Shown here: piece by piece, positions 1 through 64,000 of the stretch
Numbering within the stretch: position 1 is the first letter of the stretch
Layout of the letters: every line of letters starts with the position of its first letter
Assembly: GCA_026413945.1 (NCBI GenBank)
Contig: JAOAJX010000002.1
Location: forward strand, 123,090 to 187,089
Origin: Candidatus Iainarchaeum sp.
GTDB lineage: Archaea > Iainarchaeota > Iainarchaeia > Iainarchaeales > DTGL01
Reading direction: 5' to 3'
DNA: 64,000 nt
Made by a program: the position numbers and the translations under genes
The notes under the pieces: generated by a model
The model's database searches: none
Told to the model about the DNA's origin: nothing
The model's input: the letters and a program-made list of their open reading frames with translations, nothing else

Positions 1-817
1 TGCCAGCGTAATCCTGTAAACCTGCCTCAAAACCAGAATTGCTGCTCTTAAGCACATATTTTTTTTCAGTTGATTTTTCAACTGCGCCACCACCATAAAC
101 TAGTGGAGATATTTTGGAAAGAAGCTCCTTTTTGCATATTAGCCCACCAATAGAAGGCCCACACATCTTATGACCGCTAAAAGCAAGAAAGTCTAAATCT
201 AATTTAGAAACATTTGGCTTTTTGTGCAAAGAACTTTGTGCAGCATCAATCATAACCGGAATGCCCTTTCTGTGAGCATCTGATATTATTTCTCTTATCG
301 GAAGGACATAGCCATCTATGTTGCTGATATGAACCAAGGATATTAACCCAACACTTTTTGAAAGCTGCCTTTCAAAAAAGCCAATGTCGTACTCTAAATC
401 TTTTCTACTAGGAACTACAGTTATTGCCAAGCCGCGCCTTTTTTGAACCAGCCAAGGCACAAGATTTGAGTTATGCTCACGGTCACTAATAATAATTTTT
501 TTCTTTTTACCGAATTTAAAGCTGTTTGCAACAATATTTATTGCCTCGGTTGCATTTTTGGTGAAGATTAAGCAATATGAGTTATCAGCACCGAAGTATC
601 GCAAGATGTTTTCTCTTGCCCTTTGTATCTTTTCAGTCAGCTCTGCGCCAAGCGCATGTGTTGAGCGCTCTGCACATACTCCGCTGTTTTCATAATACCA
701 AGAGACTGCTTCCAAAACTTGTTTTGGTTTAAGAGTGGTGCAAGCACTGTCAAAATATACTATTTCTCTTTTTTGCAAAACTGGGAAATCAGCCCTTATG
801 CTCTTTACGTTTAGCAT
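1..817 (-). CDS. Cysteine desulfurase / class V aminotransferase (SufS-like), 3' end outside the window
   Basis: Not in the ORF track. Manual translation from the ATG at 817 gives MLNVKSIRADFPVL..VYFDSACTTLKP, the PLP-lysine motif AFSGHKMCGP, and FEAGLQDYAG. Confidence 0.9.
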   Translation of the reverse strand, partial: MLNVKSIRADFPVLQKREIVYFDSACTTLKPKQVLEAVSWYYENSGVCAERSTHALGAELTEKIQRARENILRYFGADNSYCLIFTKNATEAINIVANSFKFGKKKKIIISDREHNSNLVPWLVQKRRGLAITVVPSRKDLEYDIGFFERQLSKSVGLISLVHISNIDGYVLPIREIISDAHRKGIPVMIDAAQSSLHKKPNVSKLDLDFLAFSGHKMCGPSIGGLICKKELLSKISPLVYGGGAVEKSTEKKYVLKSSNSGFEAGLQDYAG

Positions 818-870
818 TAAAATATTGTGTTTGCATAAAATATAAAATAACTTTTGGCTATCCATAAGGT

Positions 871-3240
871 GTGATCTATATGAAAAGCCGAGGCATACTG
901 TTGCTTATACTTACAACTTATTTAATGAGCAGCTGCTATGCAATAGTAGAAAATGGAAGCATTCCAATCTTTGCAGTAGTAGAATCTGAAACCTCCGCTG
1001 TGAAAGCTGAGCTCAACATAAGCATAGTGCCAGGAAATGGCAGAATATGGAGTTCTGTTGGGCCTCTTATAGGGACTTCAACACAGCACACTGAGAAAGT
1101 AGCAGTGAATGTTGCAAGAAACTATTCAAAGGATGTTAATAAATATGACTATATGTTTGACATAAAATCCGATGCAAGCGTTGTTGAGGGACCAAGCGCT
1201 GGTGCAGCAATGGCTCTTTTGCTTATTTCAATGCTTCAAGACAAAAAGCTACCAAACTATGTTTCCATAACAGGCCAAATATATGAAGATGGCACGGTGG
1301 GCTCTGTTGGCGGCGTTTACCTAAAAGCTCAGAAAGCACATGAATCAGGCATAAAGCTTTTCCTCATACCAAAAGGTGATGCTTACCAGACACACATGTT
1401 TCCAGATGGGATAAAAACAGTGAACCTTGTCGAGTATGCCCCAAAAAATTGGGGCCTAGTAGTAGTTGAGGTTTCAGATATAGATGAAGCATTAAAATAT
1501 GCATTTATGGATCTCAGCGAAATAGACGTTAATACAAAAATAAAGGAACAAGAGCCGTTTGCTCCACAAATGAAAGTTTTAAAGGACAAAATGAAGCCAA
1601 TGAAAGAGCTAACAAAAAAATACATAGGTAATTGCAAGGAAGAGATTAAAGAAGCAAAAGCTGCACTGAATGAGATTTCCAACCCAGATATGGAAGTAAT
1701 GACTGCATTGCTTGAATCTATTACAAACGCTGAAAAACTTATGAAAGACGCTAACATGCTTTATGAGGCTAATTATTTATATTCGGCAGCCAACAATGCA
1801 TTTCTTTCGTGTGTCTATGCTGGCTTTGTCAAAGATGTCGCAAAAAATCTATCTCTATTGGAATCAGATTCAAGTACAATAACATTCTTGAAAGAAGAAT
1901 TGATGGAAAAAGTCCAGGAAAGAAAAAATGTTTTAGAAAGCTTTTATACTTTGGAGAGAAGCGACTGGCTTATTGCTGCAAAGCAAAGAATACTGTGGGC
2001 AGAAACTAGCTTGAAAGGCATGGAAAGTAGGTTAACAACTATTGAGAAGCTAAAGGACTATGAGTTCGCTGCCGGATGGTATAAGATTTCAGGTGATTTC
2101 TACAATATCGCACTCTCAGCAAAAGACAAGTTCACGGCAAAGCCGAACCTAAAAGAAATTGCAAGAAAAAAGATAATAGAGGCTGAAAACTGCTACGCAA
2201 AGCTTTCTGAAAAGGACGATGACATTGAGAGGCGCATAAAGTCTGCAAAAGCTGGCATTGAAATTGGCTGGCATGATTCTGCAATAATGGATGCTGCAAG
2301 CGCATACAGCCTATGCAAATCACTTGATGAAATTGGCAAGAAAGGCCTTTCTGAAATAAAAGCAATGATTGAAGAAAAAAATAAAGAAGTTTACGATGAA
2401 ATAAGCAAAGATAATTTACAAGTATGGGCTGAGCTTTATCTTGACCATTCAGAATACTTCAAAAAGGCAGCTGATTATTACCAAGCGGAAGGAATGAATT
2501 CTAAAGCAATAGATAATGCAAAGGCAGCGCTGAGTTTAGCTTATCTTGCAGAACACACATTCAATTCATCCAAAGAAATAATCAAAGCTCTCCAAGAAGC
2601 CGATAAAAAAGAGCTTACAATAAAGCTGCCGCCTGCGGAAAACACAAAAAGCCAAACACCCGCCACAAACACTGGCCAACAGGGCAATGGCAAAGAAAAT
2701 AGCGATAAAAGCAATGAATCAGCAGTGGCTTACATTTATATCTTGGCTGCTATTGCGGTTGTTGCAATTTTAATAATGGCTTCAATTTTTTTGCTGCATA
2801 GGGCTGAGCTAAAAAGACATCCTATAAAAAAGCACTTAAAAAGAAAGATTGCGAAGCTTGAAGAAGAACTAACAAAAATAAACAAACTGCATGCGAGAGG
2901 CAAAATAAATTCAGAAGAATATGCTGCAAAAAAAGCAGAGTATGAAAAGCAAATAACCAATTTGAAGAATGAGATTTCAAAATATTCAAAAAAACTTGTT
3001 GAGCTTGACAGGCAAGTTGGAGAAATGAAAGGCCTTGTTGCTGCTTTAGAACAGATAAGGTACCACTATTCAAAAGGCGAGATAACTGACGAAGATTACA
3101 ACAAATTTGTTGAAGATTATAATGCAAAGATAGAAAAACTTAAGATGCACATAAAGAATGCTTCAGAACTTGCTGAAGAGCTACAAAAAAGCAGAGGAGA
3201 AAGTGAGCCAAAAAAGCAGAGGAAAAATAAAGGGAATTGA
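871..3240 (+). CDS. Membrane-anchored S16 (Lon-proteolytic-domain) serine protease without an AAA domain
   Basis: Signal peptide; EGPSAG catalytic Ser; GTVGSVGGVYLKA catalytic Lys; late TM helix; C-terminal coiled coil. ATG at 880 is an alternative start. Confidence 0.85.
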   Translation: MIYMKSRGILLLILTTYLMSSCYAIVENGSIPIFAVVESETSAVKAELNISIVPGNGRIWSSVGPLIGTSTQHTEKVAVNVARNYSKDVNKYDYMFDIKSDASVVEGPSAGAAMALLLISMLQDKKLPNYVSITGQIYEDGTVGSVGGVYLKAQKAHESGIKLFLIPKGDAYQTHMFPDGIKTVNLVEYAPKNWGLVVVEVSDIDEALKYAFMDLSEIDVNTKIKEQEPFAPQMKVLKDKMKPMKELTKKYIGNCKEEIKEAKAALNEISNPDMEVMTALLESITNAEKLMKDANMLYEANYLYSAANNAFLSCVYAGFVKDVAKNLSLLESDSSTITFLKEELMEKVQERKNVLESFYTLERSDWLIAAKQRILWAETSLKGMESRLTTIEKLKDYEFAAGWYKISGDFYNIALSAKDKFTAKPNLKEIARKKIIEAENCYAKLSEKDDDIERRIKSAKAGIEIGWHDSAIMDAASAYSLCKSLDEIGKKGLSEIKAMIEEKNKEVYDEISKDNLQVWAELYLDHSEYFKKAADYYQAEGMNSKAIDNAKAALSLAYLAEHTFNSSKEIIKALQEADKKELTIKLPPAENTKSQTPATNTGQQGNGKENSDKSNESAVAYIYILAAIAVVAILIMASIFLLHRAELKRHPIKKHLKRKIAKLEEELTKINKLHARGKINSEEYAAKKAEYEKQITNLKNEISKYSKKLVELDRQVGEMKGLVAALEQIRYHYSKGEITDEDYNKFVEDYNAKIEKLKMHIKNASELAEELQKSRGESEPKKQRKNKGN

Positions 3241-3242
3241 GG

Positions 3243-6194
3243 CTATTGTTGAGCCACATCTGAAAGATGTTTTGTGAGATCAAGGCCGACTATTTGAGAT
3301 CCTGATTTTGTAAGGGTAACTCCTAACACTTGCATCGCATATCTTACAACCACATTGTTGTGAGTAATAACTATTATATGCGACTTCTTAGACAACTCTT
3401 CTAAAACCTTGCTAACCTTTATTGAATTTACCTCGTCCAATGCAGCATCCGTTTCGTCCAAAAAATAAAGGGGTGCAGGCGCATACAAGAGTATTGCAAA
3501 AATGAAGGCCAGTGCTGTTAGGGTTTTTTCTCCGCCGCTCATCGCATCTATTGACTGTAAATTTTCTTTGTGCCTTGCTTCAATTATTAGACCAGCTTTA
3601 CTAATATCTTCGTAGTCTGTCAGACTAAGCTTGCCCGTGCCACCAAAAAAGTTGTAAAACATGTCAGAGAAGTTCTTGTTTATCTTCTCAAAGCAATCCA
3701 TGAATATTTCTTTCTTCCTGATCTCTATTTTTTGAATCATATCAATCACTGCTTTTTGTTCCTCTTCAAGCTTCTCTATCTTGGACTTGACTTCCAGAAG
3801 AAGTTCTTCTTCTTCCCTTACAGCTTCGCTTGCCCTAAGATTAACTGCACCAATTGTATTTAATTCACGATCAACGTCAGATAACATTTTTTTCATATCC
3901 TTAATTGGAACATCCTCTATGATTTGTGTCTTTGGAATCTCTTTTAGCTCTTCTTCAAGGTCTGCTAAACGCACTTCTGCTTTGCCAATTTCAATCCTTA
4001 TTTCGTTGCTTTCGCGTTCTGCTTTAACTGAATCTGCTTCAACAAGGTTGAGCTCTGTCTTAAGCTTTTGAATCAGGCCTAAGAGACCTTCTTTCTCCTC
4101 AAGAAGTGAAGCTATCTGTTCACTCCTCTTAAGCTTCTTCTCCTCTATCTTGGCAAGTTCTTTTTTGAGGCTTTCTAATGCCTTTGTTTTTTCCTCTTTT
4201 TGCTTGTTGAGCTGTTGCTTTTCAGATGAAAGCTCATTGATGCGAGCTCTTAAGGTCGCAATCCTTTCAGCAATATTCTCTATGTTAACTTCAGAAACAC
4301 GCAAATTGCTTTCAAGAGTTGAAAGCTGGTCTTTTAATTCGGCTAGCTGTGAATATTTATCATCATAGCTAAAGTCTGAAAGCTCATCAAGAAGTTCTCT
4401 TTTTTCCGTACGGATTCTGTTAAGAGAAGATATCTTCTGTTCAAGAGCTGATATTTCGCCTGAAAGTACTTTAAGATCCTTTATGCTTCTTTTTTCCTCT
4501 TCTATTTTGAGTTTTATTTCATCTACTCTCTTAATCTCTTTTTCCTTGGCTTGCAATTCTTGAGATATTTTTGAAAGCTTACCTAACTCTAATTCGGTTT
4601 CCTTTATCTTATTTCGAATCTCTTTGAGGTTTTCTACGATAGATGCTTTTTGCATTTCAGAATTTTTCAATTCCTTAAGCTTTTTTTCATGGAGTTTTTT
4701 CTTTCTTTCTGGGTTTATATTGCTGTCACAAATAGGGCATTTTGCTGATGCGCTCTCTATGCTAACAATTGCCTCTTTTAGCTGATTTATAAGCCCGGTC
4801 TGCAATCCATCTTTGGTTAAGAGATCTCTCTCAAGTTCCTTTAGCTTTTTTAGCTTTTCCTCTAAAGATTTGGATTCAAGAACATTCAATTGCTCTTTAA
4901 GATTTGAAATAGATGTTCTTAGCTGATCACAATCTGTTAATTCAGCAGATAGCTCTTTTATTCTCTTTTCCCTTAAGTCATTTTCACCTTTTATTTCTCC
5001 AAATTCTTTTTGCTTTGTCTTTATTGTGTCTTGCAGATTTTCTATCTCTTGCTCAATTGAACGTATTTCTTCCTCAATTTCTGCCTTTCGCAAAGAAAGT
5101 GCCTCACTATCTTTCTTCTTTTGCTGAATTTCGCTTTCCATGGAGTTTATTATCGAATTCTGCTCTTCAATCTCAAGCCTTATTGCCTCTATTTGCTGTT
5201 GCTCTTCTTCCTGCCTTCTAAGCAAGCTTTGCAGCTCTGTGGCAAGTGAGTTTTCTTGTGATTCAATTTTTCCAACTGCTTTGGAATTGGCGCTTATTAT
5301 TTCCTCCGAAACCCTTATCTCAGTTCTGAGCTCTTCTGCCTTTGCTCCAAACTCAAGATATATTTGTTGCTGTTCTTCAACAATACTCTTGCTTAATTCT
5401 TCGCTTTTCTTTTCGAATTCTGAAATTTTTTTGCTTATTGATTCTTTTTCAGATGACCTTTTAGACACTTTTTCCTGAAGTAGCCTAAGCCTTTCTTTAT
5501 TCTTTTCAATTTCCTGCTTTATAGCTTTTGCTTCGGAGTTTATTATGCTTGCCTTAAGCATATTTCTCCTTTCAACAAGGCCTTTATAGCGCTCTGCCTG
5601 CTCACGTTCCTTTTGCAGTTGCTCTAACCGCGCAAGTTTTTCTTGAAGCACGAGCTTAACATCCTTTATCCTTTCATTTACCTTATCAAGGTTAAGCTGT
5701 GCTTCTTTGCGCTTTATCTCAAATTCTTCTATGCCTGCAAGCTCATCAATTATTGTGCGCCTCTGCTCTGGATTCATCTCTATTATGCGAGTTATATCGC
5801 CTTGTGCTATAAAATTGTGCTTGCTTCTAAGCCCCAACTCTTCAACAAGTGAAACGAGCTCATTAAGCGTAACCTTCTTATCATTGATCCTGCATTCACT
5901 ACGTCCCTTGTTGTCTATAAGCCTGCTTATTAGTATCTCTTCATTATCGCGCTTAAGCTTAAGCTCAACCTTTGCATATTTTTCGGCTGAGCTGTAATTT
6001 ACAAGCTCTGTTATCTTTCCCATCCTCAAGCTTTTCATTGATGTCTCGCCGAGGACAAAAAGCATCGCATCGAGAAGATTGCTTTTTCCAGAGCCATTTG
6101 GGCCTATGATTGCGGTAAGGCCTTTTTTGAAAGGTATCTCTGCGCTTCTGAACGATTTAAAGTTCTTGAGAACGAGCTTCTTTATTTCAACCAT
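3243..6194 (-). CDS. smc: SMC-family ATPase with Smc-type heads and a central CPIC zinc hook instead of a hinge
   Basis: Walker A GPNGSGKSN; FIAQGDITRII Q-loop; MSGGEKTL signature; LDETDAALD Walker B/D-loop; long coiled coils; CPIC at aa 486-489. Confidence 0.85.
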   Translation of the reverse strand: MVEIKKLVLKNFKSFRSAEIPFKKGLTAIIGPNGSGKSNLLDAMLFVLGETSMKSLRMGKITELVNYSSAEKYAKVELKLKRDNEEILISRLIDNKGRSECRINDKKVTLNELVSLVEELGLRSKHNFIAQGDITRIIEMNPEQRRTIIDELAGIEEFEIKRKEAQLNLDKVNERIKDVKLVLQEKLARLEQLQKEREQAERYKGLVERRNMLKASIINSEAKAIKQEIEKNKERLRLLQEKVSKRSSEKESISKKISEFEKKSEELSKSIVEEQQQIYLEFGAKAEELRTEIRVSEEIISANSKAVGKIESQENSLATELQSLLRRQEEEQQQIEAIRLEIEEQNSIINSMESEIQQKKKDSEALSLRKAEIEEEIRSIEQEIENLQDTIKTKQKEFGEIKGENDLREKRIKELSAELTDCDQLRTSISNLKEQLNVLESKSLEEKLKKLKELERDLLTKDGLQTGLINQLKEAIVSIESASAKCPICDSNINPERKKKLHEKKLKELKNSEMQKASIVENLKEIRNKIKETELELGKLSKISQELQAKEKEIKRVDEIKLKIEEEKRSIKDLKVLSGEISALEQKISSLNRIRTEKRELLDELSDFSYDDKYSQLAELKDQLSTLESNLRVSEVNIENIAERIATLRARINELSSEKQQLNKQKEEKTKALESLKKELAKIEEKKLKRSEQIASLLEEKEGLLGLIQKLKTELNLVEADSVKAERESNEIRIEIGKAEVRLADLEEELKEIPKTQIIEDVPIKDMKKMLSDVDRELNTIGAVNLRASEAVREEEELLLEVKSKIEKLEEEQKAVIDMIQKIEIRKKEIFMDCFEKINKNFSDMFYNFFGGTGKLSLTDYEDISKAGLIIEARHKENLQSIDAMSGGEKTLTALAFIFAILLYAPAPLYFLDETDAALDEVNSIKVSKVLEELSKKSHIIVITHNNVVVRYAMQVLGVTLTKSGSQIVGLDLTKHLSDVAQQ

Positions 6195-6212
6195 GTGATA
6201 ACCACTTGCAAT

Positions 6213-7010
6213 TTATTTTTTGTGTTTTGAATAATAGAGCGCTAAAGCACCAATGCAAAAAGCTGAGTTAAAAGTTCCAAATGCGGAAAATATCGCAAAT
6301 ATAGTTATGTTATCATCAAAAGGCTCAACCACAATATTGTACAAGAGAGCTGTCAAAAGCAGCACCAAAAGCAAGATAAAGCACAGCAGAACAGTAGCCC
6401 AAAAGTGATTATTGACAAAAGCCCAATTTTTTTTCAGGGCTTGTTTAGCATTTGTTTTTTCCTCTGCAAGCGCCGGCATAACAAAAGTAAACAGCCGTAT
6501 GCAGATTATCAAAAAAATTAATAAAAACAAGGCAATTAGGCCAAAGTAAAGGTAAAGGTTAGGTATTGGCAATAATGCAACGACAAAAAAAAGGGTAAAG
6601 GCTGATACGAAGACAAGGAACATTATTCCTGAAAGCACAATAGCATTCCATAAAGAGCCAATCGCAAAGGCCAAAGCGCTTATGATACTTATTTTTTTCT
6701 CCTTTGAAATTATGATTCGGCAATAGTAAATACTTACAAGCAGGAAAACAGCTAAGCTCAAGAAAGCATAACCAACAATGTAAAAAAGACCTTTTGGGTT
6801 TACACTATAAAAATAAGATAAGGCATGAAAAGGATTGCTCAGGGGAGCCTCTTTTGTTGATATCAGGTAAATAAAATCCAGAAGTTCAAGCTGGAAAAAA
6901 ACAGATATATTTGCCAAGGCAAACATTGTGATGAAAACAGGCACAAGAGCAAAAGGCCTTTTAAACATCATGCCCAAAGAGCCTGACAAAGCACCAAGCA
7001 TATTTATCAA
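6213..7010 (-). CDS. Multi-pass membrane protein of unknown function
   Basis: About 6 hydrophobic segments; co-oriented upstream of smc. Confidence 0.7.
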   Translation of the reverse strand: MINMLGALSGSLGMMFKRPFALVPVFITMFALANISVFFQLELLDFIYLISTKEAPLSNPFHALSYFYSVNPKGLFYIVGYAFLSLAVFLLVSIYYCRIIISKEKKISIISALAFAIGSLWNAIVLSGIMFLVFVSAFTLFFVVALLPIPNLYLYFGLIALFLLIFLIICIRLFTFVMPALAEEKTNAKQALKKNWAFVNNHFWATVLLCFILLLVLLLTALLYNIVVEPFDDNITIFAIFSAFGTFNSAFCIGALALYYSKHKK

Positions 7011-7411
7011 TTCTAATAAGTAATTGAATGTTTATATAACTTTCCTTGAACTGCATAAGCCAATAAGTAAATCCGGAAATAACCAAATTTAAAAAAGCGT
7101 AACAAAAGGAATATAAACTGCAAAAAAGACCTGGACCTTGAGAAAAAAAGCAAAGGACTTAAAGGCAGAATTAGAAAAGTGCCGAGTTGACCCAAAAAGG
7201 AAGCTTACACGTTGGGAGTTAGGCTGATTGTACGACAGAATTCTACTTCGTTGCAGGTAAAATTCACCAGAAGAGCTTCTGTTAGAGCTCGAGGCGATCT
7301 AATAGGCAATATCAAAAAGCAAGGCCTCAAAAAAAAGGCATTGGCTCACAGTGCAAAGAAATGCCATAATGGCGCTTCTTGAAAATTTATATGGTGAAAA
7401 GCATTAGTCGC

Positions 7412-8374
7412 CTATTCCAAAATCTCAACATCATCAACTTGGCCATCGCTATCAAGGTCAAGGCCTTCAACCACATGCGCAATTCTGCCTTCTGAAAAGC
7501 TATTTGGCATTGCCATTTCTGCTGTCTTGAGCATTAAAGCAAGCACTGACGCTTTAGTGCCAACGTTCCTTTTGCCGGCAAGAAAAAGTATGTAGCGCCC
7601 TTCAAAGAAAGGGTGCTTTATTTTTTCCACAATGCCAACTGAATCCTCAGTATATTCTTTTTCTGAGTTTTTGCTCTTTATAACCCAATGAGCATTTTTT
7701 TGTAAAAATCTAATGCTCAGATGCTCGTTAACCTCTGCACTGGTTTTATTTGTTATAGGGCCGCCCACCACAATAAGATTTGAATTTTCCTCGTTTATAT
7801 TGCCAACCATAGTATCTAAGTATACAAACGGCTGTTTTATGCGGCTGCAAAAAAGCCCAAGAAAGCATGAAAGTTCAGCAGCAATGTGTGCATCCCGTGC
7901 TCTTGCCTTAAATATTCCGTGTGAATCTGGCGCACCTATAACAATTTTCGCATCTAAAGCACCATTTCTGATGAAAGGATAGAAAAAATCATTAATTGCT
8001 TTTGGCACGCTCTTTTCTTGGCCAATTATCTCTGTGTTTGACTTTTGCTCTGGAAAAGGCACAAATGCAAAACATTTTTTTGTTGCAACATAGTATTTTG
8101 CAAGCCCACCTTGCTTTTCCTCCTTTTTTGTCATCTCCAAGAGGCCTGCGCTCTTCAGTCTGTTGATATAGTAATAAACTTCTTGCTGCCCAAGGCCTAA
8201 TTTCTTAGCAAGTTCTGCAGGATATTTTTCGCCAGAAGCAAACTCGCAGAATATGCGCCAACATTTTTCATTAAGAAGAGGCCTTATGGCTTCTGGAGAT
8301 TCAAGAATTTCGCAAAAGCTTTGGTAAGTTTTGCCGTTTTTTTCAAATGAAACTCGGCCTTCCAAAAATAACAC
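7412..8374 (-). CDS. ArsR-like HTH transcriptional regulator with a C-terminal sensor-like domain
   Basis: HTH YPAELAKKLGLGQQEVYYYINRLKSAGLL; C-terminal NLIVVGGPITN domain; divergent from glmS. Confidence 0.75.
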   Translation of the reverse strand: MLFLEGRVSFEKNGKTYQSFCEILESPEAIRPLLNEKCWRIFCEFASGEKYPAELAKKLGLGQQEVYYYINRLKSAGLLEMTKKEEKQGGLAKYYVATKKCFAFVPFPEQKSNTEIIGQEKSVPKAINDFFYPFIRNGALDAKIVIGAPDSHGIFKARARDAHIAAELSCFLGLFCSRIKQPFVYLDTMVGNINEENSNLIVVGGPITNKTSAEVNEHLSIRFLQKNAHWVIKSKNSEKEYTEDSVGIVEKIKHPFFEGRYILFLAGKRNVGTKASVLALMLKTAEMAMPNSFSEGRIAHVVEGLDLDSDGQVDDVEILE

Positions 8375-8558
8375 CTAATAAAAATATATTACCACTAAAA
8401 AATAATTTTTAATTATAGTATGAAAACATTTTTATATATATGCTATTTTACCAAAAAAGACCTAATAACCATTTTTTAGAGGTTATTTGCTTATTTTAGT
8501 GGCTTTTATATACAAAAAATCATAATTTTATATTAATTAGCTTCCTACCGGTGCGCTT
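8375..8558. promoter_or_regulatory. Divergent AT-rich promoter region with candidate operators
   Basis: AATAACC-N10-GGTTATT palindrome at 8464-8487; inverted pair CCACTAAAA (8392-8400) / TTTTAGTGG (8494-8502). Confidence 0.45.
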
Positions 8559-10310
8559 ATGTGCGGAATAGTTGGCGTAATATCTGAAGAGCAAAATGCA
8601 GGTATTTTAGCATATAAAGCCCTCAAAAAGCTTGATTACCGTGGGTATGACAGCTGGGGTATTGCTATTTCAAACGGAAAAGGGATAAGCATATATAGGC
8701 AAGTAGGCAAAATAGGTGAGTTGCCAAAAAAAATGCATTGTGGCAATTTAGCAGTAGCGCATACAAGATGGGCAACGCATGGCAAAGTATGCCAAAAAAA
8801 CACCCACCCGCACGCATCACTGAATAAAAATATTTTTTTAGTGCACAATGGCATCGTTGAGAACTTCCAAGAGTTAAAGTCCTTTCTAAAGAGTAGTGGT
8901 TTTTCGTTCAGAAGTGATACAGATACAGAAGTAATTCCAAATCTTATAGAACTTTATATAAATAGAGGTAAAAGCCTAAGAGATGCGACAAGACTCGCAC
9001 TAAAAAAAATCAAGGGGAGTTTTGCAGTAATTTTATTTGCAAAAGGTCACAATTATATGATTGCCGCCAAGCGTGACCTTCCATTAGTGATTGGCATCGC
9101 TGAAAGAAAAAAATTTGTTGCAAGTGATCTACTTGCTATTGCCAAAAAAGCACGAGGTTTTTTGTTCCTAAGCGACAACGAGATTGCCGAGATCGGTAAT
9201 GAGGCAAAGTTCTTCGATATCGGAAGTGGAAGGCCAAAGTTTAAGAGGTTTGAACACCTTGCTGTTGATAATCTCGAAAGTTACAAAAATGGCAACAAAC
9301 ACTACATGATTAAAGAAATAAAGGAGTGTCCAATTGCAATGAAAAATGCCTGTATTCAGCCAATAGAATTGCTAGATAATACTACAAAAGAGATCCGAAA
9401 AGCAAAAAAGATTTTTTTAATTGGCTGCGGCACAAGTTACCACGCGGCTCTTTTCGGTGCATGGTTATTTCGTAGCATAGCAAAAAAAGATGCTGTTGCA
9501 GTTTTAGCACCAGATCTTAAAAGCTATAGCAAACTCCTGGGAAAAGCTGCTTTGGTTGTGGCGCTGTCACAAAGTGGTGAGACTGCCGATGTAATCGACG
9601 CTGTGCGCCTTGCAAGAAGAAGTGGTGCGAAAATTTTATCCCTAACTAATGTTTTTAACTCTACGCTTACAAGACATAGCCACATAAAAATGATGATGAA
9701 CGCTGGCCCTGAGATTTGTGTTGCATCTACTAAAAACTATGCCGCACAGATTTCACTGCTTTATCTTCTAGCCAATGCATGTATAAGCAGAAGAAACTAT
9801 GCAAAAAAGGAAATTTTTATTGCTGCAAAACAAGCACAAGAAACAATTAGAGAAAACAGCAGAATCGCGAGAGCTATTTCAAAGAAGCTAGCTAACTCCA
9901 AAAGCGCTTTTGTGATAGGCTCAGAAGAAAACGCTTTTGTGGCCTTTGAAGGCGCATTGAAGATTAAGGAGGTTAGCTATATACATGCTGAAGGTCTTCC
10001 GGCCAAGGAACTAAAGCATGGAACAATAGCGCTCGTAGAAAAAGGTCTGCCTGTTATCGTGATATGCACCAAAAGCGATGACTTTGCCTTGCACAGCGCA
10101 CACGAGGTAAAATCTAGGGGTGCTTTTGTTATAGGCATATCTACAGAGAAAAACAATGTATTTGACTTTTTCATAAGAGTGCCAAGAGGCCCTCTTAGCA
10201 GCCTTCTAACAGCAATTCAATTGCAGCTTATAGCATATTATCTTGCAGTCGAGCGAAAAAATGATCCAGATAAGCCGAGAAACTTAGCTAAGTCTGTAAC
10301 TGTTAGGTGA
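8559..10310 (+). CDS. glmS: Glutamine--fructose-6-phosphate aminotransferase
   Basis: MCGIVG N-terminus; HTRWATHG; HNGIVEN; SQSGETAD; ELKHG; PRNLAKSVT. Confidence 0.98.
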   Translation: MCGIVGVISEEQNAGILAYKALKKLDYRGYDSWGIAISNGKGISIYRQVGKIGELPKKMHCGNLAVAHTRWATHGKVCQKNTHPHASLNKNIFLVHNGIVENFQELKSFLKSSGFSFRSDTDTEVIPNLIELYINRGKSLRDATRLALKKIKGSFAVILFAKGHNYMIAAKRDLPLVIGIAERKKFVASDLLAIAKKARGFLFLSDNEIAEIGNEAKFFDIGSGRPKFKRFEHLAVDNLESYKNGNKHYMIKEIKECPIAMKNACIQPIELLDNTTKEIRKAKKIFLIGCGTSYHAALFGAWLFRSIAKKDAVAVLAPDLKSYSKLLGKAALVVALSQSGETADVIDAVRLARRSGAKILSLTNVFNSTLTRHSHIKMMMNAGPEICVASTKNYAAQISLLYLLANACISRRNYAKKEIFIAAKQAQETIRENSRIARAISKKLANSKSAFVIGSEENAFVAFEGALKIKEVSYIHAEGLPAKELKHGTIALVEKGLPVIVICTKSDDFALHSAHEVKSRGAFVIGISTEKNNVFDFFIRVPRGPLSSLLTAIQLQLIAYYLAVERKNDPDKPRNLAKSVTVR

Positions 10311-11662
10311 TTGCTATGGGAAAGCTTTTTGGAACTGATGGCATAAGGGGCATTGCAAATGAATTTCCTATGGAGCCAAATGCAATTGTTTCAATAGGAA
10401 AAGCCGTAGGTACTTATTTGAGTAAAAAATATATGAGGCCTAGCATTGTAGTTGGCAAAGACACTCGCCTTAGCGGATACATGGTTGAGAATGCAATCAC
10501 ATCAGGCCTATTGTCATCAGGCTGTGACGTAATGCTTGTAGGCCCAATGCCAACCCCTGCAATATCTCACCTTATAAAATCCTTGAATTGCGAGGCTGGA
10601 ATAATGATAAGCGCCTCACACAATCCTGCAGAACATAATGGGATTAAAGTTTTTGATGAAAATGGCTTCAAGCTATCTGAAGAATTTGAGAAAAACATAG
10701 AGAAAATCTTCTTCTCTGAGAAGAGTCTCTTAAAAAATAAAAGAAAAGTGGCTATAGGCAAAGCCCAGAGGATTGATGATGCAAGAGGTCGCTATATAGA
10801 ATTTGTGAAAAGCACCATTGAAAACTGTTCTCTCGAAGGACTTAGGGTTGTGGTTGACTGCGCAAATGGTGCAGCTTATGCGATCGCACCAAAAGTTTTT
10901 TCTGAGCTTGGGGCTGAAGTTAATGCAATAAATATATGCCCAGATGGCCTCAATATAAACGAAGGGTGCGGTGCACTACATCCTGAAAAAATGTGTGATA
11001 TTGTAAAAAGAACAAAAGCTAATTTTGGTGTTGCATTCGATGGTGATGCCGATAGGCTCATAGTTTGTGACGAAAAAGGTGTTGTTGCGGATGGTGATAT
11101 ATTATTGGGTTTGTTTGCAGAGAATATGCTAAAAAATGGATTTTGGAGGGAAAAAGCTGTAGTCGCGACAAAAATGAGCAATATGGGTCTTGAAATGTTT
11201 CTCGCTGAAAGGGGCATAAAGCTAATAAAAACAGATGTTGGCGACAGGAATGTTGCTGAAAAAATGCGCGAACAAGGTATCTTGCTTGGTGGGGAGAAAT
11301 CTGGTCATTTGCTTTTCAGAAAATACAACGAAACGCCTGATGCAATTGTTGCTGCGCTGCAGCTTGCAAAGCTTTTAAAAGAAGAACAAAAAAAGCTCAG
11401 CATTTTGAGGTCAAAAATCTTTCTTTTTCCACAAGTGATAATAAATGTGCCAGTAAGGGAAAAGAGGCCTCTTCAAAAGACTCATGCGGTTATGAAAGAA
11501 ATAAAAATTGCTAAAGAAATCCTTGGTTCTGAAGGCCGAGTTTTTGTAAGATATTCTGGAACTGAAAACTTAGCAAGAGTAATGGTTGAAGGCAAATCGG
11601 AAAAGGTAATTAAAAAAATCGCAAGAGGAATAGGATCAGCAATAAAGAGTGAGCTCGGATGA
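10307..11662 (+). CDS. glmM: Phosphoglucosamine mutase
   Basis: LFGTDGIRG; SASHNP; DGDADR; RYSGTE. ATG at 10316 is an alternative start. Confidence 0.96.
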   Translation: MIAMGKLFGTDGIRGIANEFPMEPNAIVSIGKAVGTYLSKKYMRPSIVVGKDTRLSGYMVENAITSGLLSSGCDVMLVGPMPTPAISHLIKSLNCEAGIMISASHNPAEHNGIKVFDENGFKLSEEFEKNIEKIFFSEKSLLKNKRKVAIGKAQRIDDARGRYIEFVKSTIENCSLEGLRVVVDCANGAAYAIAPKVFSELGAEVNAINICPDGLNINEGCGALHPEKMCDIVKRTKANFGVAFDGDADRLIVCDEKGVVADGDILLGLFAENMLKNGFWREKAVVATKMSNMGLEMFLAERGIKLIKTDVGDRNVAEKMREQGILLGGEKSGHLLFRKYNETPDAIVAALQLAKLLKEEQKKLSILRSKIFLFPQVIINVPVREKRPLQKTHAVMKEIKIAKEILGSEGRVFVRYSGTENLARVMVEGKSEKVIKKIARGIGSAIKSELG

Positions 11663-12279
11663 GACCAAAAAAAATAGTTAGTGAAGCAGAGAAAATTATC
11701 GAAAAAAGCAGGCCAAATTTTTGGGAAGTTATAAATCTTCTTGACTATTTGGATCTAAAAAAAACAACTGACAAGAATAATATTGAGAAAAATGTTGTTG
11801 TAAATGGAGTTTTATGTGCAGCCAAAGGAGCAATAATAAAATCAGGCACATATATTGAAGGTCTTGTTTATGTTGGCAAAAATAGTGTTATTGGCCCAAA
11901 TGCATATTTAAGAGGTAATACAATAATAGATAAAGATTGCAAAATCTCAAACTCTGAGGTTAAAAATAGCATACTCCTAGAAGGAGCTAAAGTGCCACAC
12001 TTTTCGTATATTGGTGATTCAATAATTGGCAAAAGTGTAAACATGGGTGCGGGTTCAAAAATAGCTAATTTGAGAATGGATGGCTCCACTGTTAAAGTTG
12101 ACTTTTTTGGAGATAAAGTGGATTCTGGTAAACGAAAACTTGGGGCTTTAGTAAAAAACGGGGCAAGCATAGGCGTAAATGCAACTTTAAACTGCGGCGT
12201 AATAATAGGAAAAAATTGCATTATATATCCTGGCACATTTGTAAGGAAGAGCGCCAAAGATAATGAGAAAATCTTTTAG
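11659..12279 (+). CDS. Stand-alone GlmU-type left-handed beta-helix acetyltransferase domain
   Basis: Hexapeptide repeats; IGPNAYLRG, SEVKNS, PHFSYIGDSIIG, ANLR, GKRKLGA as in the archaeal GlmU C-terminus; no nucleotidyltransferase domain. Confidence 0.85.
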   Translation: MRPKKIVSEAEKIIEKSRPNFWEVINLLDYLDLKKTTDKNNIEKNVVVNGVLCAAKGAIIKSGTYIEGLVYVGKNSVIGPNAYLRGNTIIDKDCKISNSEVKNSILLEGAKVPHFSYIGDSIIGKSVNMGAGSKIANLRMDGSTVKVDFFGDKVDSGKRKLGALVKNGASIGVNATLNCGVIIGKNCIIYPGTFVRKSAKDNEKIF

Positions 12280-12291
12280 AACTTTGAAATG

Positions 12292-15219
12292 TCATAATGG
12301 ATTTACTACATGGCCGGCAACCGCATCAACGAAAAATCTTTTCTTAATTTTTGTCTTTGAGTTTTCAGTTATGCATTCATAAACAGGCCAATATATTTCT
12401 TTAATTGCAGTTATAACCATGCGTTTCCATATTCTTTGCAAAAGGTCGCGAACTTCGTTTTTTGTATATTTTTCTTGTTCTTTCATAAGTACTTCCGAAT
12501 TAACTAATGGCAAATCTTGAAGTGATTGGTGCAATGGATGCATTGGGCTTGGCGGCAAGTCGAAGTCTTTGCTAAGCCTATAAAGAATCATGCCTTCTTT
12601 GTTGAATATTTCCGCTAAACCAATATCACAAAGGCGCTTAAGTATTTTCTTCACACGATCCTCATCGAGGAAAGACCTTCTGCTTATGTGATATGCAGTT
12701 AGGGGCTCTGTGAGGAAATTAAGAACAAAGATTTCTTCTGCTGACAAAGAATAAAGTTCTTTTAGGCCTTTAGAATGGACAAAGCCCTTAATAAAGTGTA
12801 TGAATTCACCATTCAAAGAATTTACAAAAAGTGTTCCTTGCCTAAAGTTCTGTTCCTTTGTAAAATAATTGAACTCAACCTTGTAAAGCGGGATGTGCTT
12901 AAGATTAATCTCTAGTAGCTTCTCGGTGCTACCAAACAAGAAAAAGCCGGAAAGCTTTTTCTTTATTTTTGTTTCAATTGATTCTCTTGAAACATTTGCA
13001 GGAAAACTCAAAAGCTCAATAACGCCTTGCTGCGACACAGGCTTTTGTATTGGTTGCTCTTTTTGAGGCATTTGTTCTTGAGTTTTCAAAACTTCTTGCT
13101 GCACGGAAGGGGCTTTTGTAACATCTTCTTCTCTTTTTAATGGCCTTTGAATCTTGTCTTCAAGTACAACAAGGCCTTCCTTTTCAAGTATTGTTGCACC
13201 TTTCTTTTCAAGCTCTGCTAAAATTGCCTTCTTATCGACGCTTGAGCTGTACTTTGCATTTAGAGAGTTCAGAGTCCTAAATATTTCAGCAAGCTTTGCT
13301 TGACCATCTCTTTTAAGGCGAGACCAATACATTGAGGTTATAAGGGTTAAAACCTGCTCATTGCTCAGTGAAACTTTAGTTTCAGCTGTTTCTATCTCAC
13401 GGCCTTCGTGTTGGCTCATCCTGGGCCTTATGCGCATCACAAATCCGCGGCTTGTTTCCTCGCGCCTATCACATACAAGAGCTACACCAACAGGCAGAGT
13501 CCTTATGAAAGAACCAGTTTTATACCTATGTGGAATTATTGCTGGTGTTCTTTTATAAACTGCCTTTATATCATCGTTGAAAACAAGCTTATGCACAATT
13601 ATTATGTCAAGCTGGCTAAGAACTCTTACATCTATTGCTGATGGTTGCTGTGTAGCAAAAACAAGCGAGCATCCTGGGCGCCTTCCTTGCTTTACATATT
13701 CTATCAATGCATCGCTAGCCGCTGTCTTAATATTCCCGCTTGGTATTAGCGTATGCGCTTCATCTAATATAAGCCAAGTAGGGGGTATTTCAATCTCAAG
13801 CATTTCTTCACTTGATTCAAATCTTTTAGCAGCTTCTTTTCTTGTTGCAATTTTTCTTGCAGCGAGTGTGCGCCTTGCCAAGATTCCTATTACAAGTGCG
13901 GTAACATTATCATCCAAAAAGCTTGTGTCTATTATTGTCATTTGCCCTTCACGGCTAAGCTCTGACAAAGGCGTGCCCTGTACATCAAAAATTCCCCAAG
14001 ATTTTGATGCTTCAAATCTGCTAACTAACGCACGTATGGAATCAACCTTAAAACCCTTGTCTCTAGAACTCAAGTCAATATCGTTCTCAAGACAGAAGAT
14101 TATGTCATCAATTGAATATTCTTTGGTGCCTTTTATGCGCTCTTTGTTTACAGTCATATAGCCCTTTGCAACTTTATCAAGTGCCTTTTCTAGCAATAAG
14201 CCGGTTGGGCTAAAGCGCTCAAGCCCAAATGTAAGGCACCAGTCTTGTGCTGTAAGCATTGATGGCTTTATTGAAAATGTGGCATCATATGTGCCAGCAG
14301 GTGTTTGCTTTTCCATCCCTTTTGGTATAAAAACGACGATGTTCTCAAGACCTCTTGGTTCAAGCCCCCAGCCTTTCAAAGAAGCGAGCTCTCTTTCTTC
14401 ACGATTAGCATATCGCATGCTCCAGAATACACCAACGGGATCTACAACAATAATGCCTACATTCTTATTCTTTAATGCGAGCTCTTCAGCTATAACCCCC
14501 AAAACATAGCTTTTGCCACTGCCTCTTGCACCACATACAAAAACAACATGCGGTCCCAAGCTGTCCATCAGGATGTTCTTTTCAGGATAATTTTCTTCTG
14601 AAACCCTGCCTATAAAAAGTGCGGCTTCAGAGCCATATTTTTCAAATGTTGACTTGCTTCTGCCAATAAAGGCGTTTCCATCAGCATCCTCTAAAAAACT
14701 AAGTTTTGGAAGTATTTCAAGAGTTGGCTCGGAAACAAATATTTTACCCTCAGGAGCAGTTTCGTCAACAAAATCCTTTAAATCATCTTCGCTAGTTTCT
14801 TGCTGCTTATCGGCTGCTTCACCACCAAGTGCTTCTTTGCCACTTTCTGTTTGTTCAGACGGAAGTGTTGCCTCTGCTTTTGTTTCTTTTTTATCACTGA
14901 GCTTTCTCTTCTTTGTGCTTTGCTTACTCTTTTTATGTACCTCAATTAATTCTTCTGCAGTTTCTTGAGATGTGCTTTCCTTCTGTGCTCTGACTTGCGG
15001 AGAAGCTTTTTCTTCATCTTCAGTAGAGCTTCCTTTTGCTTCCTTGTTCTGCGGCTCCTTTGCATATATGCTTTTTTGCATCTTTTCTGATTCTTTTTTG
15101 GCTGCCTCGTTCAGCTTCTTTCTTGCTTCTTTTAGCTCATCATCAAGGCCAAAGACATCTTCAAATAAGTCTTCTTCTTTAGAATCTTTTTCAACTTCAA
15201 CCCTTTTTTCGTCAGCCAT
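12292..15219 (-). CDS. HerA/FtsK-like ATPase (DUF87) with a long charged N-terminus and C-terminal extension
   Basis: Walker A GARGSGKS; VVDPVG; Walker B LILDEAH; KQGRRPG; ATQQP. Confidence 0.88.
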   Translation of the reverse strand: MADEKRVEVEKDSKEEDLFEDVFGLDDELKEARKKLNEAAKKESEKMQKSIYAKEPQNKEAKGSSTEDEEKASPQVRAQKESTSQETAEELIEVHKKSKQSTKKRKLSDKKETKAEATLPSEQTESGKEALGGEAADKQQETSEDDLKDFVDETAPEGKIFVSEPTLEILPKLSFLEDADGNAFIGRSKSTFEKYGSEAALFIGRVSEENYPEKNILMDSLGPHVVFVCGARGSGKSYVLGVIAEELALKNKNVGIIVVDPVGVFWSMRYANREERELASLKGWGLEPRGLENIVVFIPKGMEKQTPAGTYDATFSIKPSMLTAQDWCLTFGLERFSPTGLLLEKALDKVAKGYMTVNKERIKGTKEYSIDDIIFCLENDIDLSSRDKGFKVDSIRALVSRFEASKSWGIFDVQGTPLSELSREGQMTIIDTSFLDDNVTALVIGILARRTLAARKIATRKEAAKRFESSEEMLEIEIPPTWLILDEAHTLIPSGNIKTAASDALIEYVKQGRRPGCSLVFATQQPSAIDVRVLSQLDIIIVHKLVFNDDIKAVYKRTPAIIPHRYKTGSFIRTLPVGVALVCDRREETSRGFVMRIRPRMSQHEGREIETAETKVSLSNEQVLTLITSMYWSRLKRDGQAKLAEIFRTLNSLNAKYSSSVDKKAILAELEKKGATILEKEGLVVLEDKIQRPLKREEDVTKAPSVQQEVLKTQEQMPQKEQPIQKPVSQQGVIELLSFPANVSRESIETKIKKKLSGFFLFGSTEKLLEINLKHIPLYKVEFNYFTKEQNFRQGTLFVNSLNGEFIHFIKGFVHSKGLKELYSLSAEEIFVLNFLTEPLTAYHISRRSFLDEDRVKKILKRLCDIGLAEIFNKEGMILYRLSKDFDLPPSPMHPLHQSLQDLPLVNSEVLMKEQEKYTKNEVRDLLQRIWKRMVITAIKEIYWPVYECITENSKTKIKKRFFVDAVAGHVVNPL

Positions 15220-15347
15220 TTATCTCACGGCAAAAAAATTAACTTATTTACCATATATTAGAGTTTTCCATATATTAAATATTTACTTTTAATTTAGCAT
15301 TTAATTTAGTAGGCACCTTTGGCCTTTAAAAAGCATTAATACGTTGC

Positions 15348-15938
15348 TCAACCACAAGTAATCTCTTCTTTTGCAACCAAGCCATCTTTGTTCTTGTCAA
15401 AAAGCCTAGTGTACCAATGCTTGCTTTTGTCAGCTAGAGCAGAGTAGCAATTGCCTGGCTTAATAAAGTTTGACAGCTCAGAATTTTTGGCTTCTGCGCT
15501 CAAGCCTTGGCTTTGCCAAAAATTACATAGGGCTTCAGTGCATCTTGCCATTGTAAGTGGGCTACCACCGATATTGCACTCTATCAGCTGTGAGCAGTAA
15601 ATTGTATCCTCACATATGCCAGTACCTATAAGAAAACCCTCGTCATAGCCGCTTATCACGCAATCTTTGGTTAGATCAAGGCCTTTATTGTCGCCACCAA
15701 TGGTTTCCTTACAAAAGTCAGCGATGGTTTTCATGCTTGGCGAGGCCCTAGCTGTATTGCACAATGTCATGCATTTTGTTTCTGCTACTCTCTTAGCTTC
15801 GAGCAGCTTCTCTTCGCAGTTTTTGAGAGGCGGATTAACGTATTGGGTTACAAGTTGTATGACGAGAAGCGCTACTACAAGGGCAACAAACAGGATTATG
15901 AAGGTATTTATTGCAATTTCCATGCCTTTTTGGTCCAC
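15348..15938 (-). CDS. Cys-rich type IV pilin-like protein with a class III signal peptide
   Basis: MDQKG|MEIAINTFIILFVALVVALLVI prepilin-type cleavage site followed by a hydrophobic helix; many Cys residues. Confidence 0.7.
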   Translation of the reverse strand: MDQKGMEIAINTFIILFVALVVALLVIQLVTQYVNPPLKNCEEKLLEAKRVAETKCMTLCNTARASPSMKTIADFCKETIGGDNKGLDLTKDCVISGYDEGFLIGTGICEDTIYCSQLIECNIGGSPLTMARCTEALCNFWQSQGLSAEAKNSELSNFIKPGNCYSALADKSKHWYTRLFDKNKDGLVAKEEITCG

Positions 15939-16056
15939 AAAACCACCATAGGTATAAATGCTGAACTCTTTTATAAGATTTTCCTTTAAGCGCCTAATTT
16001 TAAAAACGAGGCATCACATTTAAAACATTTAAACAAGGAATATTTTTGCAGTATGG

Positions 16057-16128
16057 GGGCTGGTAGCTCAATGGCAGAGCGCTTCCCTCGCACGGAAGAG
16101 GCTCCGGGTTCAAGTCCCGGCCAGTCCA
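16057..16128 (+). tRNA. tRNA-Ala(CGC)
   Basis: GGGCTGG/CCAGTCC acceptor stem with G3:U70; anticodon arm CTTCC-CT-CGC-AC-GGAAG; T-loop TTCAAGT. Confidence 0.97.
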
Positions 16129-16129
16129 T

Positions 16130-16564
16130 ATGCATGAATATTCGCTTGCACAAGCTGTTTTGAACAGTGTTGAGGAATTCATTAGTAGAAACAAAGCAAA
16201 GGGCAAAGTTATTGTTAAAATTTCATTTGGTGAGCTTCAGCACCTGGGTGCTGAACAGTTTAAAGACATTCTTCAGAAAGCAGCAAGGGAGAGAAGAATT
16301 AAAGCTGAGTTCTTTGTTGAAAACGAGCTTGCATCATTTAGATGTTTTTCTTGCCATAACGAATGGGAAAATGAGAAAAAGCAGTATATTGTAAAAAGTC
16401 ACTCTCATGAAGAAGACAGTTTATGCCATGAACATGAGCACCACGAATTAGTTGAAGATGTAAGATGCCCAAGGTGTGGAAGCGATGATATTGAAATAAT
16501 AAAAGGAATAGATGTTAAAATAAAGGAGATAATCATTGATACAAAAAAAGCAAGGAGTGAATAA
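16130..16564 (+). CDS. hypA: Hydrogenase nickel chaperone HypA with a His-rich insert
   Basis: MHE N-terminus; CFSC and CPRC zinc pairs; HSHEE..CHEHEHHE insert. Confidence 0.93.
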   Translation: MHEYSLAQAVLNSVEEFISRNKAKGKVIVKISFGELQHLGAEQFKDILQKAARERRIKAEFFVENELASFRCFSCHNEWENEKKQYIVKSHSHEEDSLCHEHEHHELVEDVRCPRCGSDDIEIIKGIDVKIKEIIIDTKKARSE

Positions 16565-18284
16565 TTTGATAGAAAATCTAAAGCATAGGTTAAAAGATAG
16601 GGAAAAAACGATTGCATTTGCAATCTTGGCTGTATTTTTCCTAATCAGCACAACGTCAATACTCAATAAGTACCTCACAATGGATGAATCAGTGTATATA
16701 GTTGCTGGATATTCTTATCTAAAGACTTCAGACTTCAGAATCAATTGGGAACATCCGGTTTTCATGAAAGCGCTATATGGCTTACCATTGCTTTTTTTGA
16801 ATCCGAAGCTTCCTACGGAATACAACCAAAATTGGGAAAGATGCGCAAATAATGATGTACCAGCAAGCTATGGCTTCGCTTCTGATTTCTATATTCAAAA
16901 CAAAGATATGCTGCGCAGCATAATATTTTGGCCTCGCATAGTGGCAATAATCGTAGCAACTATGCTTGGAGCAACTGTCTTCCTCTGGGCCAGAGATGCA
17001 TTTGGGCCCAGAGCAGGAATTTTTGCTTTGATCTTGTATTGTTTTGAGCCAAACATAATTGCCCATGGAAGCATTGCAACTCTTGATATTCCCATGACAT
17101 TCTTTTTGTTTTCAAGTTTTTACACGATGTGGAAATTCATAAAAAGTGGCAAAAAGAGATTTATTATGCTTTCAGGGCTCTGTATAGCGCTTGCAATAAT
17201 GACAAAGTATACAGCACTTATGTTTGTACCCTTGCTATTTTTTTTCTCACTTTTTTATTTTGGAGAAGTTAGAGGCAAAGCGAAACAAAAAAGGCCTGAG
17301 ATTAAAAAAAGACAAACTATTTTTTTTGTATTGCTGACATACGGGACAATACTCTTATGCCTTATATTGCCAACTTTGGTCATAACAAATATTATTTATT
17401 CTTTTGACACCTACAAGGAAAAATACTTTTATGTTTTGCCAGCCAGGGTTTTTGAAGGCTATAAATTTATGAGCGACTGGGTTCAAGGTGGCCGCGAAGG
17501 TTGGTTCTTCGGACAATTTAGGCAATACATCCCAGAATATTACCTTGGCTCCTTCTTGATAAAAACTACCTTACCATTTTTGCTATTCTCAACTTTTTCA
17601 GTTATTTTGTTTTCATTTTCAATTTTAAAATATTTGCTCAAGAAGACTGCTATTAGTAAAGAAGAAGTGAGGCTTAAAAAGGCTGAGATCATTAATCTAG
17701 CAGCGGTTGCCTTTCCAGGATTAATTTTTTTTATGGCGCTTTCAATATTTGGAAGATTTTATATTGGCTTCAGGTATGCGCTGCCTGCTTTTCCTTTCCT
17801 AATTGTGTTTGTCTCGGGAAACATTTCACCACATATAAAAAACCCGCTGAAAGAAAAGAGAAAAATAATCTCTATTGCAATAATGACTGTGCTTTGCTGG
17901 CACATAGTTTCTGCTGTGTTTATATACCCACATTACCTTGCGTATTTCAACGAACTTATTGGCGGACCTGCTAATGGCCCAAAATACCTAACTGACTCTA
18001 GCATTGATTGGGGACAGGATTTTTTCTATTTTATGGATTTTGCAAAAAAGCGCAATTGGGATAATCCACACCTAATATATTTTGGCTGGCCATATCCTAC
18101 ATTCTTAATGAAGTTTTATTGGGAAGATATATGTGAGTGGCGCGAAGATAAATTTGCAATAAGTGTGAGCGCAATAACTGGTGTCGTTCCAGACTGGAAC
18201 TGCCATAGATGGCTCCTTAATTATGAACCAAAAGAAAGGATTGGATGGACTATATACTATTATGAATTTGATAGGCAGAAATAA
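16536..18284 (+). CDS. GT-C fold glycosyltransferase (ArnT/PMT-like)
   Basis: TMDE motif after TM1; EHPVFMK; EPNIIAHG; DSSIDWGQD; multiple TM helices. Confidence 0.85.
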   Translation: MIQKKQGVNNLIENLKHRLKDREKTIAFAILAVFFLISTTSILNKYLTMDESVYIVAGYSYLKTSDFRINWEHPVFMKALYGLPLLFLNPKLPTEYNQNWERCANNDVPASYGFASDFYIQNKDMLRSIIFWPRIVAIIVATMLGATVFLWARDAFGPRAGIFALILYCFEPNIIAHGSIATLDIPMTFFLFSSFYTMWKFIKSGKKRFIMLSGLCIALAIMTKYTALMFVPLLFFFSLFYFGEVRGKAKQKRPEIKKRQTIFFVLLTYGTILLCLILPTLVITNIIYSFDTYKEKYFYVLPARVFEGYKFMSDWVQGGREGWFFGQFRQYIPEYYLGSFLIKTTLPFLLFSTFSVILFSFSILKYLLKKTAISKEEVRLKKAEIINLAAVAFPGLIFFMALSIFGRFYIGFRYALPAFPFLIVFVSGNISPHIKNPLKEKRKIISIAIMTVLCWHIVSAVFIYPHYLAYFNELIGGPANGPKYLTDSSIDWGQDFFYFMDFAKKRNWDNPHLIYFGWPYPTFLMKFYWEDICEWREDKFAISVSAITGVVPDWNCHRWLLNYEPKERIGWTIYYYEFDRQK

Positions 18285-18332
18285 TGCAAAATTAAGCAAA
18301 TCTTTATAAGCTCAAATTATTTATAATCCTCT

Positions 18333-19328
18333 ATGGCTGGCTCTTCTAATCACAGAACTTCGAGAATCAAAAATCCAGTGAAACCAGTCGCTGTTTTTGG
18401 CGCCGCACCTTGGATCACGAAGGCACAATTAAAAAGAGATGTTGCTGATAGGCGCAAATACGACATAAGAAGGCAGCCAAACAATTTCTTCCTTAGGCGT
18501 TTTTCAAAAGAGCGGCTACAAATAATTAAAGATCTAATAAAAAATGGTTTTGAACCGGTTTTGATGGTTAGCAACATTGACCTTGTTGACAAAAGGGTTT
18601 GGAGGTTCTGTAAGATTGCAAAGGTTGTAGGCGCAAGAGTTTTGATCTCTAAGAAAGAGACACCATATACCGGCTCGTGGTTGAGAGATGCATTTTCTGT
18701 AATAAAAGGTTACAGGTTTGTTTTTCCCTTTGATGAGCGCCTTTTGGGAAGAAGAATAGGAAATAAATTTTATTCTTATTTAGGAGATGGTGGCAGTGTC
18801 GTAAATATAGAAGATAAATTTATCCTTGTTTCAAAAAAAACAGCTTTATCCGCAATAAATGAAATCAATTTCCTCAAGAGAAGAGGCATGATTGTCTTTG
18901 AAATGCCACCTGGCCTCGTCACTGATTTTTTTAGGAGCCAAAAGGCCAAAAAGTTTAAGAGGCATCATCACATAGATTTGTTTGTAAACCGCATACCAGG
19001 TATGAAAATATTGGTTGTTGATCCTATTTACTATGCTGCTAACAAGAGGCTTGTTGATGAGATAGCAAAAGTCACAGGTTATAAGATTTTACAAATACCA
19101 GAAAAAGATAGGGATTATTATCCAGCAAATTTCCTTGATCTTGGCAAGGGCAAAATAATGATGAACCGGGCTGCAAGAGAAACAGCAAAGTTACTTGAAA
19201 GAGAAGGTGTTGAAGTAGTATTAACAAGTGTTCCGCTAAAAGGCAGCTCTGCTATTTACGGTGGCCTCAGATGCGCAGTTAATCTGCCAAAGAAGAGCAC
19301 TCAAAGAATAATGGAAAGCAAGCAATAA
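18333..19328 (+). CDS. Amidinotransferase / arginine-deiminase-like (pentein) protein
   Basis: WLRD, GDGG, HIDLF and C-terminal GGLRCA catalytic motifs; very basic. Confidence 0.75.
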   Translation: MAGSSNHRTSRIKNPVKPVAVFGAAPWITKAQLKRDVADRRKYDIRRQPNNFFLRRFSKERLQIIKDLIKNGFEPVLMVSNIDLVDKRVWRFCKIAKVVGARVLISKKETPYTGSWLRDAFSVIKGYRFVFPFDERLLGRRIGNKFYSYLGDGGSVVNIEDKFILVSKKTALSAINEINFLKRRGMIVFEMPPGLVTDFFRSQKAKKFKRHHHIDLFVNRIPGMKILVVDPIYYAANKRLVDEIAKVTGYKILQIPEKDRDYYPANFLDLGKGKIMMNRAARETAKLLEREGVEVVLTSVPLKGSSAIYGGLRCAVNLPKKSTQRIMESKQ

Positions 19329-19367
19329 GAAAAGTTTAGCTTAAGATTTAATTACTTTATAATCTCA

Positions 19368-19511
19368 TTATTTCTTAACTAATTTTCTGTGCAAACGCCT
19401 AAAAATAGTTGTTTTTCTGGCAGCAGCTTCAGTGTTATTGGTAAAAACTTTGCCTGGGTCAAAATCTTTTTTTGGGGGTTTTGGTTTTCTTTTACTTCTC
19501 CAGAATGGCAT
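19368..19511 (-). CDS. Small basic protein (47 aa), not in the ORF track
   Basis: MPFWRSKRKPKPPKKDFDPGKVFTNNTEAAARKTTIFRRLHRKLVKK*; fills the intergenic gap. Confidence 0.45.
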   Translation of the reverse strand: MPFWRSKRKPKPPKKDFDPGKVFTNNTEAAARKTTIFRRLHRKLVKK

Positions 19512-19545
19512 AAAAAACACTTTCAATAAAGATAATTAAATTTAT

Positions 19546-20151
19546 ATGCTTTATTTTTTTATGCCTGTCTACAAGCTTTTGCAAACACCTGATTGGCCAG
19601 CACTGATGATTGATGGAATATTGATGCATCGCATAAAAGGCACAAGCCCGAAAAAAGATGCTGAAGATAAAATTGCTTTGCTTAAAATCCGTGGTGGAAA
19701 TGTTTTGGATATATGCACAGGCCTTGGCTACACGGCTATAATAGCATCACATTATGCTGACTACGTTGTGACAATTGAGAAAGACAAAGAAGTTATTAGA
19801 ATTGCGAGGAAAAACCCAGCATCTGAGGAATTATTTAATTCAAAGAAGATATCGCTTATCGAAGGTGATGCCACTAAAGTCATTAAAAAATTCCAAAATG
19901 AATTCTTTGATTACATAATACATGATCCACCAACATTTGCTCGTGCTGGAGAGCTTTATAGCGGATCTTTCTATAAAGAGCTTTTTAGGGTTCTCAGATA
20001 TAAAGGAGTGCTTTTTCATTATACTGGTTTGCCATGTGAGAGATACAGGAAAAAGAGCTTAAGAAAAGGCATTATTGAGCGTCTTCGTGCAGCTGGCTTC
20101 AGGATAAAAAATTTTAGAGAAAATCTTGGCCTTCTTTGTGAAAAGCTCTAA
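19546..20151 (+). CDS. SAM-dependent methyltransferase (archaeal COG2521-like)
   Basis: IDGILMH; VLDICTGLGYTA; IIHDPP; ELYS; LFHYTG. Confidence 0.85.
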   Translation: MLYFFMPVYKLLQTPDWPALMIDGILMHRIKGTSPKKDAEDKIALLKIRGGNVLDICTGLGYTAIIASHYADYVVTIEKDKEVIRIARKNPASEELFNSKKISLIEGDATKVIKKFQNEFFDYIIHDPPTFARAGELYSGSFYKELFRVLRYKGVLFHYTGLPCERYRKKSLRKGIIERLRAAGFRIKNFRENLGLLCEKL

Positions 20152-20238
20152 CTTAGGCAAAATGGCACATTTTAAAAACTAATGTAGGCAGAATTTATTA
20201 TCTCGTTGTCGAAAAATACTGCTTATGAAGGTGATATT

Positions 20239-20712
20239 TTGGCAAAAAAAGTTGTGAAAAAAGCTACAAAAAAAGATGCTGAAAAAATCGTTGAAAAAAA
20301 GATTGAGCAACAGCCGAAAGAAAAGGCTTCACAAACTAAAGAAGCAGTACAAGAAGTTGCAGAAAAATTGCCTTTTCCAAACTCAGTAGTTGTGAGAATA
20401 ATGCGCCAAAACCTTGACCCCGGAAAGCAGATAAAGAAAAGGGTTAAGGTTGAGATGAACAAATGGCTTGCAGATATGGCTGCAAAAATTTCACAGGAAA
20501 TGAACAAGCAGCCATATAGGACAATTGACTATGCAATGTTCAAGGATGCTGTAGCTAAATATACAAAGCTTGAGGAAATTGCTGATGAGCGTGAACGTCT
20601 TCTTGGCTATGTAAACAAAATAAAGTCAGACTGCGAATACATGGAGAAAGAAATAAGGAGAAAGTTTGCGCTTAGCGAAGAAGAAATGGAATCTTTAATA
20701 AAACAGGAATAA
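20239..20712 (+). CDS. Histone-fold protein with a Lys-rich N-terminal tail and C-terminal coiled coil
   Basis: LPFPNSVVVRIMR..KQIKKRVK..RTIDYAMFKDAV histone-fold pattern; GGTGA RBS before the TTG at 20239. Confidence 0.7.
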   Translation: MAKKVVKKATKKDAEKIVEKKIEQQPKEKASQTKEAVQEVAEKLPFPNSVVVRIMRQNLDPGKQIKKRVKVEMNKWLADMAAKISQEMNKQPYRTIDYAMFKDAVAKYTKLEEIADERERLLGYVNKIKSDCEYMEKEIRRKFALSEEEMESLIKQE

Positions 20713-20719
20713 GCAACTT

Positions 20720-21307
20720 TTAAGCCCCATCATTGAAAAGTATTTTTCTAATTGTCAATGTTATTGGTGACTTTCCGCCTATGAAAAGCCAGGCAAAAAG
20801 CTTTGAAAAATTGTGAGGCTTTCTTTTTTGAGAGGCCTTTTCAAAGTCAATTATAAAAGGCATTCCATCCATTACCAGTATGTTTTTGCCTTTGCCTCCT
20901 AACTGCCCATGATCCAAACCGGCTTTGTCAAGCAATGCTGCCTGATAGAAGAGCTCCTCAATAAATGAAAGCAGTTCAGATTTTCTTGGTTCGCTTGCAA
21001 GCCAATCTGCAAAAGTAACCCCATCAACGTATTCCATAAGAATAGCGCGAAGTCTTTTATCGTAGCAAAATAATTTTGGGCCAATGCCGAGAGTATTTGC
21101 CTTTTTGAGGTTTGAGACTTCTTTGAGCAGCATATCTTTTCTGCCTGAGTCATCACGCTCAAGCTTAAGTGCAAATTTTTTGCCTTTTTTTCTTACAAGA
21201 AAAACAAATGAGGAATGGCCTCTTGCAAGCATTTTTTCGAGCTTAAGGCAGTTTCGCTCTAAAAATTCTTCAAGGCGCCTTTTCTCATTTTTGTTTGGCT
21301 GAATCAT
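20720..21307 (-). CDS. Atypical Ser/Thr kinase (Bud32/RIO-like, COG2112-type)
   Basis: ARGHSS, ALK, MEYVDG, DHGQL..KNILV, IIDFE. Confidence 0.8.
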   Translation of the reverse strand: MIQPNKNEKRRLEEFLERNCLKLEKMLARGHSSFVFLVRKKGKKFALKLERDDSGRKDMLLKEVSNLKKANTLGIGPKLFCYDKRLRAILMEYVDGVTFADWLASEPRKSELLSFIEELFYQAALLDKAGLDHGQLGGKGKNILVMDGMPFIIDFEKASQKRKPHNFSKLFAWLFIGGKSPITLTIRKILFNDGA

Positions 21308-21899
21308 CTAAGGCACCAAGCTTCACAAGCATTTTATAGACTTCTGCAAGTGGCAGACCTGAGTAGAAAAGCGTATCGCCAACAACGCGCTCACCGAACA
21401 TTATCACTGCATTTCCATCAAAAGCACCGGAAAAGCTTAGAACAGGGTAATTTTTTAAGTAATTCCTGATCTGCCAATCGCTTAGCTTCATAAATTTTAC
21501 CTTGCAGGATCTGAGCACACGGATTTTATTTCCAAAATCTGAATCAATGGCTGTTACGCCAGCCAAAATCTCAACCTCTTTGCCTGAAAATTTTTTTAGC
21601 ATAGCTTCAGCTTCGATCATATCTTTTGGCTTTTCATATATTTTGCCTTTAAGTGTTACAATCAAATCGGCACCAATCACAATTGCGCCTTTGACTTTTT
21701 CCGCAACAGCTTTTGCCTTCATCTCAGAAAGCTTAAGAACACGTCTCCTTGGGTTGTTTTCATTAATAGCATTTTCATCCACATTTGAGATGATTGCTTC
21801 AAACTCAATCCCTAATAAAGCAAAAGAAGCTCTCCTTGAAGATGATGCTGTCGCAAGAATAACCTTTTTTTTGGGCTTTACAGCATATTTAGAAAGCAT
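21285..21899 (-). CDS. maf: Maf-family nucleoside triphosphate pyrophosphatase
   Basis: ILATASSSRR; VDE; KA; IGADL; YEKPKD; GLPL. Confidence 0.88.
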   Translation of the reverse strand: MLSKYAVKPKKKVILATASSSRRASFALLGIEFEAIISNVDENAINENNPRRRVLKLSEMKAKAVAEKVKGAIVIGADLIVTLKGKIYEKPKDMIEAEAMLKKFSGKEVEILAGVTAIDSDFGNKIRVLRSCKVKFMKLSDWQIRNYLKNYPVLSFSGAFDGNAVIMFGERVVGDTLFYSGLPLAEVYKMLVKLGALDDSAKQK

Positions 21900-22025
21900 A
21901 ATAGCAAAACACCGGGTTAGATTTTAAAATCTTTCTTACTTCTTTCTTTTTATAGTAATCTAAATTATGTATTAAACGCCAATTTGTTTGCTTCTACATC
22001 TAAACATATTTTTGGAGGTGAAAAT

Positions 22026-23666
22026 ATGGTGCAAGACGCAAATCAAAGGCCTGTTATTTTTCTTTCTGAAGGTGCAAAAAGAACAAGAGGCAAAGACGCC
22101 CAGACAATAAATATCCTAGTCGCAAAAGCGGTTGCAGAAGCAGTAAAAACCACTCTTGGTCCAAAAGGGATGGACAAGATGATTGTAAATGAGCTTGGAG
22201 ACGTAACCATAAGCAACGACGGCGCAACCATACTCGATGAAATGGATGTCGAGCACCCTGTTGGAAAGATGCTTGTTGAAGTTGCAAAGACACAAGATGA
22301 AGAGGTCGGCGATGGCACCACAACGGCTGTCGTCCTTGCAGGATCTTTGCTTGAAAATGCAGAGAAGCTCTTAGCTGATGGAATACACCCAAGCATAATA
22401 GTAAAGGGCTATAGGTTGGCCGCAAAGAAAGCATGTGAAATAGCTGAGGCAACAGCTGACACAATATCAATAGATGACAAAAACACGCTTAAGAGCATTG
22501 CATCAACTTCAATGACTGGAAAATGCGGCACTGAGTCAGTTGAAGGCCTAGCAACGATGATTGTAAATGCAGTTATGCAGGTTGCTGAGAAAAGGGATAA
22601 CAAATATGTTATTGACAAGGAAATGATAAAAGTTGAAAAGAAGGAGGGCGGCAACCTTAGTGAAAGCGAACTTATAAATGGCATTGTTGTTGATAAAGAA
22701 ATAGTTCACAGTGATATGCCAAAGTACATTGAGAATGCAAAGATAGCCCTTATAGACTCTGCGCTTGAAATAAAGGAAACTGAAACAGATGCAGAGATTA
22801 GCATCTCAGATCCGGAGCAATTGCAGGCATTTATAGAGAAAGAAGAGGGTATGCTCAAAGATATGGTGGAAAGCATAAAGAAGGTTGGTGCAAATTGTGT
22901 CTTTTGCCAGAAAGGCATCGATGACCTTGCACAGCATTTCTTGGCAAAAGCAGGCATCGTTGCTGTGAGGCGCATAACAAAATCAGATATGGAAAAGCTT
23001 GCTAAAGCTACGGGTGCAAAGATTGTAACAAGGATAAAGGACATTAGCAAGGAAGACTTGGGATATGCGAAAGTTGTGGAGGAGAAAAAGTTCGGCGGCG
23101 AATCAATGGTTTTCGTAAGGGATTGTAAGAATCCTAAATCAGTGACAATACTTATAAGAGGCGGCACTGAGCATGTTGCCGCTGAAGCAGAAAGAGCAGT
23201 TAATGATGCAATTGGCACAGTGAGCGCAGCAGTAAAGAGTGGCAAAATTGTAAGCGGCGGTGGAAGCATAGAGATGGAGTTATCAATGCAATTGCGCAAC
23301 TATGCAACCACAATCGGCGGCAGAGAGCAGCTTGCTATTGAAGCATTTGCAGATGCTTTAGAAGTGATACCAAAAGCACTTGCTGAAACCGCTGGCATGG
23401 ATCCAATTGATACATTAGTTGAGCTCAGGGCAAAACACAGGGAAAAAAGCGGCAAATACTTTGGCATTGACGTATACAAAGCAAAGATTGTGGAAATGAA
23501 TAAGCTAAAGGTAATAGAGCCATTAGCAGTGAAAACTCAAGCGATAACTTCTGCTTCAGAGGTTGCGGAGATGATATTGCGCATCGATGACATAATTGCC
23601 GGCTCATCGAAAAGCAAATCAAAAGGCCCGAGCGAAAGCCCTGAAGGCAGCGGCGAGTTTGACTAA
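22026..23666 (+). CDS. Thermosome (group II chaperonin) subunit
   Basis: [11 protein letters not shown]; NDGATIL; GDGTTTAV; LRIDDII; GGAGGTG RBS before the ATG at 22026. Confidence 0.98.
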
Positions 23667-23674
23667 ATTTTTGT

Positions 23675-23710
23675 AGGGGCTCAAAAGCCCTTTTACACTA
23701 TTTTTTTATA
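23675..23710 (+). terminator. Hairpin plus T-tract after the thermosome gene
   Basis: GGGCT-caaa-AGCCC followed by TTTT and a long T run. Confidence 0.55.
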
Positions 23711-23732
23711 CTTATTCTTCTTTTTTCATTGT

Positions 23733-24260
23733 ATGCTAATTATAGCAGTCGTTGGCCTGGCAAGAAGTGGAAAAGACACCTTCGCAAACTATCTTGAAAG
23801 GAGATATGGTTTCAAGAGGTTTGATTTCTATTCTGATGTCATAGTGCCTATGATGAGAGAGCAGAAGATAAAGCCAACAAAGGCCAATGCGGCAAAGTTT
23901 GGCAATAGCATGCGCCAAAAATTTGGAATGGGTGTTTTCGGTCAAAAGATGGCGCAGATAATAAGGGGCAATGACAAAGTTGTTGTCACCGGAGCGAGAT
24001 CGCTTGAAGAGCTCTCCGAACTTGAAAAAGCTTCGGAAAAATTCTTTATAATCAAGATTGAAGCTTCAAAGGAATTAAGGTTCTCGAGGCGCAGTGATCT
24101 TGATCCAAAAAACGAAAACGACTTCTTTGCTAGAGATACTGATGATCTTATTAACAAAGGGCTTGACAAAGTTTTGAGGGCCTCTGAGCTTGTAATTAAA
24201 AACAATTCAACGATAGCTGATTTTGAAAAGGCAATTGATGATATTATGAAAAGGATTTAA
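23733..24260 (+). CDS. P-loop kinase (archaeal dephospho-CoA-kinase-like, COG0237)
   Basis: GLARSGKDT; TGARS..E; LRFSR; IKNNST. Confidence 0.75.
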   Translation: MLIIAVVGLARSGKDTFANYLERRYGFKRFDFYSDVIVPMMREQKIKPTKANAAKFGNSMRQKFGMGVFGQKMAQIIRGNDKVVVTGARSLEELSELEKASEKFFIIKIEASKELRFSRRSDLDPKNENDFFARDTDDLINKGLDKVLRASELVIKNNSTIADFEKAIDDIMKRI

Positions 24261-24281
24261 ACCTTTTCAACAAGAGTTATT

Positions 24282-24995
24282 TTGAACGCTATGCTATATA
24301 TTGCGACAGGAAGTGCGGATTTTTTCCGGGACACTGTAACAAAAATTTTTGATGAAATCTATCGCGCATTGCCTGGTCTGCTCGGTTTCATAATATTGTC
24401 CTTCGTTGGCTATATAATAGGCTTAATACTGAAAAAGTTATTATTAAGAGCCACAGCTCATATGCGCATAGAAGAATGGCTAGAAGAGCAAAGTCTTTTG
24501 CAAGTAGTTACTGCAAAAACATTAACATCAATTCTTGGTAATATATTGCACTGGTCAATAATACTTCTTTTTATGGCTCAAGGCGCTGAGCTTATGCGCT
24601 ATGAGGTTTTAAGGAACGCTTTGCATTGGATAATCTATTTCATTTTACTAGTCCTGCTTGCGATTGTTATCTTACTGTCAGGGCTTGTAATAGGCAGATA
24701 CATAAAAAACACTATTGAAAATTCTGTAGAGAAAATAGGGAAAATCATTGGTCTAATTGCAGAGGCTTTTGTTGTCTTTATATCAGCCATAATGGCACTC
24801 GAAGTTATTCCTGGAGTAAACACTGCTGTGCTACACTACGCTTTCATAATAGTTTTTGGAAGCATAGCAATTGCCATAGCAATTGCCATTGGGATTGGAT
24901 TTGGGCTTGCACTTAAGGACGAGGCAAAGGAGATAATAGAAGAATTAAAAAAACCAAATAATATAAAGAGAAAAAAAAGTGCTAAGGGCGAGTAA
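24282..24995 (+). CDS. MscS-like TM-helix-repeat membrane protein (CmpX-like)
   Basis: LPGLLG..VGYIIG repeat; AIAIAIGIGFGLA. Confidence 0.7.
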   Translation: MNAMLYIATGSADFFRDTVTKIFDEIYRALPGLLGFIILSFVGYIIGLILKKLLLRATAHMRIEEWLEEQSLLQVVTAKTLTSILGNILHWSIILLFMAQGAELMRYEVLRNALHWIIYFILLVLLAIVILLSGLVIGRYIKNTIENSVEKIGKIIGLIAEAFVVFISAIMALEVIPGVNTAVLHYAFIIVFGSIAIAIAIAIGIGFGLALKDEAKEIIEELKKPNNIKRKKSAKGE

Positions 24996-24997
24996 AA

Positions 24998-25192
24998 ATG
25001 GAAGAATGGAAAAAGTGGATGTACGTTGAGTGGTGTTTTCTTGGCTGCGGCGCATTCACAATGATAGTGAATGCCATCGTGATTTTGAGTGGCTCTGATT
25101 TGAATACAAATCTGCTTATCTGCATGTTCTCTTCTTTTATCCTTGCTGGGATATTTGGAATAAAGTCGAAGTTATATAAAAGTGGAAAGTAA
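24998..25192 (+). CDS. Small two-TM membrane protein
   Basis: Two hydrophobic segments; directly follows the previous gene. Confidence 0.5.
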   Translation: MEEWKKWMYVEWCFLGCGAFTMIVNAIVILSGSDLNTNLLICMFSSFILAGIFGIKSKLYKSGK

Positions 25193-25200
25193 AATAAGTA

Positions 25201-25293
25201 TGGGCGTGGCAGGACTCGAACCTGCGACCGATGGTGCACTTAAGGTTTTTTGCCTTTATAAGACCATTGCTCTGCCAACTGAGCTACACGCCC
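25201..25293 (-). tRNA. tRNA-Ile(UAU) with a 20-nt intron at 37/38 (25237-25256)
   Basis: GGGCGTG/CACGCCC acceptor; ATGGT-CT-TAT-A|intron|C-ACCAT; perfect BHB with a CTTA/TAAG central helix. Confidence 0.92.
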
Positions 25294-25314
25294 TCAGAAA
25301 GCATAAGTAACCAA

Positions 25315-25488
25315 CTACTTTAACACAATATAATTCATTATCAAAGTTACTATAAGTATAGCAACTATTATTATGATAAGCAACTCTGGTCTTATCTGTG
25401 GTGCTTTTGTGTCTGCATCAAAAAAGCGCATTATGCCAAGGGCACCACTAGGTGCATACGCCTTCTTGCCTTTACCAAGTTTTACCAT
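25315..25488 (-). CDS. secG: Preprotein translocase Sec61beta
   Basis: PSGALGIMRFFD..PQIRPE followed by a C-terminal TM helix. Confidence 0.88.
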   Translation of the reverse strand: MVKLGKGKKAYAPSGALGIMRFFDADTKAPQIRPELLIIIIVAILIVTLIMNYIVLK

Positions 25489-25551
25489 ATAAAACACGCC
25501 TCTATGATCTAAACAATATAATTTTATAAAGAGAAGAACTTATTTAAAAGT

Positions 25552-26520
25552 ATGGTTAGCGTTTCTGGGAACACTGATATTACAAAACTTGCATCAAGAA
25601 TATTAATCTTTTTAATTCTTGTTTTCGTGCTCCTTTATGTATTGACATGGACAAATACATTAAAATGCAAATCTTTACCTGGCTGGTGTAGTGTCTATTA
25701 CGCAATCAGAGGCAAACCAAAGGTGCTAATTGCTGTTGGTGACTATGGCTTAGGAGATCCTGAATTGCTGAGAAGACTAATGTCTAACCCAAGGTCGCTT
25801 GGTGTAAGACCAGATATAAGGGACATAGATATGCTAAAACCGGGAAACCTAAAAGAGTATGACCTTGTGATTGTTGAAAGAGCAAGGAAAATGAGTTCTG
25901 AAAAAGTAAGGATGTTTGTAGAATATGCTAACCAAGGTGGAAATCTCATATGGACGGGTGATTCTGGCGCAGAAGCTTTTGATAACAATGAGTTTCTTTA
26001 CAGAGACGAGCTCGGTGATTCAAAACAGCCGCACACGATAATAAACCCATGGGCTAGAAAACATGAAGATACAGCAATACTTTTGAATGAGCTTCTTTCG
26101 CTTGAGTATGTGTGCAACTATAAGGATATCAGGGGAGACGTTAGCCACGAGACGCTTATAGGTAATCTTGTGCCACTAAACCTAGAAAACCCTTTTGTAT
26201 ATGGCATTTCTCCATCTTTAGCTTTCTACATAACACCGGAGACTGATTTTGCCGTTGTTAGGACAATTGAAAAAGGCACTAGCACTGCAGTAATGGTTCT
26301 CGACGTTGGTTCAAATATAACATATGGTGGAAAAAAATATGGTAAGACGCTGCCCTTCATTGTTACAAATGCAAAAGGAAATGTTATTGGGCTAAAGATT
26401 GGTGAAAATGTTGCCTATTATGCTATGCCACCTGAGTATTTTATGCATGAATCGTTACCTAAAGAAAGAAGATACCCAACAATAGTAGAAAAGATGTTCA
26501 TTGGAATGCTCTATGGATGA
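25552..26520 (+). CDS. Membrane-anchored protein with a GATase/flavodoxin-like extracellular domain
   Basis: N-terminal TM; LKEYDLVIV..YANQGGNLIWTGDSG; paralog of 27740. Confidence 0.65.
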   Translation: MVSVSGNTDITKLASRILIFLILVFVLLYVLTWTNTLKCKSLPGWCSVYYAIRGKPKVLIAVGDYGLGDPELLRRLMSNPRSLGVRPDIRDIDMLKPGNLKEYDLVIVERARKMSSEKVRMFVEYANQGGNLIWTGDSGAEAFDNNEFLYRDELGDSKQPHTIINPWARKHEDTAILLNELLSLEYVCNYKDIRGDVSHETLIGNLVPLNLENPFVYGISPSLAFYITPETDFAVVRTIEKGTSTAVMVLDVGSNITYGGKKYGKTLPFIVTNAKGNVIGLKIGENVAYYAMPPEYFMHESLPKERRYPTIVEKMFIGMLYG

Positions 26521-26562
26521 ATAAAGGTGCCCTTTTTAAACAATCAATGAGTTACTTATTTT

Positions 26563-27615
26563 ATGGAAACAATTGTTCTTAAATTAAATCCAAAAAGGCC
26601 TGATAAAAAAAAGATAAAAAAAGCCGCAGATATAATAAAGAGCGGTGGCTTAGTGGTTTTTCCAACAGAAACTGTTTATGGTTTGGGTGCTAACGCATTT
26701 GATAAAAGTGCTGTAAGAAGGATATTTGAAACAAAGGGCAGGCCTACTGATAACCCGCTTATTGTACATATATACAGCAAAAGACAATTGAATGAGATAA
26801 CAAAAGAAGCGCCCAAAATTGCTAAAAAACTTGCAAACAAGTTCTGGCCTGGTGCATTGACATTAATTCTCAAAAAAAAGCAGATAATTCCCTCAGAAGT
26901 TACATGTGGCTTAAGAACTGTGGCTGTAAGAATGCCTTCTCATAGTGTTGCTCGAGCACTATGCAAAGAAGCTGGTGTTCCGATAGCTGCGCCTTCAGCA
27001 AACATCTCAGGAAGACCAAGCATAACTTCAGGCAGGCACGCAATCGAAGAATTTCTTGGCAAGGTTGAATGCATAATTGATGCTGGTCAGACAGATATTG
27101 GGCTTGAGTCAACTGTGCTCGACATGACTTCTAAAGTCCCTGAGTTGTTAAGGCCTGGTGGAATCACCCCAGAAGAAATTATGTCGGTGTGCGGGGAGAT
27201 TAAAGTTGGCAAAGTAGCAAAAGCAAAAGGCGAAGAGTCAACACCAAAATCACCTGGAACGAAATATAGGCATTATGCGCCAAAAGCAAAAGTCATTCTT
27301 GCAGAAGGCCCTGAAAAAAAAGCGATTATTTTGGCAGAAAAAATTGCCAAAGCAAAAGCAATTGAGGGAAAAAAGGTGGCCTTGTTACTGCTAAAAACAG
27401 AAAGAAATAGGTGTCATATAACGAATTTGTCTGGAAAAATAAAATCAATACAACTCTATGGCAAAAAGAATATTGCAAAGCGACTGTTCTTTGCTCTTAG
27501 AAAGCTTGATTCTGAAAAAACTGAAATAATTGTTGCGAACGCAATTGATGAGAATGGCTTAGGCCTTGCAATAATGAATCGCCTCAGAAAGGCGAGCACC
27601 ATCATTGTGGCTTAA
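26563..27615 (+). CDS. sua5: L-threonylcarbamoyladenylate synthase Sua5
   Basis: FPTETVYGLG; KGRP.DNPLIVH; APSANISG; PGTKYRHYAP; AIMNRL. Confidence 0.97.
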   Translation: METIVLKLNPKRPDKKKIKKAADIIKSGGLVVFPTETVYGLGANAFDKSAVRRIFETKGRPTDNPLIVHIYSKRQLNEITKEAPKIAKKLANKFWPGALTLILKKKQIIPSEVTCGLRTVAVRMPSHSVARALCKEAGVPIAAPSANISGRPSITSGRHAIEEFLGKVECIIDAGQTDIGLESTVLDMTSKVPELLRPGGITPEEIMSVCGEIKVGKVAKAKGEESTPKSPGTKYRHYAPKAKVILAEGPEKKAIILAEKIAKAKAIEGKKVALLLLKTERNRCHITNLSGKIKSIQLYGKKNIAKRLFFALRKLDSEKTEIIVANAIDENGLGLAIMNRLRKASTIIVA

Positions 27616-27739
27616 GATGAGCATGTTTTGGAGAGTAAACAAAAGGTTTTTAAATACCGAAAGCCATAATTTGTGTTATATTTAGAGTTAGTAGCAATGA
27701 AAAAAGTTAAAAACCGAAGGAGCTATAAATAAGTAAGGG

Positions 27740-28603
27740 ATGATGAAGGTGGCAGATATGTATGATGAGGGCGGAGAAGAGCAAGCTTTTGCACAACAAG
27801 GCGGTGGCTTCAAAAGTAAAGTTAAGTATCATTTTGAAGGGTTAATTCCACTCATATTGCTTGTTATTGTGGCTGTGCTTGCTGGCGCTTGGATAGGCCT
27901 TTGGGACATTCCTGGGCTTGATTTCAACAAACCGGCTAAAATGCTTATAATAGGTAAGCCAAGCCAAATAACGCTTGAAGCATTAGGCGTGGCGTCCAAG
28001 GATCTTGTTAGATATACCATTAGAGACACTTATTATTTGGGGCTAACACCAGAGCATATGCTTTCAAAGTACGATATGGTAATGCTAGACCAGACAAATA
28101 GCTCTTTTAGGCCTTATATTTCTAGACAACTCGGAAGTGCTTTAGAGGAATATGTCAGGAAAGGTGGCAAACTTATTATAGTTGGCAATTCCGGCATACT
28201 GAGAAGCGATGCTCCGGAAGCAATAGGTTGGCGTGCAAATATGGGTGACATTTCACCTGTTGATTGCACAGCAGATATAAGAGGCGTACCAAGCTGCCTA
28301 CAGCCGATAAAGGTAAATGGCACGATTTATACGCTTGACTATGAGCATCCAATTGTTGAAGGCATAGAAAGAGTGCCAGCAGTACCATTTGAGGGCACAA
28401 TACCTTTTGAAGTCTATAATGTTTCTGTTCTTGGAAATGAGATTGCATATATACAAGAAGGTACAGACATGGACGTGATGCGCGCAAATTGGTATCCTGG
28501 GATTGTTGAAAGAAGGCATCTATTAGGTAAAGTGGTATACTTTAACTATGATCCCGGTTTGACAAGAGCCATACTTCAAAACACCATAAAGTACTTAAAG
28601 TAA
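27740..28603 (+). CDS. Membrane-anchored protein with a GATase/flavodoxin-like domain
   Basis: TM helix; LSKYDMVML..YVRKGGKLIIVGNSG; paralog of 25552. Confidence 0.65.
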   Translation: MMKVADMYDEGGEEQAFAQQGGGFKSKVKYHFEGLIPLILLVIVAVLAGAWIGLWDIPGLDFNKPAKMLIIGKPSQITLEALGVASKDLVRYTIRDTYYLGLTPEHMLSKYDMVMLDQTNSSFRPYISRQLGSALEEYVRKGGKLIIVGNSGILRSDAPEAIGWRANMGDISPVDCTADIRGVPSCLQPIKVNGTIYTLDYEHPIVEGIERVPAVPFEGTIPFEVYNVSVLGNEIAYIQEGTDMDVMRANWYPGIVERRHLLGKVVYFNYDPGLTRAILQNTIKYLK

Positions 28604-28664
28604 CATTTCTTGCTAAAAATGAATTCTAGACAACATAGTGCTCAATAAACTCGGAGGTGCTACA

Positions 28665-28961
28665 ATGAACAAAAAAGAAAACGATGAGATTTCTAAAGAC
28701 AATGTCGTCTTTGTAGGAAGAAAAAGCACAATGGCGTACGTGCTTGCAGTGGTTACACAAATGAATCAAGGCGTAGACGAAGTAATAGTGAAAGCAAGGG
28801 GCAAAGCAATAAGCAAGGCAGTTGATGTAGCAGAGATTGTAAGAAACAAATTCGTTTCAGACGCAAAAATTGACGACATAAAGATATCAACAGAGGAAGT
28901 AACTTCAGAGGACGGCAAGCAGCTCAAGGTTTCAGCGATTGAAATAAAGCTTAAAAAATAA
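28665..28961 (+). CDS. albA: DNA/RNA-binding protein Alba
   Basis: [15 protein letters not shown]; [15 protein letters not shown]; VSAIEIKL; GGAGGTG RBS. Confidence 0.97.
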
Positions 28962-28964
28962 CTT

Positions 28965-29006
28965 AGGGAGCCGAAAAGGCCCCTTTTATTTATTTTTTTG
29001 TTTTTT
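28965..29006 (+). terminator. Hairpin plus T-tract after alba
   Basis: AGGG-a-GCC-gaaaa-GGC-CCCT then long T runs. Confidence 0.55.
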
Positions 29007-29097
29007 AAGTTGGTTAATAAAATTAATTTTAAGTTATTCTAATTTTAGGAAAATTAACCGAAAGTGCTTTAAATTCATGACTACATCATGATATATT

Positions 29098-29592
29098 ATG
29101 ACAAATCAAGAGCCAGTCATGAATAAAGGGCTAACGCTTGATAAGTTGGCAAAAGAATTCAAGGGCTTAACTTCAGATATTGAAGAGATTTCAAAGCAGT
29201 GCTCAGATCCTTTCTTTATTGCACTTTTACTTTTCCAGCTTGCAAAAGAAAGAGAGCAGACAAACAAGATAATCGCTGATATAAGCGAAAGGCTAAAAGC
29301 ACTGGAAAATAAGGTGCAGGCTAATGTTCAAAACCAAGAAGAACACACAATACTTGCAGAAGTTGACCAGCGCATAGTTGCACTTGCAGACCAGAAAGGA
29401 ATGATAAGTGCTGATGATGTAAAGGCGCTTCTTTCGTACAATTGTGTCAATGCAGCATCACAACGCTTAAACAAATTATTCAGAGAAGGGTATCTTGCAA
29501 AGGTTCGTGCGGGAAAGAAGGTTTTTTTTACAATTAAAAAAACCTCTTTGCTCCCAACACCCAACCACCCCCATAAGCAAAGCCCCCTATGA
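29098..29592 (+). CDS. Coiled-coil plus winged-helix protein
   Basis: EREQTN coiled coil; ISADDV..NAASQRLNKLFREGYL.KVRAGKKVFF wHTH. Confidence 0.7.
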   Translation: MTNQEPVMNKGLTLDKLAKEFKGLTSDIEEISKQCSDPFFIALLLFQLAKEREQTNKIIADISERLKALENKVQANVQNQEEHTILAEVDQRIVALADQKGMISADDVKALLSYNCVNAASQRLNKLFREGYLAKVRAGKKVFFTIKKTSLLPTPNHPHKQSPL

Positions 29593-29708
29593 GCCTTTGC
29601 TACCCTTCTCCCTCCTTTGCCTTTAATTTATTTTAAAATAAATCATGCAGCCATAGAACTCTTGTAAAATTAGAATGTTAAAAGATTAGAAAAATTCGTT
29701 TCGGCTTA

Positions 29709-30152
29709 TTATTTTCTTAATTTGCTCTTTATATCTGATATTATTTCTCGACCTTTTTTAAGCTCTTGAAATATGCCTTGCAAACTATCGTCTGTATATT
29801 TTACCAAAAAACCTTCTTCGCTTGGCTCAATAGTAAAATATTGACCAAACTTTGCTGACAAAACCTCAATCATCCTTCTCTCTTCAACAACTTTTTTAAG
29901 CTCATTTGCAAGATATGCCTTAAATTTTTCCAATTCGATAAGGTGCCGTTCAACATCTGAAATAAGATCTTCGGAATCCCGAGAATATATCTTTACAGGC
30001 ACAATTGAAAAGTCATTTGCCTGCATCTCTGATTTTATGCTATCCTGTTTGCTCATCAGCTGTTCTTTTATTTTTTCGAATTTTGATATCTGCTCTTCAA
30101 CGCCTTTAAGGAAAAGCCTAAGTTCTTCTTCACGCTCCTCAAGGCCTTGCAT
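29709..30152 (-). CDS. Hypothetical coiled-coil protein
   Basis: 147-aa charged helical ORF. Confidence 0.6.
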   Translation of the reverse strand: MQGLEEREEELRLFLKGVEEQISKFEKIKEQLMSKQDSIKSEMQANDFSIVPVKIYSRDSEDLISDVERHLIELEKFKAYLANELKKVVEERRMIEVLSAKFGQYFTIEPSEEGFLVKYTDDSLQGIFQELKKGREIISDIKSKLRK

Positions 30153-30261
30153 AATAAACCCTATTTATCTAACATTTTTTTAGTATTTATATTTTTGCTT
30201 TTTCGTTCAATCGCAAGCAAAAAGGAAAAAATATAAATATTGAAAAGCTTCTAATAATAAG

Positions 30262-31575
30262 ATGGACAATAGAAATGCAGCCACAACTTCTTTTCAGGAA
30301 GAAGAAAGTGTTATAGGAAGGTCTCTTTCGGAAAGGGAAAGATATGGAAAAGAAGGCACTGGCTACCTTGGTAGAGTTGTTTTATCTAAAGGTGAAAGGC
30401 CAGTGCTTGGCAGGAAGATCTTAATAGACCTTGCAAAGCCACACATGATTCTTATCTGTGGAAAGCGTGGCTACGGAAAAAGTTACACGATGGCTGTTTT
30501 AATAGAGGAGTTTGCAAGGTTGCCTGTTGCCTTACAAAACAGGATTGCGGTTATAGTCATAGATACGGTTGGCATATTTTGGTCATTAAAAACGCCAAAC
30601 AAATTTGAGACCAATATTTTGCAAGAGTGGGGCTTGAAAGCTGAGGCAACAAACGCAAGAGTATTGGTACCTCAGGGGCTTCTAACATTTTACAAAGATC
30701 GTGGAATACCCGCAGATGGAACTTTCACAATTAAAGCTTCTGAGTTGACCGGCACGGAATGGATGGCTCTTTTTAAGCTTACATGGAAAGACCCAGAAGG
30801 TATATTGATACACCGCGCTGTAGAAGACCTTAAGGAAAAGCTTGGCACATATTTCGGCATAGACGAAATAATAAGCGCTGTGGAAAACTACAAGGAATTT
30901 GATTTTAATACAAGGCAGGCTTTGGTAAACAGATTAAAGATGGCAAAAAGTTGGGGCGTGATTGAGAAAACAGGTACAAAAACTAAGGATATAGCCAGGG
31001 CTGGCTCGATAACAATAATTGATGTTTCTGCTTATAGGCAATCAATAGAAATGGAAGGCGTTCGTGATGTCATTGTTGCTTTGCTTGGCAAAAGACTTTT
31101 TGAAGAAAGGATGCTCTACAGAAAAGAGGAAGAAGCAAAGCTGATGACTGAAAACGTGCGCACGAGCGAAATGCCGCTTGTGTGGTTATTTATAGATGAA
31201 GCACATATATTTATGCCTAAAAGCGGCAAGAACATAGCGCTTAGTGTTCTCCTTGAATGGGCACGTGTTGGTAGGCAACCTGGATTAAGCTTGGTGCTTG
31301 CAACACAGATGCCTGAAAGGTTGCATACTGATTTTCTTTCACAGTGCGATATTTTCATCTCACATCGCCTAACTGCTGGGCCTGATATTGATGCCGTTGG
31401 CACGCTAAGGCCAACATACCTCTATCAGAGTATTGAGAAATATTATGCAGACATACCCACAGGCAAAGGCTTTGCAATAGTGCTAGATGATAATAGCGAA
31501 AAGCTCTGGATGATTAGGGTAAGGCCAAGGTTGAGCTGGGATGCTGGCACAACAGCATCAGCATTCAGGAAATAA
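30262..31575 (+). CDS. HerA-like ATPase (DUF87), short paralog
   Basis: GKRGYGKS; VIDTVG; FIDEAH; RVGRQPG; ATQMP. Confidence 0.88.
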   Translation: MDNRNAATTSFQEEESVIGRSLSERERYGKEGTGYLGRVVLSKGERPVLGRKILIDLAKPHMILICGKRGYGKSYTMAVLIEEFARLPVALQNRIAVIVIDTVGIFWSLKTPNKFETNILQEWGLKAEATNARVLVPQGLLTFYKDRGIPADGTFTIKASELTGTEWMALFKLTWKDPEGILIHRAVEDLKEKLGTYFGIDEIISAVENYKEFDFNTRQALVNRLKMAKSWGVIEKTGTKTKDIARAGSITIIDVSAYRQSIEMEGVRDVIVALLGKRLFEERMLYRKEEEAKLMTENVRTSEMPLVWLFIDEAHIFMPKSGKNIALSVLLEWARVGRQPGLSLVLATQMPERLHTDFLSQCDIFISHRLTAGPDIDAVGTLRPTYLYQSIEKYYADIPTGKGFAIVLDDNSEKLWMIRVRPRLSWDAGTTASAFRK

Positions 31576-31620
31576 AAGATAAATAGAGTTTGTGATAAAT
31601 ATATTAAAGTGATCTGATCC

Positions 31621-32058
31621 ATGAATATGCTACTCGGTATAGGCAATGAACTTAATGGTGATGATGCGATTGGTTGCTACATCGCAAGAAATTTCTATAT
31701 GGAAGATTGGGTGTCCATTGATTGTGGAACAGTGCCTGAAAACTACCTTGGTAAGGTAATAAAAGAGAAGCCACAAGTTCTCATAGTAATAGATTCAGCA
31801 CACATGGGCCTCAGAGCCGGCGAGATCAGACGCATACAGAAAGACAGCGCTTGTTCAGCTTTTGTTAGCACACACACACTTGCGCTGAAGGAATTTCTCA
31901 CGGTTGCTGAAAAGCATGCTGGAAAGATAATTCTCATAGGAATACAACCAAAATCCACTGAAATTGGTGAAGAAATTAGCAAAGAATGCCTTAAATCTGC
32001 TAAAAAAATAACAGGCATTCTGAAAAAAGGCAGTTTTGAAAAAATCCCGTGCTTATGA
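31621..32058 (+). CDS. hycI: Hydrogenase maturation endopeptidase (HycI family)
   Basis: LGIGNELNGDDAIG; GTVPEN; IDSA; STHTL; IGIQP. Confidence 0.92.
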   Translation: MNMLLGIGNELNGDDAIGCYIARNFYMEDWVSIDCGTVPENYLGKVIKEKPQVLIVIDSAHMGLRAGEIRRIQKDSACSAFVSTHTLALKEFLTVAEKHAGKIILIGIQPKSTEIGEEISKECLKSAKKITGILKKGSFEKIPCL

Positions 32059-32490
32059 CTCCTTCTTTTTGTTTTTCTTTTTCTGGTTTTCCATAAAGCC
32101 GATCTTTTTATCATAAGTTGAAATTAAAAAGTCTTGCGTTTGTTCTAGGCACTTTACAGGGCATATGTCAACGCATTGGCCACAGAAGGTACATCTTGCT
32201 GCGTAATGCACTATTGCATTTAGCTTTTCATCAAACTCAAGCGCAGCGGCAGGACAAACCTTTATACACTGTTTGCATTTAATGCACCTATCTTTTTCAT
32301 ATTTAAGACGGCCCCTAAATCTTTCTGGAACACTTATTGGTGGATTGAATTTTGCCTTGCCCTTTGACAAATCTGTGATAAACGCCGAAGCATTTCTTGG
32401 TACACGCTTTGTAGGAAAATTATTGGTTGCCGGCTTCGAAAAAAGCTGTTTAAGCATCTGTTTAACCGAAGAGAGCATACAATTGACCAC
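32053..32490 (-). CDS. mbhN: MbhN, 2x[4Fe-4S] ferredoxin-like subunit (NuoI-like)
   Basis: FRG; CIKCKQCIKVCP; CTFCGQCVDICP. Confidence 0.88.
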   Translation of the reverse strand: MVNCMLSSVKQMLKQLFSKPATNNFPTKRVPRNASAFITDLSKGKAKFNPPISVPERFRGRLKYEKDRCIKCKQCIKVCPAAALEFDEKLNAIVHYAARCTFCGQCVDICPVKCLEQTQDFLISTYDKKIGFMENQKKKNKKKES

Positions 32491-33475
32491 CTATGAAAAA
32501 ATCAAGTATTAACAATAAGAGCCCAAAAAGGGAAATAGTAAAAATTGTAAAAATGTAAAAAGCTGATGCTTGGTCTATTCTAAACCTTGCAGTAACAGCA
32601 CTTACAATAAAAACGCTGCAAAACATAACTGCGAAAACTTTGGCTAAGAAGAAAAAGAAGTTAAATATAGGCAAAAAAAACGGATCAAACCCAAAAAATT
32701 GCTCAATATTGCAAGGAAAAAAAAGAAAAACAATAAAAGTTGCAAAGCCAAAGGTACGCAATGCCTGTGTTATGTATAGTAGAGCAAGGTTTAGCCCACT
32801 ATACTCTGCAAGCGCTCCATCTGCAATCTCTGTTTTTGCTTCACTCATATCATGAGGTAATTTACCTGCTTTAGCAGGCATCACAGCAAGAGAGGTGATT
32901 AATAGAAGCAATATGCCAACTGTCCCAAAAGGCCCAACTATAAGCCAAGGTGAAGGCCTTGCTTCTAAGTCTACTGAGAAAACTGGCATGTTTGGCGTTG
33001 TTACGGAGTAAAGCCATGACAAAGAAAATACAATTGTTGCGAGAACAAATTCATAGCTTAGCATAAGCACGAGTTCACGTTGTGCGCCAATGCTTGCAAA
33101 GTTAGAGCCAGAAGCAAAGCCACCGATGGCTAAAGCTAATGGAGGAATCACGAGAAGATATAGCACTAAGATTAAATCACCTTGATTTTTCAGAAGTGCA
33201 TTTTGGCCAGCAAATGGAACATAAAGGAAAAAAACAAGAGCTGTAGAAATAGCTACAAATGGCATGGTGTTGAAAACCCATTTTACAGCTGTTTCTGGTA
33301 CAATGTTCTCTTTCATCAATAGCTTTTTTATATCTATTATTGGTTGCAATATTGGTGGGCCTATTCTTGACTGCATTCTCGCAACAACTTTCCTTTCAAC
33401 GCCGTTTAAGATAAGTGCAATTAAAATTGCTAAAAGCATTAAGCCAAAGGCATTTACAATAAAAATGGGTGTCAT
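32462..33475 (-). CDS. mbhM: MbhM, NuoH-like membrane subunit
   Basis: ERKVVARMQSRIGPP; KLLMKE; PHDMSEAKTEI..AEYSG. Confidence 0.9.
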   Translation of the reverse strand: MTPIFIVNAFGLMLLAILIALILNGVERKVVARMQSRIGPPILQPIIDIKKLLMKENIVPETAVKWVFNTMPFVAISTALVFFLYVPFAGQNALLKNQGDLILVLYLLVIPPLALAIGGFASGSNFASIGAQRELVLMLSYEFVLATIVFSLSWLYSVTTPNMPVFSVDLEARPSPWLIVGPFGTVGILLLLITSLAVMPAKAGKLPHDMSEAKTEIADGALAEYSGLNLALLYITQALRTFGFATFIVFLFFPCNIEQFFGFDPFFLPIFNFFFFLAKVFAVMFCSVFIVSAVTARFRIDQASAFYIFTIFTISLFGLLLLILDFFIGGQLYALFG

Positions 33476-34698
33476 TTGGTAGCACCTCTTAATCTTCTAG
33501 TTTTACCAATGCAAAGCTCGCGAAGTTTTTCCTGATATAATAAAGCACCTTTATCAGCAATAATAGCTCTATTGGCGCAAGACATACAAGGATCAATCGA
33601 GGCAACTATAACAGGAACATCAGCTAGTTCGCTACCAATAAGCATAGTTCGCAAAACATGAAGGTTCGCGTATGTTGGAGCCCTTATTTTCCATGAGCTT
33701 GGTGCATCCGCTTTTTCCATTTTTATGTAGTGTATAAGCTCACCACGGGGTGCTTCAACTAGTGCAACACCTTCGCCTTGCACCTGCTTCAAATTGAATA
33801 GAAGTTTCTGTAGCACAGGCTCAGACACTATAGGGCCCGATGGCATTTCTTTTAAGCACTCTCTTACAATATCTATTGATTGTTTTATTTCGATAGCTCG
33901 CATCACAACCCTATCATAAACATCTCCGCGAGTTTCTTTAAGCAAAAACTCTGGTGTCAAAGCTTCAATGTCAATATCAGGGTATGCAGCATATGGATAA
34001 TCTTGCCTTATGTCCTTTTTTACTCCAGATGCCCTAGCTGTAGGACCAACCGCACAAAATCTTAGAGCATCTTTTTTAGAAAGAAAACCAATATCCCGCG
34101 TCCTCATCTTTATAGTTTTGTCATCAAGAAAAATATTACACATTTTTCCATAGACTTTTTCATAATAATCCATAGCAGCTCTTATTTTTTCTGCCTGCGA
34201 ATCTGATATATCTCGCCTAACGCCACCTATCATCATTATTCCTTTAGTAATCCTATTGCCAGTAAGCATTTCTACTACATCTAAAACTTTCTCGCGAGTC
34301 AACCAAGTATAATGCAAAATTGAATCAAAGCCCATTTCGTGCGCAGCAACACCCAAGAAAAGTAAGTGAGAATGTATTCTTTCAAGCTCAGCAAATATTG
34401 TTCTCAAATACTCAGCTCTCTCTGGTACTGCTATATTTGCAGCGTTTTCAATAGCTATACAAAAAGCCATTGGGTGACATATATTGCAGATACCACATAC
34501 GCGCTCTGCTATATAGAGTGTCTGTATAGGATTTCTCCTTGTGCCAACCCATTCTATGCCGCGGTGCACGTGACCTAATGTGATGTTAACATCGGTTACT
34601 CGCTCGCCGCTTACTGAAACTTCGATCTGCACCGGCTCCTTAAGGGCTGGGTGAATTGGCCCAATAGGTATATTGACTTTCTTTTCATTATCAGCCAT
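33472..34698 (-). CDS. mbhL: MbhL, group 4 [NiFe]-hydrogenase large subunit
   Basis: GPIHPALKEP; HRGIE; L1 ERVCGIC; EAPRGE; L2 DPCMSCANR plus a C-terminal extension. Confidence 0.95.
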   Translation of the reverse strand: MADNEKKVNIPIGPIHPALKEPVQIEVSVSGERVTDVNITLGHVHRGIEWVGTRRNPIQTLYIAERVCGICNICHPMAFCIAIENAANIAVPERAEYLRTIFAELERIHSHLLFLGVAAHEMGFDSILHYTWLTREKVLDVVEMLTGNRITKGIMMIGGVRRDISDSQAEKIRAAMDYYEKVYGKMCNIFLDDKTIKMRTRDIGFLSKKDALRFCAVGPTARASGVKKDIRQDYPYAAYPDIDIEALTPEFLLKETRGDVYDRVVMRAIEIKQSIDIVRECLKEMPSGPIVSEPVLQKLLFNLKQVQGEGVALVEAPRGELIHYIKMEKADAPSSWKIRAPTYANLHVLRTMLIGSELADVPVIVASIDPCMSCANRAIIADKGALLYQEKLRELCIGKTRRLRGATK

Positions 34699-35212
34699 TC
34701 TTTTCACCATTGTGGATATTTTTGGCAAATTTTGATGCACCCTTTTCATCTTTTCTCCATGGGTGAACCCCTGCTAGCGACTCATCAAGAAATGCATTGC
34801 CTGGTGGGAGCCCTCTAAATTCAATACCAAAGAATTCCCTTTTCTCCTTCTCTGAAATCTCTGCACCCGGAATAATGTCAGTTATTGTATCAATCACTGG
34901 TGAGCTTTTTGGCAATTTCACACGCAGCGTAAGAAGAACCTGCGACTTTGGTTTTGCATAATTAAGTGCAAAATGATAGAGTAGTTCTATTTCATTCCCA
35001 AGGTCTGTTCCTGAAGAAACTGAAAAATGTGGATCCTTCTGCAGCAAAGAAATCTTTCTAACAACGCCATGGATATTTTTTGGATCAATTGTTGCCCATA
35101 ACCGGAATGCTTTTGCTTTGCTTTTTCCATGCTGAGTTTCAGAAACCACAATATCTTTAGTTTCATTGCTTAGCAGATTCTTTAATTCGTTGACAAAACT
35201 TTCTGTATTCAT
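34691..35212 (-). CDS. mbhK: MbhK, NuoC-like subunit
   Basis: ELLYHF; EKEKREFFGIEF.G; HPWRKD. Confidence 0.88.
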   Translation of the reverse strand: MNTESFVNELKNLLSNETKDIVVSETQHGKSKAKAFRLWATIDPKNIHGVVRKISLLQKDPHFSVSSGTDLGNEIELLYHFALNYAKPKSQVLLTLRVKLPKSSPVIDTITDIIPGAEISEKEKREFFGIEFRGLPPGNAFLDESLAGVHPWRKDEKGASKFAKNIHNGEKNG

Positions 35213-35637
35213 TTTTTCACCTTTGTCTTTTCAAGTTTTGCCCAAGCCTTTGCGATACCCTCTATAATAGCTTCAGGCCTTGGTGGGCATCCATGGACAT
35301 AAACATCAACAGGTATGAGCTTGTCAACAGGCCCTTCTATGTTGTAAGATTCATAGAAAACACCACATGTTGAGCCACAGTTCCCAACAACAACAACAAG
35401 CTTCGGCTCAGGTGTCTGCTCATATACGCGCAAAAGCTTGTCTTTCATCTGCCTTGTCACTGGGCCGGTAACAAGCAAAACATCCGCGTGCCTGGGTGTT
35501 CCAACTAGCTTTATGCCAAAACGTTCAACATCATAGCGCGGAGTTAGAGCTGCAACAATCTCTATGTCGCAGCCATTGCAAGAACCAGCATTCACATGAA
35601 AAACCCATAATGAGCGTTTCAAGGCATCTATACCCAA
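35209..35637 (-). CDS. mbhJ: MbhJ, hydrogenase small subunit (NuoB-like)
   Basis: SCNGCDIE; PRHADVLLVTG; GNC; GCPPRP; likely TTG start at 35637. Confidence 0.93.
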   Translation of the reverse strand: MGIDALKRSLWVFHVNAGSCNGCDIEIVAALTPRYDVERFGIKLVGTPRHADVLLVTGPVTRQMKDKLLRVYEQTPEPKLVVVVGNCGSTCGVFYESYNIEGPVDKLIPVDVYVHGCPPRPEAIIEGIAKAWAKLEKTKVKK

Positions 35638-35972
35638 ATAAACACCCCTATTGAAAATACTATTAGCAAGATTGAGGCAACAACTATGAACCAAAAAATG
35701 TAATCATTTACTAAGCCAGTATGAATGCCTTTTGTTAAACTATAGTAGTTTTCAGTTGATTTAAAAAAGCCCCAAAAGTAATCGCTTGCTTTTATTATTT
35801 CATAAGCGGAAGGATCATGGCCGGAAATGAACGGTTTTGCTTTCTCCTTGCTATACGCAAAATCTTTTCTACCTAAAAATGAGAAAACATATGACAAAAG
35901 CATGGCTAAGCATGTGAAAAGCAAAAATGCAAGTGGAACCCAAAGGCCGTGATGTGTCTCTACAAAGCTCAA
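35628..35972 (-). CDS. mbhI: MbhI membrane subunit
   Basis: KPFISG; YFWGFF; HTGLVNDYIFW. Confidence 0.85.
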   Translation of the reverse strand: MSFVETHHGLWVPLAFLLFTCLAMLLSYVFSFLGRKDFAYSKEKAKPFISGHDPSAYEIIKASDYFWGFFKSTENYYSLTKGIHTGLVNDYIFWFIVVASILLIVFSIGVFIWV

Positions 35973-37516
35973 AAAACCGCCTCCAAGTAAGCACCTTGGC
36001 TTAAAAGCGCTTTTGCAGCTGGTTCAATTATTGCCTTCAGCACGCTGTCTGGGAAAAGGCCGAAAGATATTATGCAAAGCGCTAGCAGAGACATTGCGAC
36101 AAGCATTGGCTTCGGCACTTCTTTGATATTTTTAAGCTCCTCACGTTCCGGCCCGAGAAAAGCCGAGCAGAATATCTTTACAAAGGAGATAAGTGTGAGC
36201 ATGCTAACTATAACTGCAATTATTGAAAGCAGTGGATTGAAAACAAAAACGGATTCATATATCAAAAACTTTGAGGCAAAGCCATTTGTTGGTGGCAATC
36301 CTGCGATTGCTGCAGCACCTATTATGAAAAAAATTGTTGTAAATGGCATCTTTCTTGCTATGCCGCCAATCTTGTTTAGGTCTCTTTCTTTGGTTGCATA
36401 TATTATTGCACCGGCTGTTAGGAACAAAAGACCTTTATAGAGAGCGTGATTTATTATGTGAAATATGCCCCCTTCCATTGCCAACAGGCCGTGTGAATAA
36501 AAAGTGGTGTTTATTGAAAAAAGGCCTACGCCTACCCCTAGGAGCATGTAGCCGGTTTGCGAAACAGCATGATATGCCATAAGTCGCTTTATGTCCTTTT
36601 GCACCAAGGCCATTGTAACCCCAATAAACATTGATAGCAGCCCAAAGGTAATTATGGCTAAGGCAACTAACTGTATAAGCGAAAAACCGGCAAAAAGCAT
36701 AAATGAAACCCTGAAAAGTGCATAAAGTGATGCTTGGCTAGATACTACCAGAAAAGCAGTTACAGCTGATGGGGCTCGCCCATAAGCGTCTGGCACCCAG
36801 AAATGCATTGGCACTGAGCCGCATTTCATAGCTAAGCCAGCTATGAGAAGCACCATAGCAAAAACATCAACAAATGAAAATTTAATTGCCCTTGAAACAG
36901 CAGCAATATTAAGCATGCCATATTGCCCATAAAGTATGCCTATTCCAAAAAGAATCATAAGAGAAGCTACAGCGCTAACTATGAGATAATTGTAAGCTGA
37001 TATCAAAGACAGTGGCTTTTCTTTTCTAAAAGCTATAAGACCTGTTGAGCTTATTGAAAGAATCTCTATGAAAACAAATAAGTTGAAAAGGTCTCCTGTG
37101 CAAAGAATGCCAAATACGGACGCAGCCATAATAAAGAACAAGCTAAAGTATTTGCCAAAACCCTTACGAATAGAACCAAAAGAATAGATTGTTGAAACAA
37201 AAAATATTATGCTTGAGCTGAGAATCATGAATGCTGAGAAAGCATCAGCAACAAGAACTATTCTTACTGGTACTCTCAATCCAGACGGCATTGTAAGCCC
37301 TGGTTCTGTTGCACCCAACGTATAAACCAAAGTTCCAGATACAAAAATAGTATACGAAACAAAAAATCCAATTGTTACGGTAACAATAACTGAAAAAATT
37401 ATGTAAAGGTTTCTTAAAAATCTGTTAATCTTCTCAAAAAGCGGTGTTAAGAATGCAGAAAGCAAAGGAACTGCTATTAGCAATGCAATACCATTAGTAG
37501 AAAAAAACTCAATCAT
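35969..37516 (-). CDS. mbhH: MbhH, MrpD-like antiporter subunit
   Basis: TGDLFNLFVFIE; PMHFWVPDAY; QKDIKRLMAY; HALYKGLLFL; PPTNGFASK. Confidence 0.92.
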   Translation of the reverse strand: MIEFFSTNGIALLIAVPLLSAFLTPLFEKINRFLRNLYIIFSVIVTVTIGFFVSYTIFVSGTLVYTLGATEPGLTMPSGLRVPVRIVLVADAFSAFMILSSSIIFFVSTIYSFGSIRKGFGKYFSLFFIMAASVFGILCTGDLFNLFVFIEILSISSTGLIAFRKEKPLSLISAYNYLIVSAVASLMILFGIGILYGQYGMLNIAAVSRAIKFSFVDVFAMVLLIAGLAMKCGSVPMHFWVPDAYGRAPSAVTAFLVVSSQASLYALFRVSFMLFAGFSLIQLVALAIITFGLLSMFIGVTMALVQKDIKRLMAYHAVSQTGYMLLGVGVGLFSINTTFYSHGLLAMEGGIFHIINHALYKGLLFLTAGAIIYATKERDLNKIGGIARKMPFTTIFFIIGAAAIAGLPPTNGFASKFLIYESVFVFNPLLSIIAVIVSMLTLISFVKIFCSAFLGPEREELKNIKEVPKPMLVAMSLLALCIISFGLFPDSVLKAIIEPAAKALLSQGAYLEAVF

Positions 37517-37877
37517 TACTAAGAGCCTCCTTTATGTCTCTAATGTCAAGCGATTTCGTTTTTCTGTAAAGCAAAACTGAAAGTGAAAGCATTAATGCAG
37601 TTACAGCCAAACTAATTACTATGCTTGTAAGTGTTAATGCTTGTGGCACTGGCAAAACCATTTTTAATTGTGATTGAGAGGGATCTATTGGTGCATCTGT
37701 AAATATTGGCGCTATGCCGCAATACCTATAGCCAAGTGAGATTAAGAAAAGATTCACTGCTGAAGCAATTATAGCCAATCCCATGGTGATTTTTATCATG
37801 TTGCTCCTAAAGACTAAAGCATAGAAGCCAACCAGCGAAAGAAGTGCAACTGCCAAGAAGTATGAGTTTAAAATCAA
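37509..37877 (-). CDS. mbhG: MbhG, MrpC-like subunit
   Basis: NMIK; AVNLF; PVPQALTLTSIVI. Confidence 0.9.
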   Translation of the reverse strand: MILNSYFLAVALLSLVGFYALVFRSNMIKITMGLAIIASAVNLFLISLGYRYCGIAPIFTDAPIDPSQSQLKMVLPVPQALTLTSIVISLAVTALMLSLSVLLYRKTKSLDIRDIKEALSND

Positions 37878-37878
37878 A

Positions 37879-38340
37879 TTAATCAGCTCCCTTAAAAATT
37901 AAAAAGAATATTAATGTTAGCCCGCAGCAAACCTCGAGCCCAACAAAGAAATTCATTAATGGGATAACACCTGCGCTACTGAAGATTCCAGAATTTGGAC
38001 CGAAAGGTACCTTTTCGCCAAATAAAACCCCACTATTTGCCAAAAAATTAAAGAAAAATGTATTGCCCATACCTAAGAAAGCAATGCCTATAAAGCCAAT
38101 TAATGCAATGCATTCCAAAGCAACGAGTACTTCTCCTTTAATGCTTTCAATTGCCTTCTTTCCTAAACTTACAAAAAGCAGTGCAAAGGCAGTTGCCATT
38201 ATTGCACCACCCTGAAAACCACCGCCTGGCGTAAGATGGCCATGTGCAATTACATAAATACCAAAGGTTATAATCGGAACCATTAACCCCAACGCAGCAA
38301 ATTCAATTATTTTTGAATTCTTCTCGTTTTCCGCGTGCAA
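37879..38340 (-). CDS. mbhF: MbhF, MrpB-like subunit
   Basis: HGHLTPGGGFQGG; GLEV; GGAGG RBS before the TTG at 38340. Confidence 0.9.
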   Translation of the reverse strand: MHAENEKNSKIIEFAALGLMVPIITFGIYVIAHGHLTPGGGFQGGAIMATAFALLFVSLGKKAIESIKGEVLVALECIALIGFIGIAFLGMGNTFFFNFLANSGVLFGEKVPFGPNSGIFSSAGVIPLMNFFVGLEVCCGLTLIFFLIFKGAD

Positions 38341-38341
38341 T

Positions 38342-38599
38342 TCACTTCCTCCTAAATAAAAGGAAAACACCACTCACTGCAGCAAATAGCACAGTAGATT
38401 CTCCAAGTGTATCGAAGCCACGATAGTCAAACACTACTGCTGACACGACATTATTGCAAGCGGCCTCTTTCTGCGAATTTTCTATGATATAGTGATCCAT
38501 TGATGTTCTTTGTGGAGAGCCAAAAGGCCTTAGCATCAACATTGCAAAAACGAAAAAAAAAGCGAATATCGAAAAGAACACAAGCTTAAGTTGTTTCAT
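38342..38599 (-). CDS. mbhE: MbhE subunit
   Basis: NVVSAVVFDYRGFDTLGE. Confidence 0.9.
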   Translation of the reverse strand: MKQLKLVFFSIFAFFFVFAMLMLRPFGSPQRTSMDHYIIENSQKEAACNNVVSAVVFDYRGFDTLGESTVLFAAVSGVFLLFRRK

Positions 38600-38832
38600 T
38601 TTTCCACCCTTGAAGTATGTTTTATCGCTAGCACAAAAATTGCTGTGCTAAGACAGGCACCAACTGCCGCTTCGGTTATAGCAACATCTGGTGCCTGCAA
38701 GAGATAATATTGCAGTGCCAAAAGCAAACTCATTACTGCAAGAAACGCTGTGCTTATGAGCAAGTCTTTTACTTTCACAGCAAGCGCAGCACTAAGAACT
38801 ATTAGCATCAGTGAAAGTGACTCAATAATCAT
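38596..38832 (-). CDS. mbhD: MbhD subunit (DUF4040-like)
   Basis: LQAPDVAITEAAVG. Confidence 0.9.
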   Translation of the reverse strand: MIIESLSLMLIVLSAALAVKVKDLLISTAFLAVMSLLLALQYYLLQAPDVAITEAAVGACLSTAIFVLAIKHTSRVEK

Positions 38833-39161
38833 TCCTTCACCTTCGCAAGTGCGTCATCGAATGCTAACTTCGGCTTTAGGCCTGATTTATAAGCGGCCCT
38901 TGTTATAGCATGTGAGCCTGTTGCACTACCTATGAAAAGAAAAATAAGCGCTAAGAAGGAATGCAACCCAAGTGAAAATAGACCATTGGCAATTGCATAA
39001 AGTATGACACCAAATATGATGCCCATTGCACCAAAGGTTGTGCAAAGTGTTCCAGCATGTGCTCTGGCGTATGCATCAGGGAATCTGTGGAGGCCTATTG
39101 CTCCAAGCAAATGAAATATAAAACCAAGTGCGAGCAATGCAATAACAAGCCCAGCCATCAT
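38829..39161 (-). CDS. mbhC: MbhC, MrpG-like subunit
   Basis: GLHRFPDAYARAHA; SHAITRAAY. Confidence 0.9.
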   Translation of the reverse strand: MMAGLVIALLALGFIFHLLGAIGLHRFPDAYARAHAGTLCTTFGAMGIIFGVILYAIANGLFSLGLHSFLALIFLFIGSATGSHAITRAAYKSGLKPKLAFDDALAKVKE

Positions 39162-39421
39162 TTTTTCACCATGTAATTTGCAAAGTAAAGCGTGCTTCCA
39201 AAGGAAAATATAGAGTAAACTATGGCTACGTCAACAAATATTGAATGCCGGTAGTATGCTGCTAACAGAATTAATGCACACACAACAATAGTGGTTGCTA
39301 CATCTAAGCTAATAACCCTATCAGCAATTGTCGGCCCTAGTGCAATTCGCAAAATTGCGATCGCCAAAGGCAGCATTAAAGATATTGCTGCTGAAAGCAA
39401 AATGAGCTCCAAAGCAATCAT
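39158..39421 (-). CDS. mbhB: MbhB, MrpF-like subunit
   Basis: GPTIADRVISLD; DVAIVY. Confidence 0.9.
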   Translation of the reverse strand: MIALELILLSAAISLMLPLAIAILRIALGPTIADRVISLDVATTIVVCALILLAAYYRHSIFVDVAIVYSIFSFGSTLYFANYMVKK

Positions 39422-39957
39422 GAAGCAATCCTCCGAATCCATTTGTGAAAGTTTCCGCAGACATCTTCAATTTTCGGCTTTGGACCTTTAGAATTAAGAC
39501 AGTGGATATAAAGCTTTCCATTACGCTCATCAAGAGTTAGTGTGCCAGGAGTCAGAGTTATTGAATTTCCAAGCAAAACCAATGCAATGCTGTTCTTAAG
39601 CTTTGGTTCTATTTCCACAATTGCTGTCTTAGTTTTACCAGTTATAACAATGTATGCAACAGTAAGATTTGCTTTTATAAGAGCAAAAAGAAATGGACCC
39701 AACACATAAACACAAAAGACGAACCATCTAAAAGGATTTAAATATTTTAACTGGAAATTTATATCCAGTCTCATTAGAATTAAGTTCGCTATCAGCGATG
39801 GAAATAATGAAAAAATAGGGCCTAAAATCAATGATTCTGCACTCCATAAAATAATATTTCCCGAGAAAGCTGTTAGAAATAACCAAAAAGCCAAAGATAA
39901 GAGGTAAAAAAATACAAAAAATTTCAAGATCTCACCAGGCGTTTTAAAATTTTTCAT
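39418..39957 (-). CDS. mbhA: MbhA, MrpE-like subunit
   Basis: KANLTVA; NSITLTPGTLT; LYIHCL. Confidence 0.9.
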   Translation of the reverse strand: MKNFKTPGEILKFFVFFYLLSLAFWLFLTAFSGNIILWSAESLILGPIFSLFPSLIANLILMRLDINFQLKYLNPFRWFVFCVYVLGPFLFALIKANLTVAYIVITGKTKTAIVEIEPKLKNSIALVLLGNSITLTPGTLTLDERNGKLYIHCLNSKGPKPKIEDVCGNFHKWIRRIAS

Positions 39958-40017
39958 TTTGGCGCCATATTTACGATTTTATAGAAGCAATTAAGCCAGG
40001 TAATCTTTTTATTTTTT

Positions 40018-40992
40018 TTGTGGTGTATTGTGGTAATGGAAAAAGGAGCTAAGCTTGTTTTCGCAACTGCACTAGTAAGTGGCGTTAGCATATTCTTGAA
40101 TTCTGTGGCAGTAAATACCCTAAAAGTTGAAGGAATGAATTCTTTGATATTTACTACACTAAATAATCTGCTTGTTGCGATAATGCTTGGGTTAGCTATA
40201 TTAATGTTGGGAAAAAAACCATGTATAATATTTGAGAGAAAGCTTCTGTCGAGATTCATAGTAATAGGCCTGATAGGTGGTTGTCTGCCCTTCTTCATGT
40301 ATTTTCACGCCCTTTCGCTTATTACATCACCAGCACAAGCCGGCTTTATACACAAAACCCTTTTTATATGGGCAACATTCTTTGCAATTTTTCTGATAAA
40401 AGAGAGGGTTAACATTTGGTTTTTTGTTGCTAGTTTGCTGCTATTGGCAGGCAATTATTTTATGAGTATGCCAAAAGCCGTGTTTGGCTTCGCGGAAGCG
40501 CTTGCATTAGGCGCAACAATTCTTTGGGCCCTTGAAAATGTAATAGCAAGAAAAATGCTTATAAAAGAAAAGATTGGCGGCCTTGACTTAGCTTTTGCAA
40601 GGATGTTTTATGGATCAATCTTTATGGTCATTGGATTGCTTATATTTATGCCAGCAACGGTGTTCTCACCAAAAATTGGTTATAGTGCACTCATGTGGTT
40701 AGTAATAACAGCATTGATGTTATTGCTATACGTCTCAACATACTATAGTGGCTTAAAGCACATAGAGGTTCATAAGGCAACAAGCATTCTTCTGATAGAA
40801 CAGCCCATAACTTTATTACTCTCATTTGCTTTTGAACAAACAACAGCATCTACATTAAGGCAAAGTGATGTTATAAGTGATGTTATTGGCGCTAGTTTAA
40901 TATTGTTTGGAATTTTTGCTCTTTTCAGTGCTTCTCATTTGATTGGCAAAGTAATTCACAAGGTGCCTATGTGGGTAAAATCGAAGCATTAA
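40018..40992 (+). CDS. EamA/DMT-family transporter
   Basis: About 10 TM helices in two EamA-like halves; FIHKTLF; ATILWALE; divergent from the mbh operon. Confidence 0.82.
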   Translation: MWCIVVMEKGAKLVFATALVSGVSIFLNSVAVNTLKVEGMNSLIFTTLNNLLVAIMLGLAILMLGKKPCIIFERKLLSRFIVIGLIGGCLPFFMYFHALSLITSPAQAGFIHKTLFIWATFFAIFLIKERVNIWFFVASLLLLAGNYFMSMPKAVFGFAEALALGATILWALENVIARKMLIKEKIGGLDLAFARMFYGSIFMVIGLLIFMPATVFSPKIGYSALMWLVITALMLLLYVSTYYSGLKHIEVHKATSILLIEQPITLLLSFAFEQTTASTLRQSDVISDVIGASLILFGIFALFSASHLIGKVIHKVPMWVKSKH

Positions 40993-41693
40993 GCAGGGCA
41001 TGCAAATATGCCCTTGCGCCAAACAAATTGGGCTATTGTGGTAAATGCGATTATAGTGAAATTTACATTTCATTTTTAAAAAACCCAAAACAAGAAGATG
41101 TGCCAAAAATAGAAGAATCATTAAAATCATTCAGGGCAATGTATTCATACCTTAAGCTCATAGCAGAATACAACAACGTTAACCCATTCTCTGAAAAAGC
41201 AATTGAGGCCTACTGGCTTGGGAACTCTTTGCTCGACAACGTGCCTGTTGAAGCTGTAAAAAGCCTTATAAAAAACGATTTCATTGAAATACCACTTAAA
41301 CAAAGAGAGATGAAAGCCGATTTCTTGAAAAAAAAAGTTTTGTTGCAGCACTCATTCCATGTCCTTTATATAAACTTTCTCAACCCCAGATTAAAGCCAA
41401 TAGCAAAAAATATGGATAATTGCATAGTAAAATATGGTAAAGTTTTAGAAATTTGGAAAGACAAAGTCAAGACGAAAAGTATGGCGCTTAGTTACAACTT
41501 GGGCGAAATTAAAGTTATGGAGAAAGTGCTTTCTTTTGAAAACCCTTATAGATATGATCTTAAAAAAGGTGATCTTGTATCAGCACATTGGGGCAACATA
41601 ATCGAAAAAATAGATAAGATTGGCAAGAGCAAAATAAAAGAATCTACATTTAGCAATCTTGCACTTGCAAACTCATATTTGGGGCATTTTTGA
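40971..41693 (+). CDS. DUF6390-like protein
   Basis: YALAPNKLGYCG; YSYLKLIA; EAYWLGN; HSFHV; DNC; GDLVSAHWG. Confidence 0.78.
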   Translation: MGKIEALSRACKYALAPNKLGYCGKCDYSEIYISFLKNPKQEDVPKIEESLKSFRAMYSYLKLIAEYNNVNPFSEKAIEAYWLGNSLLDNVPVEAVKSLIKNDFIEIPLKQREMKADFLKKKVLLQHSFHVLYINFLNPRLKPIAKNMDNCIVKYGKVLEIWKDKVKTKSMALSYNLGEIKVMEKVLSFENPYRYDLKKGDLVSAHWGNIIEKIDKIGKSKIKESTFSNLALANSYLGHF

Positions 41694-42290
41694 TGATTTT
41701 TGTGATCTATTTTCTATTCTGAGATACTTTTTGTGGCATTGCCTTATCCTTGCAACGGCCACTTTTTTTGGTCTAAAGCCCTTAACTTTAACCCATTTCT
41801 TTGGCTCAAGCTCTTTGTATTTCTCGAAGAAGTGCGATATTCTTTTCTTTAGATGGTCATCAAGATCAGATATATCTTTTATTTTTTCGTAAGTTGGATC
41901 TATTTTGCTTATTGGAACAGCAATTATTTTATTGTCAAGACCATTTTCATCTTCAGTTACAAGGACCCCAATAGGCCTTACTCTTATTACACAGCCAGGC
42001 ATAATAATTTCCTCGCATATGACCATAATGTCTATTGGATCATTGTCGTTCTCAAGGGTTTCTGGTATAAATCCATAATTAAATGGATAAGTCATAGCAG
42101 TGTAAAGGAATCTGCTAACAGACATTATACCGCTTTTCTTGTGAACTTCATACTTAACATTGCTGTTTTTTGGTATCTCTATTACAGCATTAATCTCATT
42201 TGGGGCAGTATTGCCAATGCTATAGCGAGTCATAAAACCACTAAACGCTTTATTGCGGTTCTTAGGCCGCCCATCTATCTTCATAGCCAA
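41673..42290 (-). CDS. ppa: Soluble inorganic pyrophosphatase (family I)
   Basis: IEIPK..KYE; YPFNYGFIP; DNDPID; FFEKYKELE. ATG at 42233 is a likely start. Confidence 0.95.
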   Translation of the reverse strand: MAMKIDGRPKNRNKAFSGFMTRYSIGNTAPNEINAVIEIPKNSNVKYEVHKKSGIMSVSRFLYTAMTYPFNYGFIPETLENDNDPIDIMVICEEIIMPGCVIRVRPIGVLVTEDENGLDNKIIAVPISKIDPTYEKIKDISDLDDHLKKRISHFFEKYKELEPKKWVKVKGFRPKKVAVARIRQCHKKYLRIENRSQKSSKMPQI

Positions 42291-42382
42291 AGCTCAGGGT
42301 CATCGTCAGATCCTCATCGAACCGCACTAATATATTTGTAGAGTTTTCCTTTAAAGTATATGCGCTTGCATTGCTTTAATAC

Positions 42383-42712
42383 TCATATTTCTAAGTATTT
42401 ATTGACGAAGTTAGTCATATTGAGAAAATAGGCCGCTTCTTTGCCGGTCAAGCGACCTTTTGCCAAGAGCATTAGTATTCTTTTTGATTCGTCTTTAATT
42501 CTATCGACCTGCCCACGCTCAAGATAACCTTTAGCTGCAAAACCATCTACAATTCTTAAAAGTAATTTTGCCCTATCTGCAGCCATTTTTTTAAGTTCTG
42601 CTGGCCTCTTAGCAACTGGCCTGAGGCTTGGGAATAAACTTTCCATTCCTGCTGGTTTTTGGTTTGTTCTCTTTTTTAGCCGTTTTTGAGGCTTTTTAAT
42701 TGGCTTCGACAT
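42383..42712 (-). CDS. Small basic hypothetical protein, paralog of 42741
   Basis: Basic Pro-containing N-terminus; helical domain KG.L..I.DE..IL..L..EA..FL..N. Confidence 0.6.
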   Translation of the reverse strand: MSKPIKKPQKRLKKRTNQKPAGMESLFPSLRPVAKRPAELKKMAADRAKLLLRIVDGFAAKGYLERGQVDRIKDESKRILMLLAKGRLTGKEAAYFLNMTNFVNKYLEI

Positions 42713-42740
42713 ACTAAAATATTTTTAGCATAACTTAAAA

Positions 42741-43139
42741 TCATTTTTGTTTTCTTTGACTCATAAGGAATCGATTTGCGGAATACAAAAAACGCATTGC
42801 TTCTTCGTTGCTAAGCAATTCATTTCGGTATTTGTGCAAAATGTCATCCATTTCCTTTAAGAGCTTCTCTGCAAGCTCTTTGCTGATAAGGCCTTTTTCA
42901 ACAAGGCGCGGAATCATATTTTTTATCCTTATGGCTGTGTTTGCTGCAGCCCTTGTCGGTGTTGTGCGCAAGGGCCTTCTTATTGGTGGCCTTTCCACAA
43001 TATGAACTCTTCTATTTACAATAGCACCATTAAAACTATTGGTTCTTTGTGCTGTCTGCAATGATGCTTGTGCAACAGCAGCTAGGCTGCTTTGAGGCAA
43101 TCGCCGAGAACCTCGGTAACGCATTCCTGCCATAACCAA
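42741..43139 (-). CDS. Small basic hypothetical protein, paralog of 42383
   Basis: Arg-rich N-terminus; same C-terminal helical pattern. Confidence 0.6.
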   Translation of the reverse strand: MVMAGMRYRGSRRLPQSSLAAVAQASLQTAQRTNSFNGAIVNRRVHIVERPPIRRPLRTTPTRAAANTAIRIKNMIPRLVEKGLISKELAEKLLKEMDDILHKYRNELLSNEEAMRFLYSANRFLMSQRKQK

Positions 43140-43168
43140 CTAAACGCTTTGAGGTTAATAAATTTTTG

Positions 43169-43864
43169 CTAAACTAGGCCAACTGCCTCTAGGATGAGTT
43201 TTTTTTCTTCTAGATTCCTAAAAACAAAATCTGCACCTGCTGCTTTTAGCTCATCCGCAGAAAAGTCGCCTGTGAGAACACCGCAAGCAATTGCGCCTAC
43301 ACTCTTCGCAGCAATCATGTCCCTCTGTGTGTCTCCAAAAAGGAAAACCTTTGAATCATTTTTGATCAGTTTTTCTTTCAAGGCTTTTCTGATGGCTATT
43401 CTAGCAAGTTCGTTTCTTTCCATACTATCAGTTCCAAAAGCACCAAATGAGAAATATTTGGCCAAACCTGCTTTCTTAAGCTTGCCCCAGCCAATGGGCT
43501 CAAGGTTTCCAGTTACGATGGCCAAAAAAACGTCATCTCTGCTAGAAAGAAAATCTAGAAGCTCCTTGGCACCGGGAGTGGGCTTTATAGTATCTTTTAA
43601 AACATGCTTATTGAACTCCTTGACCATGAACTCAACACATTTAGGGAATTTTGCTTTTATTTCACATTCGCTAAGGCCAACTTTTTTTAATACATTTAAA
43701 ACAATCTGCAGATCCGTCATGCCTCTGTGATCTATTATATCAACAGTTGTTTTCACGCCATAAACTTTTTCAAATGCGCCATGAAAAGCTTTTCTGTGGA
43801 CATTTACTCCAAAAGTTAGCGTTTTATCGATATCAAAAAGTAATAGCTTTTTATCGGTCGCCAT
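43169..43864 (-). CDS. HAD-family hydrolase (phosphoglycolate phosphatase-like)
   Basis: FDIDKTL; VTGN; GDTQRD. Confidence 0.9.
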   Translation of the reverse strand: MATDKKLLLFDIDKTLTFGVNVHRKAFHGAFEKVYGVKTTVDIIDHRGMTDLQIVLNVLKKVGLSECEIKAKFPKCVEFMVKEFNKHVLKDTIKPTPGAKELLDFLSSRDDVFLAIVTGNLEPIGWGKLKKAGLAKYFSFGAFGTDSMERNELARIAIRKALKEKLIKNDSKVFLFGDTQRDMIAAKSVGAIACGVLTGDFSADELKAAGADFVFRNLEEKKLILEAVGLV

Positions 43865-43876
43865 GGTAAGACCACA

Positions 43877-44359
43877 TTAATTCATAATCCAAACGTAATA
43901 GTTTAAAATCATTGCAAATGTAACCCAAGCAAGATATGGCAAAAGCAGCATGGCTGCCTTAAATGATATCCTTGAAAAAACATTTATTGTCAGTACTATT
44001 GAAAGCCACATAAGTATTATGCAAATAAGCCCTAAAAAAGGCGACTCGAGGCCAAAGAAAAGCAAAGACCATAGAATGTTCAAAAAAAGCTGAACAGCAA
44101 AAACATAAAGAGCCAGTTTAAGCTTTTCTTTTTTTGTGTTTGATTCAAGCACTAAGTAGAGAGATATGCCCATAAGGGTGTAAAGTGTTGACCAGGCAGG
44201 CCCAAAGACCCAATTGGGCGGTGTAAAAGAGGGTTTTTCAAGGTAAGCGTACCAGCCAGCAATCTGTGGGTAAGTGAATATTGAACCAAAAAGGCCAGCT
44301 AATTGGCACAAAAAAATGCAACCAAAAAGCCTAAGAAATTTTATTTGCCTAAGAGACAT
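43877..44359 (-). CDS. tspO: TspO/MBR tryptophan-rich sensory protein
   Basis: WYAYLEKPSFTPPNWVFGPAW; LNILWS; PYLAWVTFA. Confidence 0.95.
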   Translation of the reverse strand: MSLRQIKFLRLFGCIFLCQLAGLFGSIFTYPQIAGWYAYLEKPSFTPPNWVFGPAWSTLYTLMGISLYLVLESNTKKEKLKLALYVFAVQLFLNILWSLLFFGLESPFLGLICIILMWLSIVLTINVFSRISFKAAMLLLPYLAWVTFAMILNYYVWIMN

Positions 44360-44412
44360 ATTTCAATTTTGTGGTTGATAATAATTTAAAGTTATGCTGG
44401 AAATTTAGATCA

Positions 44413-44625
44413 TTAAAAAGCTCTCTTATGCAGCCTTAGTATCTCCTGCGCTTCTTTTTCACTTAATTTGGCCACAACCATCTTGTATTGCACGAGCACC
44501 CAGTCACCTATCTTTGCCTTAGCCATTGTGTTATCCGCTTCCCTCTTTTCATTTCCGTAATCAACTAAAGCTCTTTTTCCTTTCTGGCTCAGGGCTACAA
44601 CACGACCTGGATATGCAAGGCACAA
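44413..44625 (-). CDS. hypC: HypC/HupF-family hydrogenase chaperone (atypical)
   Basis: MCLAYPGRVV; GDWVLVQ (usual His replaced by Gln); EKEAQE. Confidence 0.85.
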   Translation of the reverse strand: MCLAYPGRVVALSQKGKRALVDYGNEKREADNTMAKAKIGDWVLVQYKMVVAKLSEKEAQEILRLHKRAF

Positions 44626-44680
44626 TTAAACCACTTATATTGCAATATACAAATTTGTTTTTAATATTTGCCATTTATTA

Positions 44681-45595
44681 TTGGTTTTTATGTTAGTGCT
44701 TATAAGAGGACTAATAGAGCTTATGAGGCCACTGGAATGGAGCAAATCATTAGGCAACATGATCGTGGCTATTGTGTTCGCTGGCTTCCTTTACAATATA
44801 AGTTTTGATTTCATTTTATTTGCTAAAGGAGCTATCGCTCTATTTTTTTTCTGGTCTGGTCTTTATGCATTGAATGATTACACTGACAGGCATGATGATG
44901 CATCACATCCTTTTAAGAAACACAGGCCAATACCTTCAGGAAAAGTTAGTGCAAACTTTGCTTTATTGTTTTCTATATTGCTTATAGTCGCTGCTTTTGC
45001 AATTGCAATAACAATAAACAATCTTCTAGCAATATGCCTAAGCGCCATGTTGATAAACCATTTGCTTTACACGATGAGGCCATTTGAATTCAAGAGAAGA
45101 GCTTTTGTTGATCTAATATCCGGCTCACTAATAAATCCTCTTTTTCGGTTTTATTCTGGCTGGGTGCTCTTTGTGCCTAACTTAAGTGCACCACTTTTGC
45201 CATTAATAATGATTACGAGTTTTCAGTTTGGCGGATACGGTATTTATAGAATGATGTCTGCTAGTTTTGAAGAACAAAAAGGCTACAAAAGTACCATAGT
45301 GCTTTTTGGTCCAAAAATAAAAAAGCTTTTTTACGCAAGCATAGTTGTTGGCGGCATAACATATTTTTTGGCATGTTTTAATAGCGTAATAGGTATTAAA
45401 GAGCTTGGATTTCTACCTATGCGCTACCTTTGGCTGGTAATATGCTCTTTGCCATTATTACCATTATACAGGCCAGTCCTAAAAAAACCTGACAATGTAA
45501 AAACAGAAAAAAGCCACAAGAGAATATATCTTTTACTTTATTTGCATACCTTTGCCTTTTTCATTGCATTTTTCCTTTTATACTTGCTATTCTGA
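44681..45595 (+). CDS. UbiA-family prenyltransferase
   Basis: MRPLEW; NDYTDRHDDASHPFKKHRPIPSG; multiple TMs. Confidence 0.88.
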   Translation: MVFMLVLIRGLIELMRPLEWSKSLGNMIVAIVFAGFLYNISFDFILFAKGAIALFFFWSGLYALNDYTDRHDDASHPFKKHRPIPSGKVSANFALLFSILLIVAAFAIAITINNLLAICLSAMLINHLLYTMRPFEFKRRAFVDLISGSLINPLFRFYSGWVLFVPNLSAPLLPLIMITSFQFGGYGIYRMMSASFEEQKGYKSTIVLFGPKIKKLFYASIVVGGITYFLACFNSVIGIKELGFLPMRYLWLVICSLPLLPLYRPVLKKPDNVKTEKSHKRIYLLLYLHTFAFFIAFFLLYLLF

Positions 45596-45670
45596 AAAAA
45601 TTCGAAAAAGTTGTAAATATCTGTGGCTATGCCTTTGCCAGCACATGTATTACTTGACAAGAAATTGGTT

Positions 45671-45799
45671 TTACTTTGCCCTTTCTCTCAAGTAGCGGTG
45701 CTTACGCCTTCTCCGCCTATATTTTTTCTTTATCCACTTCCACCTTTGCTGGGCACGGCTTTTCTTAAAGCGCGAACTATCCTTAGAACGGGTTCCCAA
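45671..45799 (-). CDS. rpl41e: Ribosomal protein eL41 (eS32)
   Basis: RWKWIKKKYRRRRRK; GGTGA RBS before the TTG at 45799. Confidence 0.78.
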   Translation of the reverse strand: MGTRSKDSSRFKKSRAQQRWKWIKKKYRRRRRKHRYLRERAK

Positions 45800-45845
45800 G
45801 ATATCACCACAGAAATTTGCAAATTTTGCTATAGAATAAATATGA

Positions 45846-46196
45846 CTATGTTTCATTTAAAAATTTATTTGCTTGGGCTTTTTTGGCCTTTGAGCTGAAA
45901 ACCGCGTTGCAATTATCAAGTTCCGACTCCAATTGGTTGAATTCATTTAGGAAAAGTACGAGTTGCTTAAGCCAATCTTCACAGATTAAATAACAGCCAT
46001 TTACTTGGACTATAAGGCCTGCCTTTTCAAGCTCAAAAAGGGCTTTTTGAACCTTTTCAGCACTAATTCTTTCTAAATACCTCGGAATATTTTTGGCAAT
46101 AGAATGGGGGTTCATTGCGTTTGCTTTGGAAAGCAAAACTAAAATCTCCCTATAAGGAGTAACTGTTGTGTAGTAAAGATAACCCATATCCGACAT
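45846..46196 (-). CDS. Winged-helix protein
   Basis: VQKALFELEKAGLIVQVNGCY wHTH pattern. Confidence 0.6.
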   Translation of the reverse strand: MSDMGYLYYTTVTPYREILVLLSKANAMNPHSIAKNIPRYLERISAEKVQKALFELEKAGLIVQVNGCYLICEDWLKQLVLFLNEFNQLESELDNCNAVFSSKAKKAQANKFLNET

Positions 46197-46261
46197 TCAA
46201 AATAAATAGGACTCACTCATATTTAAATCTAATGTTGAGCATTTTCTGTTTAATTTTGGAT

Positions 46262-46336
46262 TGGGGCTGCTGGGATTTGAACCCAGGTTGCCAGCACCCC
46301 AAGCTGGAGTGATAGACCAGTCTACACTACAGCCCC
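46262..46336 (-). tRNA. tRNA-Pro(GGG)
   Basis: GGGGCTG/CAGCCCC acceptor; CCAGC-TT-GGG-GT-GCTGG; TTCAAAT. Confidence 0.96.
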
Positions 46337-46403
46337 TTTTCTAACAAAATAGGCACCCCAAAGAAATATAAAGGTTGAAGACATTCAATTTATTTGCGAT
46401 ATT

Positions 46404-46964
46404 ATGGAAGAAAATAGGGCAATAATAAGAAGTATAGATGCGATTGTTTTTGCTTTTAAGAAAAATAGGGCAATGGAGTTAAGGATTCTTGCAAACAATA
46501 CAGTAATCAGCGCAGTAAAGCAGAATAGCAAAATTTTTGCAGAGTTAAGTGTAGTCGCTTATGTTTTGCACAAAATACTTACTAAAGAGCACATTGCGAA
46601 AGCACGTTCTTGGCCAAGAAACAGGGCAAGAATACTTTCAAATCTCGACCGGCTGGCGCTTTACCTAAAAAGGGATGATATTGATAGATTTGAAGGTGCT
46701 ATTAATTCAATCCACTCTGATATTGACAAAATAGACAATTACTTTGGAAGATTTGTGCAAAGCACAGTTGATAAAGCAAGGATAAAGCATGCTGCTGATG
46801 CGTATTTCCTAGGGGCTTCTCTTGGGCAAGCATCAGAGTTGTTTGGTGCTGATAAAAAAACCCTTTTGGAATATATTGGTGCAACAAAGTTCTACGATAA
46901 GGAAAAGCCGCTCAAAGGCATAGGTGAAAGATTAAGCAAGTTAAAGGAAGCTATTGGTGTTTGA
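46404..46964 (+). CDS. Hypothetical protein with a UPF0175-like C-terminal HTH
   Basis: GASLGQASELFG motif; directly abuts the PIN gene. Confidence 0.6.
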   Translation: MEENRAIIRSIDAIVFAFKKNRAMELRILANNTVISAVKQNSKIFAELSVVAYVLHKILTKEHIAKARSWPRNRARILSNLDRLALYLKRDDIDRFEGAINSIHSDIDKIDNYFGRFVQSTVDKARIKHAADAYFLGASLGQASELFGADKKTLLEYIGATKFYDKEKPLKGIGERLSKLKEAIGV

Positions 46965-47645
46965 ATGAAAGGAATTCTTGCTGTGGATTCTGGCACACTC
47001 ATTTCAATTTCAAGTTCTTGCTTGTTCGAGGTTATTGGAAAACTCTCTGAACAAGGCCTAAATTTCGTGGTATCAGAATCGGTTATCCGTGAAAGCATTT
47101 CTTATCCAATTAAGGTAAAAAGGTTTGAACTAAACGCGTTGAGGATAAGCGCTGGCTTAAAAAAAGGTTGGCTAAAGGCGGTTGCTTTGGATGATAAACA
47201 TACTGACTTAAAAAGAAGGATACTTGAAACAGCTAACAGCTGCTATTACTCAAGAAGTGGAAGCATTAAGATAATTCAAGACGGTGAAGCTGAAACGATG
47301 GCCCTAGCAAAAATGGTTTCTGCAAATGCAATAATTACAGATGAAAGAACAATGAGGATGCTTGTTGAGGACGCATATGGGCTCAGGTTACTTTTGCAGA
47401 AAAGGCGCGGGGAAAAAATAAAGATAAATTCTGAATTAGCAGAGTTTTTCAGAAAAGAATTCGGCAAATTATTAATAGCAAGATCAGCTGAAATAATTGC
47501 GCTTGCATACGAAATAGGGCTTCTAGAAGATATTGTTGGAAAAGTACCGAAGCTGCTTGAGGCCTCTCTTTATGCATTAAAATATGCTGGGTGTGCGTTA
47601 AGCTCAGAGGAAATTGAAAGTTTTTTAGAGCAAAATAAGATTTGA
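46965..47645 (+). CDS. PIN-domain protein
   Basis: VDSGTLI; VIRES; GEAETMALA; IITDER acidic active-site pattern. Confidence 0.72.
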   Translation: MKGILAVDSGTLISISSSCLFEVIGKLSEQGLNFVVSESVIRESISYPIKVKRFELNALRISAGLKKGWLKAVALDDKHTDLKRRILETANSCYYSRSGSIKIIQDGEAETMALAKMVSANAIITDERTMRMLVEDAYGLRLLLQKRRGEKIKINSELAEFFRKEFGKLLIARSAEIIALAYEIGLLEDIVGKVPKLLEASLYALKYAGCALSSEEIESFLEQNKI

Positions 47646-47664
47646 CAAAAAAACACTTATTATA

Positions 47665-50151
47665 TTATTTTATGTTAAAAAGCTTCTCAACCACTGCCAA
47701 TGCAACATATGGTTTATAGCCTTCTTCTACAAGTGCCCTATAAACTTCTCCTGGTTTATATGATTTGCTTGCTGGCTCAAGTATATTACAAAGCTTTCTT
47801 ATAAGTTCCTGTTCTTCTTTGCTGTAAAGCTTGCTTTCGTCTTCTGAAGCTTTAGCAACCCCGCCTGCAAAAACTGCAGCTCTTTTCACAAATTCTCTTA
47901 TTTCCTCTTTGGGCTTGGTTAATTCCTTTTCGATCTTTGCTTCACTCTTTGGCTTAATTTCCTGACTACCAATAGCAACCTGCGTTTGATTAGAAATACG
48001 CTCTTTTGGACTTTCCACTCTTTTCTCTGGAACGAGAGGAACAATTTCTTCAGGAATGTTAAGATCTTCGGCACTTGAAACTGGTGGTTTTGGCCATTCT
48101 GGCACTATTAATTGTTGTTGCACTGGCGTGTATGGTTCTTTCTTTGGCATTTTCTGGTAGTAATCATTAACGGGGGCTTTAAATGTTGGTTTTTCCATTT
48201 GCTGTGTAGTCTGATTGGCTGCAAATTCTTGCATTTTCTGGCCTTTTGGCGACCTTGGGATTTTGCTTTTAAGTTTACTAAAAAATGAGTAATTCGCAGT
48301 GCTGAGCTCTTTCTCAATTGCATCCATCTCATTTTGAAGAACCAGCATCCTGCTCTTGTACTCATCGATTGAGATTCTTCTTGAGAACAGAGCAGATTGG
48401 GTTGCTTGCATTTCTGACTCGATTTCTGAAAGCCGCTTAACAAGGGTGCTTTTGTTTTCTTTGTTTTGTCTAACACGTTTTAATAGCAAATTGAAGCCAA
48501 CGATAAAAATAGTAATAATAGTTAGAACTAAACCTAAAAGCAGCAAATTCAATGGCTCCTCAATTTCGGCAATTATTTCAGAAGAGCCGCTAAAAGGCTC
48601 TTTAAGCTCTAACTTTAATGTGTGTTTTCCAGCTAATTTCTCGGGGAAAACGTAATAGTAATAACCCTTATTATAATCCTTTTTAAGTCTTATTTCTTGT
48701 GACTTTTGGTCTATGGACAAAATTGCCTTAATTTCATCAACATTAACCAACGATTCATCTGAATACCTTAGGTTAACCAAAAGCTTGTTTTCTTGAGAAA
48801 GGGTTACTTTCTTATTTTCAGCGGGATAAATAAAAGATATCCCAAGGGTGCCTGTAACTGTTATTCTAAAAGTTTCAACATCGGCATAAACCAAGCCGTT
48901 GAGATCTGCCAAAGCATATAATTTTGCCTCAGCATTTCTTATCTCTCGCTTTGGGACATCGAATGAAAGCACAAAAAGGTTGCCTTCAGAACGCAATTTT
49001 TGATTTATATCCAAGGCCGGAATTGTTAAAAAAACATCCACGCTTTGATTTGGAATTCCAGTATCATTCTTTAAAAGAGCCTCAAAGGTTAGGTTCTGGA
49101 AAAAGCCGAAGGAATTTTCAGCTGTTTGGGAAGGTCTCTTTAGTGTAAGGTCAAATGATGGGTTATCCTTGAGTATGTTTATTTTTTGATCTGGGATGTT
49201 CAATTTATTTCCATAAAAGTCTTCACCATAAAATGAGAGAGAAATTTGGCCATCTTTTTTCTCGTAATCATTAAGTGTGAAAAAGTAATTGAAGTCGGTG
49301 TAAAAACATTTTCCATCATATAAGGCCTGTTGTTTTTTCAGAAGGTTACCATCCTTTAACAGCTCGACGTAAAAGTTTCCATTGGCAACTTTAGAGCCGT
49401 TTGGATAGGCTAAACAAAAGTTTATCCTACCAAGGTTGTCTGCGATGTAAAACCTTCTCTCCTCTAAAGGATTTTCTGAGAATCTAAGTTCAAGCGGTGA
49501 GAAGTAAAGTGGTATTTTTGCTGTTATCTGTGTTGTTCCGCGCATTGCACTAAAATTAAGAAATTCCACTGCTGAGAAATCGTTCGAGGGTGTGATTGTT
49601 ACCTCAAAACCGCTTTCGCTAATAGCTCCTTTCTCTACAGGTCTACTACCCATAAGTATATTGACATCTTTAAGGTACAAGTTTATTGGGTTGCCGCCAG
49701 AATCAAGCACGCTAAGGAAGGCTTTAATAGGCACATCTTTCGTGTTAAAAGAAGTAATATCCTTTGGATGCAACATTACAACTTTTGCTCGGCCACGCCT
49801 TATGTTAAGGGTTGTACTTCTTGAATCAGAACCACTCGGCGTAGTGATTGTTAAGCTTAACGTAAACTTCTGTTCGGCAAGCTTGCTTTCACTTATGTAA
49901 AAAACATGGTATACAGTGTTAAAATCACCAGAAATGCTTGTGCCATCACCAAAAGACCAAGAGTAGTTTACATCGTCTTTTTCAGTGATGTCCAAAACAG
50001 TAACAGCAGACATAGTAATAAGTTCCCCTTCTTCATAATAATACTTTTTAGGTGATATGTTAAAGTCAATTATTTTTGGTGGAATTGTTTGGGCAAAAGC
50101 GTAGCTAACAAAAAGCACTAAAATTGCTACTATAATTGCTCTGTTCCACAT
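47665..50151 (-). CDS. Large surface protein with a PKD domain, TM anchor and cytoplasmic tail
   Basis: Signal peptide; YSWSFGDG PKD motif; beta-rich region; TM; coiled-coil and Pro/Glu-rich tail. Confidence 0.75.
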   Translation of the reverse strand: MWNRAIIVAILVLFVSYAFAQTIPPKIIDFNISPKKYYYEEGELITMSAVTVLDITEKDDVNYSWSFGDGTSISGDFNTVYHVFYISESKLAEQKFTLSLTITTPSGSDSRSTTLNIRRGRAKVVMLHPKDITSFNTKDVPIKAFLSVLDSGGNPINLYLKDVNILMGSRPVEKGAISESGFEVTITPSNDFSAVEFLNFSAMRGTTQITAKIPLYFSPLELRFSENPLEERRFYIADNLGRINFCLAYPNGSKVANGNFYVELLKDGNLLKKQQALYDGKCFYTDFNYFFTLNDYEKKDGQISLSFYGEDFYGNKLNIPDQKINILKDNPSFDLTLKRPSQTAENSFGFFQNLTFEALLKNDTGIPNQSVDVFLTIPALDINQKLRSEGNLFVLSFDVPKREIRNAEAKLYALADLNGLVYADVETFRITVTGTLGISFIYPAENKKVTLSQENKLLVNLRYSDESLVNVDEIKAILSIDQKSQEIRLKKDYNKGYYYYVFPEKLAGKHTLKLELKEPFSGSSEIIAEIEEPLNLLLLGLVLTIITIFIVGFNLLLKRVRQNKENKSTLVKRLSEIESEMQATQSALFSRRISIDEYKSRMLVLQNEMDAIEKELSTANYSFFSKLKSKIPRSPKGQKMQEFAANQTTQQMEKPTFKAPVNDYYQKMPKKEPYTPVQQQLIVPEWPKPPVSSAEDLNIPEEIVPLVPEKRVESPKERISNQTQVAIGSQEIKPKSEAKIEKELTKPKEEIREFVKRAAVFAGGVAKASEDESKLYSKEEQELIRKLCNILEPASKSYKPGEVYRALVEEGYKPYVALAVVEKLFNIK

Positions 50152-50245
50152 ATTCCTAAATCTTTAATATGTTTCTAATTAATAAAGTTTACTGAGGTGA
50201 AAGTTCTTAAATAATTCTTTAAACAATTTTGCATTAAGAAAGAAG

Positions 50246-50497
50246 TGGGGTCAGCGGGATTTGAACCCGCACTAACAGGTGACTCCCAATAGAGCTCTTC
50301 AGCGGCTTTTTATTTTCTTCAGCTATCGAAAAGAAACCAAACTTTGTTCTTTTAGTCGCGATAGCCAGAGAAAGATTAAAAAAACCATTATATGCTCTAT
50401 TCTCACCTGTGAATCGTCATTGCTTACGCTCCGAGCTCCAATCATAATTAAAAATTTGACTGGAGCCTGCTGGGCTGCCTGGTTACCCCATGACCCC
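50246..50497 (-). tRNA. tRNA-Trp(CCA) with a 179-nt intron (50281-50459)
   Basis: GGGGTCA/TGACCCC acceptor; GCAGG-CT-CCA-G|intron|A-CCTGT; BHB with a CTCC/GGAG central helix and CAA/TTG flank. Confidence 0.92.
50281..50459 (-). ncRNA. Intron-encoded box C/D-like guide RNA plus a long hairpin
   Basis: ATTATGA (C-like), guide TTGGAGCT, CGGA (D'-like) places C34 at +5; ATGACGA (C'), then ACAGGTGA complementary to the 3' splice junction and nt 38-43. Confidence 0.72.
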
Positions 50498-50559
50498 GCC
50501 AAATATAATTTGGCAATTTAATGTTTATATACCTTTTTCTTGCACATGGAGGTTTTTAT

Positions 50560-52230
50560 TTATCCAGCTATCTCTATATTTATAATCTTTGTTTTATTTG
50601 CATCAACCAATAAGGAATTAAGTATAAGTTTATCATTAGCATAAACTGAATAATTTCCAGGCATAAGAAGTGCTTTGTAGAATAAGTTGCAGTCAATCTC
50701 TTTCGTTTCTGGCCCTTCAAACCTCAATGAGCTTCTCGCGAAATCAGAGCCAATTATGCAAGATCCGGCAACTATGCCCTTCGATTCATCTTTTGCACGG
50801 TCAAGGACTATTTTCCACGTCTTTGAAATTAATTCCTCGGCAGTTCTTGCAATGAAGGCTGGCTCATAGCCATCTCTGTAGTTGTAGAAAACAATCCTAT
50901 CTGTGCCTTTGTTGCCTATAAGAGGCAATTCCACATAACCATTCCATTCAACTAAAGAGTAAACTTCTTTTTTTGCGTCATAGATTGCACTTATTGTTCC
51001 TGTTGAGTCTCCCGTATCTGAAAGAATAATATTTGCCCGCATAGTGCCAAAAGATGCTTTATCAAGATTTGAAAGCTTCTGCTTTGCCTCTGAAGCATAT
51101 GGCGTTTCAGAATTTGAAAGTTGCTCAAATGTTCTCTTTGCTGCAAAGTAGTTTATTGCATTTATATTCTGCCTAGATACTTCTTTTTCATACTGTGATA
51201 AGTGGAAAGTTCCAAGCTCAAACAAAATCTCGTGCTGTTTGTTTTTATCGCCCAAAGCGCCATAGTTTTCGTAGATTAGCTTAAGGACATTTGATAAAAG
51301 CAGGGCATATTCATCGTTAAGATCTTTGCTTTCTAAGTCAAACTTTGCTGAAAGAGCATATATTTGCGACTCCTCAAGAAGCCCATAGGCATTATAATTT
51401 TTGGCTTTTTGGTATTTTTCCACAACGCTTATATTATTCATTGCAACAGAACAGCGCAAATCGAGGCTATTATAATCCTTCTTCACACCAATAAGTTCCT
51501 GTTCTATTTTCCTCTCGTAGCCATAAGCTGATTCTGTCCTAACGTATTTTGCTATGCGATTATTTTTATAGTCAAAGTAAAGTATTCCTTTAGTATCTAA
51601 AACCAAATCTTTTGTAGCTTTCCTGCCAGAAAATTCTATCTCTACCACATCGAATGTTCCGGCTTTTAAGGTTATTTGCTTTGTGCCTTTTAGCTTATAA
51701 GTTATACCTTCAAATGTCCAGCTCTCACCTATGGAAAGCATTCTTTGTGGCAAATAGAAGCTTGTTGCTGATGTCCAACCATAATCAACCTTACCATCAA
51801 AGTAGATATTTACATCTGAAACCTTGTTCTTATAAGGGATGTTGCCACAAATATCGACAGTGCCATTTTTATCAGTGGATGTTGCTTTAAGCATTATCAT
51901 TCTAACATGAGTGTGATCAGGGTAAGCATTTATAGCAAAAGTTGCTGTTTCCATCTCTTGCAGTGGTTGATTTTCATTGTTAAGGTTCGTATCTAGCGAA
52001 AGATAGTGAAACAGAACATGGTTCTGGTCAAAAGCATATTTTAGATAATATGTGTTTTTATCCTGGGTTGGAAAAGGGGTTTGGGTAAAAGTTGGGGTTG
52101 GCTCAACCTTTGGTGGCGTATTATTAAAGCATCCTGAGAGTATTAGAGCAAAAAAACATAAGGAAAAAAATACCAGCAAATGAAGCTTTTTCTTTTGCAA
52201 AAAAATCACCTTGAAACAATATATACTCAA
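50560..52230 (-). CDS. Putative lipoprotein
   Basis: LILSGC lipobox-like motif; Pro/Thr linker; TTG at 52200 after GGTGA is a likely start. Confidence 0.7.
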   Translation of the reverse strand: MSIYCFKVIFLQKKKLHLLVFFSLCFFALILSGCFNNTPPKVEPTPTFTQTPFPTQDKNTYYLKYAFDQNHVLFHYLSLDTNLNNENQPLQEMETATFAINAYPDHTHVRMIMLKATSTDKNGTVDICGNIPYKNKVSDVNIYFDGKVDYGWTSATSFYLPQRMLSIGESWTFEGITYKLKGTKQITLKAGTFDVVEIEFSGRKATKDLVLDTKGILYFDYKNNRIAKYVRTESAYGYERKIEQELIGVKKDYNSLDLRCSVAMNNISVVEKYQKAKNYNAYGLLEESQIYALSAKFDLESKDLNDEYALLLSNVLKLIYENYGALGDKNKQHEILFELGTFHLSQYEKEVSRQNINAINYFAAKRTFEQLSNSETPYASEAKQKLSNLDKASFGTMRANIILSDTGDSTGTISAIYDAKKEVYSLVEWNGYVELPLIGNKGTDRIVFYNYRDGYEPAFIARTAEELISKTWKIVLDRAKDESKGIVAGSCIIGSDFARSSLRFEGPETKEIDCNLFYKALLMPGNYSVYANDKLILNSLLVDANKTKIINIEIAG

Positions 52231-52273
52231 GAATGCTTAATTAAGTTTTTAAAGCATGGTTTGATGTTAGGTT

Positions 52274-52987
52274 TTAAACTTTGTCTTTTGTATTCTTGGG
52301 AGGTAGAATCTTATTCGCTTCAGCAAGTACACCAATTATTGCCTTTGCCTCTCGTTTGGTTACTGGAGCTCTTGAAACAAGATGCCTGAAAGATTTAATA
52401 GTAACTTCTTTGTTTCTTACTCTTTCTAATTTATCTGCTAATTCACCAAAAACATTAATAAGGGTTTTTTTAGTCTCGGCATCAGCACTATCAAACCTGC
52501 TCACAAACTTCTTTGAAAAAAGCTCGTAGAAAATAATTGCTGCGGCATGTGATATGGTAAGAGCCCTGTATTCTTTGCTTGAAGGTATATTCACAACAAA
52601 ATCGCATATCGAAAGTTCTTCATTTGTGAGGCCGTTTGATTCTCTTCCAAAAACAATGGCAATCTTCGCATTTGCTCTGCAAAACTTTTCAGCAAGCGTT
52701 TTAGGCGTTATCGCATTTCTTTCTATCTTTTTATCTTTGCATGATATCGCTGTTGTAGCTATAGAATAGTCGGTTTGTTCAATTGCTTCTTTTAATGAGC
52801 CAAAAACTTTTGCGCTGCTTAGAATATATCTTGCATGCATTGCCCGGCTTATTGCACCTGGGCTGCTTAATTCTGCCTTTGGATTAACCAAGATAAGTTC
52901 CTTGAGCCCGAAATTAGCCATTGCCCTTGCTATATACCCAATATTTTCTGGATATTCTGGCTCAACAAGCACAACTTTAATCTGCAT
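52274..52987 (-). CDS. trmJ: SPOUT tRNA 2'-O-methyltransferase, TrmJ/LasT family
   Basis: VVLVEP..NIGYIARAMANFG; FGRESNGLTNEEL; IPSS. Confidence 0.92.
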   Translation of the reverse strand: MQIKVVLVEPEYPENIGYIARAMANFGLKELILVNPKAELSSPGAISRAMHARYILSSAKVFGSLKEAIEQTDYSIATTAISCKDKKIERNAITPKTLAEKFCRANAKIAIVFGRESNGLTNEELSICDFVVNIPSSKEYRALTISHAAAIIFYELFSKKFVSRFDSADAETKKTLINVFGELADKLERVRNKEVTIKSFRHLVSRAPVTKREAKAIIGVLAEANKILPPKNTKDKV

Positions 52988-53092
52988 TATTTATTTTTGC
53001 ACTCAAAAGATTAAATTACTTTCCAGAAGAAGTTCTTTTAAGGAAAGTTGCAAAGGAAAACAATTTTAATAAGTGAAGTATTAAATTAATAG

Positions 53093-54406
53093 ATGGCTTG
53101 CAAGGCAATGGCTACATGGGTAATACTTATATTACCGCTTTTGTCGATATTGGCATTTAGCCTGGAATATGAACCTTCACAGTATGTTGCCAAGCAGACA
53201 TATCTCCTAAGAGAGAATGAAAGCATAGGAAATGTTTATGAAATATTACTTGAAAACAAAGAGTATTATGTCCTTCAAATTATTTCAAATAAACAGATTG
53301 TAGGATACATTGCTCTTGAAAGATATGAAAAAAAAGTTGTTACTGACACAATAAAGGCAAAAAACCTCATGCAGACAGCACACTTTCTTTCACAGTATAG
53401 TGATTTTAGAAAAAAAGTAAGCGATAACCCAAGTTACATTTGGTTTGTTGCGCAAAGCGCACAAATTCCACAAATTGTGCAGTCGATTGAAACTGAAAAA
53501 TATGAGCTTCAGACAGTGGCAGAAGTAATGAACACAAGTTCAGCTACAGAGAAAACTTCGGCGCTTTCGCGCATACTTGATGAGATGATATCAGAGTTAA
53601 ATGAGCTGAGAGTTTCTGAGCTAGATGCTGTTTCATTTGAGTCTGATTTCTTGAGCAACCCTGTGGCTGGAAACGAGAGAAAACTGAAAGAGAAAATGAT
53701 ATCATGCTTTGATCGCCTTGAATTAATACAGAATTTGAGAAAAGAATACGCGAGCTTGTTGACACTTTTGCGATTGGAGATAGCAAATGCGCAAAACTTA
53801 AATGTTGATGAAAAGAAGTCACTACAAAAAGCATCCGAGATGCCTGAAGAGTTTTCTAAAATAGAGCAATGGTACTTAAGTGCAACAAGTATGCATTTCA
53901 GCGAAAATTTAGATAATATGTTCGGTTCGGCCATACAGAATTCACTAACATTTGCCGATGGCATAAGTGTAAGGATCAAAAGAGATAATGCTTATAGAAT
54001 AATGTTTGAGGAAAACGAAACCGTAAGGAACGCAACAAAGAATGAGTTTTTGACACTTAAACAAGCATATGATACAATTATCAAAGAAGAGTATTATGAT
54101 AAGTGGGCAAACCAGGAAGAATTAATCATGCTCAAAGCGAACTGGAATAGGGCAAACAGTGCGCTCTCAAAAGAGGACTATGATAGTGCAACAGCATACG
54201 CGAAAAAGGCAATTGAAAATGCAATAAAAGTTTATAATGATGGGTGGGTTAGAACAAGTAGCGATGGAGGGAAAGAAATTGCTCAAAAAGCAATAATTGG
54301 GCTAATCATAATTTTGGTAGCAATAATTTTTTTTAGGTACATAAAAAAGAAAGGCTTGTTTTATTCTAGGGACGAAAACGACTACGAGGAAGTTAACTTA
54401 AAATAA
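53093..54406 (+). CDS. Secreted, C-terminally anchored helical protein
   Basis: Signal peptide; C-terminal TM followed by KKK. Confidence 0.65.
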   Translation: MACKAMATWVILILPLLSILAFSLEYEPSQYVAKQTYLLRENESIGNVYEILLENKEYYVLQIISNKQIVGYIALERYEKKVVTDTIKAKNLMQTAHFLSQYSDFRKKVSDNPSYIWFVAQSAQIPQIVQSIETEKYELQTVAEVMNTSSATEKTSALSRILDEMISELNELRVSELDAVSFESDFLSNPVAGNERKLKEKMISCFDRLELIQNLRKEYASLLTLLRLEIANAQNLNVDEKKSLQKASEMPEEFSKIEQWYLSATSMHFSENLDNMFGSAIQNSLTFADGISVRIKRDNAYRIMFEENETVRNATKNEFLTLKQAYDTIIKEEYYDKWANQEELIMLKANWNRANSALSKEDYDSATAYAKKAIENAIKVYNDGWVRTSSDGGKEIAQKAIIGLIIILVAIIFFRYIKKKGLFYSRDENDYEEVNLK

Positions 54407-54429
54407 AGATATGGTTTAGGACTTCAGTA

Positions 54430-55569
54430 TCAGTATATTTCAATTATATCTCCACTTCTTAAAACATATTCTTTGGAAACCCTTTGCCCGGGAAATTTTG
54501 TACTACCCCAAATTCTAGCATACCTTAAATTCTTGTAAAAATCCTTATGCAAAACTTTGGCAACATCCTCAACTGTTGACCCGAGAGGCATTGCCAACGG
54601 CTTTTCTGCAACAGGCCCAGATGGTTTTTTAGTATGGATTAAAATAAGCCCCAATGGCGCGAAAATTGCCTCCTTTATTGTATGAATCATTTCTTCTGAA
54701 AGGTTTCTAATCAAAAGAGAGCTCATTGCTTTGCTTATTTCTTCTGGAATATGGTTATTTCCTTGCTTATCAACAACCAAAGCCACTGCCTTTTTATATG
54801 AAACGCGCTTATTTAGTGCGAGCTCTATTTTTTTGTAATCAGCGGGTTCTGAGATTATTACCGTAAGGTTATTGTGATATCCTCTTGCCTTTAGGAAATC
54901 TTCAAGCTCCTTTTTTGGCATGATCAGAAATTTTTCCCCAACAATTGAAATGCCTTGAAACTCAGATTTTTTTATTTCAACCTTTGGCCTTTCAACATTA
55001 AGCAGAATATCTGCTTTTTTTAGCTCATCAAGCAAAATTTTATACTCAAAAGAAGCATTAGCAGCATCAATTACAAGGACAATTAGATCAGCATTTCTTA
55101 TCAAACCAAGCATCTCTGTTCCTCTTGCTTTTCCCTCGCTGCTACCTTCAACTAAAGCCGGAATTTCGACTATTTGTATTTGGGCCTTTTTGTAATCCAT
55201 CATTCCAACGACTGGTTCTTTTGTTGTAAATGGATATGGAGCAATTTCAACATCAACCCCACTCAGAGCTTTGAGAATTGTGCTCTTGCCTGAATTTGGC
55301 ATTCCAACAAGCGCAACTTGCGCAATTCCCTCTTTCTTAATTCCAATAGCATGACTTGATGTTTTTTTGCGTTGCTCTTCTTGCTTTTCTATTTTTTCTC
55401 GCATCATGCGTATTTTTCTGCTTATCTCAGCGCGCAGGTTTTCCGCACCTTTGTGATCTGGGGCGTACCTTTGCATCTCAATAAGTGCCTGAAGTTTTTC
55501 CTCGGGCGTTTTTGCCTCTTCATATTTCTTCTGTGCAAGCGCATATTCAACCGTAACATTGGTAGGCAT
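54430..55569 (-). CDS. DRG/OBG-family GTPase with a TGS domain
   Basis: MPTNV; GMPNSGKS; YPFTT; TGS region WGSTKFPGQRV. Confidence 0.93.
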   Translation of the reverse strand: MPTNVTVEYALAQKKYEEAKTPEEKLQALIEMQRYAPDHKGAENLRAEISRKIRMMREKIEKQEEQRKKTSSHAIGIKKEGIAQVALVGMPNSGKSTILKALSGVDVEIAPYPFTTKEPVVGMMDYKKAQIQIVEIPALVEGSSEGKARGTEMLGLIRNADLIVLVIDAANASFEYKILLDELKKADILLNVERPKVEIKKSEFQGISIVGEKFLIMPKKELEDFLKARGYHNNLTVIISEPADYKKIELALNKRVSYKKAVALVVDKQGNNHIPEEISKAMSSLLIRNLSEEMIHTIKEAIFAPLGLILIHTKKPSGPVAEKPLAMPLGSTVEDVAKVLHKDFYKNLRYARIWGSTKFPGQRVSKEYVLRSGDIIEIY

Positions 55570-55620
55570 AAAATGATTAGCTATAAAAAATGTTAAAAAA
55601 AGCTATTTAATGCAAAAAAA

Positions 55621-56142
55621 TCAGTTGTAGTACTCGCTACAAATGAATTTTGAGAGAGCAACAAGAAGTGCCTGTTCAAAAGCATCTTTTCTGGTTACAT
55701 GGCCTTTAGTCAATATTCCAACAGCGCCTTGCTTCTTCTTTACATCTTTTTTGCCGGAAAGTTTGTCCATTACAGGCCCAAGCTCTTCTCCCAATCTCAC
55801 TTTATTTGCAATTTTTTCAGGAAGCTGTATTTTTGAGGTGCAGCCAAGACCTATTTTGCCTTCTCTATCAATAATAACAACCCAACCACACAAAAACATT
55901 CCGTGTTTTGTCTCAATAGTTGTGCCCTCAAGCCCAACACCAAAATCAGCATTGGCCTTTTTAATGGCTTTTTTAGCTCTGTTCAATGCGCCTTTTATTG
56001 CTTCCTCATCACTATTCGGCTGTTCGCTTATGCCTGATTTGGCTTCGATGCTAACAAATTTTGCCTTTGGCCAAATCTTCCTGAATGCAGACCTAACTGC
56101 CTCAATCTTTGTTGGGTTCGATGTGCCTATTGCTACAAGCAT
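55621..56142 (-). CDS. yjjX: Inosine/xanthosine triphosphatase
   Basis: GTSNPTKIEAV; SGISEQP; GALNRA; GVGLEG; ELGPVMD; GAVGILT. Confidence 0.92.
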   Translation of the reverse strand: MLVAIGTSNPTKIEAVRSAFRKIWPKAKFVSIEAKSGISEQPNSDEEAIKGALNRAKKAIKKANADFGVGLEGTTIETKHGMFLCGWVVIIDREGKIGLGCTSKIQLPEKIANKVRLGEELGPVMDKLSGKKDVKKKQGAVGILTKGHVTRKDAFEQALLVALSKFICSEYYN

Positions 56143-56192
56143 GCATCACACCATAACGATTACTGAAAGGCATTAATTTAATTATTTTATCA

Positions 56193-57308
56193 TTAGCTTG
56201 CTTCATGCTTGACAACTAATGAGTTTCCTTCACAGTAGCGCATGCTGCTACAAGCATAATCAAAACCACTAATTGAGAAAACTGTTGGCATTATATCGTA
56301 TGCAGTGCCATCTCGCAAAGATATTTTTTCAGATCCAGCATATATAAAAGGAATTTGGCTTGCAAAGATATTTTTTTGGTCTTTTGCATGATACCCTTTG
56401 CATTTAACACAATCAAATATCATACCATGATCCGCTGTTATAAAAAACACAGTGTTTTCATCTTTCATATGCAAAAGCTCTTGAAGCTCGTTATTAAGAC
56501 CTTCAATACAAGAAATATAGCTTTTAACATTGAAGCGATGCCCACAAAGATCGGCGCCTTTTGCATTAGAGAAAAGAAAAAACTTTACATGAGGAAATTT
56601 TTCCCTCATGAAACTTACTAAAAGCGCATCAGTCTCAATTATGAAATTTGAATAGTCGATATAAAGATTTTCGTCATTGCGGTGATTTGCTTTTTTTTCA
56701 TTAGCTATGTTCTTGCGTGTTTCTAGAAAATATGCTATTTCTGATAACTCTTTGCTGCTACTGTTAAGTTCAATCTGAAAATCCCAAAAGTTAGAGTCAT
56801 AGAATGCAACATCAAAGTCTATGCGCGCTTCCCTAAAATCGCCAGCTTCACTTATCATAATACAAATGTAGCCTTTTGATCTGTAGAAATCACAAATAGT
56901 TGTCAAACCACTGTCATCAACACAATCCTTTATGTCTTCCCATTCGCGATTGCAATCACCGCCTATATAAAAAATTGAATGTGCTGATGTTGTTTCAGTG
57001 AACGGCTGCTCTGCTTTGGCAAAAGCAGAAGCTGACTTGAAAAAGCCAGATAATTCTGCTTTTTTAACATGAACACCATTCAGGCTTAAAGATCCCGAGT
57101 CAATTCCCTGAAGATATTTTGCACCGACACCATCAAGAACAAGGAAAATAACATTCTTGGTTCTATTTGCACCTGTTTCTTGAGAAACCCTTGGCGGCCT
57201 TTCTTGAAAATTATTAGTATTATAAAAATAAAAAAGAACGTATGTTGTAATAAGCACAAAACAGACGATTGCAAAAAAATAAAATCGCACAAAATAAAGC
57301 TTACGCAT
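56193..57308 (-). CDS. Membrane-anchored alkaline-phosphatase-superfamily enzyme
   Basis: N-terminal TM; FLVLDG; TTSAH; DLCGH; ITADHG; DIMPT. Confidence 0.8.
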   Translation of the reverse strand: MRKLYFVRFYFFAIVCFVLITTYVLFYFYNTNNFQERPPRVSQETGANRTKNVIFLVLDGVGAKYLQGIDSGSLSLNGVHVKKAELSGFFKSASAFAKAEQPFTETTSAHSIFYIGGDCNREWEDIKDCVDDSGLTTICDFYRSKGYICIMISEAGDFREARIDFDVAFYDSNFWDFQIELNSSSKELSEIAYFLETRKNIANEKKANHRNDENLYIDYSNFIIETDALLVSFMREKFPHVKFFLFSNAKGADLCGHRFNVKSYISCIEGLNNELQELLHMKDENTVFFITADHGMIFDCVKCKGYHAKDQKNIFASQIPFIYAGSEKISLRDGTAYDIMPTVFSISGFDYACSSMRYCEGNSLVVKHEAS

Positions 57309-57362
57309 TCTGTTTTTAATACTTCCTCAAAAACAATTTAAAATATTCACTACAGAAAATAA

Positions 57363-57866
57363 ATGGGTAACTTTATGATAACAATTGTTTTGGCAGCTAT
57401 AATTGTAACGCTTATTGGAGCAAATACTTATTTGCATTTTTTTCGGCAAATGCGCAGCAAGGAAGAGCAAGAGCAACATGAAGAGCCAATAAAGCTAACA
57501 AGCGCAAACCTTAGTTCTATAATTCAGTTCGGGGAAAAAAATGAGGCAAGTGAGCTTACTGAAATAAAAAGATGCTTAAAAGCCATAGAGCATAAGCTTG
57601 ACAAAAATGCATCGAGGATAGAGTATGCATTCCAGAGAATTAACAGGATTGAAAATGCCCTTACAAAAAATGGTTCATCGACAATAGGTGAAGACATCTA
57701 CAAAAAGATTGAACGCTTAGAGGATTTTCGCAGAGAATCACTTATAACAATAGAGGCAATGAAGGATTACCTTAAGAGCAAAAACAAAAAAAAAGTGAAA
57801 AAGAGTGGAAACGTCGAAGTAGAAGAGAAGATAAGAGAATTAATATTCAGGGGAAGAAAGGCTTGA
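57363..57866 (+). CDS. Hypothetical TM plus coiled-coil protein
   Basis: N-terminal hydrophobic helix; heptad-rich remainder. Confidence 0.6.
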   Translation: MGNFMITIVLAAIIVTLIGANTYLHFFRQMRSKEEQEQHEEPIKLTSANLSSIIQFGEKNEASELTEIKRCLKAIEHKLDKNASRIEYAFQRINRIENALTKNGSSTIGEDIYKKIERLEDFRRESLITIEAMKDYLKSKNKKKVKKSGNVEVEEKIRELIFRGRKA

Positions 57867-57869
57867 TTT

Positions 57870-58577
57870 TTAGCTCCATGTTTTTCGCTCTGCTTTGTTT
57901 GGAAAATTATCTCTAACACTTTTGGCAATTATGCTTGCAGCACCTATTGTAGCGCAGATATCATCGCCTTTTATTATGAATTCGACATCGGTAACGCCAT
58001 CTATTGGGCCGCCATCTGCTTTTGTGCTGAATTCAAAGCCGAGGTTCTTGAAGAACTGTGGTGCAAGGATCAAAAAGCGCCTTTGTAGTTCATTAAGTGT
58101 GCTACCGTTTTTACGGACCAAATCCACAAAATCTGGAGAACATATAAGCACCAATGTAGCCATTGAATTTTTCTGTGCAACCTTTGCCTTCTCATCAATT
58201 TTGCTTAATTCTAGCTTTTTGCTATCCCTCAATTCACGCATTTTGTTGTTATCTGCGAGCACACCGCAAATCACAAATGCGCCGACTTTTTCACCACGGC
58301 CAGTCTCATCTATGCCAAAGATAAGCTCTTGTTTTGGCAATAATGACTTCACAAGCATATCACTAACTTTGCTACAGCCGTTTCCTTGCACGACGAGTTT
58401 GCCTGAAGTATAGAGTGTAACAGTGCAACCATTTACTTGCCAACGCTTTTCTTCAAAATAAGCAGTAGTTGGCTTTTCAGGATATCTGCTTAAGAAATTC
58501 CTTATAAGCCCTTTCTCTGCCTCTGTGAAATTAAGGGTAATTGTTTTCTTATCTTTTTCAGGTTGCAAGTATCTCAC
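57870..58577 (-). CDS. RNase HIII-like protein (TBP-like N-domain plus RNase HII-type catalytic domain)
   Basis: VTLYTSGKLVVQG; GIDETGRGE; LRDSKKL; KGD..GAASIIAK..RD. Confidence 0.8.
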   Translation of the reverse strand: MRYLQPEKDKKTITLNFTEAEKGLIRNFLSRYPEKPTTAYFEEKRWQVNGCTVTLYTSGKLVVQGNGCSKVSDMLVKSLLPKQELIFGIDETGRGEKVGAFVICGVLADNNKMRELRDSKKLELSKIDEKAKVAQKNSMATLVLICSPDFVDLVRKNGSTLNELQRRFLILAPQFFKNLGFEFSTKADGGPIDGVTDVEFIIKGDDICATIGAASIIAKSVRDNFPNKAERKTWS

Positions 58578-60945
58578 TACCTTTTTTGAAAATGATATTT
58601 TTGATCCGCATTGTTTCTTTTATGTCTTCTGCAGCTTTCTTCGCATTTTTTATATCTGGATGATACAAGGTAATTTCTTCAAGCTCATGTGCAAGAGAAA
58701 GGTTCTTCTGTTTCTTAAGCTTTCTTATAGCTGCAATACATTCAACAGAGGCGCGGCCTACAGAGATGGCAATTTTGCTTCTTACAACTTTATATGTCTC
58801 GGGCCATCCACTCAAATGTATGCTTTTTGCCCTTTCAGAGGCTTTGAAAAGTTTTTGGTATATTTCCTCTGTTATAAAAGGCATGAAAGGCGCGAAGAGC
58901 TTAAGCTGTAAGAGCAAAGCATTGTAAAGTGTCCAAAGTGCTGAATCCTTGTCTTTGCCAGAGTATAAGCGGTACTTTATCATTTCAATGTAATAATCGC
59001 AGAAGGTATTCCAGAAAAAGTTTTCTGCTATTGTTTTGGCCTTGCTGTATTCATAAGCTTCGAATGCGTTTGTCGCATCATCAATGACTTCATTGAGTTC
59101 TTGAATAAGCCAAGAATCGATAATATGCAATCTCTTTGGTTTCTTTGGTTTAGCTTTTAAATGCATTGCTGCAAACCGGGCAGTATTCCAGAGCTTTGTC
59201 GCATTCCTCAAACCTATCTGCAAGTCTTCTTCCTTAAAGTTGAGGTCTTCTCCAAGCTTAACGCTAGAGGCCCAAAAGCGAAGTGCGTCAGCAGAATATT
59301 TTTTAATAATATCAAGAGGCAAAACAACATTGCCTTTGCTTTTACTCATCTTCCTACCATGCCTGTCAAGCCCATGGCCTGAAATCATTATATTTTCAAA
59401 AGGGGCTTTACCAGTGTGAAACAAACACATAACTATTGTGTTAAAATCCCAGAAAGTAATTATATCGTGTGCATTTGGCCTCAAGCTCATTGGATAAATC
59501 TTTTTAAGAAGTTTTTCATTTTCAGGCCAGTCTGCATTTATAAGAGGGGTTAAAGCGCTTGTTGCCCAAGTATCCAAAACATCTTTTTCGGGTTCAAATT
59601 CAGTTGAACCGCATTTGCATCTCCTTTTAGGGAAATCCTTCAATGGATCTACAGGCAATTGATCAGGATCTGCTAACATTTCTAAACCACATTGTTTGCA
59701 ATACCAAACAGGAAAAGGAACGCCAAAGTAACGCTGCCTCGAGATGCACCAGTCCCACTGAAGGCCCTTTATCCAGTTTTCATATCTTGCAAACATATGC
59801 TTTGGCCACCATTTTATTTTACGACCTGCCTTAAGATAAGTTTCTTTTAAATCAAGATATTTCACAAACCACTGGTTGGTGAGCAAAAATTCAATCTCAG
59901 TATCGCAACGCTCGTGAGTGTTCACATTATGCTTTATCGGTATTTGCCTCACCAAAAGGCCATTCTGTTTGAGGTCTTCTATAATAGCTGCTCTAGCATC
60001 TTTTATTCTCATTCCTTTATATTTTCCTGCAAGCTCGTTCAAAAGCCCACTTTGATCTATGCTTATCTTTGGCTCAAAGCCATATGCGCTTGCCCATTCC
60101 ACATCAGTAAGGTCTCCAAACGTGCAGAACATCACAATTCCAGTGCCTTTGTTAGGATCAGCCCTTTTATCTGCCATTATTGGAACTAAAAAGTCAAATA
60201 TTGGCACTCTTGCCTTTTTTCCAATGAGGTGCTTATAGCGCATATCCTCGGGATTCACAAATATCGCACAGCAGCTCGGCAAAAGCTCAGGCCTTGTTGT
60301 TGCAATCTCAATTTTCTTGCCATCCTCAAGCTCAAAAAGTATGTAGTTGAAAACAGATTCAACCTCTTTGTCTTTCAGTTCAACTTGCGCTATTGCAGTC
60401 TCGCAGCGCGGGCACCAAATGGTAGGCGCAAGTTTTCTGTACACACGGCCTTTTTCATAAAGCTTTAAAAATGAAAGTTGTGATTTTTTCTGAACCTTTG
60501 GCTCTATTGTTCTGTAAGTTAAGCTCCAGTCGCAGGAAAGGCCCATTGCAAAGAAAACCTCTTTATATTGTGCTTCAATCGCTTCTGAAGTTTTTAAACA
60601 AATATCAACGAATTCTTTCCTTGGCATATTCTTGGCTTTTATTTTATAAGTCTCTTCTGCCAAGCGCTCGGTAGGCAAGCCATTGTTATCAAAACCAAAT
60701 GGATAAAAAACGTTGAAGCCGCGCATTCTTTTGTAGCGCGCTATAAAGTCAGCTTGTGCATATGAGAAAGCATGGCCTATATGAAGCTTTCCGCTTATAG
60801 TAGGCGGCGGTGTATCTATGCTGTAAACAGGCATCTTTGAATATGGATTAAACTTATATATGCCTTCCTGTTCCCAAAAAGCACGTATGCCTGTCTCTAG
60901 GCTTTGAAAATCAGGCCTTGGCGGAAGTTCCATCAAAAACACCAC
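58558..60945 (-). CDS. valS: Valine--tRNA ligase (archaeal type)
   Basis: IDTPPPTISG; HIGH; WDWCISRQR; KMSKS. Confidence 0.96.
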   Translation of the reverse strand: MVFLMELPPRPDFQSLETGIRAFWEQEGIYKFNPYSKMPVYSIDTPPPTISGKLHIGHAFSYAQADFIARYKRMRGFNVFYPFGFDNNGLPTERLAEETYKIKAKNMPRKEFVDICLKTSEAIEAQYKEVFFAMGLSCDWSLTYRTIEPKVQKKSQLSFLKLYEKGRVYRKLAPTIWCPRCETAIAQVELKDKEVESVFNYILFELEDGKKIEIATTRPELLPSCCAIFVNPEDMRYKHLIGKKARVPIFDFLVPIMADKRADPNKGTGIVMFCTFGDLTDVEWASAYGFEPKISIDQSGLLNELAGKYKGMRIKDARAAIIEDLKQNGLLVRQIPIKHNVNTHERCDTEIEFLLTNQWFVKYLDLKETYLKAGRKIKWWPKHMFARYENWIKGLQWDWCISRQRYFGVPFPVWYCKQCGLEMLADPDQLPVDPLKDFPKRRCKCGSTEFEPEKDVLDTWATSALTPLINADWPENEKLLKKIYPMSLRPNAHDIITFWDFNTIVMCLFHTGKAPFENIMISGHGLDRHGRKMSKSKGNVVLPLDIIKKYSADALRFWASSVKLGEDLNFKEEDLQIGLRNATKLWNTARFAAMHLKAKPKKPKRLHIIDSWLIQELNEVIDDATNAFEAYEYSKAKTIAENFFWNTFCDYYIEMIKYRLYSGKDKDSALWTLYNALLLQLKLFAPFMPFITEEIYQKLFKASERAKSIHLSGWPETYKVVRSKIAISVGRASVECIAAIRKLKKQKNLSLAHELEEITLYHPDIKNAKKAAEDIKETMRIKNIIFKKGSEILAT

Positions 60946-61032
60946 AATAAATTAATCGTATAAAAGAAAGTTATAAAAACAAATTTAAAAAAACAAAAAT
61001 ATTAAATTTCCTTTTCAGGCAAAATAAAAGCT

Positions 61033-61782
61033 ATGGCTTTAAGCTTTAATCATGATGTTTTTTGCTTAAATCTTGGCGAGGAAAAGGTTGAATGCACTAT
61101 TAGGAGAAGCGCTCGAGCGAGAAACATCGCGTTGCATGTAACCCAAGATGCGTCACTTGAAGTTAGGATTCCTTTGAGATGGAAAGTTCCAATGGAAAAG
61201 ATAATGGGCTTTATAAAAGAAAAGGAAAAGTGGATATTGAGGAACGTAAAAAAGATGAAAATGGTTCATAAAGAGGTAAAAGCAAGGGAAGGCCATATTC
61301 TTTTCCTGGGAAGAGAAGTTCCAGTCGAGATTGTGGAATCAAGCAGAAAGAGGGCTGTTGCAAAACCAAAAGCTGGAAAGCTTTCAGTTGAAGTTAACAA
61401 AGAGAATAAAGAAGGCATACAAGAGGCAGTTATAAAATTCTACAAGAAACATGCACGGGCAATAATAGAGAAAATTTCCAGGAAAAAAGCCACGGAAATG
61501 GGGGTTTCCTTCAAGAAGATTTCTGTGCGTAGTCAAAAAAGCAGATGGGGCAGCTGCTCATCAAAGAAAACGATTTCATTCAATTTTTGTCTTATTGCTG
61601 CACCGCAAGAAGTGCTTGAATATGTGGTAGTGCATGAGTTGGCACATCTTGTGCACAGGAACCATTCTAAGGCCTTTTGGGCCTTAGTGGAGAAGCACTG
61701 CCCAAATTATCGTCAGCACAAAAAATGGCTTAACAGAAATGGGCTTTTATTAAAAAGGAGGGTTATGAGATTTGAATGCTAA
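61033..61782 (+). CDS. YgjP/DUF45-like zinc metallopeptidase
   Basis: KSRWGSCS; YVVVHELAHL..NHS..FW. Confidence 0.88.
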   Translation: MALSFNHDVFCLNLGEEKVECTIRRSARARNIALHVTQDASLEVRIPLRWKVPMEKIMGFIKEKEKWILRNVKKMKMVHKEVKAREGHILFLGREVPVEIVESSRKRAVAKPKAGKLSVEVNKENKEGIQEAVIKFYKKHARAIIEKISRKKATEMGVSFKKISVRSQKSRWGSCSSKKTISFNFCLIAAPQEVLEYVVVHELAHLVHRNHSKAFWALVEKHCPNYRQHKKWLNRNGLLLKRRVMRFEC

Positions 61783-61793
61783 TTAAGTCTAGC

Positions 61794-62384
61794 TTATATT
61801 CTGCGGCAAAGTTTCACATAACAACAGTCTTTACATCTTTTGCTAAATGTGGTTGGCTTTGGCATAATTTCTGTCACAATTATTTCATTTATGCCTTTTA
61901 TTGTTTCCTTAACTTTGGCTATGTCACTATTACTTATTTTTATTTTTACCAGCTCATTACTTTGCTCAAACTTTATGAAAGCAAATGGGGTAGAATAGCC
62001 AAACAGTCTATTTATGAGCAAACATTCTGCAAAAACCTGTATTTTTTGTGAATTGTAGAGTTTCCTTGGCTTTTTGGAGTATTTATATTCTATTGGAAAA
62101 GCCTCTTTCTTATCTTGGTTGATGATCATACAATCAAGAACAGTCCTAAGGTTTAACTCATTAGATTCTAAGTAAACGCCATATTTTTTTGGCAGTTTTG
62201 GAAATTCTTTTATGATCTTGTTTCTCTTGCTTTTTTTATTAAATAAGCTGTGCAATTCACGGCCTTTAAGCTCTTTTATAGTAGTTGCTTGAGGAATTTT
62301 CAGAACCCTTTCAAAGTAAACTATTCTTGGACAATACTGGAAATTCATAAGATCTTTTATTGTGAGAAACTGTTGCAAATCCAT
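61794..62384 (-). CDS. cas4: CRISPR-associated exonuclease Cas4
   Basis: YCPR; PIEYK; C-terminal CKDCCYVKLC. Confidence 0.92.
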   Translation of the reverse strand: MDLQQFLTIKDLMNFQYCPRIVYFERVLKIPQATTIKELKGRELHSLFNKKSKRNKIIKEFPKLPKKYGVYLESNELNLRTVLDCMIINQDKKEAFPIEYKYSKKPRKLYNSQKIQVFAECLLINRLFGYSTPFAFIKFEQSNELVKIKISNSDIAKVKETIKGINEIIVTEIMPKPTTFSKRCKDCCYVKLCRRI

Positions 62385-62669
62385 TCAACCCACTATTTCA
62401 AAACCATGAGATTTAAGCACGTCTGCATTAAAATCGCCCAATATTATTTTATTCGAAAAACATTGTTTACATGCAGGGATAATAAAAATACAGTCGCTGC
62501 TTTTTATGTGCTCTTTACAATTTATGGCAAGCATCTCCGCCTTATTCTTGCTTAGGAATCCGCAGAAAGCACTTTTTTGGATCCTTTTCAAGCCGAAGTT
62601 TTTGCACTCTTCTGAAACCTTAAGGCGAAGGTTATTATCGCTAATATCGTAAATCACCCAGTAAATCAC
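62385..62669 (-). CDS. cas2: CRISPR-associated Cas2
   Basis: VIYDISD; GLKRIQKSAF; likely GTG start at 62669. Confidence 0.93.
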   Translation of the reverse strand: MIYWVIYDISDNNLRLKVSEECKNFGLKRIQKSAFCGFLSKNKAEMLAINCKEHIKSSDCIFIIPACKQCFSNKIILGDFNADVLKSHGFEIVG

Positions 62670-62670
62670 A

Positions 62671-63657
62671 TTACCACCTATAGATGAAAGGCTCAAAACA
62701 ATTTTCGTCGTCAAGCAAGTAATTAGTTATGCTTCTTGCTTGTAGCAATAAAATATCTTGAAAAGAGAGATGTTTATCTCTAAAATTTACCTTTGTATGT
62801 AATCTCGCCATGACTTCAGAGACAATTTTCTCTCTTCCTTTCTTATTCAAAACCATTTCTTCGTCAGAATTATGTTCAAAAAGTTTCTCTGAAACTTGTT
62901 TTTGTACAAAAAGTGTTACAATAGCCCTGTCAACTATTATCGGCCTAAAGCCTTCGATAAGATCTAAAACCATTGATGGCTTGTTATATCGGTCGGTATG
63001 CAAAAAACCCAAGTAAGGGTCTAGGCCAGCCAAAATACATGCTTTCTCGGTTTCACCATAAAGTATGCCATAGCCGTAATTTAAAAGTAGATTTACTGTA
63101 TCATTCGAGTCTTTATCTCTGCCTTCAAAAGGCAATATTTTTGTTAGACACTCAAAATAACCTTTAGCTGCAGTGCCTTCCAAACCAAATAAATCGTCCC
63201 TTATGTATTCGATGTTGCCAACCAACTTATCTAGTTTTTTACATAAGTCAATATTGTAGTTAGCAACACTGCTAAAGTCAATTTCCCTTGACTTGCTCAA
63301 AGATTTCAAAAAATATGCTTGATTCAAAATCTTTGCTTTGATGAGTTTTTTAGCAATTTCTGCGCCTTTTTCGGAATAATAAGCCTCTAGCTGTTTTCTT
63401 CTAGTTAAAGTAGTACCACCCAGTCTACATGGAAAGATGCGCCCAATAGGCTTACCTTTTGAGCTAAAGAAAACGATATCAACATCATTTTTAAGAGCTA
63501 ATTTAATTGCACTAACCGAAATACTAGAGGCTGAAGCTATGATTATTTGTTCAACTAAGGCAACAGCAAATTCTTCTTTTTTGTCACTAGTTTTAACAAC
63601 AAATCTTTCTCCCTTTTTTCCCAAAAAAGAGCCAAAGTCATTCAAGATAAGCTGCAT
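62671..63657 (-). CDS. cas1: CRISPR-associated integrase Cas1
   Basis: EGTAAKGYF; NLLLNYGY; GLDPYLGFLH; DLIEGFRP. Confidence 0.96.
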   Translation of the reverse strand: MQLILNDFGSFLGKKGERFVVKTSDKKEEFAVALVEQIIIASASSISVSAIKLALKNDVDIVFFSSKGKPIGRIFPCRLGGTTLTRRKQLEAYYSEKGAEIAKKLIKAKILNQAYFLKSLSKSREIDFSSVANYNIDLCKKLDKLVGNIEYIRDDLFGLEGTAAKGYFECLTKILPFEGRDKDSNDTVNLLLNYGYGILYGETEKACILAGLDPYLGFLHTDRYNKPSMVLDLIEGFRPIIVDRAIVTLFVQKQVSEKLFEHNSDEEMVLNKKGREKIVSEVMARLHTKVNFRDKHLSFQDILLLQARSITNYLLDDENCFEPFIYRW

Positions 63658-63822
63658 TATAAAAGAAGCCTTTCTACAATAAAAAACTTTTCGCTGGTCT
63701 TATTCTCCGTTCTTTTGATTTACAAGTGAATAAAAAAACAAATAATCCATTCGGCTAGCCAATAAAATCGTTTCAATCAATATTTTACTTCAATCCTTGT
63801 TTTTGTGGATCAGCTTGTGCAA

Positions 63823-64000
63823 GTTGCATTTTCCATTCTGTTAATTCAGCCCCTGCAACAACAGGCATCGGCTATGGTGTAGCTTTTTCACCAGACGGGT
63901 TGCATTTTCCATTCTGTTAATTCAGCCCCTGCAACCTCAAGGTGAAGCCTTAAAATCAATGTTTTCTCGTGCGTTGCATTTTCCATTCTGTTAATTCAGC
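63823..64000. CRISPR. CRISPR array, truncated by the window edge; 37-nt repeat GTTGCATTTTCCATTCTGTTAATTCAGCCCCTGCAAC
   Basis: Identical repeats at 63823-63859 and 63899-63935, and a partial copy at 63973-64000; spacers of 39 and 37 nt; adjacent to cas1. Confidence 0.96.

What the first reader, a model, noticed from the sequence alone, without database searches (positions are those of the whole stretch)
3243..6194. Chimeric SMC: condensin-type Smc heads joined by a Rad50-type zinc hook, with no hinge
Seen: the heads carry canonical Smc signatures (DAMLFVLG..KSLR, QGDITRII..RR.IIDELAGI, GAVNLRA, LDETDAALD rather than the Rad50 LDEPT). The protein is only 983 aa, and its midpoint (nt 4728-4739, aa 486-489) is AKCPICDSNI..ERKKKL inside continuous coiled coil. 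Known: Smc is about 1150-1200 aa and dimerises through a globular hinge, while CXXC hooks typify Rad50/SbcC and some divergent archaeal SMC-like proteins. No scpA/scpB or mre11 lies in the window. Inference: a hinge-to-hook domain swap giving an unusual chromosome-organising ATPase.
Basis: partly seen in the sequence, partly recalled or inferred. Interest (0 to 1): 0.85.

Follow-up and report, generated by a model that had tools for sequence, protein, structure and literature searches.

The report
Natural Smc with a zinc hook
A small-genome archaeon's only condensin-type Smc protein carries a Rad50-like zinc hook where the usual hinge should be, a natural version of a swap previously made only in the laboratory.

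Summary
Window 3243-6194 (minus strand) encodes a 983-aa protein. Its heads and arms are Smc-type: SMC_prok_A scores 499.8 bits against 128 for Rad50, and the head tree splits Smc from Rad50 at 100/100. Its apex (aa 481-494, CPIC at 486-489) is a Rad50-type zinc hook. No hinge was detected in the protein or in the 92%-complete genome.

It is not an artefact. The same architecture occurs in 28 of 30 orthologous loci from other genomes of the same order (named relatives: Diapherotrites/Iainarchaeota). It also occurs in 88 of 249 collected database proteins, and none of the 249 has both hinge and hook. Sister orders keep the hinge.

The genome also has ScpA, ScpB and a separate Rad50 beside HerA and NurA. 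The protein is therefore most likely the lineage's Smc-ScpAB condensin, dimerised through zinc instead of a hinge. Arm lengths fall in two tight classes (about 335 and 241 aa) near the published Smc modes (341 and 238).

Related lineages have secondarily deleted the hook. Seven literature searches found only engineered hinge/hook swaps. Zinc binding and dimerisation are inferred, not shown. I rate it a new variant of a known kind, of high interest.

The parts
3243..6194 (-). Whole hook-Smc gene, 983 aa plus stop codon
   Evidence: ORF list and translation. SMC_prok_A 499.8 bits, aligned to aa 4-458 (model 2-458) and aa ~454-973 (model 645-1165, six-frame search).
5700..6194 (-). N-terminal half of the ATPase head (aa 1-165), with Walker A GPNGSGKS at aa 31-38 (nt 6081-6104) and the Q-loop QGD at aa 131-133
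   Evidence: Motif positions. Strands and helices in the AF2 model. Invariant G31, N33, G36, K37, S38 and Q131 in 27 relatives.
4755..5699 (-). N-terminal strand of the coiled-coil arm (aa ~166-480)
   Evidence: AF2 helices 155-197, 207-217, 225-440 and 444-480. Colinear with a sister-order hinge Smc: aa 1-408 align to 1-405 at 37% identity.
4713..4754 (-). Zinc-hook loop (aa 481-494) with CPIC at aa 486-489 (nt 4728-4739)
   Evidence: Both Cys are invariant in 25 of 25 hook-bearing relatives. The apex profile hits the Rad50 hook structures 1l8d and 6zff at E 2.8e-12 and 4.5e-12. The apex model matches 1l8d_B at TM 0.87/0.89 and rmsd 1.8 A.
3855..4712 (-). C-terminal strand of the coiled-coil arm (aa 495-~780)
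   Evidence: AF2 helices 495-551, 554-569, 575-604 and 611-749. Aa 503-969 align to 654-1117 of the sister-order Smc at 33% identity.
3246..3854 (-). C-terminal half of the ATPase head (aa ~781-983), with the signature motif SGGE at aa 886-889 (nt 3528-3539) and Walker B LYFLDE at aa 909-914 (nt 3453-3470) followed by the D-loop TDAALD
   Evidence: Motif positions. Invariant S886, G887, G888, E889, D913, E914, D916, A917, L919 and D920. Best PDB hits are the Smc head C-halves 5xei, 5xns and 4i99.

Best explanation
This is the organism's single Smc, the ATPase subunit of the prokaryotic condensin Smc-ScpAB. In it the globular hinge has been replaced by a Rad50-type zinc hook. Each chain folds back on itself into an antiparallel coiled-coil arm of about 335 residues, with the CPIC loop at the tip. 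Inferred: two chains share one Zn2+ through their four cysteines, as in Rad50. That gives the constitutive apex dimer which the hinge normally provides. The heads engage and disengage with ATP and are bridged by the kleisin ScpA with ScpB. The complex would then hold and extrude chromosomal DNA like ordinary Smc-ScpAB. The replacement happened once in an ancestor within one order of Iainarchaeota (Diapherotrites, DPANN) and became the norm there. Shown here: Smc identity of heads and arms, absence of a hinge, Rad50-hook identity of the apex, presence of partner genes, and phyletic pattern. Inferred: zinc binding, dimerisation, ScpA binding and function on the chromosome.
For: Smc identity:
- SMC_prok_A scores 499.8 bits against Rad50 at 128.1.
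- The best-scoring PDB sequence matches are prokaryotic Smc and eukaryotic SMC chains; the first Rad50 scores 62 bits.
- Foldseek on the full model is led by condensin and Pyrococcus Smc.
- The head tree splits Rad50 from SMC at 100/100.

No hinge:
- None in the protein.
- None in the own genome, which is 92% complete.
- In the phylum, 19 of 215 genomes have a hinge match. Only 2 of these are labelled same order; the other 17 are labelled same class.

Hook:
- CP[VIT]C (once CLVC) sits at the apex in 28 of 30 orthologous loci.
- Pfam Rad50_zn_hook hits 17 of 27 members at E<=0.1, best 3.3e-8.
- hhalign of the apex against the same order's Rad50 hooks gives 98.5% probability and E 1.8e-15. Six off-centre coiled-coil controls give at most 46.5%.
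- The apex profile finds 1l8d and 6zff as top PDB hits.
- The apex model (pLDDT 90.3) matches 1l8d at TM 0.87.

Orthologous replacement:
- The arms are colinear with a sister-order hinge Smc. Its residues 406-653, which include the hinge at 505-617, are replaced by residues 409-502 here.
- A hinge-bearing Smc (P0035, hinge 96.2 bits) is sister to the hook clade at 97/85.

Partners:
- Own ScpA scores 50.3 bits and own ScpB 109.9 bits.
- ScpA was found in 40 of 41 and ScpB in 39 of 41 genomes of the order sample.
- A separate 796-aa Rad50 with its own hook lies next to HerA and NurA.

Arm tuning:
- Among 50 distinct hook-Smcs, 46 have arms of median 335 aa (range 310.5-338) and 4 have arms of median 241 aa.
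- The published Smc arm-length modes are 238 and 341 aa, with a functional period of 91 aa (PMC5344682, passages read).

Precedent:
- An engineered B. subtilis Smc carrying the P. furiosus Rad50 hook supported normal growth (PMC5344682, passages read).
Against: - No experiment or confident dimer model shows zinc binding or apex dimerisation.
- The protein fails the full-length SMC_prok_A equivalog cut-off (499.8 against 729.4).
- Its own Pfam hook score, 17.4 bits, is below the gathering score of 24.3.
- Relatives nested inside the hook clade have deleted the roughly 25-residue hook segment and have neither hook nor hinge. The hook is therefore dispensable in some lineages, which weakens the claim that it is the essential dimer interface.
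- In 3 of 41 sampled genomes of the order (G004, G031, G035) no Smc was found at all.
- Two genomes labelled same order (G019, G151) do carry a hinge.
- Basal relationships in the head tree are unresolved, and one hook row (L048, a long branch) falls outside the starred hook clade.
- ScpA binding was not tested.
Confidence: 0.8

Rival explanations
1. The protein is the lineage's Smc, but the CPxC tip is not the constitutive dimer interface. Arm-arm and head-kleisin contacts hold the dimer together. The hook then serves another role, for example bridging separate Smc complexes or pairing with the resident Rad50 hook, or it is on its way to being lost.
For: - Hook-less, hinge-less Smcs of 905-949 aa are nested among hook forms at several places. 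Starred branches force at least 3 changes of the hook state.
- These forms lack just the roughly 25-residue hook segment.
- 9 of the 10 proteins scanned, and the six hook-less proteins among the ten scanned, show no hinge or hook at E<=0.01. The exception is P0035, which has a hinge.
- The Smc hook and the order's Rad50 hooks are close in profile: 98.5% probability by hhalign.
Against: - Both Cys, the Pro and two flanking positions are conserved across lineages that are only about 31-38% identical over the whole protein.
- The hook sits exactly at the apex; the N and C arm strands are 334 and 329 aa.
- In Rad50 this motif is a dimer interface (PMC6969161, passages read).
Confidence: 0.12
2. 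It is not condensin but a diverged SMC-like paralogue with a repair or defence role, comparable to ASRP/ClsN, Lamassu LmuB or a Rad50 variant. On this view the lineage has lost true Smc.
For: - NCBI names many members only 'AAA family ATPase'.
- PADLOC gives mad3 at 168.8 bits and LmuB at 97.4 bits.
- The protein fails the SMC equivalog cut-off.
Against: - SMC models outscore every alternative by a factor of three or more.
- The arms are colinear with a sister-order Smc over 1-408 and 503-969.
- Within the SMC side of the head tree, 24 of 25 hook rows form a starred clade whose sister is a hinge-bearing Smc, while relationships to the sister-order Smcs are unresolved.
- ScpA and ScpB are retained in 40 and 39 of 41 genomes, and they would have no partner otherwise.
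- The neighbours are a Lon-domain membrane protein, a membrane protein and an HTH protein, not defence or Mre11 genes.
Confidence: 0.05
3. It is an assembly or binning chimera that joins an smc gene to a rad50 hook.
For: The genome is a metagenome-assembled draft of 21 contigs. The read check gave no usable coverage.
Against: - The same architecture is found in 28 of 30 orthologous loci from other genomes, including genomes of 1 or 2 contigs.
- It is also found in 88 of 249 collected database proteins from several sources.
- The frame is open and the arms are symmetric.
Confidence: 0.01

Closest known systems
Canonical prokaryotic Smc of Smc-ScpAB (for example Pyrococcus Smc, PDB 5xei/5xns/4i99; B. 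subtilis Smc)
   Same: Head sequence and fold, an arm of about 335 aa colinear with hinge-bearing Smc, ScpA and ScpB in the genome, and a single copy per genome.
   Different: It has no hinge domain. The tip is a 14-residue CPxC loop, the protein is about 180 aa shorter, and it falls below the equivalog cut-off.
[quoted passage not shown] 2017, PMC5344682; passages read)
   Same: The same architecture: Smc heads and arms with a Rad50-type hook at the apex. The engineered protein supported normal growth and kept the periodic arm-length constraint. The natural proteins fall into two arm-length classes about 94 aa apart.
   Different: This one is natural, it is fixed across most of an archaeal order, and its hook is diverged (CPxC-E/D-S rather than CPVCG-R). 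Function has not been tested.
Rad50/SbcC
   Same: A CPxC hook in a helical hairpin at the coiled-coil apex, with profile and fold matches to 1l8d, 6zff and 5gox.
   Different: The heads are not Rad50-type. No Metallophos (Mre11-type) match lies on the same contig. The genome has a separate 796-aa Rad50 next to HerA and NurA.
Archaea-specific SMC-related proteins (ASRP: ClsN, Sph1/2; Yoshinaga et al. 2022, PMC9389158; passages read)
   Same: Archaeal SMC-superfamily proteins with a zinc-hook motif at the apex.
   Different: The ASRP model scores 113.1 bits against a cut-off of 300, and its profile has 593 positions against 983 aa here. This protein scores far higher on true SMC models.
Hinge-less SMC cluster of marine Actinobacteria (Sussfeld et al. 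2025, PMC12153180; passages read)
   Same: An SMC-type head and arm with no hinge.
   Different: That cluster is bacterial and explicitly lacks the CXXC motif. It resembles the secondarily hook-less relatives seen here more than it resembles this protein.

Membership tests
Prokaryotic Smc (Smc-ScpAB condensin) | ABC-type head with Walker A, Q-loop, signature motif and Walker B/D-loop, best matched by SMC models | tested here: met
   Motifs at aa 31-38, 131-133, 886-889 and 909-920. SMC_N 142.2 bits. SMC_prok_A 499.8 bits and SMC_prok_B 433.5 bits, against Rad50 at 128.1. PDB hits. Tree.
Prokaryotic Smc (Smc-ScpAB condensin) | Full-length score over the curated equivalog cut-off (TIGR02169, 729.4 bits) | tested here: not met
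   The score is 499.8 bits. Model positions 459-644 (the hinge region) have no counterpart.
Prokaryotic Smc (Smc-ScpAB condensin) | Long antiparallel coiled-coil arm of about 340 residues | tested here: met
   AF2 helices 225-480 and 495-749. My estimator gives arm strands of 334 and 329 aa. The published mode is 341 aa.
Prokaryotic Smc (Smc-ScpAB condensin) | Globular hinge dimerisation domain (PF06470) | tested here: not met
   No hit in the protein at E<=1 or in the genome. It is not among the 25 listed of 34 families for the 27 relatives. No globular domain appears in the model.
Prokaryotic Smc (Smc-ScpAB condensin) | Kleisin ScpA and ScpB encoded in the genome | tested here: met
   ScpA 237 aa at 50.3 bits and ScpB 177 aa at 109.9 bits, both on contig C16. 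In the order sample, ScpA in 40 of 41 and ScpB in 39 of 41 genomes.
Prokaryotic Smc (Smc-ScpAB condensin) | Physical binding of ScpA to the Smc head and neck; chromosome loading | not tested
This needs biochemistry.
Rad50/SbcC | CxxC zinc hook at the coiled-coil apex | tested here: met
   CPIC at aa 486-489. The apex profile hits 1l8d, 6zff, 5gox and 9q9h. The fold matches 1l8d at TM 0.87. Zinc binding itself is not testable with these tools.
Rad50/SbcC | Rad50-type ATPase head | tested here: not met
   Rad50 PRK03918 scores 128.1 bits against a cut-off of 700. Rad50 is split from SMC at 100/100 on a branch of 2.67.
Rad50/SbcC | Partner Mre11 nuclease, usually adjacent | tested here: not met
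   The four Metallophos matches lie on contigs C16, C11 and C17, none on the window's contig C14. The neighbours are a Lon-domain protein, a membrane protein and an HTH protein.
ASRP (ClsN/Sph) | Score over the NF045487 cut-off (300 bits); profile of about 590 positions | tested here: not met
   113.1 bits; the protein is 983 aa.
Defence SMC-like proteins (Lamassu LmuB, Wadjet JetC) | Best match to the defence models, with partner genes adjacent | tested here: not met
   LmuB 97.4 bits, JetC 35.1 bits and mad3 168.8 bits, all far below the SMC models. The three neighbouring gene products scanned show no nuclease domain and match no Pfam family other than Lon_C, Birna_VP4, SHOCT, GPDPase_memb, S_layer_C and HTH_20.

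The most novel reading that the evidence does not exclude
This order preserves a natural series: hinge Smc, then hook Smc, then 'bare-tip' Smc with neither hinge nor hook, all alongside retained ScpA and ScpB. If the bare-tip and hook forms are working condensins, then nature shows that neither the hinge nor any dedicated apex dimerisation domain is needed for Smc-ScpAB function. Only the tuned arm length would then be essential. A bolder corollary follows from the closeness of the Smc hook to the resident Rad50 hook: the two could share zinc heterotypically, physically coupling condensin to the break-repair machine.
Probability: 0.25. Interest if true: 0.88.

Novelty: new variant of a known kind. 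Interest (0 to 1): 0.74.

Why it matters
The hinge is treated as a defining part of SMC proteins. It has been proposed as a DNA-binding site and a DNA entry gate. Laboratory chimeras showed that a Rad50 hook can stand in for the hinge in B. subtilis Smc, and that a hinge can stand in for the hook in yeast Rad50.

This finding shows that evolution made the same swap and kept it across a whole archaeal order, while conserving the arm length to within a few residues. That supports the view that tuned arms, not the hinge, carry the conserved mechanics of Smc-ScpAB.

It also provides a smaller natural complex for structural and single-molecule work. And it shows that annotation pipelines miss these proteins: many are named only 'AAA family ATPase'. 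The nested hook-less relatives offer a direct test of whether any apex dimer domain is required.

Tried and rejected
- Dimer prediction. Two copies of aa 426-550 plus Zn were submitted. The answer was 'no answer' with a score of 0.07 and no controls were run. It is no evidence either way.
- Sequencing runs. One DNA holder was listed, a hot-springs metagenome that may be the source of the window. No RNA holder was listed.
- Laying that run's contigs on the gene. Only two 22-base pieces of one contig were placed, so nothing can be said about coverage or joints. Recurrence in other assemblies takes its place.
- A word-indexed homologue search restricted to aa 400-580 returned only 2 proteins, because coiled-coil words saturated the candidate list.
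- A separate tree for the hook was not attempted, because the segment is too short. Profile comparisons were used instead. These cannot say whether the hook was copied from the lineage's own rad50.
- My first tree labels were partly wrong. P0035 was entered as 'no hook, no hinge', but Pfam shows a hinge at 96.2 bits. The group counts printed for that label are off by this one row.
- Defence-system and ASRP memberships were considered and rejected on scores.
The representative search listed only the best 150 of 8,214 hits at E<=1e-30. Independent hook-Smcs in other phyla are therefore not excluded.
Full report
**1. The observation.** The protein has five cysteines and one CxxC, which is CPIC at residues 486-489 (nt 4728-4739). 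Pfam finds SMC_N at 142.2 bits, a sub-threshold Rad50_zn_hook at 17.4 bits (cut-off 24.3, residues 469-507), and no SMC_hinge. An AlphaFold2 model built on 27 relatives has mean pLDDT 78.3 and pTM 0.41. It shows the two head halves, long helices 225-480 and 495-749, and only a 14-residue loop (481-494) between them. There is no globular central domain.

**2. The heads and arms are Smc, not Rad50.**
- NCBIfam's SMC_prok_A scores 499.8 bits, with residues 4-458 aligned to model positions 2-458. SMC_prok_B scores 433.5 bits, with residues 499-972 aligned to 699-1180.
- The best Rad50 model scores 128.1 bits, ASRP 113.1 (cut-off 300) and arcadin-4 80.4.
- In the six-frame genome search the second half aligns to model positions 645-1165. 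Roughly model positions 459-644, the hinge region, have no counterpart. This is why the protein fails the full-length cut-off of 729.4 bits.
- Against all PDB sequences, the best hits are the prokaryotic Smc heads 5xei_A (279 bits), 5xns_A and 4i99_A. The first Rad50 chain scores 62 bits.
- Foldseek on the full model is led by yeast condensin Smc4 and the Pyrococcus Smc head.
- PADLOC defence models score far lower: mad3 168.8, LmuB 97.4, JetC 35.1.

**3. The apex is a Rad50-type zinc hook.**
- I aligned the 104-residue apex windows of 25 hook-bearing relatives. Both Cys are invariant, and the Pro after the first Cys, a Leu four residues after the second Cys and a following Lys are at least 90% conserved. 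The consensus is A-x-C-P-V-C-E-S-x-L-x3-K-K-K-x-L-x-E-K-K.
- A profile of that alignment, searched against every PDB sequence, finds solved Rad50 hooks as its four best hits: 1l8d_A (E 2.8e-12, 50 bits), 6zff_A (4.5e-12), human 5gox_A (1e-4) and 9q9h_A (4.9e-4).
- The AlphaFold2 model of the apex has pLDDT 90.3 and pTM 0.74. Its only two Foldseek matches at E<=0.001 are the two chains of 1l8d, at TM 0.87/0.89 and rmsd 1.8 A over 102 columns. Generic helical hairpins such as prefoldin also reach TM about 0.8, so the fold match alone is weak. The sequence profile is the stronger evidence.
- Profile-profile comparison with the hooks of 11 Rad50 proteins from the same order gives 98.5% probability, E 1.8e-15 and a score of 79.1 over 92 columns. 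Six controls using coiled-coil windows shifted by 120 residues give at most 46.5% and a score of 26.5. The windows were centred on the CxxC, which favours the true pair.
- Pfam's Rad50_zn_hook hits 17 of 27 family members at E<=0.1, best 3.3e-8.

**4. It is not an artefact or a one-off.**
- The window is contig C14 of a 948,649-base draft genome of 21 contigs, 92% complete.
- All 41 genomes sampled (the genome itself and 40 relatives in the same order, 29 families) gave some match. In 29 of them the match was a single full-length stretch in an open frame of about 930-1060 aa, or longer where an intein is inserted. Eight had split or shorter matches. One had the gene on two contigs. In three (G004, G031, G035) only the weak Rad50 match appeared, so no Smc was found there.
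- Of the 30 loci returned, 28 carry C-[PL]-x-C at the apex. Two (L045, L047) have none.
- The exhaustive representative search found 31,201 proteins at E<=0.001. Among the best 150 representatives, 29 have an apex CPxC, and all 29 rank 41st or better.
The result was 88 hook, 134 hinge and 27 neither (some of these partial). None has both hook and hinge.
- Names given by sources to the hook forms are mostly 'AAA family ATPase [Candidatus Diapherotrites archaeon]'. Some are named 'chromosome segregation protein (SMC)', two 'Candidatus ainarchaeum sp.', and single ones are labelled Pacearchaeota, Micrarchaeota or uncultured archaeon.
- I therefore place the organism in Iainarchaeota/Diapherotrites (DPANN) (for the lineage). 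This rests on the names of close homologues, not on a marker-gene tree.

**5. Where the swap happened.**
- In all 215 genomes held for the phylum, SMC_hinge was found in 19. Seventeen of these are labelled 'same class' (families f33-f37), with open frames mostly of about 1,110-1,180 aa. Only two are labelled 'same order' (G019, G151).
- Pfam confirmed the hinge in all 8 comparators scanned, and in L146 and L052.
- BLASTP against a sister-order Smc (L139, 1,135 aa) aligns residues 1-408 with 1-405 at 37% identity, and 503-969 with 654-1117 at 33%. So 94 residues around the hook stand in for 248 residues that contain the hinge at 505-617.
- The careful head-only tree used 83 rows, 391 columns, LG+C20 and 873 s of search. 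Its bootstrap had not fully settled.
  - It splits 11 Rad50 from 72 SMC rows at 100/100.
  - It recovers a starred clade (95/93) of 24 of the 25 hook rows plus 10 hook-less rows.
  - P0035 is sister to that clade at 97/85. Pfam shows that P0035 has a hinge at 96.2 bits; I had mislabelled it before that scan.
  - One hook row (L048, branch 1.04), the sister-order Smcs, G019's partial Smc, other archaea and bacteria are unresolved at the base.
  - Rows left out: L039, L042, L043, L044, L046 and L049 (uncertain start, intein-cut or partial); L137 and L148 (very long frames; an intein was confirmed in L137 only); and L057, L060, L135 and L138 (partial).
- The simplest reading is a single hinge-to-hook replacement within the order. 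The root and the donor of the hook are not established.

**6. Partners.**
- The genome encodes ScpA (237 aa, PF02616 at 50.3 bits) and ScpB (177 aa, PF04079 at 109.9 bits) on contig C16.
- In the order sample, ScpA homologues were found in 40 of 41 genomes and ScpB in 39 of 41.
- A separate Rad50-like protein of 796 aa lies on contig C11, with its own hook (CPTC; Pfam hook 32.7 bits). HerA (DUF87, 105.5 bits) and NurA (40.9 bits) genes lie next to it.
- Four Metallophos matches exist in the genome and none is on the window's contig. Which of them is Mre11 was not resolved.
The genome as a whole has the full condensin set and a separate repair set.

**7. Arm length.**
- I anchored head boundaries on B. 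subtilis coordinates taken from the strain names in PMC5344682 (hinge 487-684, signature Ser1090) and on its stated wild-type arm of 344 aa. With those anchors I estimated the arm as the mean of the two strands.
- Among 50 distinct hook-Smcs, 46 fall at a median of 335 aa (range 310.5-338) and 4 at a median of 241 aa (227-245). For this protein the strands are 334 and 329 aa.
- Buermann et al. report natural Smc arm-length modes of 238, 341 and 515 aa and a functional period of 91 aa. They also report that the Smc(Zh) chimera obeys the same pattern (passages read).
- The two short-arm forms included in the tree, L130 and L131, sit in different subclades, so shortening by about one period happened at least twice.
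- The estimator is my own and is approximate. The tightness of the two classes does not depend on the anchors.

**8. Mechanism.** Most likely (about 0.8) this is the lineage's Smc-ScpAB condensin, with its two chains joined at the apex by one zinc ion held by four cysteines, as in Rad50. The engineered precedent shows that such a molecule can work. Zinc binding, dimerisation, ScpA binding and chromosomal function are all inferred. The one complex-prediction job gave no verdict and counts for nothing.

The main caution is that several lineages nested in the hook clade have deleted the hook segment of about 25 residues. They show neither hook nor hinge. So the hook is not indispensable everywhere, and arm-arm or head-kleisin contacts may suffice.

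**9. Novelty.**
- Seven full-text searches (and the paper look-ups) found only three kinds of related report. None describes a natural Smc with a zinc hook.
  - Engineered swaps: PMC5344682; PMC6969161, where the MukB or BsSmc hinge replaces the Rad50 hook in yeast; and the review PMC7752040.
  - Hook-bearing ASRP proteins: PMC9389158.
  - A hinge-less actinobacterial SMC cluster that lacks CXXC: PMC12153180.
- The searched library omits most subscription-journal papers, and supplements were closed, so prior mention cannot be excluded.
- I rate it a new variant of a known kind, with interest 0.74.

Noticed in passing
Relatives: L045, L047, L132, L133; proteins P0023, P0024, P0026, P0033, P0034, P0038, P0040, P0046: Smc orthologues of 884-949 aa have neither hinge nor hook. 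An alignment shows that the hook segment of about 25 residues is simply deleted. They nest among hook forms at several places in the head tree, and their genomes keep ScpA and ScpB.
   Followed up: partly
L130 (G016, 810 aa), L131 (G036, 792 aa); proteins P0025, P0028, P0036: Short-arm hook-Smcs have arms of about 227-245 aa, roughly one published coiled-coil period (91 aa) shorter than the main class. The two placed in the tree fall in different subclades.
   Followed up: partly
L137 (G038, 1523 aa); also open frames of 1541 and 1576 aa in G028 and G037: Some orthologues carry an intein with a LAGLIDADG homing endonuclease inserted just after the Walker A region of the Smc head (Intein_splicing 103.7 bits, LAGLIDADG_3 67.4 bits in L137).
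   Followed up: partly
L134 (G014, 1082 aa): This same-order Smc has a non-coiled central region of about 100 residues that matches neither SMC_hinge nor the hook. It may be a degenerate hinge or another small domain. Its branch is long and basal.
   Followed up: no
G004, G031, G035: No Smc match was found in three genomes of the order, two of them 95-96% complete. G004 and G035 do have ScpA and ScpB. This could be an assembly gap or a real loss; it was not resolved.
   Followed up: no
window 871-3240 (+): The gene just downstream of smc on the other strand encodes a 789-aa protein. It has an N-terminal Lon_C protease domain (49.1 bits), a long helical middle, a predicted membrane helix (judged by eye) and a SHOCT-like C-terminal part. 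This is an unusual combination.
   Followed up: partly
window 12292-15219 (-): A 975-aa ORF has a lysine- and glutamate-rich N-terminal part and a P-loop (GARGSGKS), seen only in the translation. It was not scanned against any library.
   Followed up: no
L010:689-1468 (+), next to scpB on contig C16: A 259-aa P-loop protein that looks Orc1/Cdc6-like by eye ends where scpB ends, on the opposite strand. It was not scanned.
   Followed up: no
Database names: Most hook-Smcs are named only 'AAA family ATPase' by NCBI's pipeline. This is presumably because, without the hinge, they miss the SMC equivalog cut-off (499.8 against 729.4 bits for this one).
   Followed up: yes

Follow-up and report, generated by a model that had tools for sequence, protein, structure and literature searches.

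The 0.95-Mb genome (948,649 bp) of a DPANN archaeon of the Iainarchaeota probably encodes a genuine and complete group 4d Mrp-linked Mbh hydrogenase, one that is inherited within its family and for which we propose a non-canonical maturation involving a neighbouring EamA-DUF6390 gene pair.

A complete mbhA-N operon in a DPANN genome

Within the window (the whole stretch of 64,000 nucleotides analysed), 14 co-directional ORFs run on the minus strand from 39957 to 32053, with junctions that are either overlaps of 1-67 nt or a 1-nt gap. An earlier note on this DNA had described a complete mbhA-N set in the Thermococcales order, and this was confirmed by the ORFs, by Pfam and by matches to the chains of 6cfw. 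In the profile search, subunits A-G gave, in order, MNHE, MrpF, MnhG, MbhD, MbhE, MnhB and Oxidored_q2, and subunits H-N gave Proton_antipo_M, a weak q3, Oxidored_q6, Complex1_30kDa, Complex1_49kDa with NiFeSe_Hases, NADHdh and 2x Fer4.

39418..39957, minus strand: mbhA, MnhE-like (PF01899, E 1.7e-27; synteny in relatives)
39158..39442, minus strand: mbhB, MrpF-like (PF04066, E 1.6e-14)
38829..39161, minus strand: mbhC, MnhG-like (PF03334, E 1.5e-20)
38596..38832, minus strand: mbhD (PF13244 MbhD, E 8.7e-19)
38342..38599, minus strand: mbhE (PF20501 MbhE, E 1.8e-12)
37879..38373, minus strand: mbhF, MnhB-like (PF04039, E 1.3e-21)
37509..37877, minus strand: mbhG, NuoK/MrpC-like (PF00420, E 1.3e-22)
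35969..37516, minus strand: mbhH, antiporter-like subunit (PF00361, E 7.5e-57; 6cfw_H, E 8.8e-98)
35628..35972, minus strand: mbhI (sole solved match 6cfw_I, E 1.3e-9; weak PF00499)
35209..35694, minus strand: mbhJ, small subunit (PF01058, E 3.5e-33; Cys 39, 42, 106 and 136 of the ORF)
34691..35212, minus strand: mbhK, NuoC-like (PF00329, E 1e-16)
33472..34698, minus strand: mbhL, [NiFe] large subunit (PF00346 and PF00374; 6cfw_L, E 2.3e-116)
32462..33475, minus strand: mbhM, NuoH-like (PF00146, E 4.3e-62)
32053..32490, minus strand: mbhN, 2x[4Fe-4S] ferredoxin-like (Fer4 families; two CxxCxxCxxxC motifs)
31621..32058, plus strand: hycI, large-subunit C-terminal endopeptidase (PF01750, E 1.8e-15; convergent with mbhN)

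The true start of mbhJ probably lies downstream of the TTG. The mbhL ORF extends to 34749, with the start probably at its M18 (34698), from which MbhL counts 408 aa, the length of the database copy. A 114-aa ORF upstream of the operon (39954-40298) matched nothing in Pfam or the PDB, and none of the related loci contains a homologue of it; it was rejected as a gene and taken as spurious because it overlaps EamA on the opposite strand.

MbhL carries the motifs RVCGIC and DPCMSC, with all four Ni-binding Cys present, and its best match among solved structures is P. furiosus MBH (392 bits, versus 157 bits for MBS 6u8y_L), which supports the earlier assignment as a true hydrogenase rather than Mbs/Mbx. 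The C-terminal extension and the convergent hycI were likewise found as described: the tail comprises 34 residues past the last Cys, the deposited 6cfw_L ends at an Arg aligned with R394, three residues past that Cys, and hycI adjoins mbhN in relatives from families f1 and f21.

As in the case of P. furiosus MBH (6CFW, group 4d), the complex would consist of 14 subunits A-N encoded in the same gene order, with an Mrp-like and a NuoBCDHI-like module, four Ni-binding Cys, a processed C-terminus and an associated endopeptidase, and 6cfw chains are the best solved matches of MbhL, MbhH and MbhI. Unlike P. furiosus MBH, it belongs to the 0.95-Mb genome of an archaeon whose lineage is generally portrayed as fermentative, its MbhL is ~50% identical to Thermococcus sequences and falls in a separate clade of the tree, and the searches of the genome yielded neither hypD/E/F nor a GTPase-type hypB.

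The DPANN host supposed earlier was confirmed, since the named records closest to it are those of 'Candidatus Iainarchaeum archaeon' (lineage Nanobdellati > Iainarchaeota). The assembly has 21 contigs, nine of them longer than 23 kb. The contig is not chimeric: the window is without any N, its 4-mer composition agrees with the remaining genome, and the genes flanking the operon are syntenic in relatives.

The operon is probably inherited within the family

MbhL is present in all 12 other genomes of the family (60-84% identity) and in 27/201 genomes of the phylum (E<=1e-30), and the operon in 10/21 genomes of a second family, most of the genomes compared being MAGs, 67-99% complete. The A-N order and the convergent hycI are conserved in f1 and f21, and an identical A-N order was found in Thermococcus sp. 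(L102), Dehalococcoidia (L056) and Bipolaricaulota (L092). The operon is probably inherited within the family rather than newly acquired or misassembled. Of the earlier suggestion that Mbh is out of the ordinary in DPANN, the host and the reality of the operon stand; the surprise does so only in part, as Mbh is widespread in this lineage and group 4 enzymes are reported from other DPANN phyla.

The predicted group 4d agrees with the published HydDB call for the closest named orthologue (L031, 85% identical), whose scaffold, like that of L033 (64% identical), is listed as '[NiFe] Group 4d' in Supplementary Data 10 of PMC11094006. Also already published are group 4 enzymes in two other DPANN phyla: excerpts of PMC8407114 report group 4 hydrogenases in non-thermal Aenigmarchaeota MAGs, and excerpts of PMC8561730 cite a group 4e enzyme in 'Ca. 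Fermentimicrarchaeum limneticum'. According to these excerpts, which describe neither the Mbh genes one by one nor the set of maturases, those enzymes are likewise membrane-bound group 4 [NiFe] hydrogenases of small-genome archaea, read as makers of H2 and an ion gradient, but they belong to other phyla and, in the Micrarchaeon, to subgroup 4e.

In the unrooted MbhL tree, the sequences of f1 and f21 make up a single starred clade, which is nested among those of Thermoplasmatota and Dehalococcoidia, and a starred cluster of 56 rows includes Iainarchaeota and Thermoplasmatota. A horizontal origin, as proposed earlier, is plausible, but the unrooted tree gives it no direction. The Thermoplasmatota, the nearest non-Iainarchaeota clade, have the same subunit set and an MbhL 54-60% identical, with some gene orders rearranged (in L038, J-K-L-N, then A-I and M).

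Part of the maturation machinery is missing

Two maturase genes were found elsewhere in the window:

44413..44625, minus strand: hypC, 70 aa, TTG start (PF01455, 59 bits; Gln at the canonical His51 position)
16130..16564, plus strand: hypA, Ni metallochaperone (PF01155, E 4.2e-19; MHE start, CFSC/CPRC)

Besides this genome, HypA was above cut-off in 11/12 genomes of the family, as were HypC and HycI in 10/12 each. The earlier note had named hypBDEF as a check on the operon; hypD, hypE and hypF were not found in the genome by Pfam/NCBIfam, tblastn or an unfiltered HMM search, which returned noise only, and neither was a GTPase-type hypB. The factors that would touch the large subunit (HypA, HypC and HycI) are retained, and HypD, HypE and HypF are missing. 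In all systems studied so far, the Fe(CN)2CO group is the product of these three. Since they and the GTPase-type hypB were not found, hydrogenase activity cannot be taken for granted.

The missing hypD/E/F could mean that hydrogenase function has been lost: without Fe(CN)2CO synthesis, the large subunit would carry another metal or none, and the complex would serve either as an ion pump that is driven by ferredoxin and uses a different acceptor, or as an antiporter module of the Mrp type. There are precedents in the Mbh relatives Mbs/Mbx and complex I, where the hydrogenase chemistry was lost and the architecture kept, and MBS 6u8y is among the MbhL matches. However, the known non-hydrogenase relatives have lost the Ni-binding cysteines, whereas CGIC, DPCxxC and the C-terminal tail are kept in 20/20 Iainarchaeota loci fetched, and the four Cys in 119/121 database relatives. 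In addition, the family as a whole has kept the C-terminal extension, hycI, hypC and a hypA that begins with MHE, for which no use besides NiFe-site assembly is known. A loss of hydrogenase chemistry is thus quite unlikely.

A second explanation is that hypD/E/F are present but systematically missed, for example because they sit on a plasmid, in an island that is hard to assemble or on contigs left unbinned, in which case maturation would follow the canonical route, with DUF6390 as an additional helper. This would fit with the incomplete MAGs that make up most of the comparison and with the two family genomes, G009 and G010, that do carry hypCDEF and account for all the HypD (2/41 relatives), HypE above cut-off (2/41) and HypF (1/41 and one split copy). 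The hyp contig of G009 is only 7.5 kb long and has no gene common to the genome studied here (E 1e-8), which shows that contigs of this kind may be difficult to place. In G010, however, hypC-D-E-F lie within an 11.7-kb stretch with an FAD protein on one side and FtsZ on the other, and in our genome the counterparts of the FAD protein and of FtsZ (67% and 84% identity) stand at a contiguous site, separated by 2 kb in which the hyp genes are missing. Moreover, HypD is absent in 7/7 genomes of the genus, including ours with its 21 contigs, and HypD/E/F are absent from 6/6 congeners (84-96% complete) as well as from another genome of the order, assembled in one contig and 99% complete, in which a NiFe large subunit, HypC and DUF6390 are all present. 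Across the phylum, 24 of the 27 Iainarchaeota genomes that encode a group 4 large subunit have no HypD. That the genes were simply overlooked is hence very improbable.

An EamA-DUF6390 pair accompanies the hydrogenase

Beside the operon, and divergent from mbhA, lie two overlapping genes:

40018..40992, plus strand: EamA/DMT-family transporter (PF00892, E 2e-17; overlaps DUF6390 by 22 nt)
40971..41693, plus strand: DUF6390 protein, helical N-terminal domain and HypC-like C-terminal domain (PF19927, E 2.7e-33)

DUF6390 was found in 21/41 relatives, that is, in 21/25 with a large-subunit match and 0/16 without. In the phylum, 56/201 genomes have DUF6390 versus 5/201 with HypD, with no overlap, the HypD-positives representing about four lineages of kin that are not independent. 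The 27 group 4 genomes comprise 22 with DUF6390, three with HypD, one with a fragment and one with neither. DUF6390 is tail-to-tail with hypC in 12 relatives. As a contrast with other phyla, hypD/E/F occur in 13/80 Mbh loci versus 0/80 DUF6390-centred loci (536 kb); unlike the locus studied here, the Thermoplasmatota loci L035, L054, L057 and L065 have hypC, hypD, hypE and hypF beside the operon, with a canonical HypC (LVHAGFA). Of the 80 loci fetched, the Iainarchaeum locus L033 was the sole one with EamA-DUF6390. In the ESM Atlas, Actinomycetota are the commonest taxon in two DUF6390 clusters.

The AF2 model of the 240-aa DUF6390 protein (pLDDT 96.6) indicates that its C-terminal half is a HypC-like domain keeping the iron-holding Cys and His of HypC. 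The five best Foldseek matches comprised four HypC entries, one of them represented by two chains, with 2z1c as the top fold match, and the modelled domain aligned with 2z1c_A at Z 5.6 and 2.3 A rmsd over 71/71 residues, C151 superposing on C2; hhalign gave 85.8% probability (E 5e-6) against HypC. H127, C151 and H206 are invariant in the DUF6390 alignment and C23 near-invariant. No convincing match to the N-terminal domain was obtained in the fold search. A 240-aa protein and a transporter offer no obvious route from carbamoyl phosphate to cyanide, as HypE/F manage.

Excerpts of PMC12134894 give HypC Cys2 and His51 together with HypD C41 as the proposed iron ligands. As in the HypC-HypD scaffold, HypC is present and the DUF6390 domain aligns over the full HypC length, Cys on Cys2 and His on His51; unlike it, there is no HypD (the [4Fe-4S] scaffold protein) and no HypE/F, and the DUF6390 Cys is internal instead of N-terminal. 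In the stand-alone HypC proteins adjoining DUF6390, the position of His51 is occupied by Gln, Ser, Arg, Lys or Tyr, both in 20/20 metagenome copies and in the 11 aligned copies.

A similar setting is found in the 'hyd2' clusters of CPR bacteria (Jaffe et al. 2020, PMC7304191), which, in excerpts, combine small genomes and a minimal NiFe hydrogenase with a truncated small subunit and a nearby HypC-like family, although the enzyme is, unlike Mbh, cytoplasmic and 3b-related. The same compact arrangement recurs in the one-contig genome of the Iainarchaeota, with small and large subunits, a weak HycI-like gene, EamA, DUF6390 and HypC. The main text of that paper nowhere uses the word 'maturation', and its excerpted treatment of 'hyd2' names neither DUF6390 nor EamA.

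A further possibility is salvage, in which Fe(CN)2CO or a cyanide/CO donor would come from a host or the surroundings, be imported by EamA, captured at the membrane by DUF6390 and handed to HypC. The genome's own [FeFe] hydrogenase, of a group described in an excerpted source as mostly without maturases of its own, would be in line with this. So would the position of EamA, immediately upstream of DUF6390 in 48 of the 59 metagenome loci whose flanks were long enough, with fusions of the two in three cases, and the naming of DUF6390 homologues from DPANN (Diapherotrites, Micrarchaeota) and one CPR bacterium. However, neither a transporter for such species nor free Fe(CN)2CO as a metabolite is known, and EamA-family proteins carry many unrelated small molecules, often as exporters. 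Salvage is therefore unlikely. We favour instead a non-canonical maturation in which EamA-DUF6390, together with HypC, would supply the iron moiety.

Energy coupling and significance

The A-type ATPase and the ferredoxin oxidoreductases, both looked for at the suggestion of the earlier note, were found: subunits I, c, C, F, A, B and D of an A-type ATP synthase are encoded in a single operon, the c subunit with a putative Na+ motif, and POR gamma/alpha/beta and an IOR-like pair are present. Because of these two sets of genes, chemiosmotic coupling is plausible. By analogy, POR/IOR-type enzymes would reduce ferredoxin, and MbhN and MbhJ would relay the electrons to the NiFe site of MbhL, where, as homology to P. 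furiosus MBH suggests, protons would be reduced to H2 and the energy released would drive ion translocation via MbhM/H and the Mrp-like subunits A-G; the resulting gradient could then be used by the ATP synthase. What sets this hydrogenase apart is its maturation, with an EamA-DUF6390 pair that may take part in it standing beside the operon where hypD/E/F are missing.

A complete group 4d Mbh operon

On the minus strand, from 39957 to 32053, we found 14 open reading frames that overlap by 1-67 nt or are spaced by 1 nt, and whose Pfam matches run in the order MNHE, MrpF, MnhG, MbhD, MbhE, MnhB and Oxidored_q2 (genes 1-7), followed by Proton_antipo_M, a weak Oxidored_q3, Oxidored_q6, Complex1_30kDa, Complex1_49kDa with NiFeSe_Hases, NADHdh and a two-cluster ferredoxin (genes 8-14). 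These are mbhA-N of a membrane-bound [NiFe] hydrogenase (Mbh), Mrp-like A-H followed by I-N, in a gene order identical to that of a Thermococcus sp. locus (L102); 13 genes were assigned by Pfam and the 14th by its match to chain I of the solved Pyrococcus furiosus MBH (6cfw_I). The gene for the large-subunit endopeptidase adjoins them:

31621-32058, plus strand: hycI, HycI endopeptidase, converging on the last mbh gene

The gene with the weak Pfam score, the ninth (mbhI), matches P. furiosus MBH chain I and nothing else in the Protein Data Bank (E 1.3e-9), and the top solved match of MbhH is 6cfw chain H (E 8.8e-98). The large subunit, MbhL, also finds its MBH counterpart first (6cfw_L, E 2.3e-116, 392 bits), compared with 238 bits for HycE of FHL (7z0s_E), 157 for MBS (6u8y_L) and at most 178 for complex I subunits, and is nearer to MBH than to MBS/MBX, FHL or complex I. 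Its Ni-site motifs, RVCGIC (L1) and DPCMSC (L2), contain both CxxC pairs, and the last Cys is followed by a 34-residue tail, whose removal by HycI is predicted; the deposited 6cfw_L chain terminates at an Arg that aligns with MbhL R394. Both Cys motifs and the tail are kept in 20/20 Iainarchaeota loci fetched. The small subunit, MbhJ, has Cys at positions 39, 42, 106 and 136, and MbhN carries two CxxCxxCxxxC [4Fe-4S] motifs (CIKCKQCIKVC and CTFCGQCVDIC). HycI and the nickel-site maturase HypA of the source genome show what we take to be the usual motifs of their families. A 114-aa frame at 39954-40298, considered as a 15th operon gene, had no match anywhere and overlaps the neighbouring EamA gene on the opposite strand, and was discarded.

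The earlier note, made from the sequence alone, had described a complete 14-gene Mbh with a convergent hycI, and the reading frames, Pfam order, 6cfw matches and Cys motifs confirm this as written. It had also expected subgroup 4d, which agrees with a published call for the orthologue: Supplementary Data 10 of PMC11094006 lists three Iainarchaeales bins of the family DTGL01 as '[NiFe] Group 4d, hydrogen generation', and two of the scaffolds so called are those of our loci L031 and L033 (85% and 64% identical in MbhL). We are confident that the structural genes encode a complete Mbh of group 4d and of ordinary type, in a host that is unusual for it, not unprecedented. By homology, the complex would couple H2 evolution from ferredoxin to ion translocation. 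No RNA run containing 32053-41693 of the window was listed; one DNA run contains the stretch and may be its source.

The host is a DPANN archaeon and the contig is not chimeric

The source assembly (948,649 bp, 21 contigs, 39 tRNA genes by ARAGORN) is rated 92% complete and 0.37% contaminated, and the window sits in a 187-kb contig. The GC content ranges from 0.30 to 0.46 over all contigs and from 0.37 to 0.39 in the nine large ones; the window has zero N and an even GC, and its 4-mer profile and that of the remaining genome correlate at 0.971-0.975 across the operon and at 0.972-0.986 elsewhere. A chimeric contig or a recent transfer is ruled out by this even GC and by an operon 4-mer makeup like that of the rest of the genome. 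Elsewhere, the window holds the usual housekeeping genes of archaea (thermosome, ValS, SMC, Alba, Sua5), together with cas1/2/4.

The nearest database copies of MbhL and of DUF6390 (see below) are labelled 'Candidatus Diapherotrites archaeon', and the nearest named genome records are those of 'Candidatus Iainarchaeum archaeon' (L031, L033), a lineage placed in Nanobdellati (DPANN), Iainarchaeota. All 40 relatives compared have genomes of 0.5-1.5 Mb. The DPANN host proposed from the sequence is borne out by the small genome and by these records.

Two other features of the window may be recorded. A CRISPR adaptation module lies at its end, at 61794-63657 on the minus strand (cas4 61794-62384, cas2 62385-62714, cas1 62671-63657). 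There are also two HerA/DUF87-type ATPase genes, at 12292-15219 (minus strand, 975 aa) and 30262-31575 (plus strand, 437 aa); the latter directly adjoins hycI, and its homologue in the locus of the closest relative (L126) is 96% identical, far above the neighbouring mbh genes (74-92%).

Mbh is widespread in the family

A match to MbhL (E<=0.001) was found in 25 of 41 genomes, the source genome and its 40 relatives, including 12/12 other genomes of its family, from three genera, at 60-84% identity. In an even sample of the phylum, 27/201 genomes had MbhL at E<=1e-30: 13 in the family (with the source genome), 10/21 in a second Iainarchaeota family, f21, and a remaining four whose group 4 types are more distant. 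The A-N order and the convergent hycI are kept in every locus of the two families long enough to show it, and the A-N order also occurs in loci named Thermococcus sp., Dehalococcoidia and Bipolaricaulota. The interpretation offered earlier is partly supported overall: the DPANN host stands, and the unexpectedness of Mbh in it holds in part, since the enzyme is already widespread in this lineage in the databases.

Other Iainarchaeota have more distant group 4 large subunits (36-43% identity to MbhL of the window; L117, on contig G011:C79, and L118-L121), in shorter clusters with differing counts of antiporter-like subunits; the family genome G011 carries both large-subunit types.

In a quick maximum-likelihood tree of MbhL (IQ-TREE LG+G4, SH-aLRT only, unrooted, 95 rows, omitting three that were partial and three that duplicated others), the family and f21 form starred clades (99 and 98) and, with one archaeon without further name, a joint starred clade (95), which lies inside a starred 56-row cluster. 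The cluster also holds Thermoplasmatota, Methanomicrobia, DHVE2/Aciduliprofundum and Dehalococcoidia; Thermococcus falls outside it, and another Iainarchaeum-named locus (L082) is placed elsewhere. The tree fits a single ancient acquisition or exchange involving Thermoplasmatota-like lineages, after which the operon descended vertically; the direction is one that an unrooted tree does not give.

In print, group 4 membrane-bound hydrogenases are described in non-thermal Aenigmarchaeota (PMC8407114), and a group 4e enzyme in 'Ca. Fermentimicrarchaeum' and a group 3b enzyme in the Diapherotrites genome AR10 (PMC8561730). We found no discussion of the Iainarchaeales 4d bins in the main text of PMC11094006, as far as that text was available, and our literature search returned none of Mbh in Iainarchaeota/Diapherotrites, among sources available in part, so that a mention elsewhere is possible. 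The Mbh of the window is itself catalogued; what is new is its accessory gene set.

HypD, HypE and HypF are missing

The activity of the Mbh depends on how its iron site acquires the cyanide and CO ligands. According to a review (PMC12134894), all six Hyp proteins are required for anaerobic synthesis of the cofactor. The source genome has HypA, HypC and HycI, the first two encoded at:

16130-16564: hypA
44413-44625: hypC

A TspO/MBR family protein (PF03073, E 3e-49; a tryptophan-rich sensory/porphyrin-binding membrane protein, unexpected in a reduced genome) is encoded between a HAD hydrolase gene and hypC, at 43877-44359 on the minus strand.

The earlier note had proposed a check for hypBDEF, and hypD, hypE, hypF and a GTPase-type hypB were not found in the source genome. 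No candidate was seen for HypD (PF01924), and no match to the HypE or HypF model passed the cut-off, the low-scoring HypF matches being the domains of the paralogues Sua5 and Kae1. The GTPase-type HypB (TIGR00073), the only type searched, was not found. The HypD/E/F/B proteins of two relatives had no tblastn match in the genome at E<=1e-3, and an unfiltered HMM search of all six-frame ORFs returned just background matches and domains of paralogues, with best E values of 1.5 for HypD, 0.6 for HypE and 6e-5 for HypF, the last on Sua5.

One alternative, a very unlikely one, is that the hyp genes exist and were missed. Among the 41 genomes, HypD occurs in two, HypE over cut-off in two, and HypF in one plus a split copy, all of them in G009 and G010; the GTPase-type HypB occurs in G007 and G009 only. 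None of HypD/E/F was found in six congeners of the source genome (84-96% complete), nor in a one-contig, 99%-complete genome of the order, in which a compact cluster holds the small subunit, the large subunit, a weak HycI-like gene, EamA, DUF6390 and hypC. In the phylum sample, HypD was present in 5/201 genomes, and only 3 of the 27 that carry a group 4 large subunit have it. The lack of hypDEF can also be seen at the orthologous site. On a 33-kb contig of G010, hypC, hypD, hypE and hypF lie within an 11.7-kb stretch between the genes for an FAD-dependent protein and FtsZ; the orthologues of these two proteins in the source genome (67% and 84% identical) are encoded 2 kb apart, with rhomboid and ZIP genes between them. 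The G010 stretch (L023, G010:C6, 9384-15654) also holds a Na/Ca exchanger and a MoxR (AAA_3)-DUF58-BatA/VWA set that are missing from the source genome's site; the 11.7-kb block as a whole differs between the two genera.

The factors that contact the large subunit are, by contrast, retained: in addition to the source genome, HypA is over cut-off in 11/12, HypC in 10/12 and HycI in 10/12 genomes of the family. A second alternative, also unlikely, is that an Mbh-type enzyme has changed its function, for which the lack of HypD/E/F would speak. The retained Cys ligands, tail, protease, and Ni and Fe chaperones argue that the NiFe site is probably still built. We found no discussion of missing HypDEF in DPANN/CPR in the literature search, among sources available in part, and it may be mentioned elsewhere.

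An EamA-DUF6390 module lies beside mbhA

A transporter gene and a gene for a protein of the family DUF6390 lie beside mbhA:

40018-40992: EamA transporter gene, divergent from mbhA
40971-41693: DUF6390 gene, overlapping the EamA gene by 22 nt

In the loci of the family, mbhA is flanked by a block EamA-DUF6390-(PPase)-hypC, and in another family (L119) the same trio stands beside a group 4 hydrogenase of a different kind. DUF6390 is tail-to-tail with hypC within about 1 kb in 12 relatives. It was found in 21/41 genomes, all among the 25 with a large-subunit match and in 0/16 without one; of the large-subunit-positive genomes, it is missing from G033, G035 and the two hypCDEF carriers, G009 and G010. 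In the phylum sample, DUF6390 is present in 56/201 genomes (55 over cut-off) and HypD in five, with no co-occurrence; related genomes are not independent observations in these counts, and the five with HypD stem from about four lineages. The genomes with a group 4 enzyme, 27 in all, divide into 22 with DUF6390, three with HypD, one with a DUF6390 fragment containing stops and one with neither. Named homologues come from Diapherotrites, Micrarchaeota and one CPR bacterium. Our literature search found no paper naming 'DUF6390'; a study of CPR hydrogenases (PMC7304191), in the portion available, reports a HypC-like family and 'unknown genes' among the neighbouring genes, and the term 'maturation' is not found in its main text.

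From metagenome contigs, searched with an alignment of 12 DUF6390 rows, 80 loci were kept. In 59 of them at least 900 bp precede DUF6390, and 48 of these 59 have EamA as the immediate upstream gene on the same strand; in three loci the two form a single reading frame of 557-581 aa (L177:5014-6738, L180:121-1866, L194:223-1896), a natural fusion that ties the soluble HypC-like protein to the C-terminus of the transporter. Gene content was counted in the 27 loci with at least 2.5 kb on each side: a NiFe large subunit is encoded in 21, a small subunit in 16 and HypC in 8, and none of the three in 5; 19/27 encode a small protein with a weak HycI score (3/4 tested, E 1e-3 to 4e-3). The DUF6390 loci (536 kb) gave zero tblastn matches to HypD, E, F or B. 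HypD/E/F were found in 13/80 Mbh loci of other phyla, and DUF6390 with EamA was seen among the 80 Mbh loci in L033 only.

Some DUF6390-linked loci have a small subunit fused to a flavoprotein, as at L189:9548-11416 (minus strand), where Oxidored_q6 is joined to a Pyr_redox_2/rubredoxin-reductase-like protein (622 aa), which suggests that there may be a minimal hydrogenase linked directly to NAD(P)H.

DUF6390 has a HypC-like domain

The AlphaFold2 model of DUF6390 (pLDDT 96.6, pTM 0.93) consists of helices up to residue 151, followed by a five-strand barrel and a long helix. The top five Foldseek matches are the four HypC entries 2z1c, 3vyt, 3vys and 3vyr (two chains of one), the best with E 7e-3 and prob 1.0. 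An all-against-all aligner placed T. kodakarensis HypC first (2z1c_A; a modest Z of 5.6, rmsd 2.3 A over 71/71 residues), aligning residues 151-233 of the model with residues 2-72, and E. coli HypC second (Z 4.9, also modest). Profile-profile comparison with HypC (hhalign) gave a probability of 85.8% and E 5e-6, with C151 on HypC C2 and H206 on the His51 position. The methods together predict a C-terminal domain with the HypC fold and with the Cys and His that HypC uses for iron binding; the proposed iron ligands are HypC C2, HypC H51 and HypD C41 (PMC12134894). The HypC model itself (PF01455) scores below gathering on a DUF6390 homologue (E 0.065, 13.8 bits against a cut-off of 28.5), and the ESM Atlas returned, as a lead only, the DUF6390 family again and weak HypC-annotated clusters. 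Unlike in the HypC/HupF family, where the Cys is at the processed N-terminus, that of DUF6390 is internal. H127, C151 and H206 are invariant in 35 homologues, and C23 nearly so.

The stand-alone HypC beside DUF6390 lacks this His: Gln takes the His51 position in the HypC of the window and in each of the 11 aligned copies, and the HypC copies accompanying DUF6390 in metagenomes have Gln, Ser, Arg, Lys or Tyr there (20/20). The HypCs encoded in the hypCDEF clusters of G009, of G010 and of Thermoplasmata loci have LVHVGFA or LVHAGFA.

The N-terminal domain folded alone (pLDDT 88.5) had a best Foldseek match of E 1.2, and a carrier-protein-like helix bundle reached a best Z of only 5.2; the domain was not assigned, because both scores are below what helical models reach by chance. 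A predicted DUF6390-HypC complex scored 0.06 against a mark of 0.32, which carries no weight either way.

Coupling partners and a second hydrogenase

An A-type ATPase and ferredoxin oxidoreductases, which the earlier note had wanted checked, are both present: the ATP synthase subunits I, c, C, F, A, B and D are encoded in one operon, and there are POR gamma, alpha and beta genes and an IOR-like pair beside an aminotransferase gene. The c subunit reads GQG...SETQAIY, presumably resembling the Na+-binding signature. At least two Iainarchaeota families would be able to conserve energy chemiosmotically, by a ferredoxin-driven ion pump and an ATP synthase, with a genome below 1 Mb, which makes DPANN look less like pure fermenters.

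The source genome also encodes an [FeFe] hydrogenase, HydA (G000:C16:75789-76631, locus L211; PF02906, E 2e-92, 604-aa frame). It has two hydrogenase classes, and the standard cofactor maturases of both appear to be missing, the searches made here being those for Hyp proteins; the same maturation question has been raised for archaeal [FeFe] hydrogenases without HydEFG (PMC11216029).

A possible HypDEF-independent maturation

DUF6390-EamA is the best candidate for the missing function, in view of its neighbourhood, the EamA fusion, a HypC-like domain that keeps the ligand residues, a partner HypC that has lost His51 and a distribution complementary to that of HypD. It is a candidate only: it leaves cyanide synthesis unexplained, and the exclusivity rests on few HypD genomes. 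Salvage from a host is a third alternative, again an unlikely one. We consider it possible, at clearly less than even chances, that Iainarchaeota and the small-genome lineages sharing the module make an active NiFe(CN)2CO site without HypD/E/F, and that EamA-DUF6390, with a HypC lacking His51, replaces the HypCD scaffold and supplies or imports the diatomic ligands or a pre-formed iron group.

A conserved hydrogenase with an intact metal site, Ni and Fe chaperones and a protease persists without HypD/E/F in dozens of genomes, and an unstudied HypC-domain protein and a transporter occupy the place of the hypDEF of sister lineages. An active enzyme would mean that [NiFe] cofactor assembly has a minimal gene set other than that of the textbooks, and maturation independent of HypDEF, if true, would be a second, undescribed route to a [NiFe] hydrogenase.
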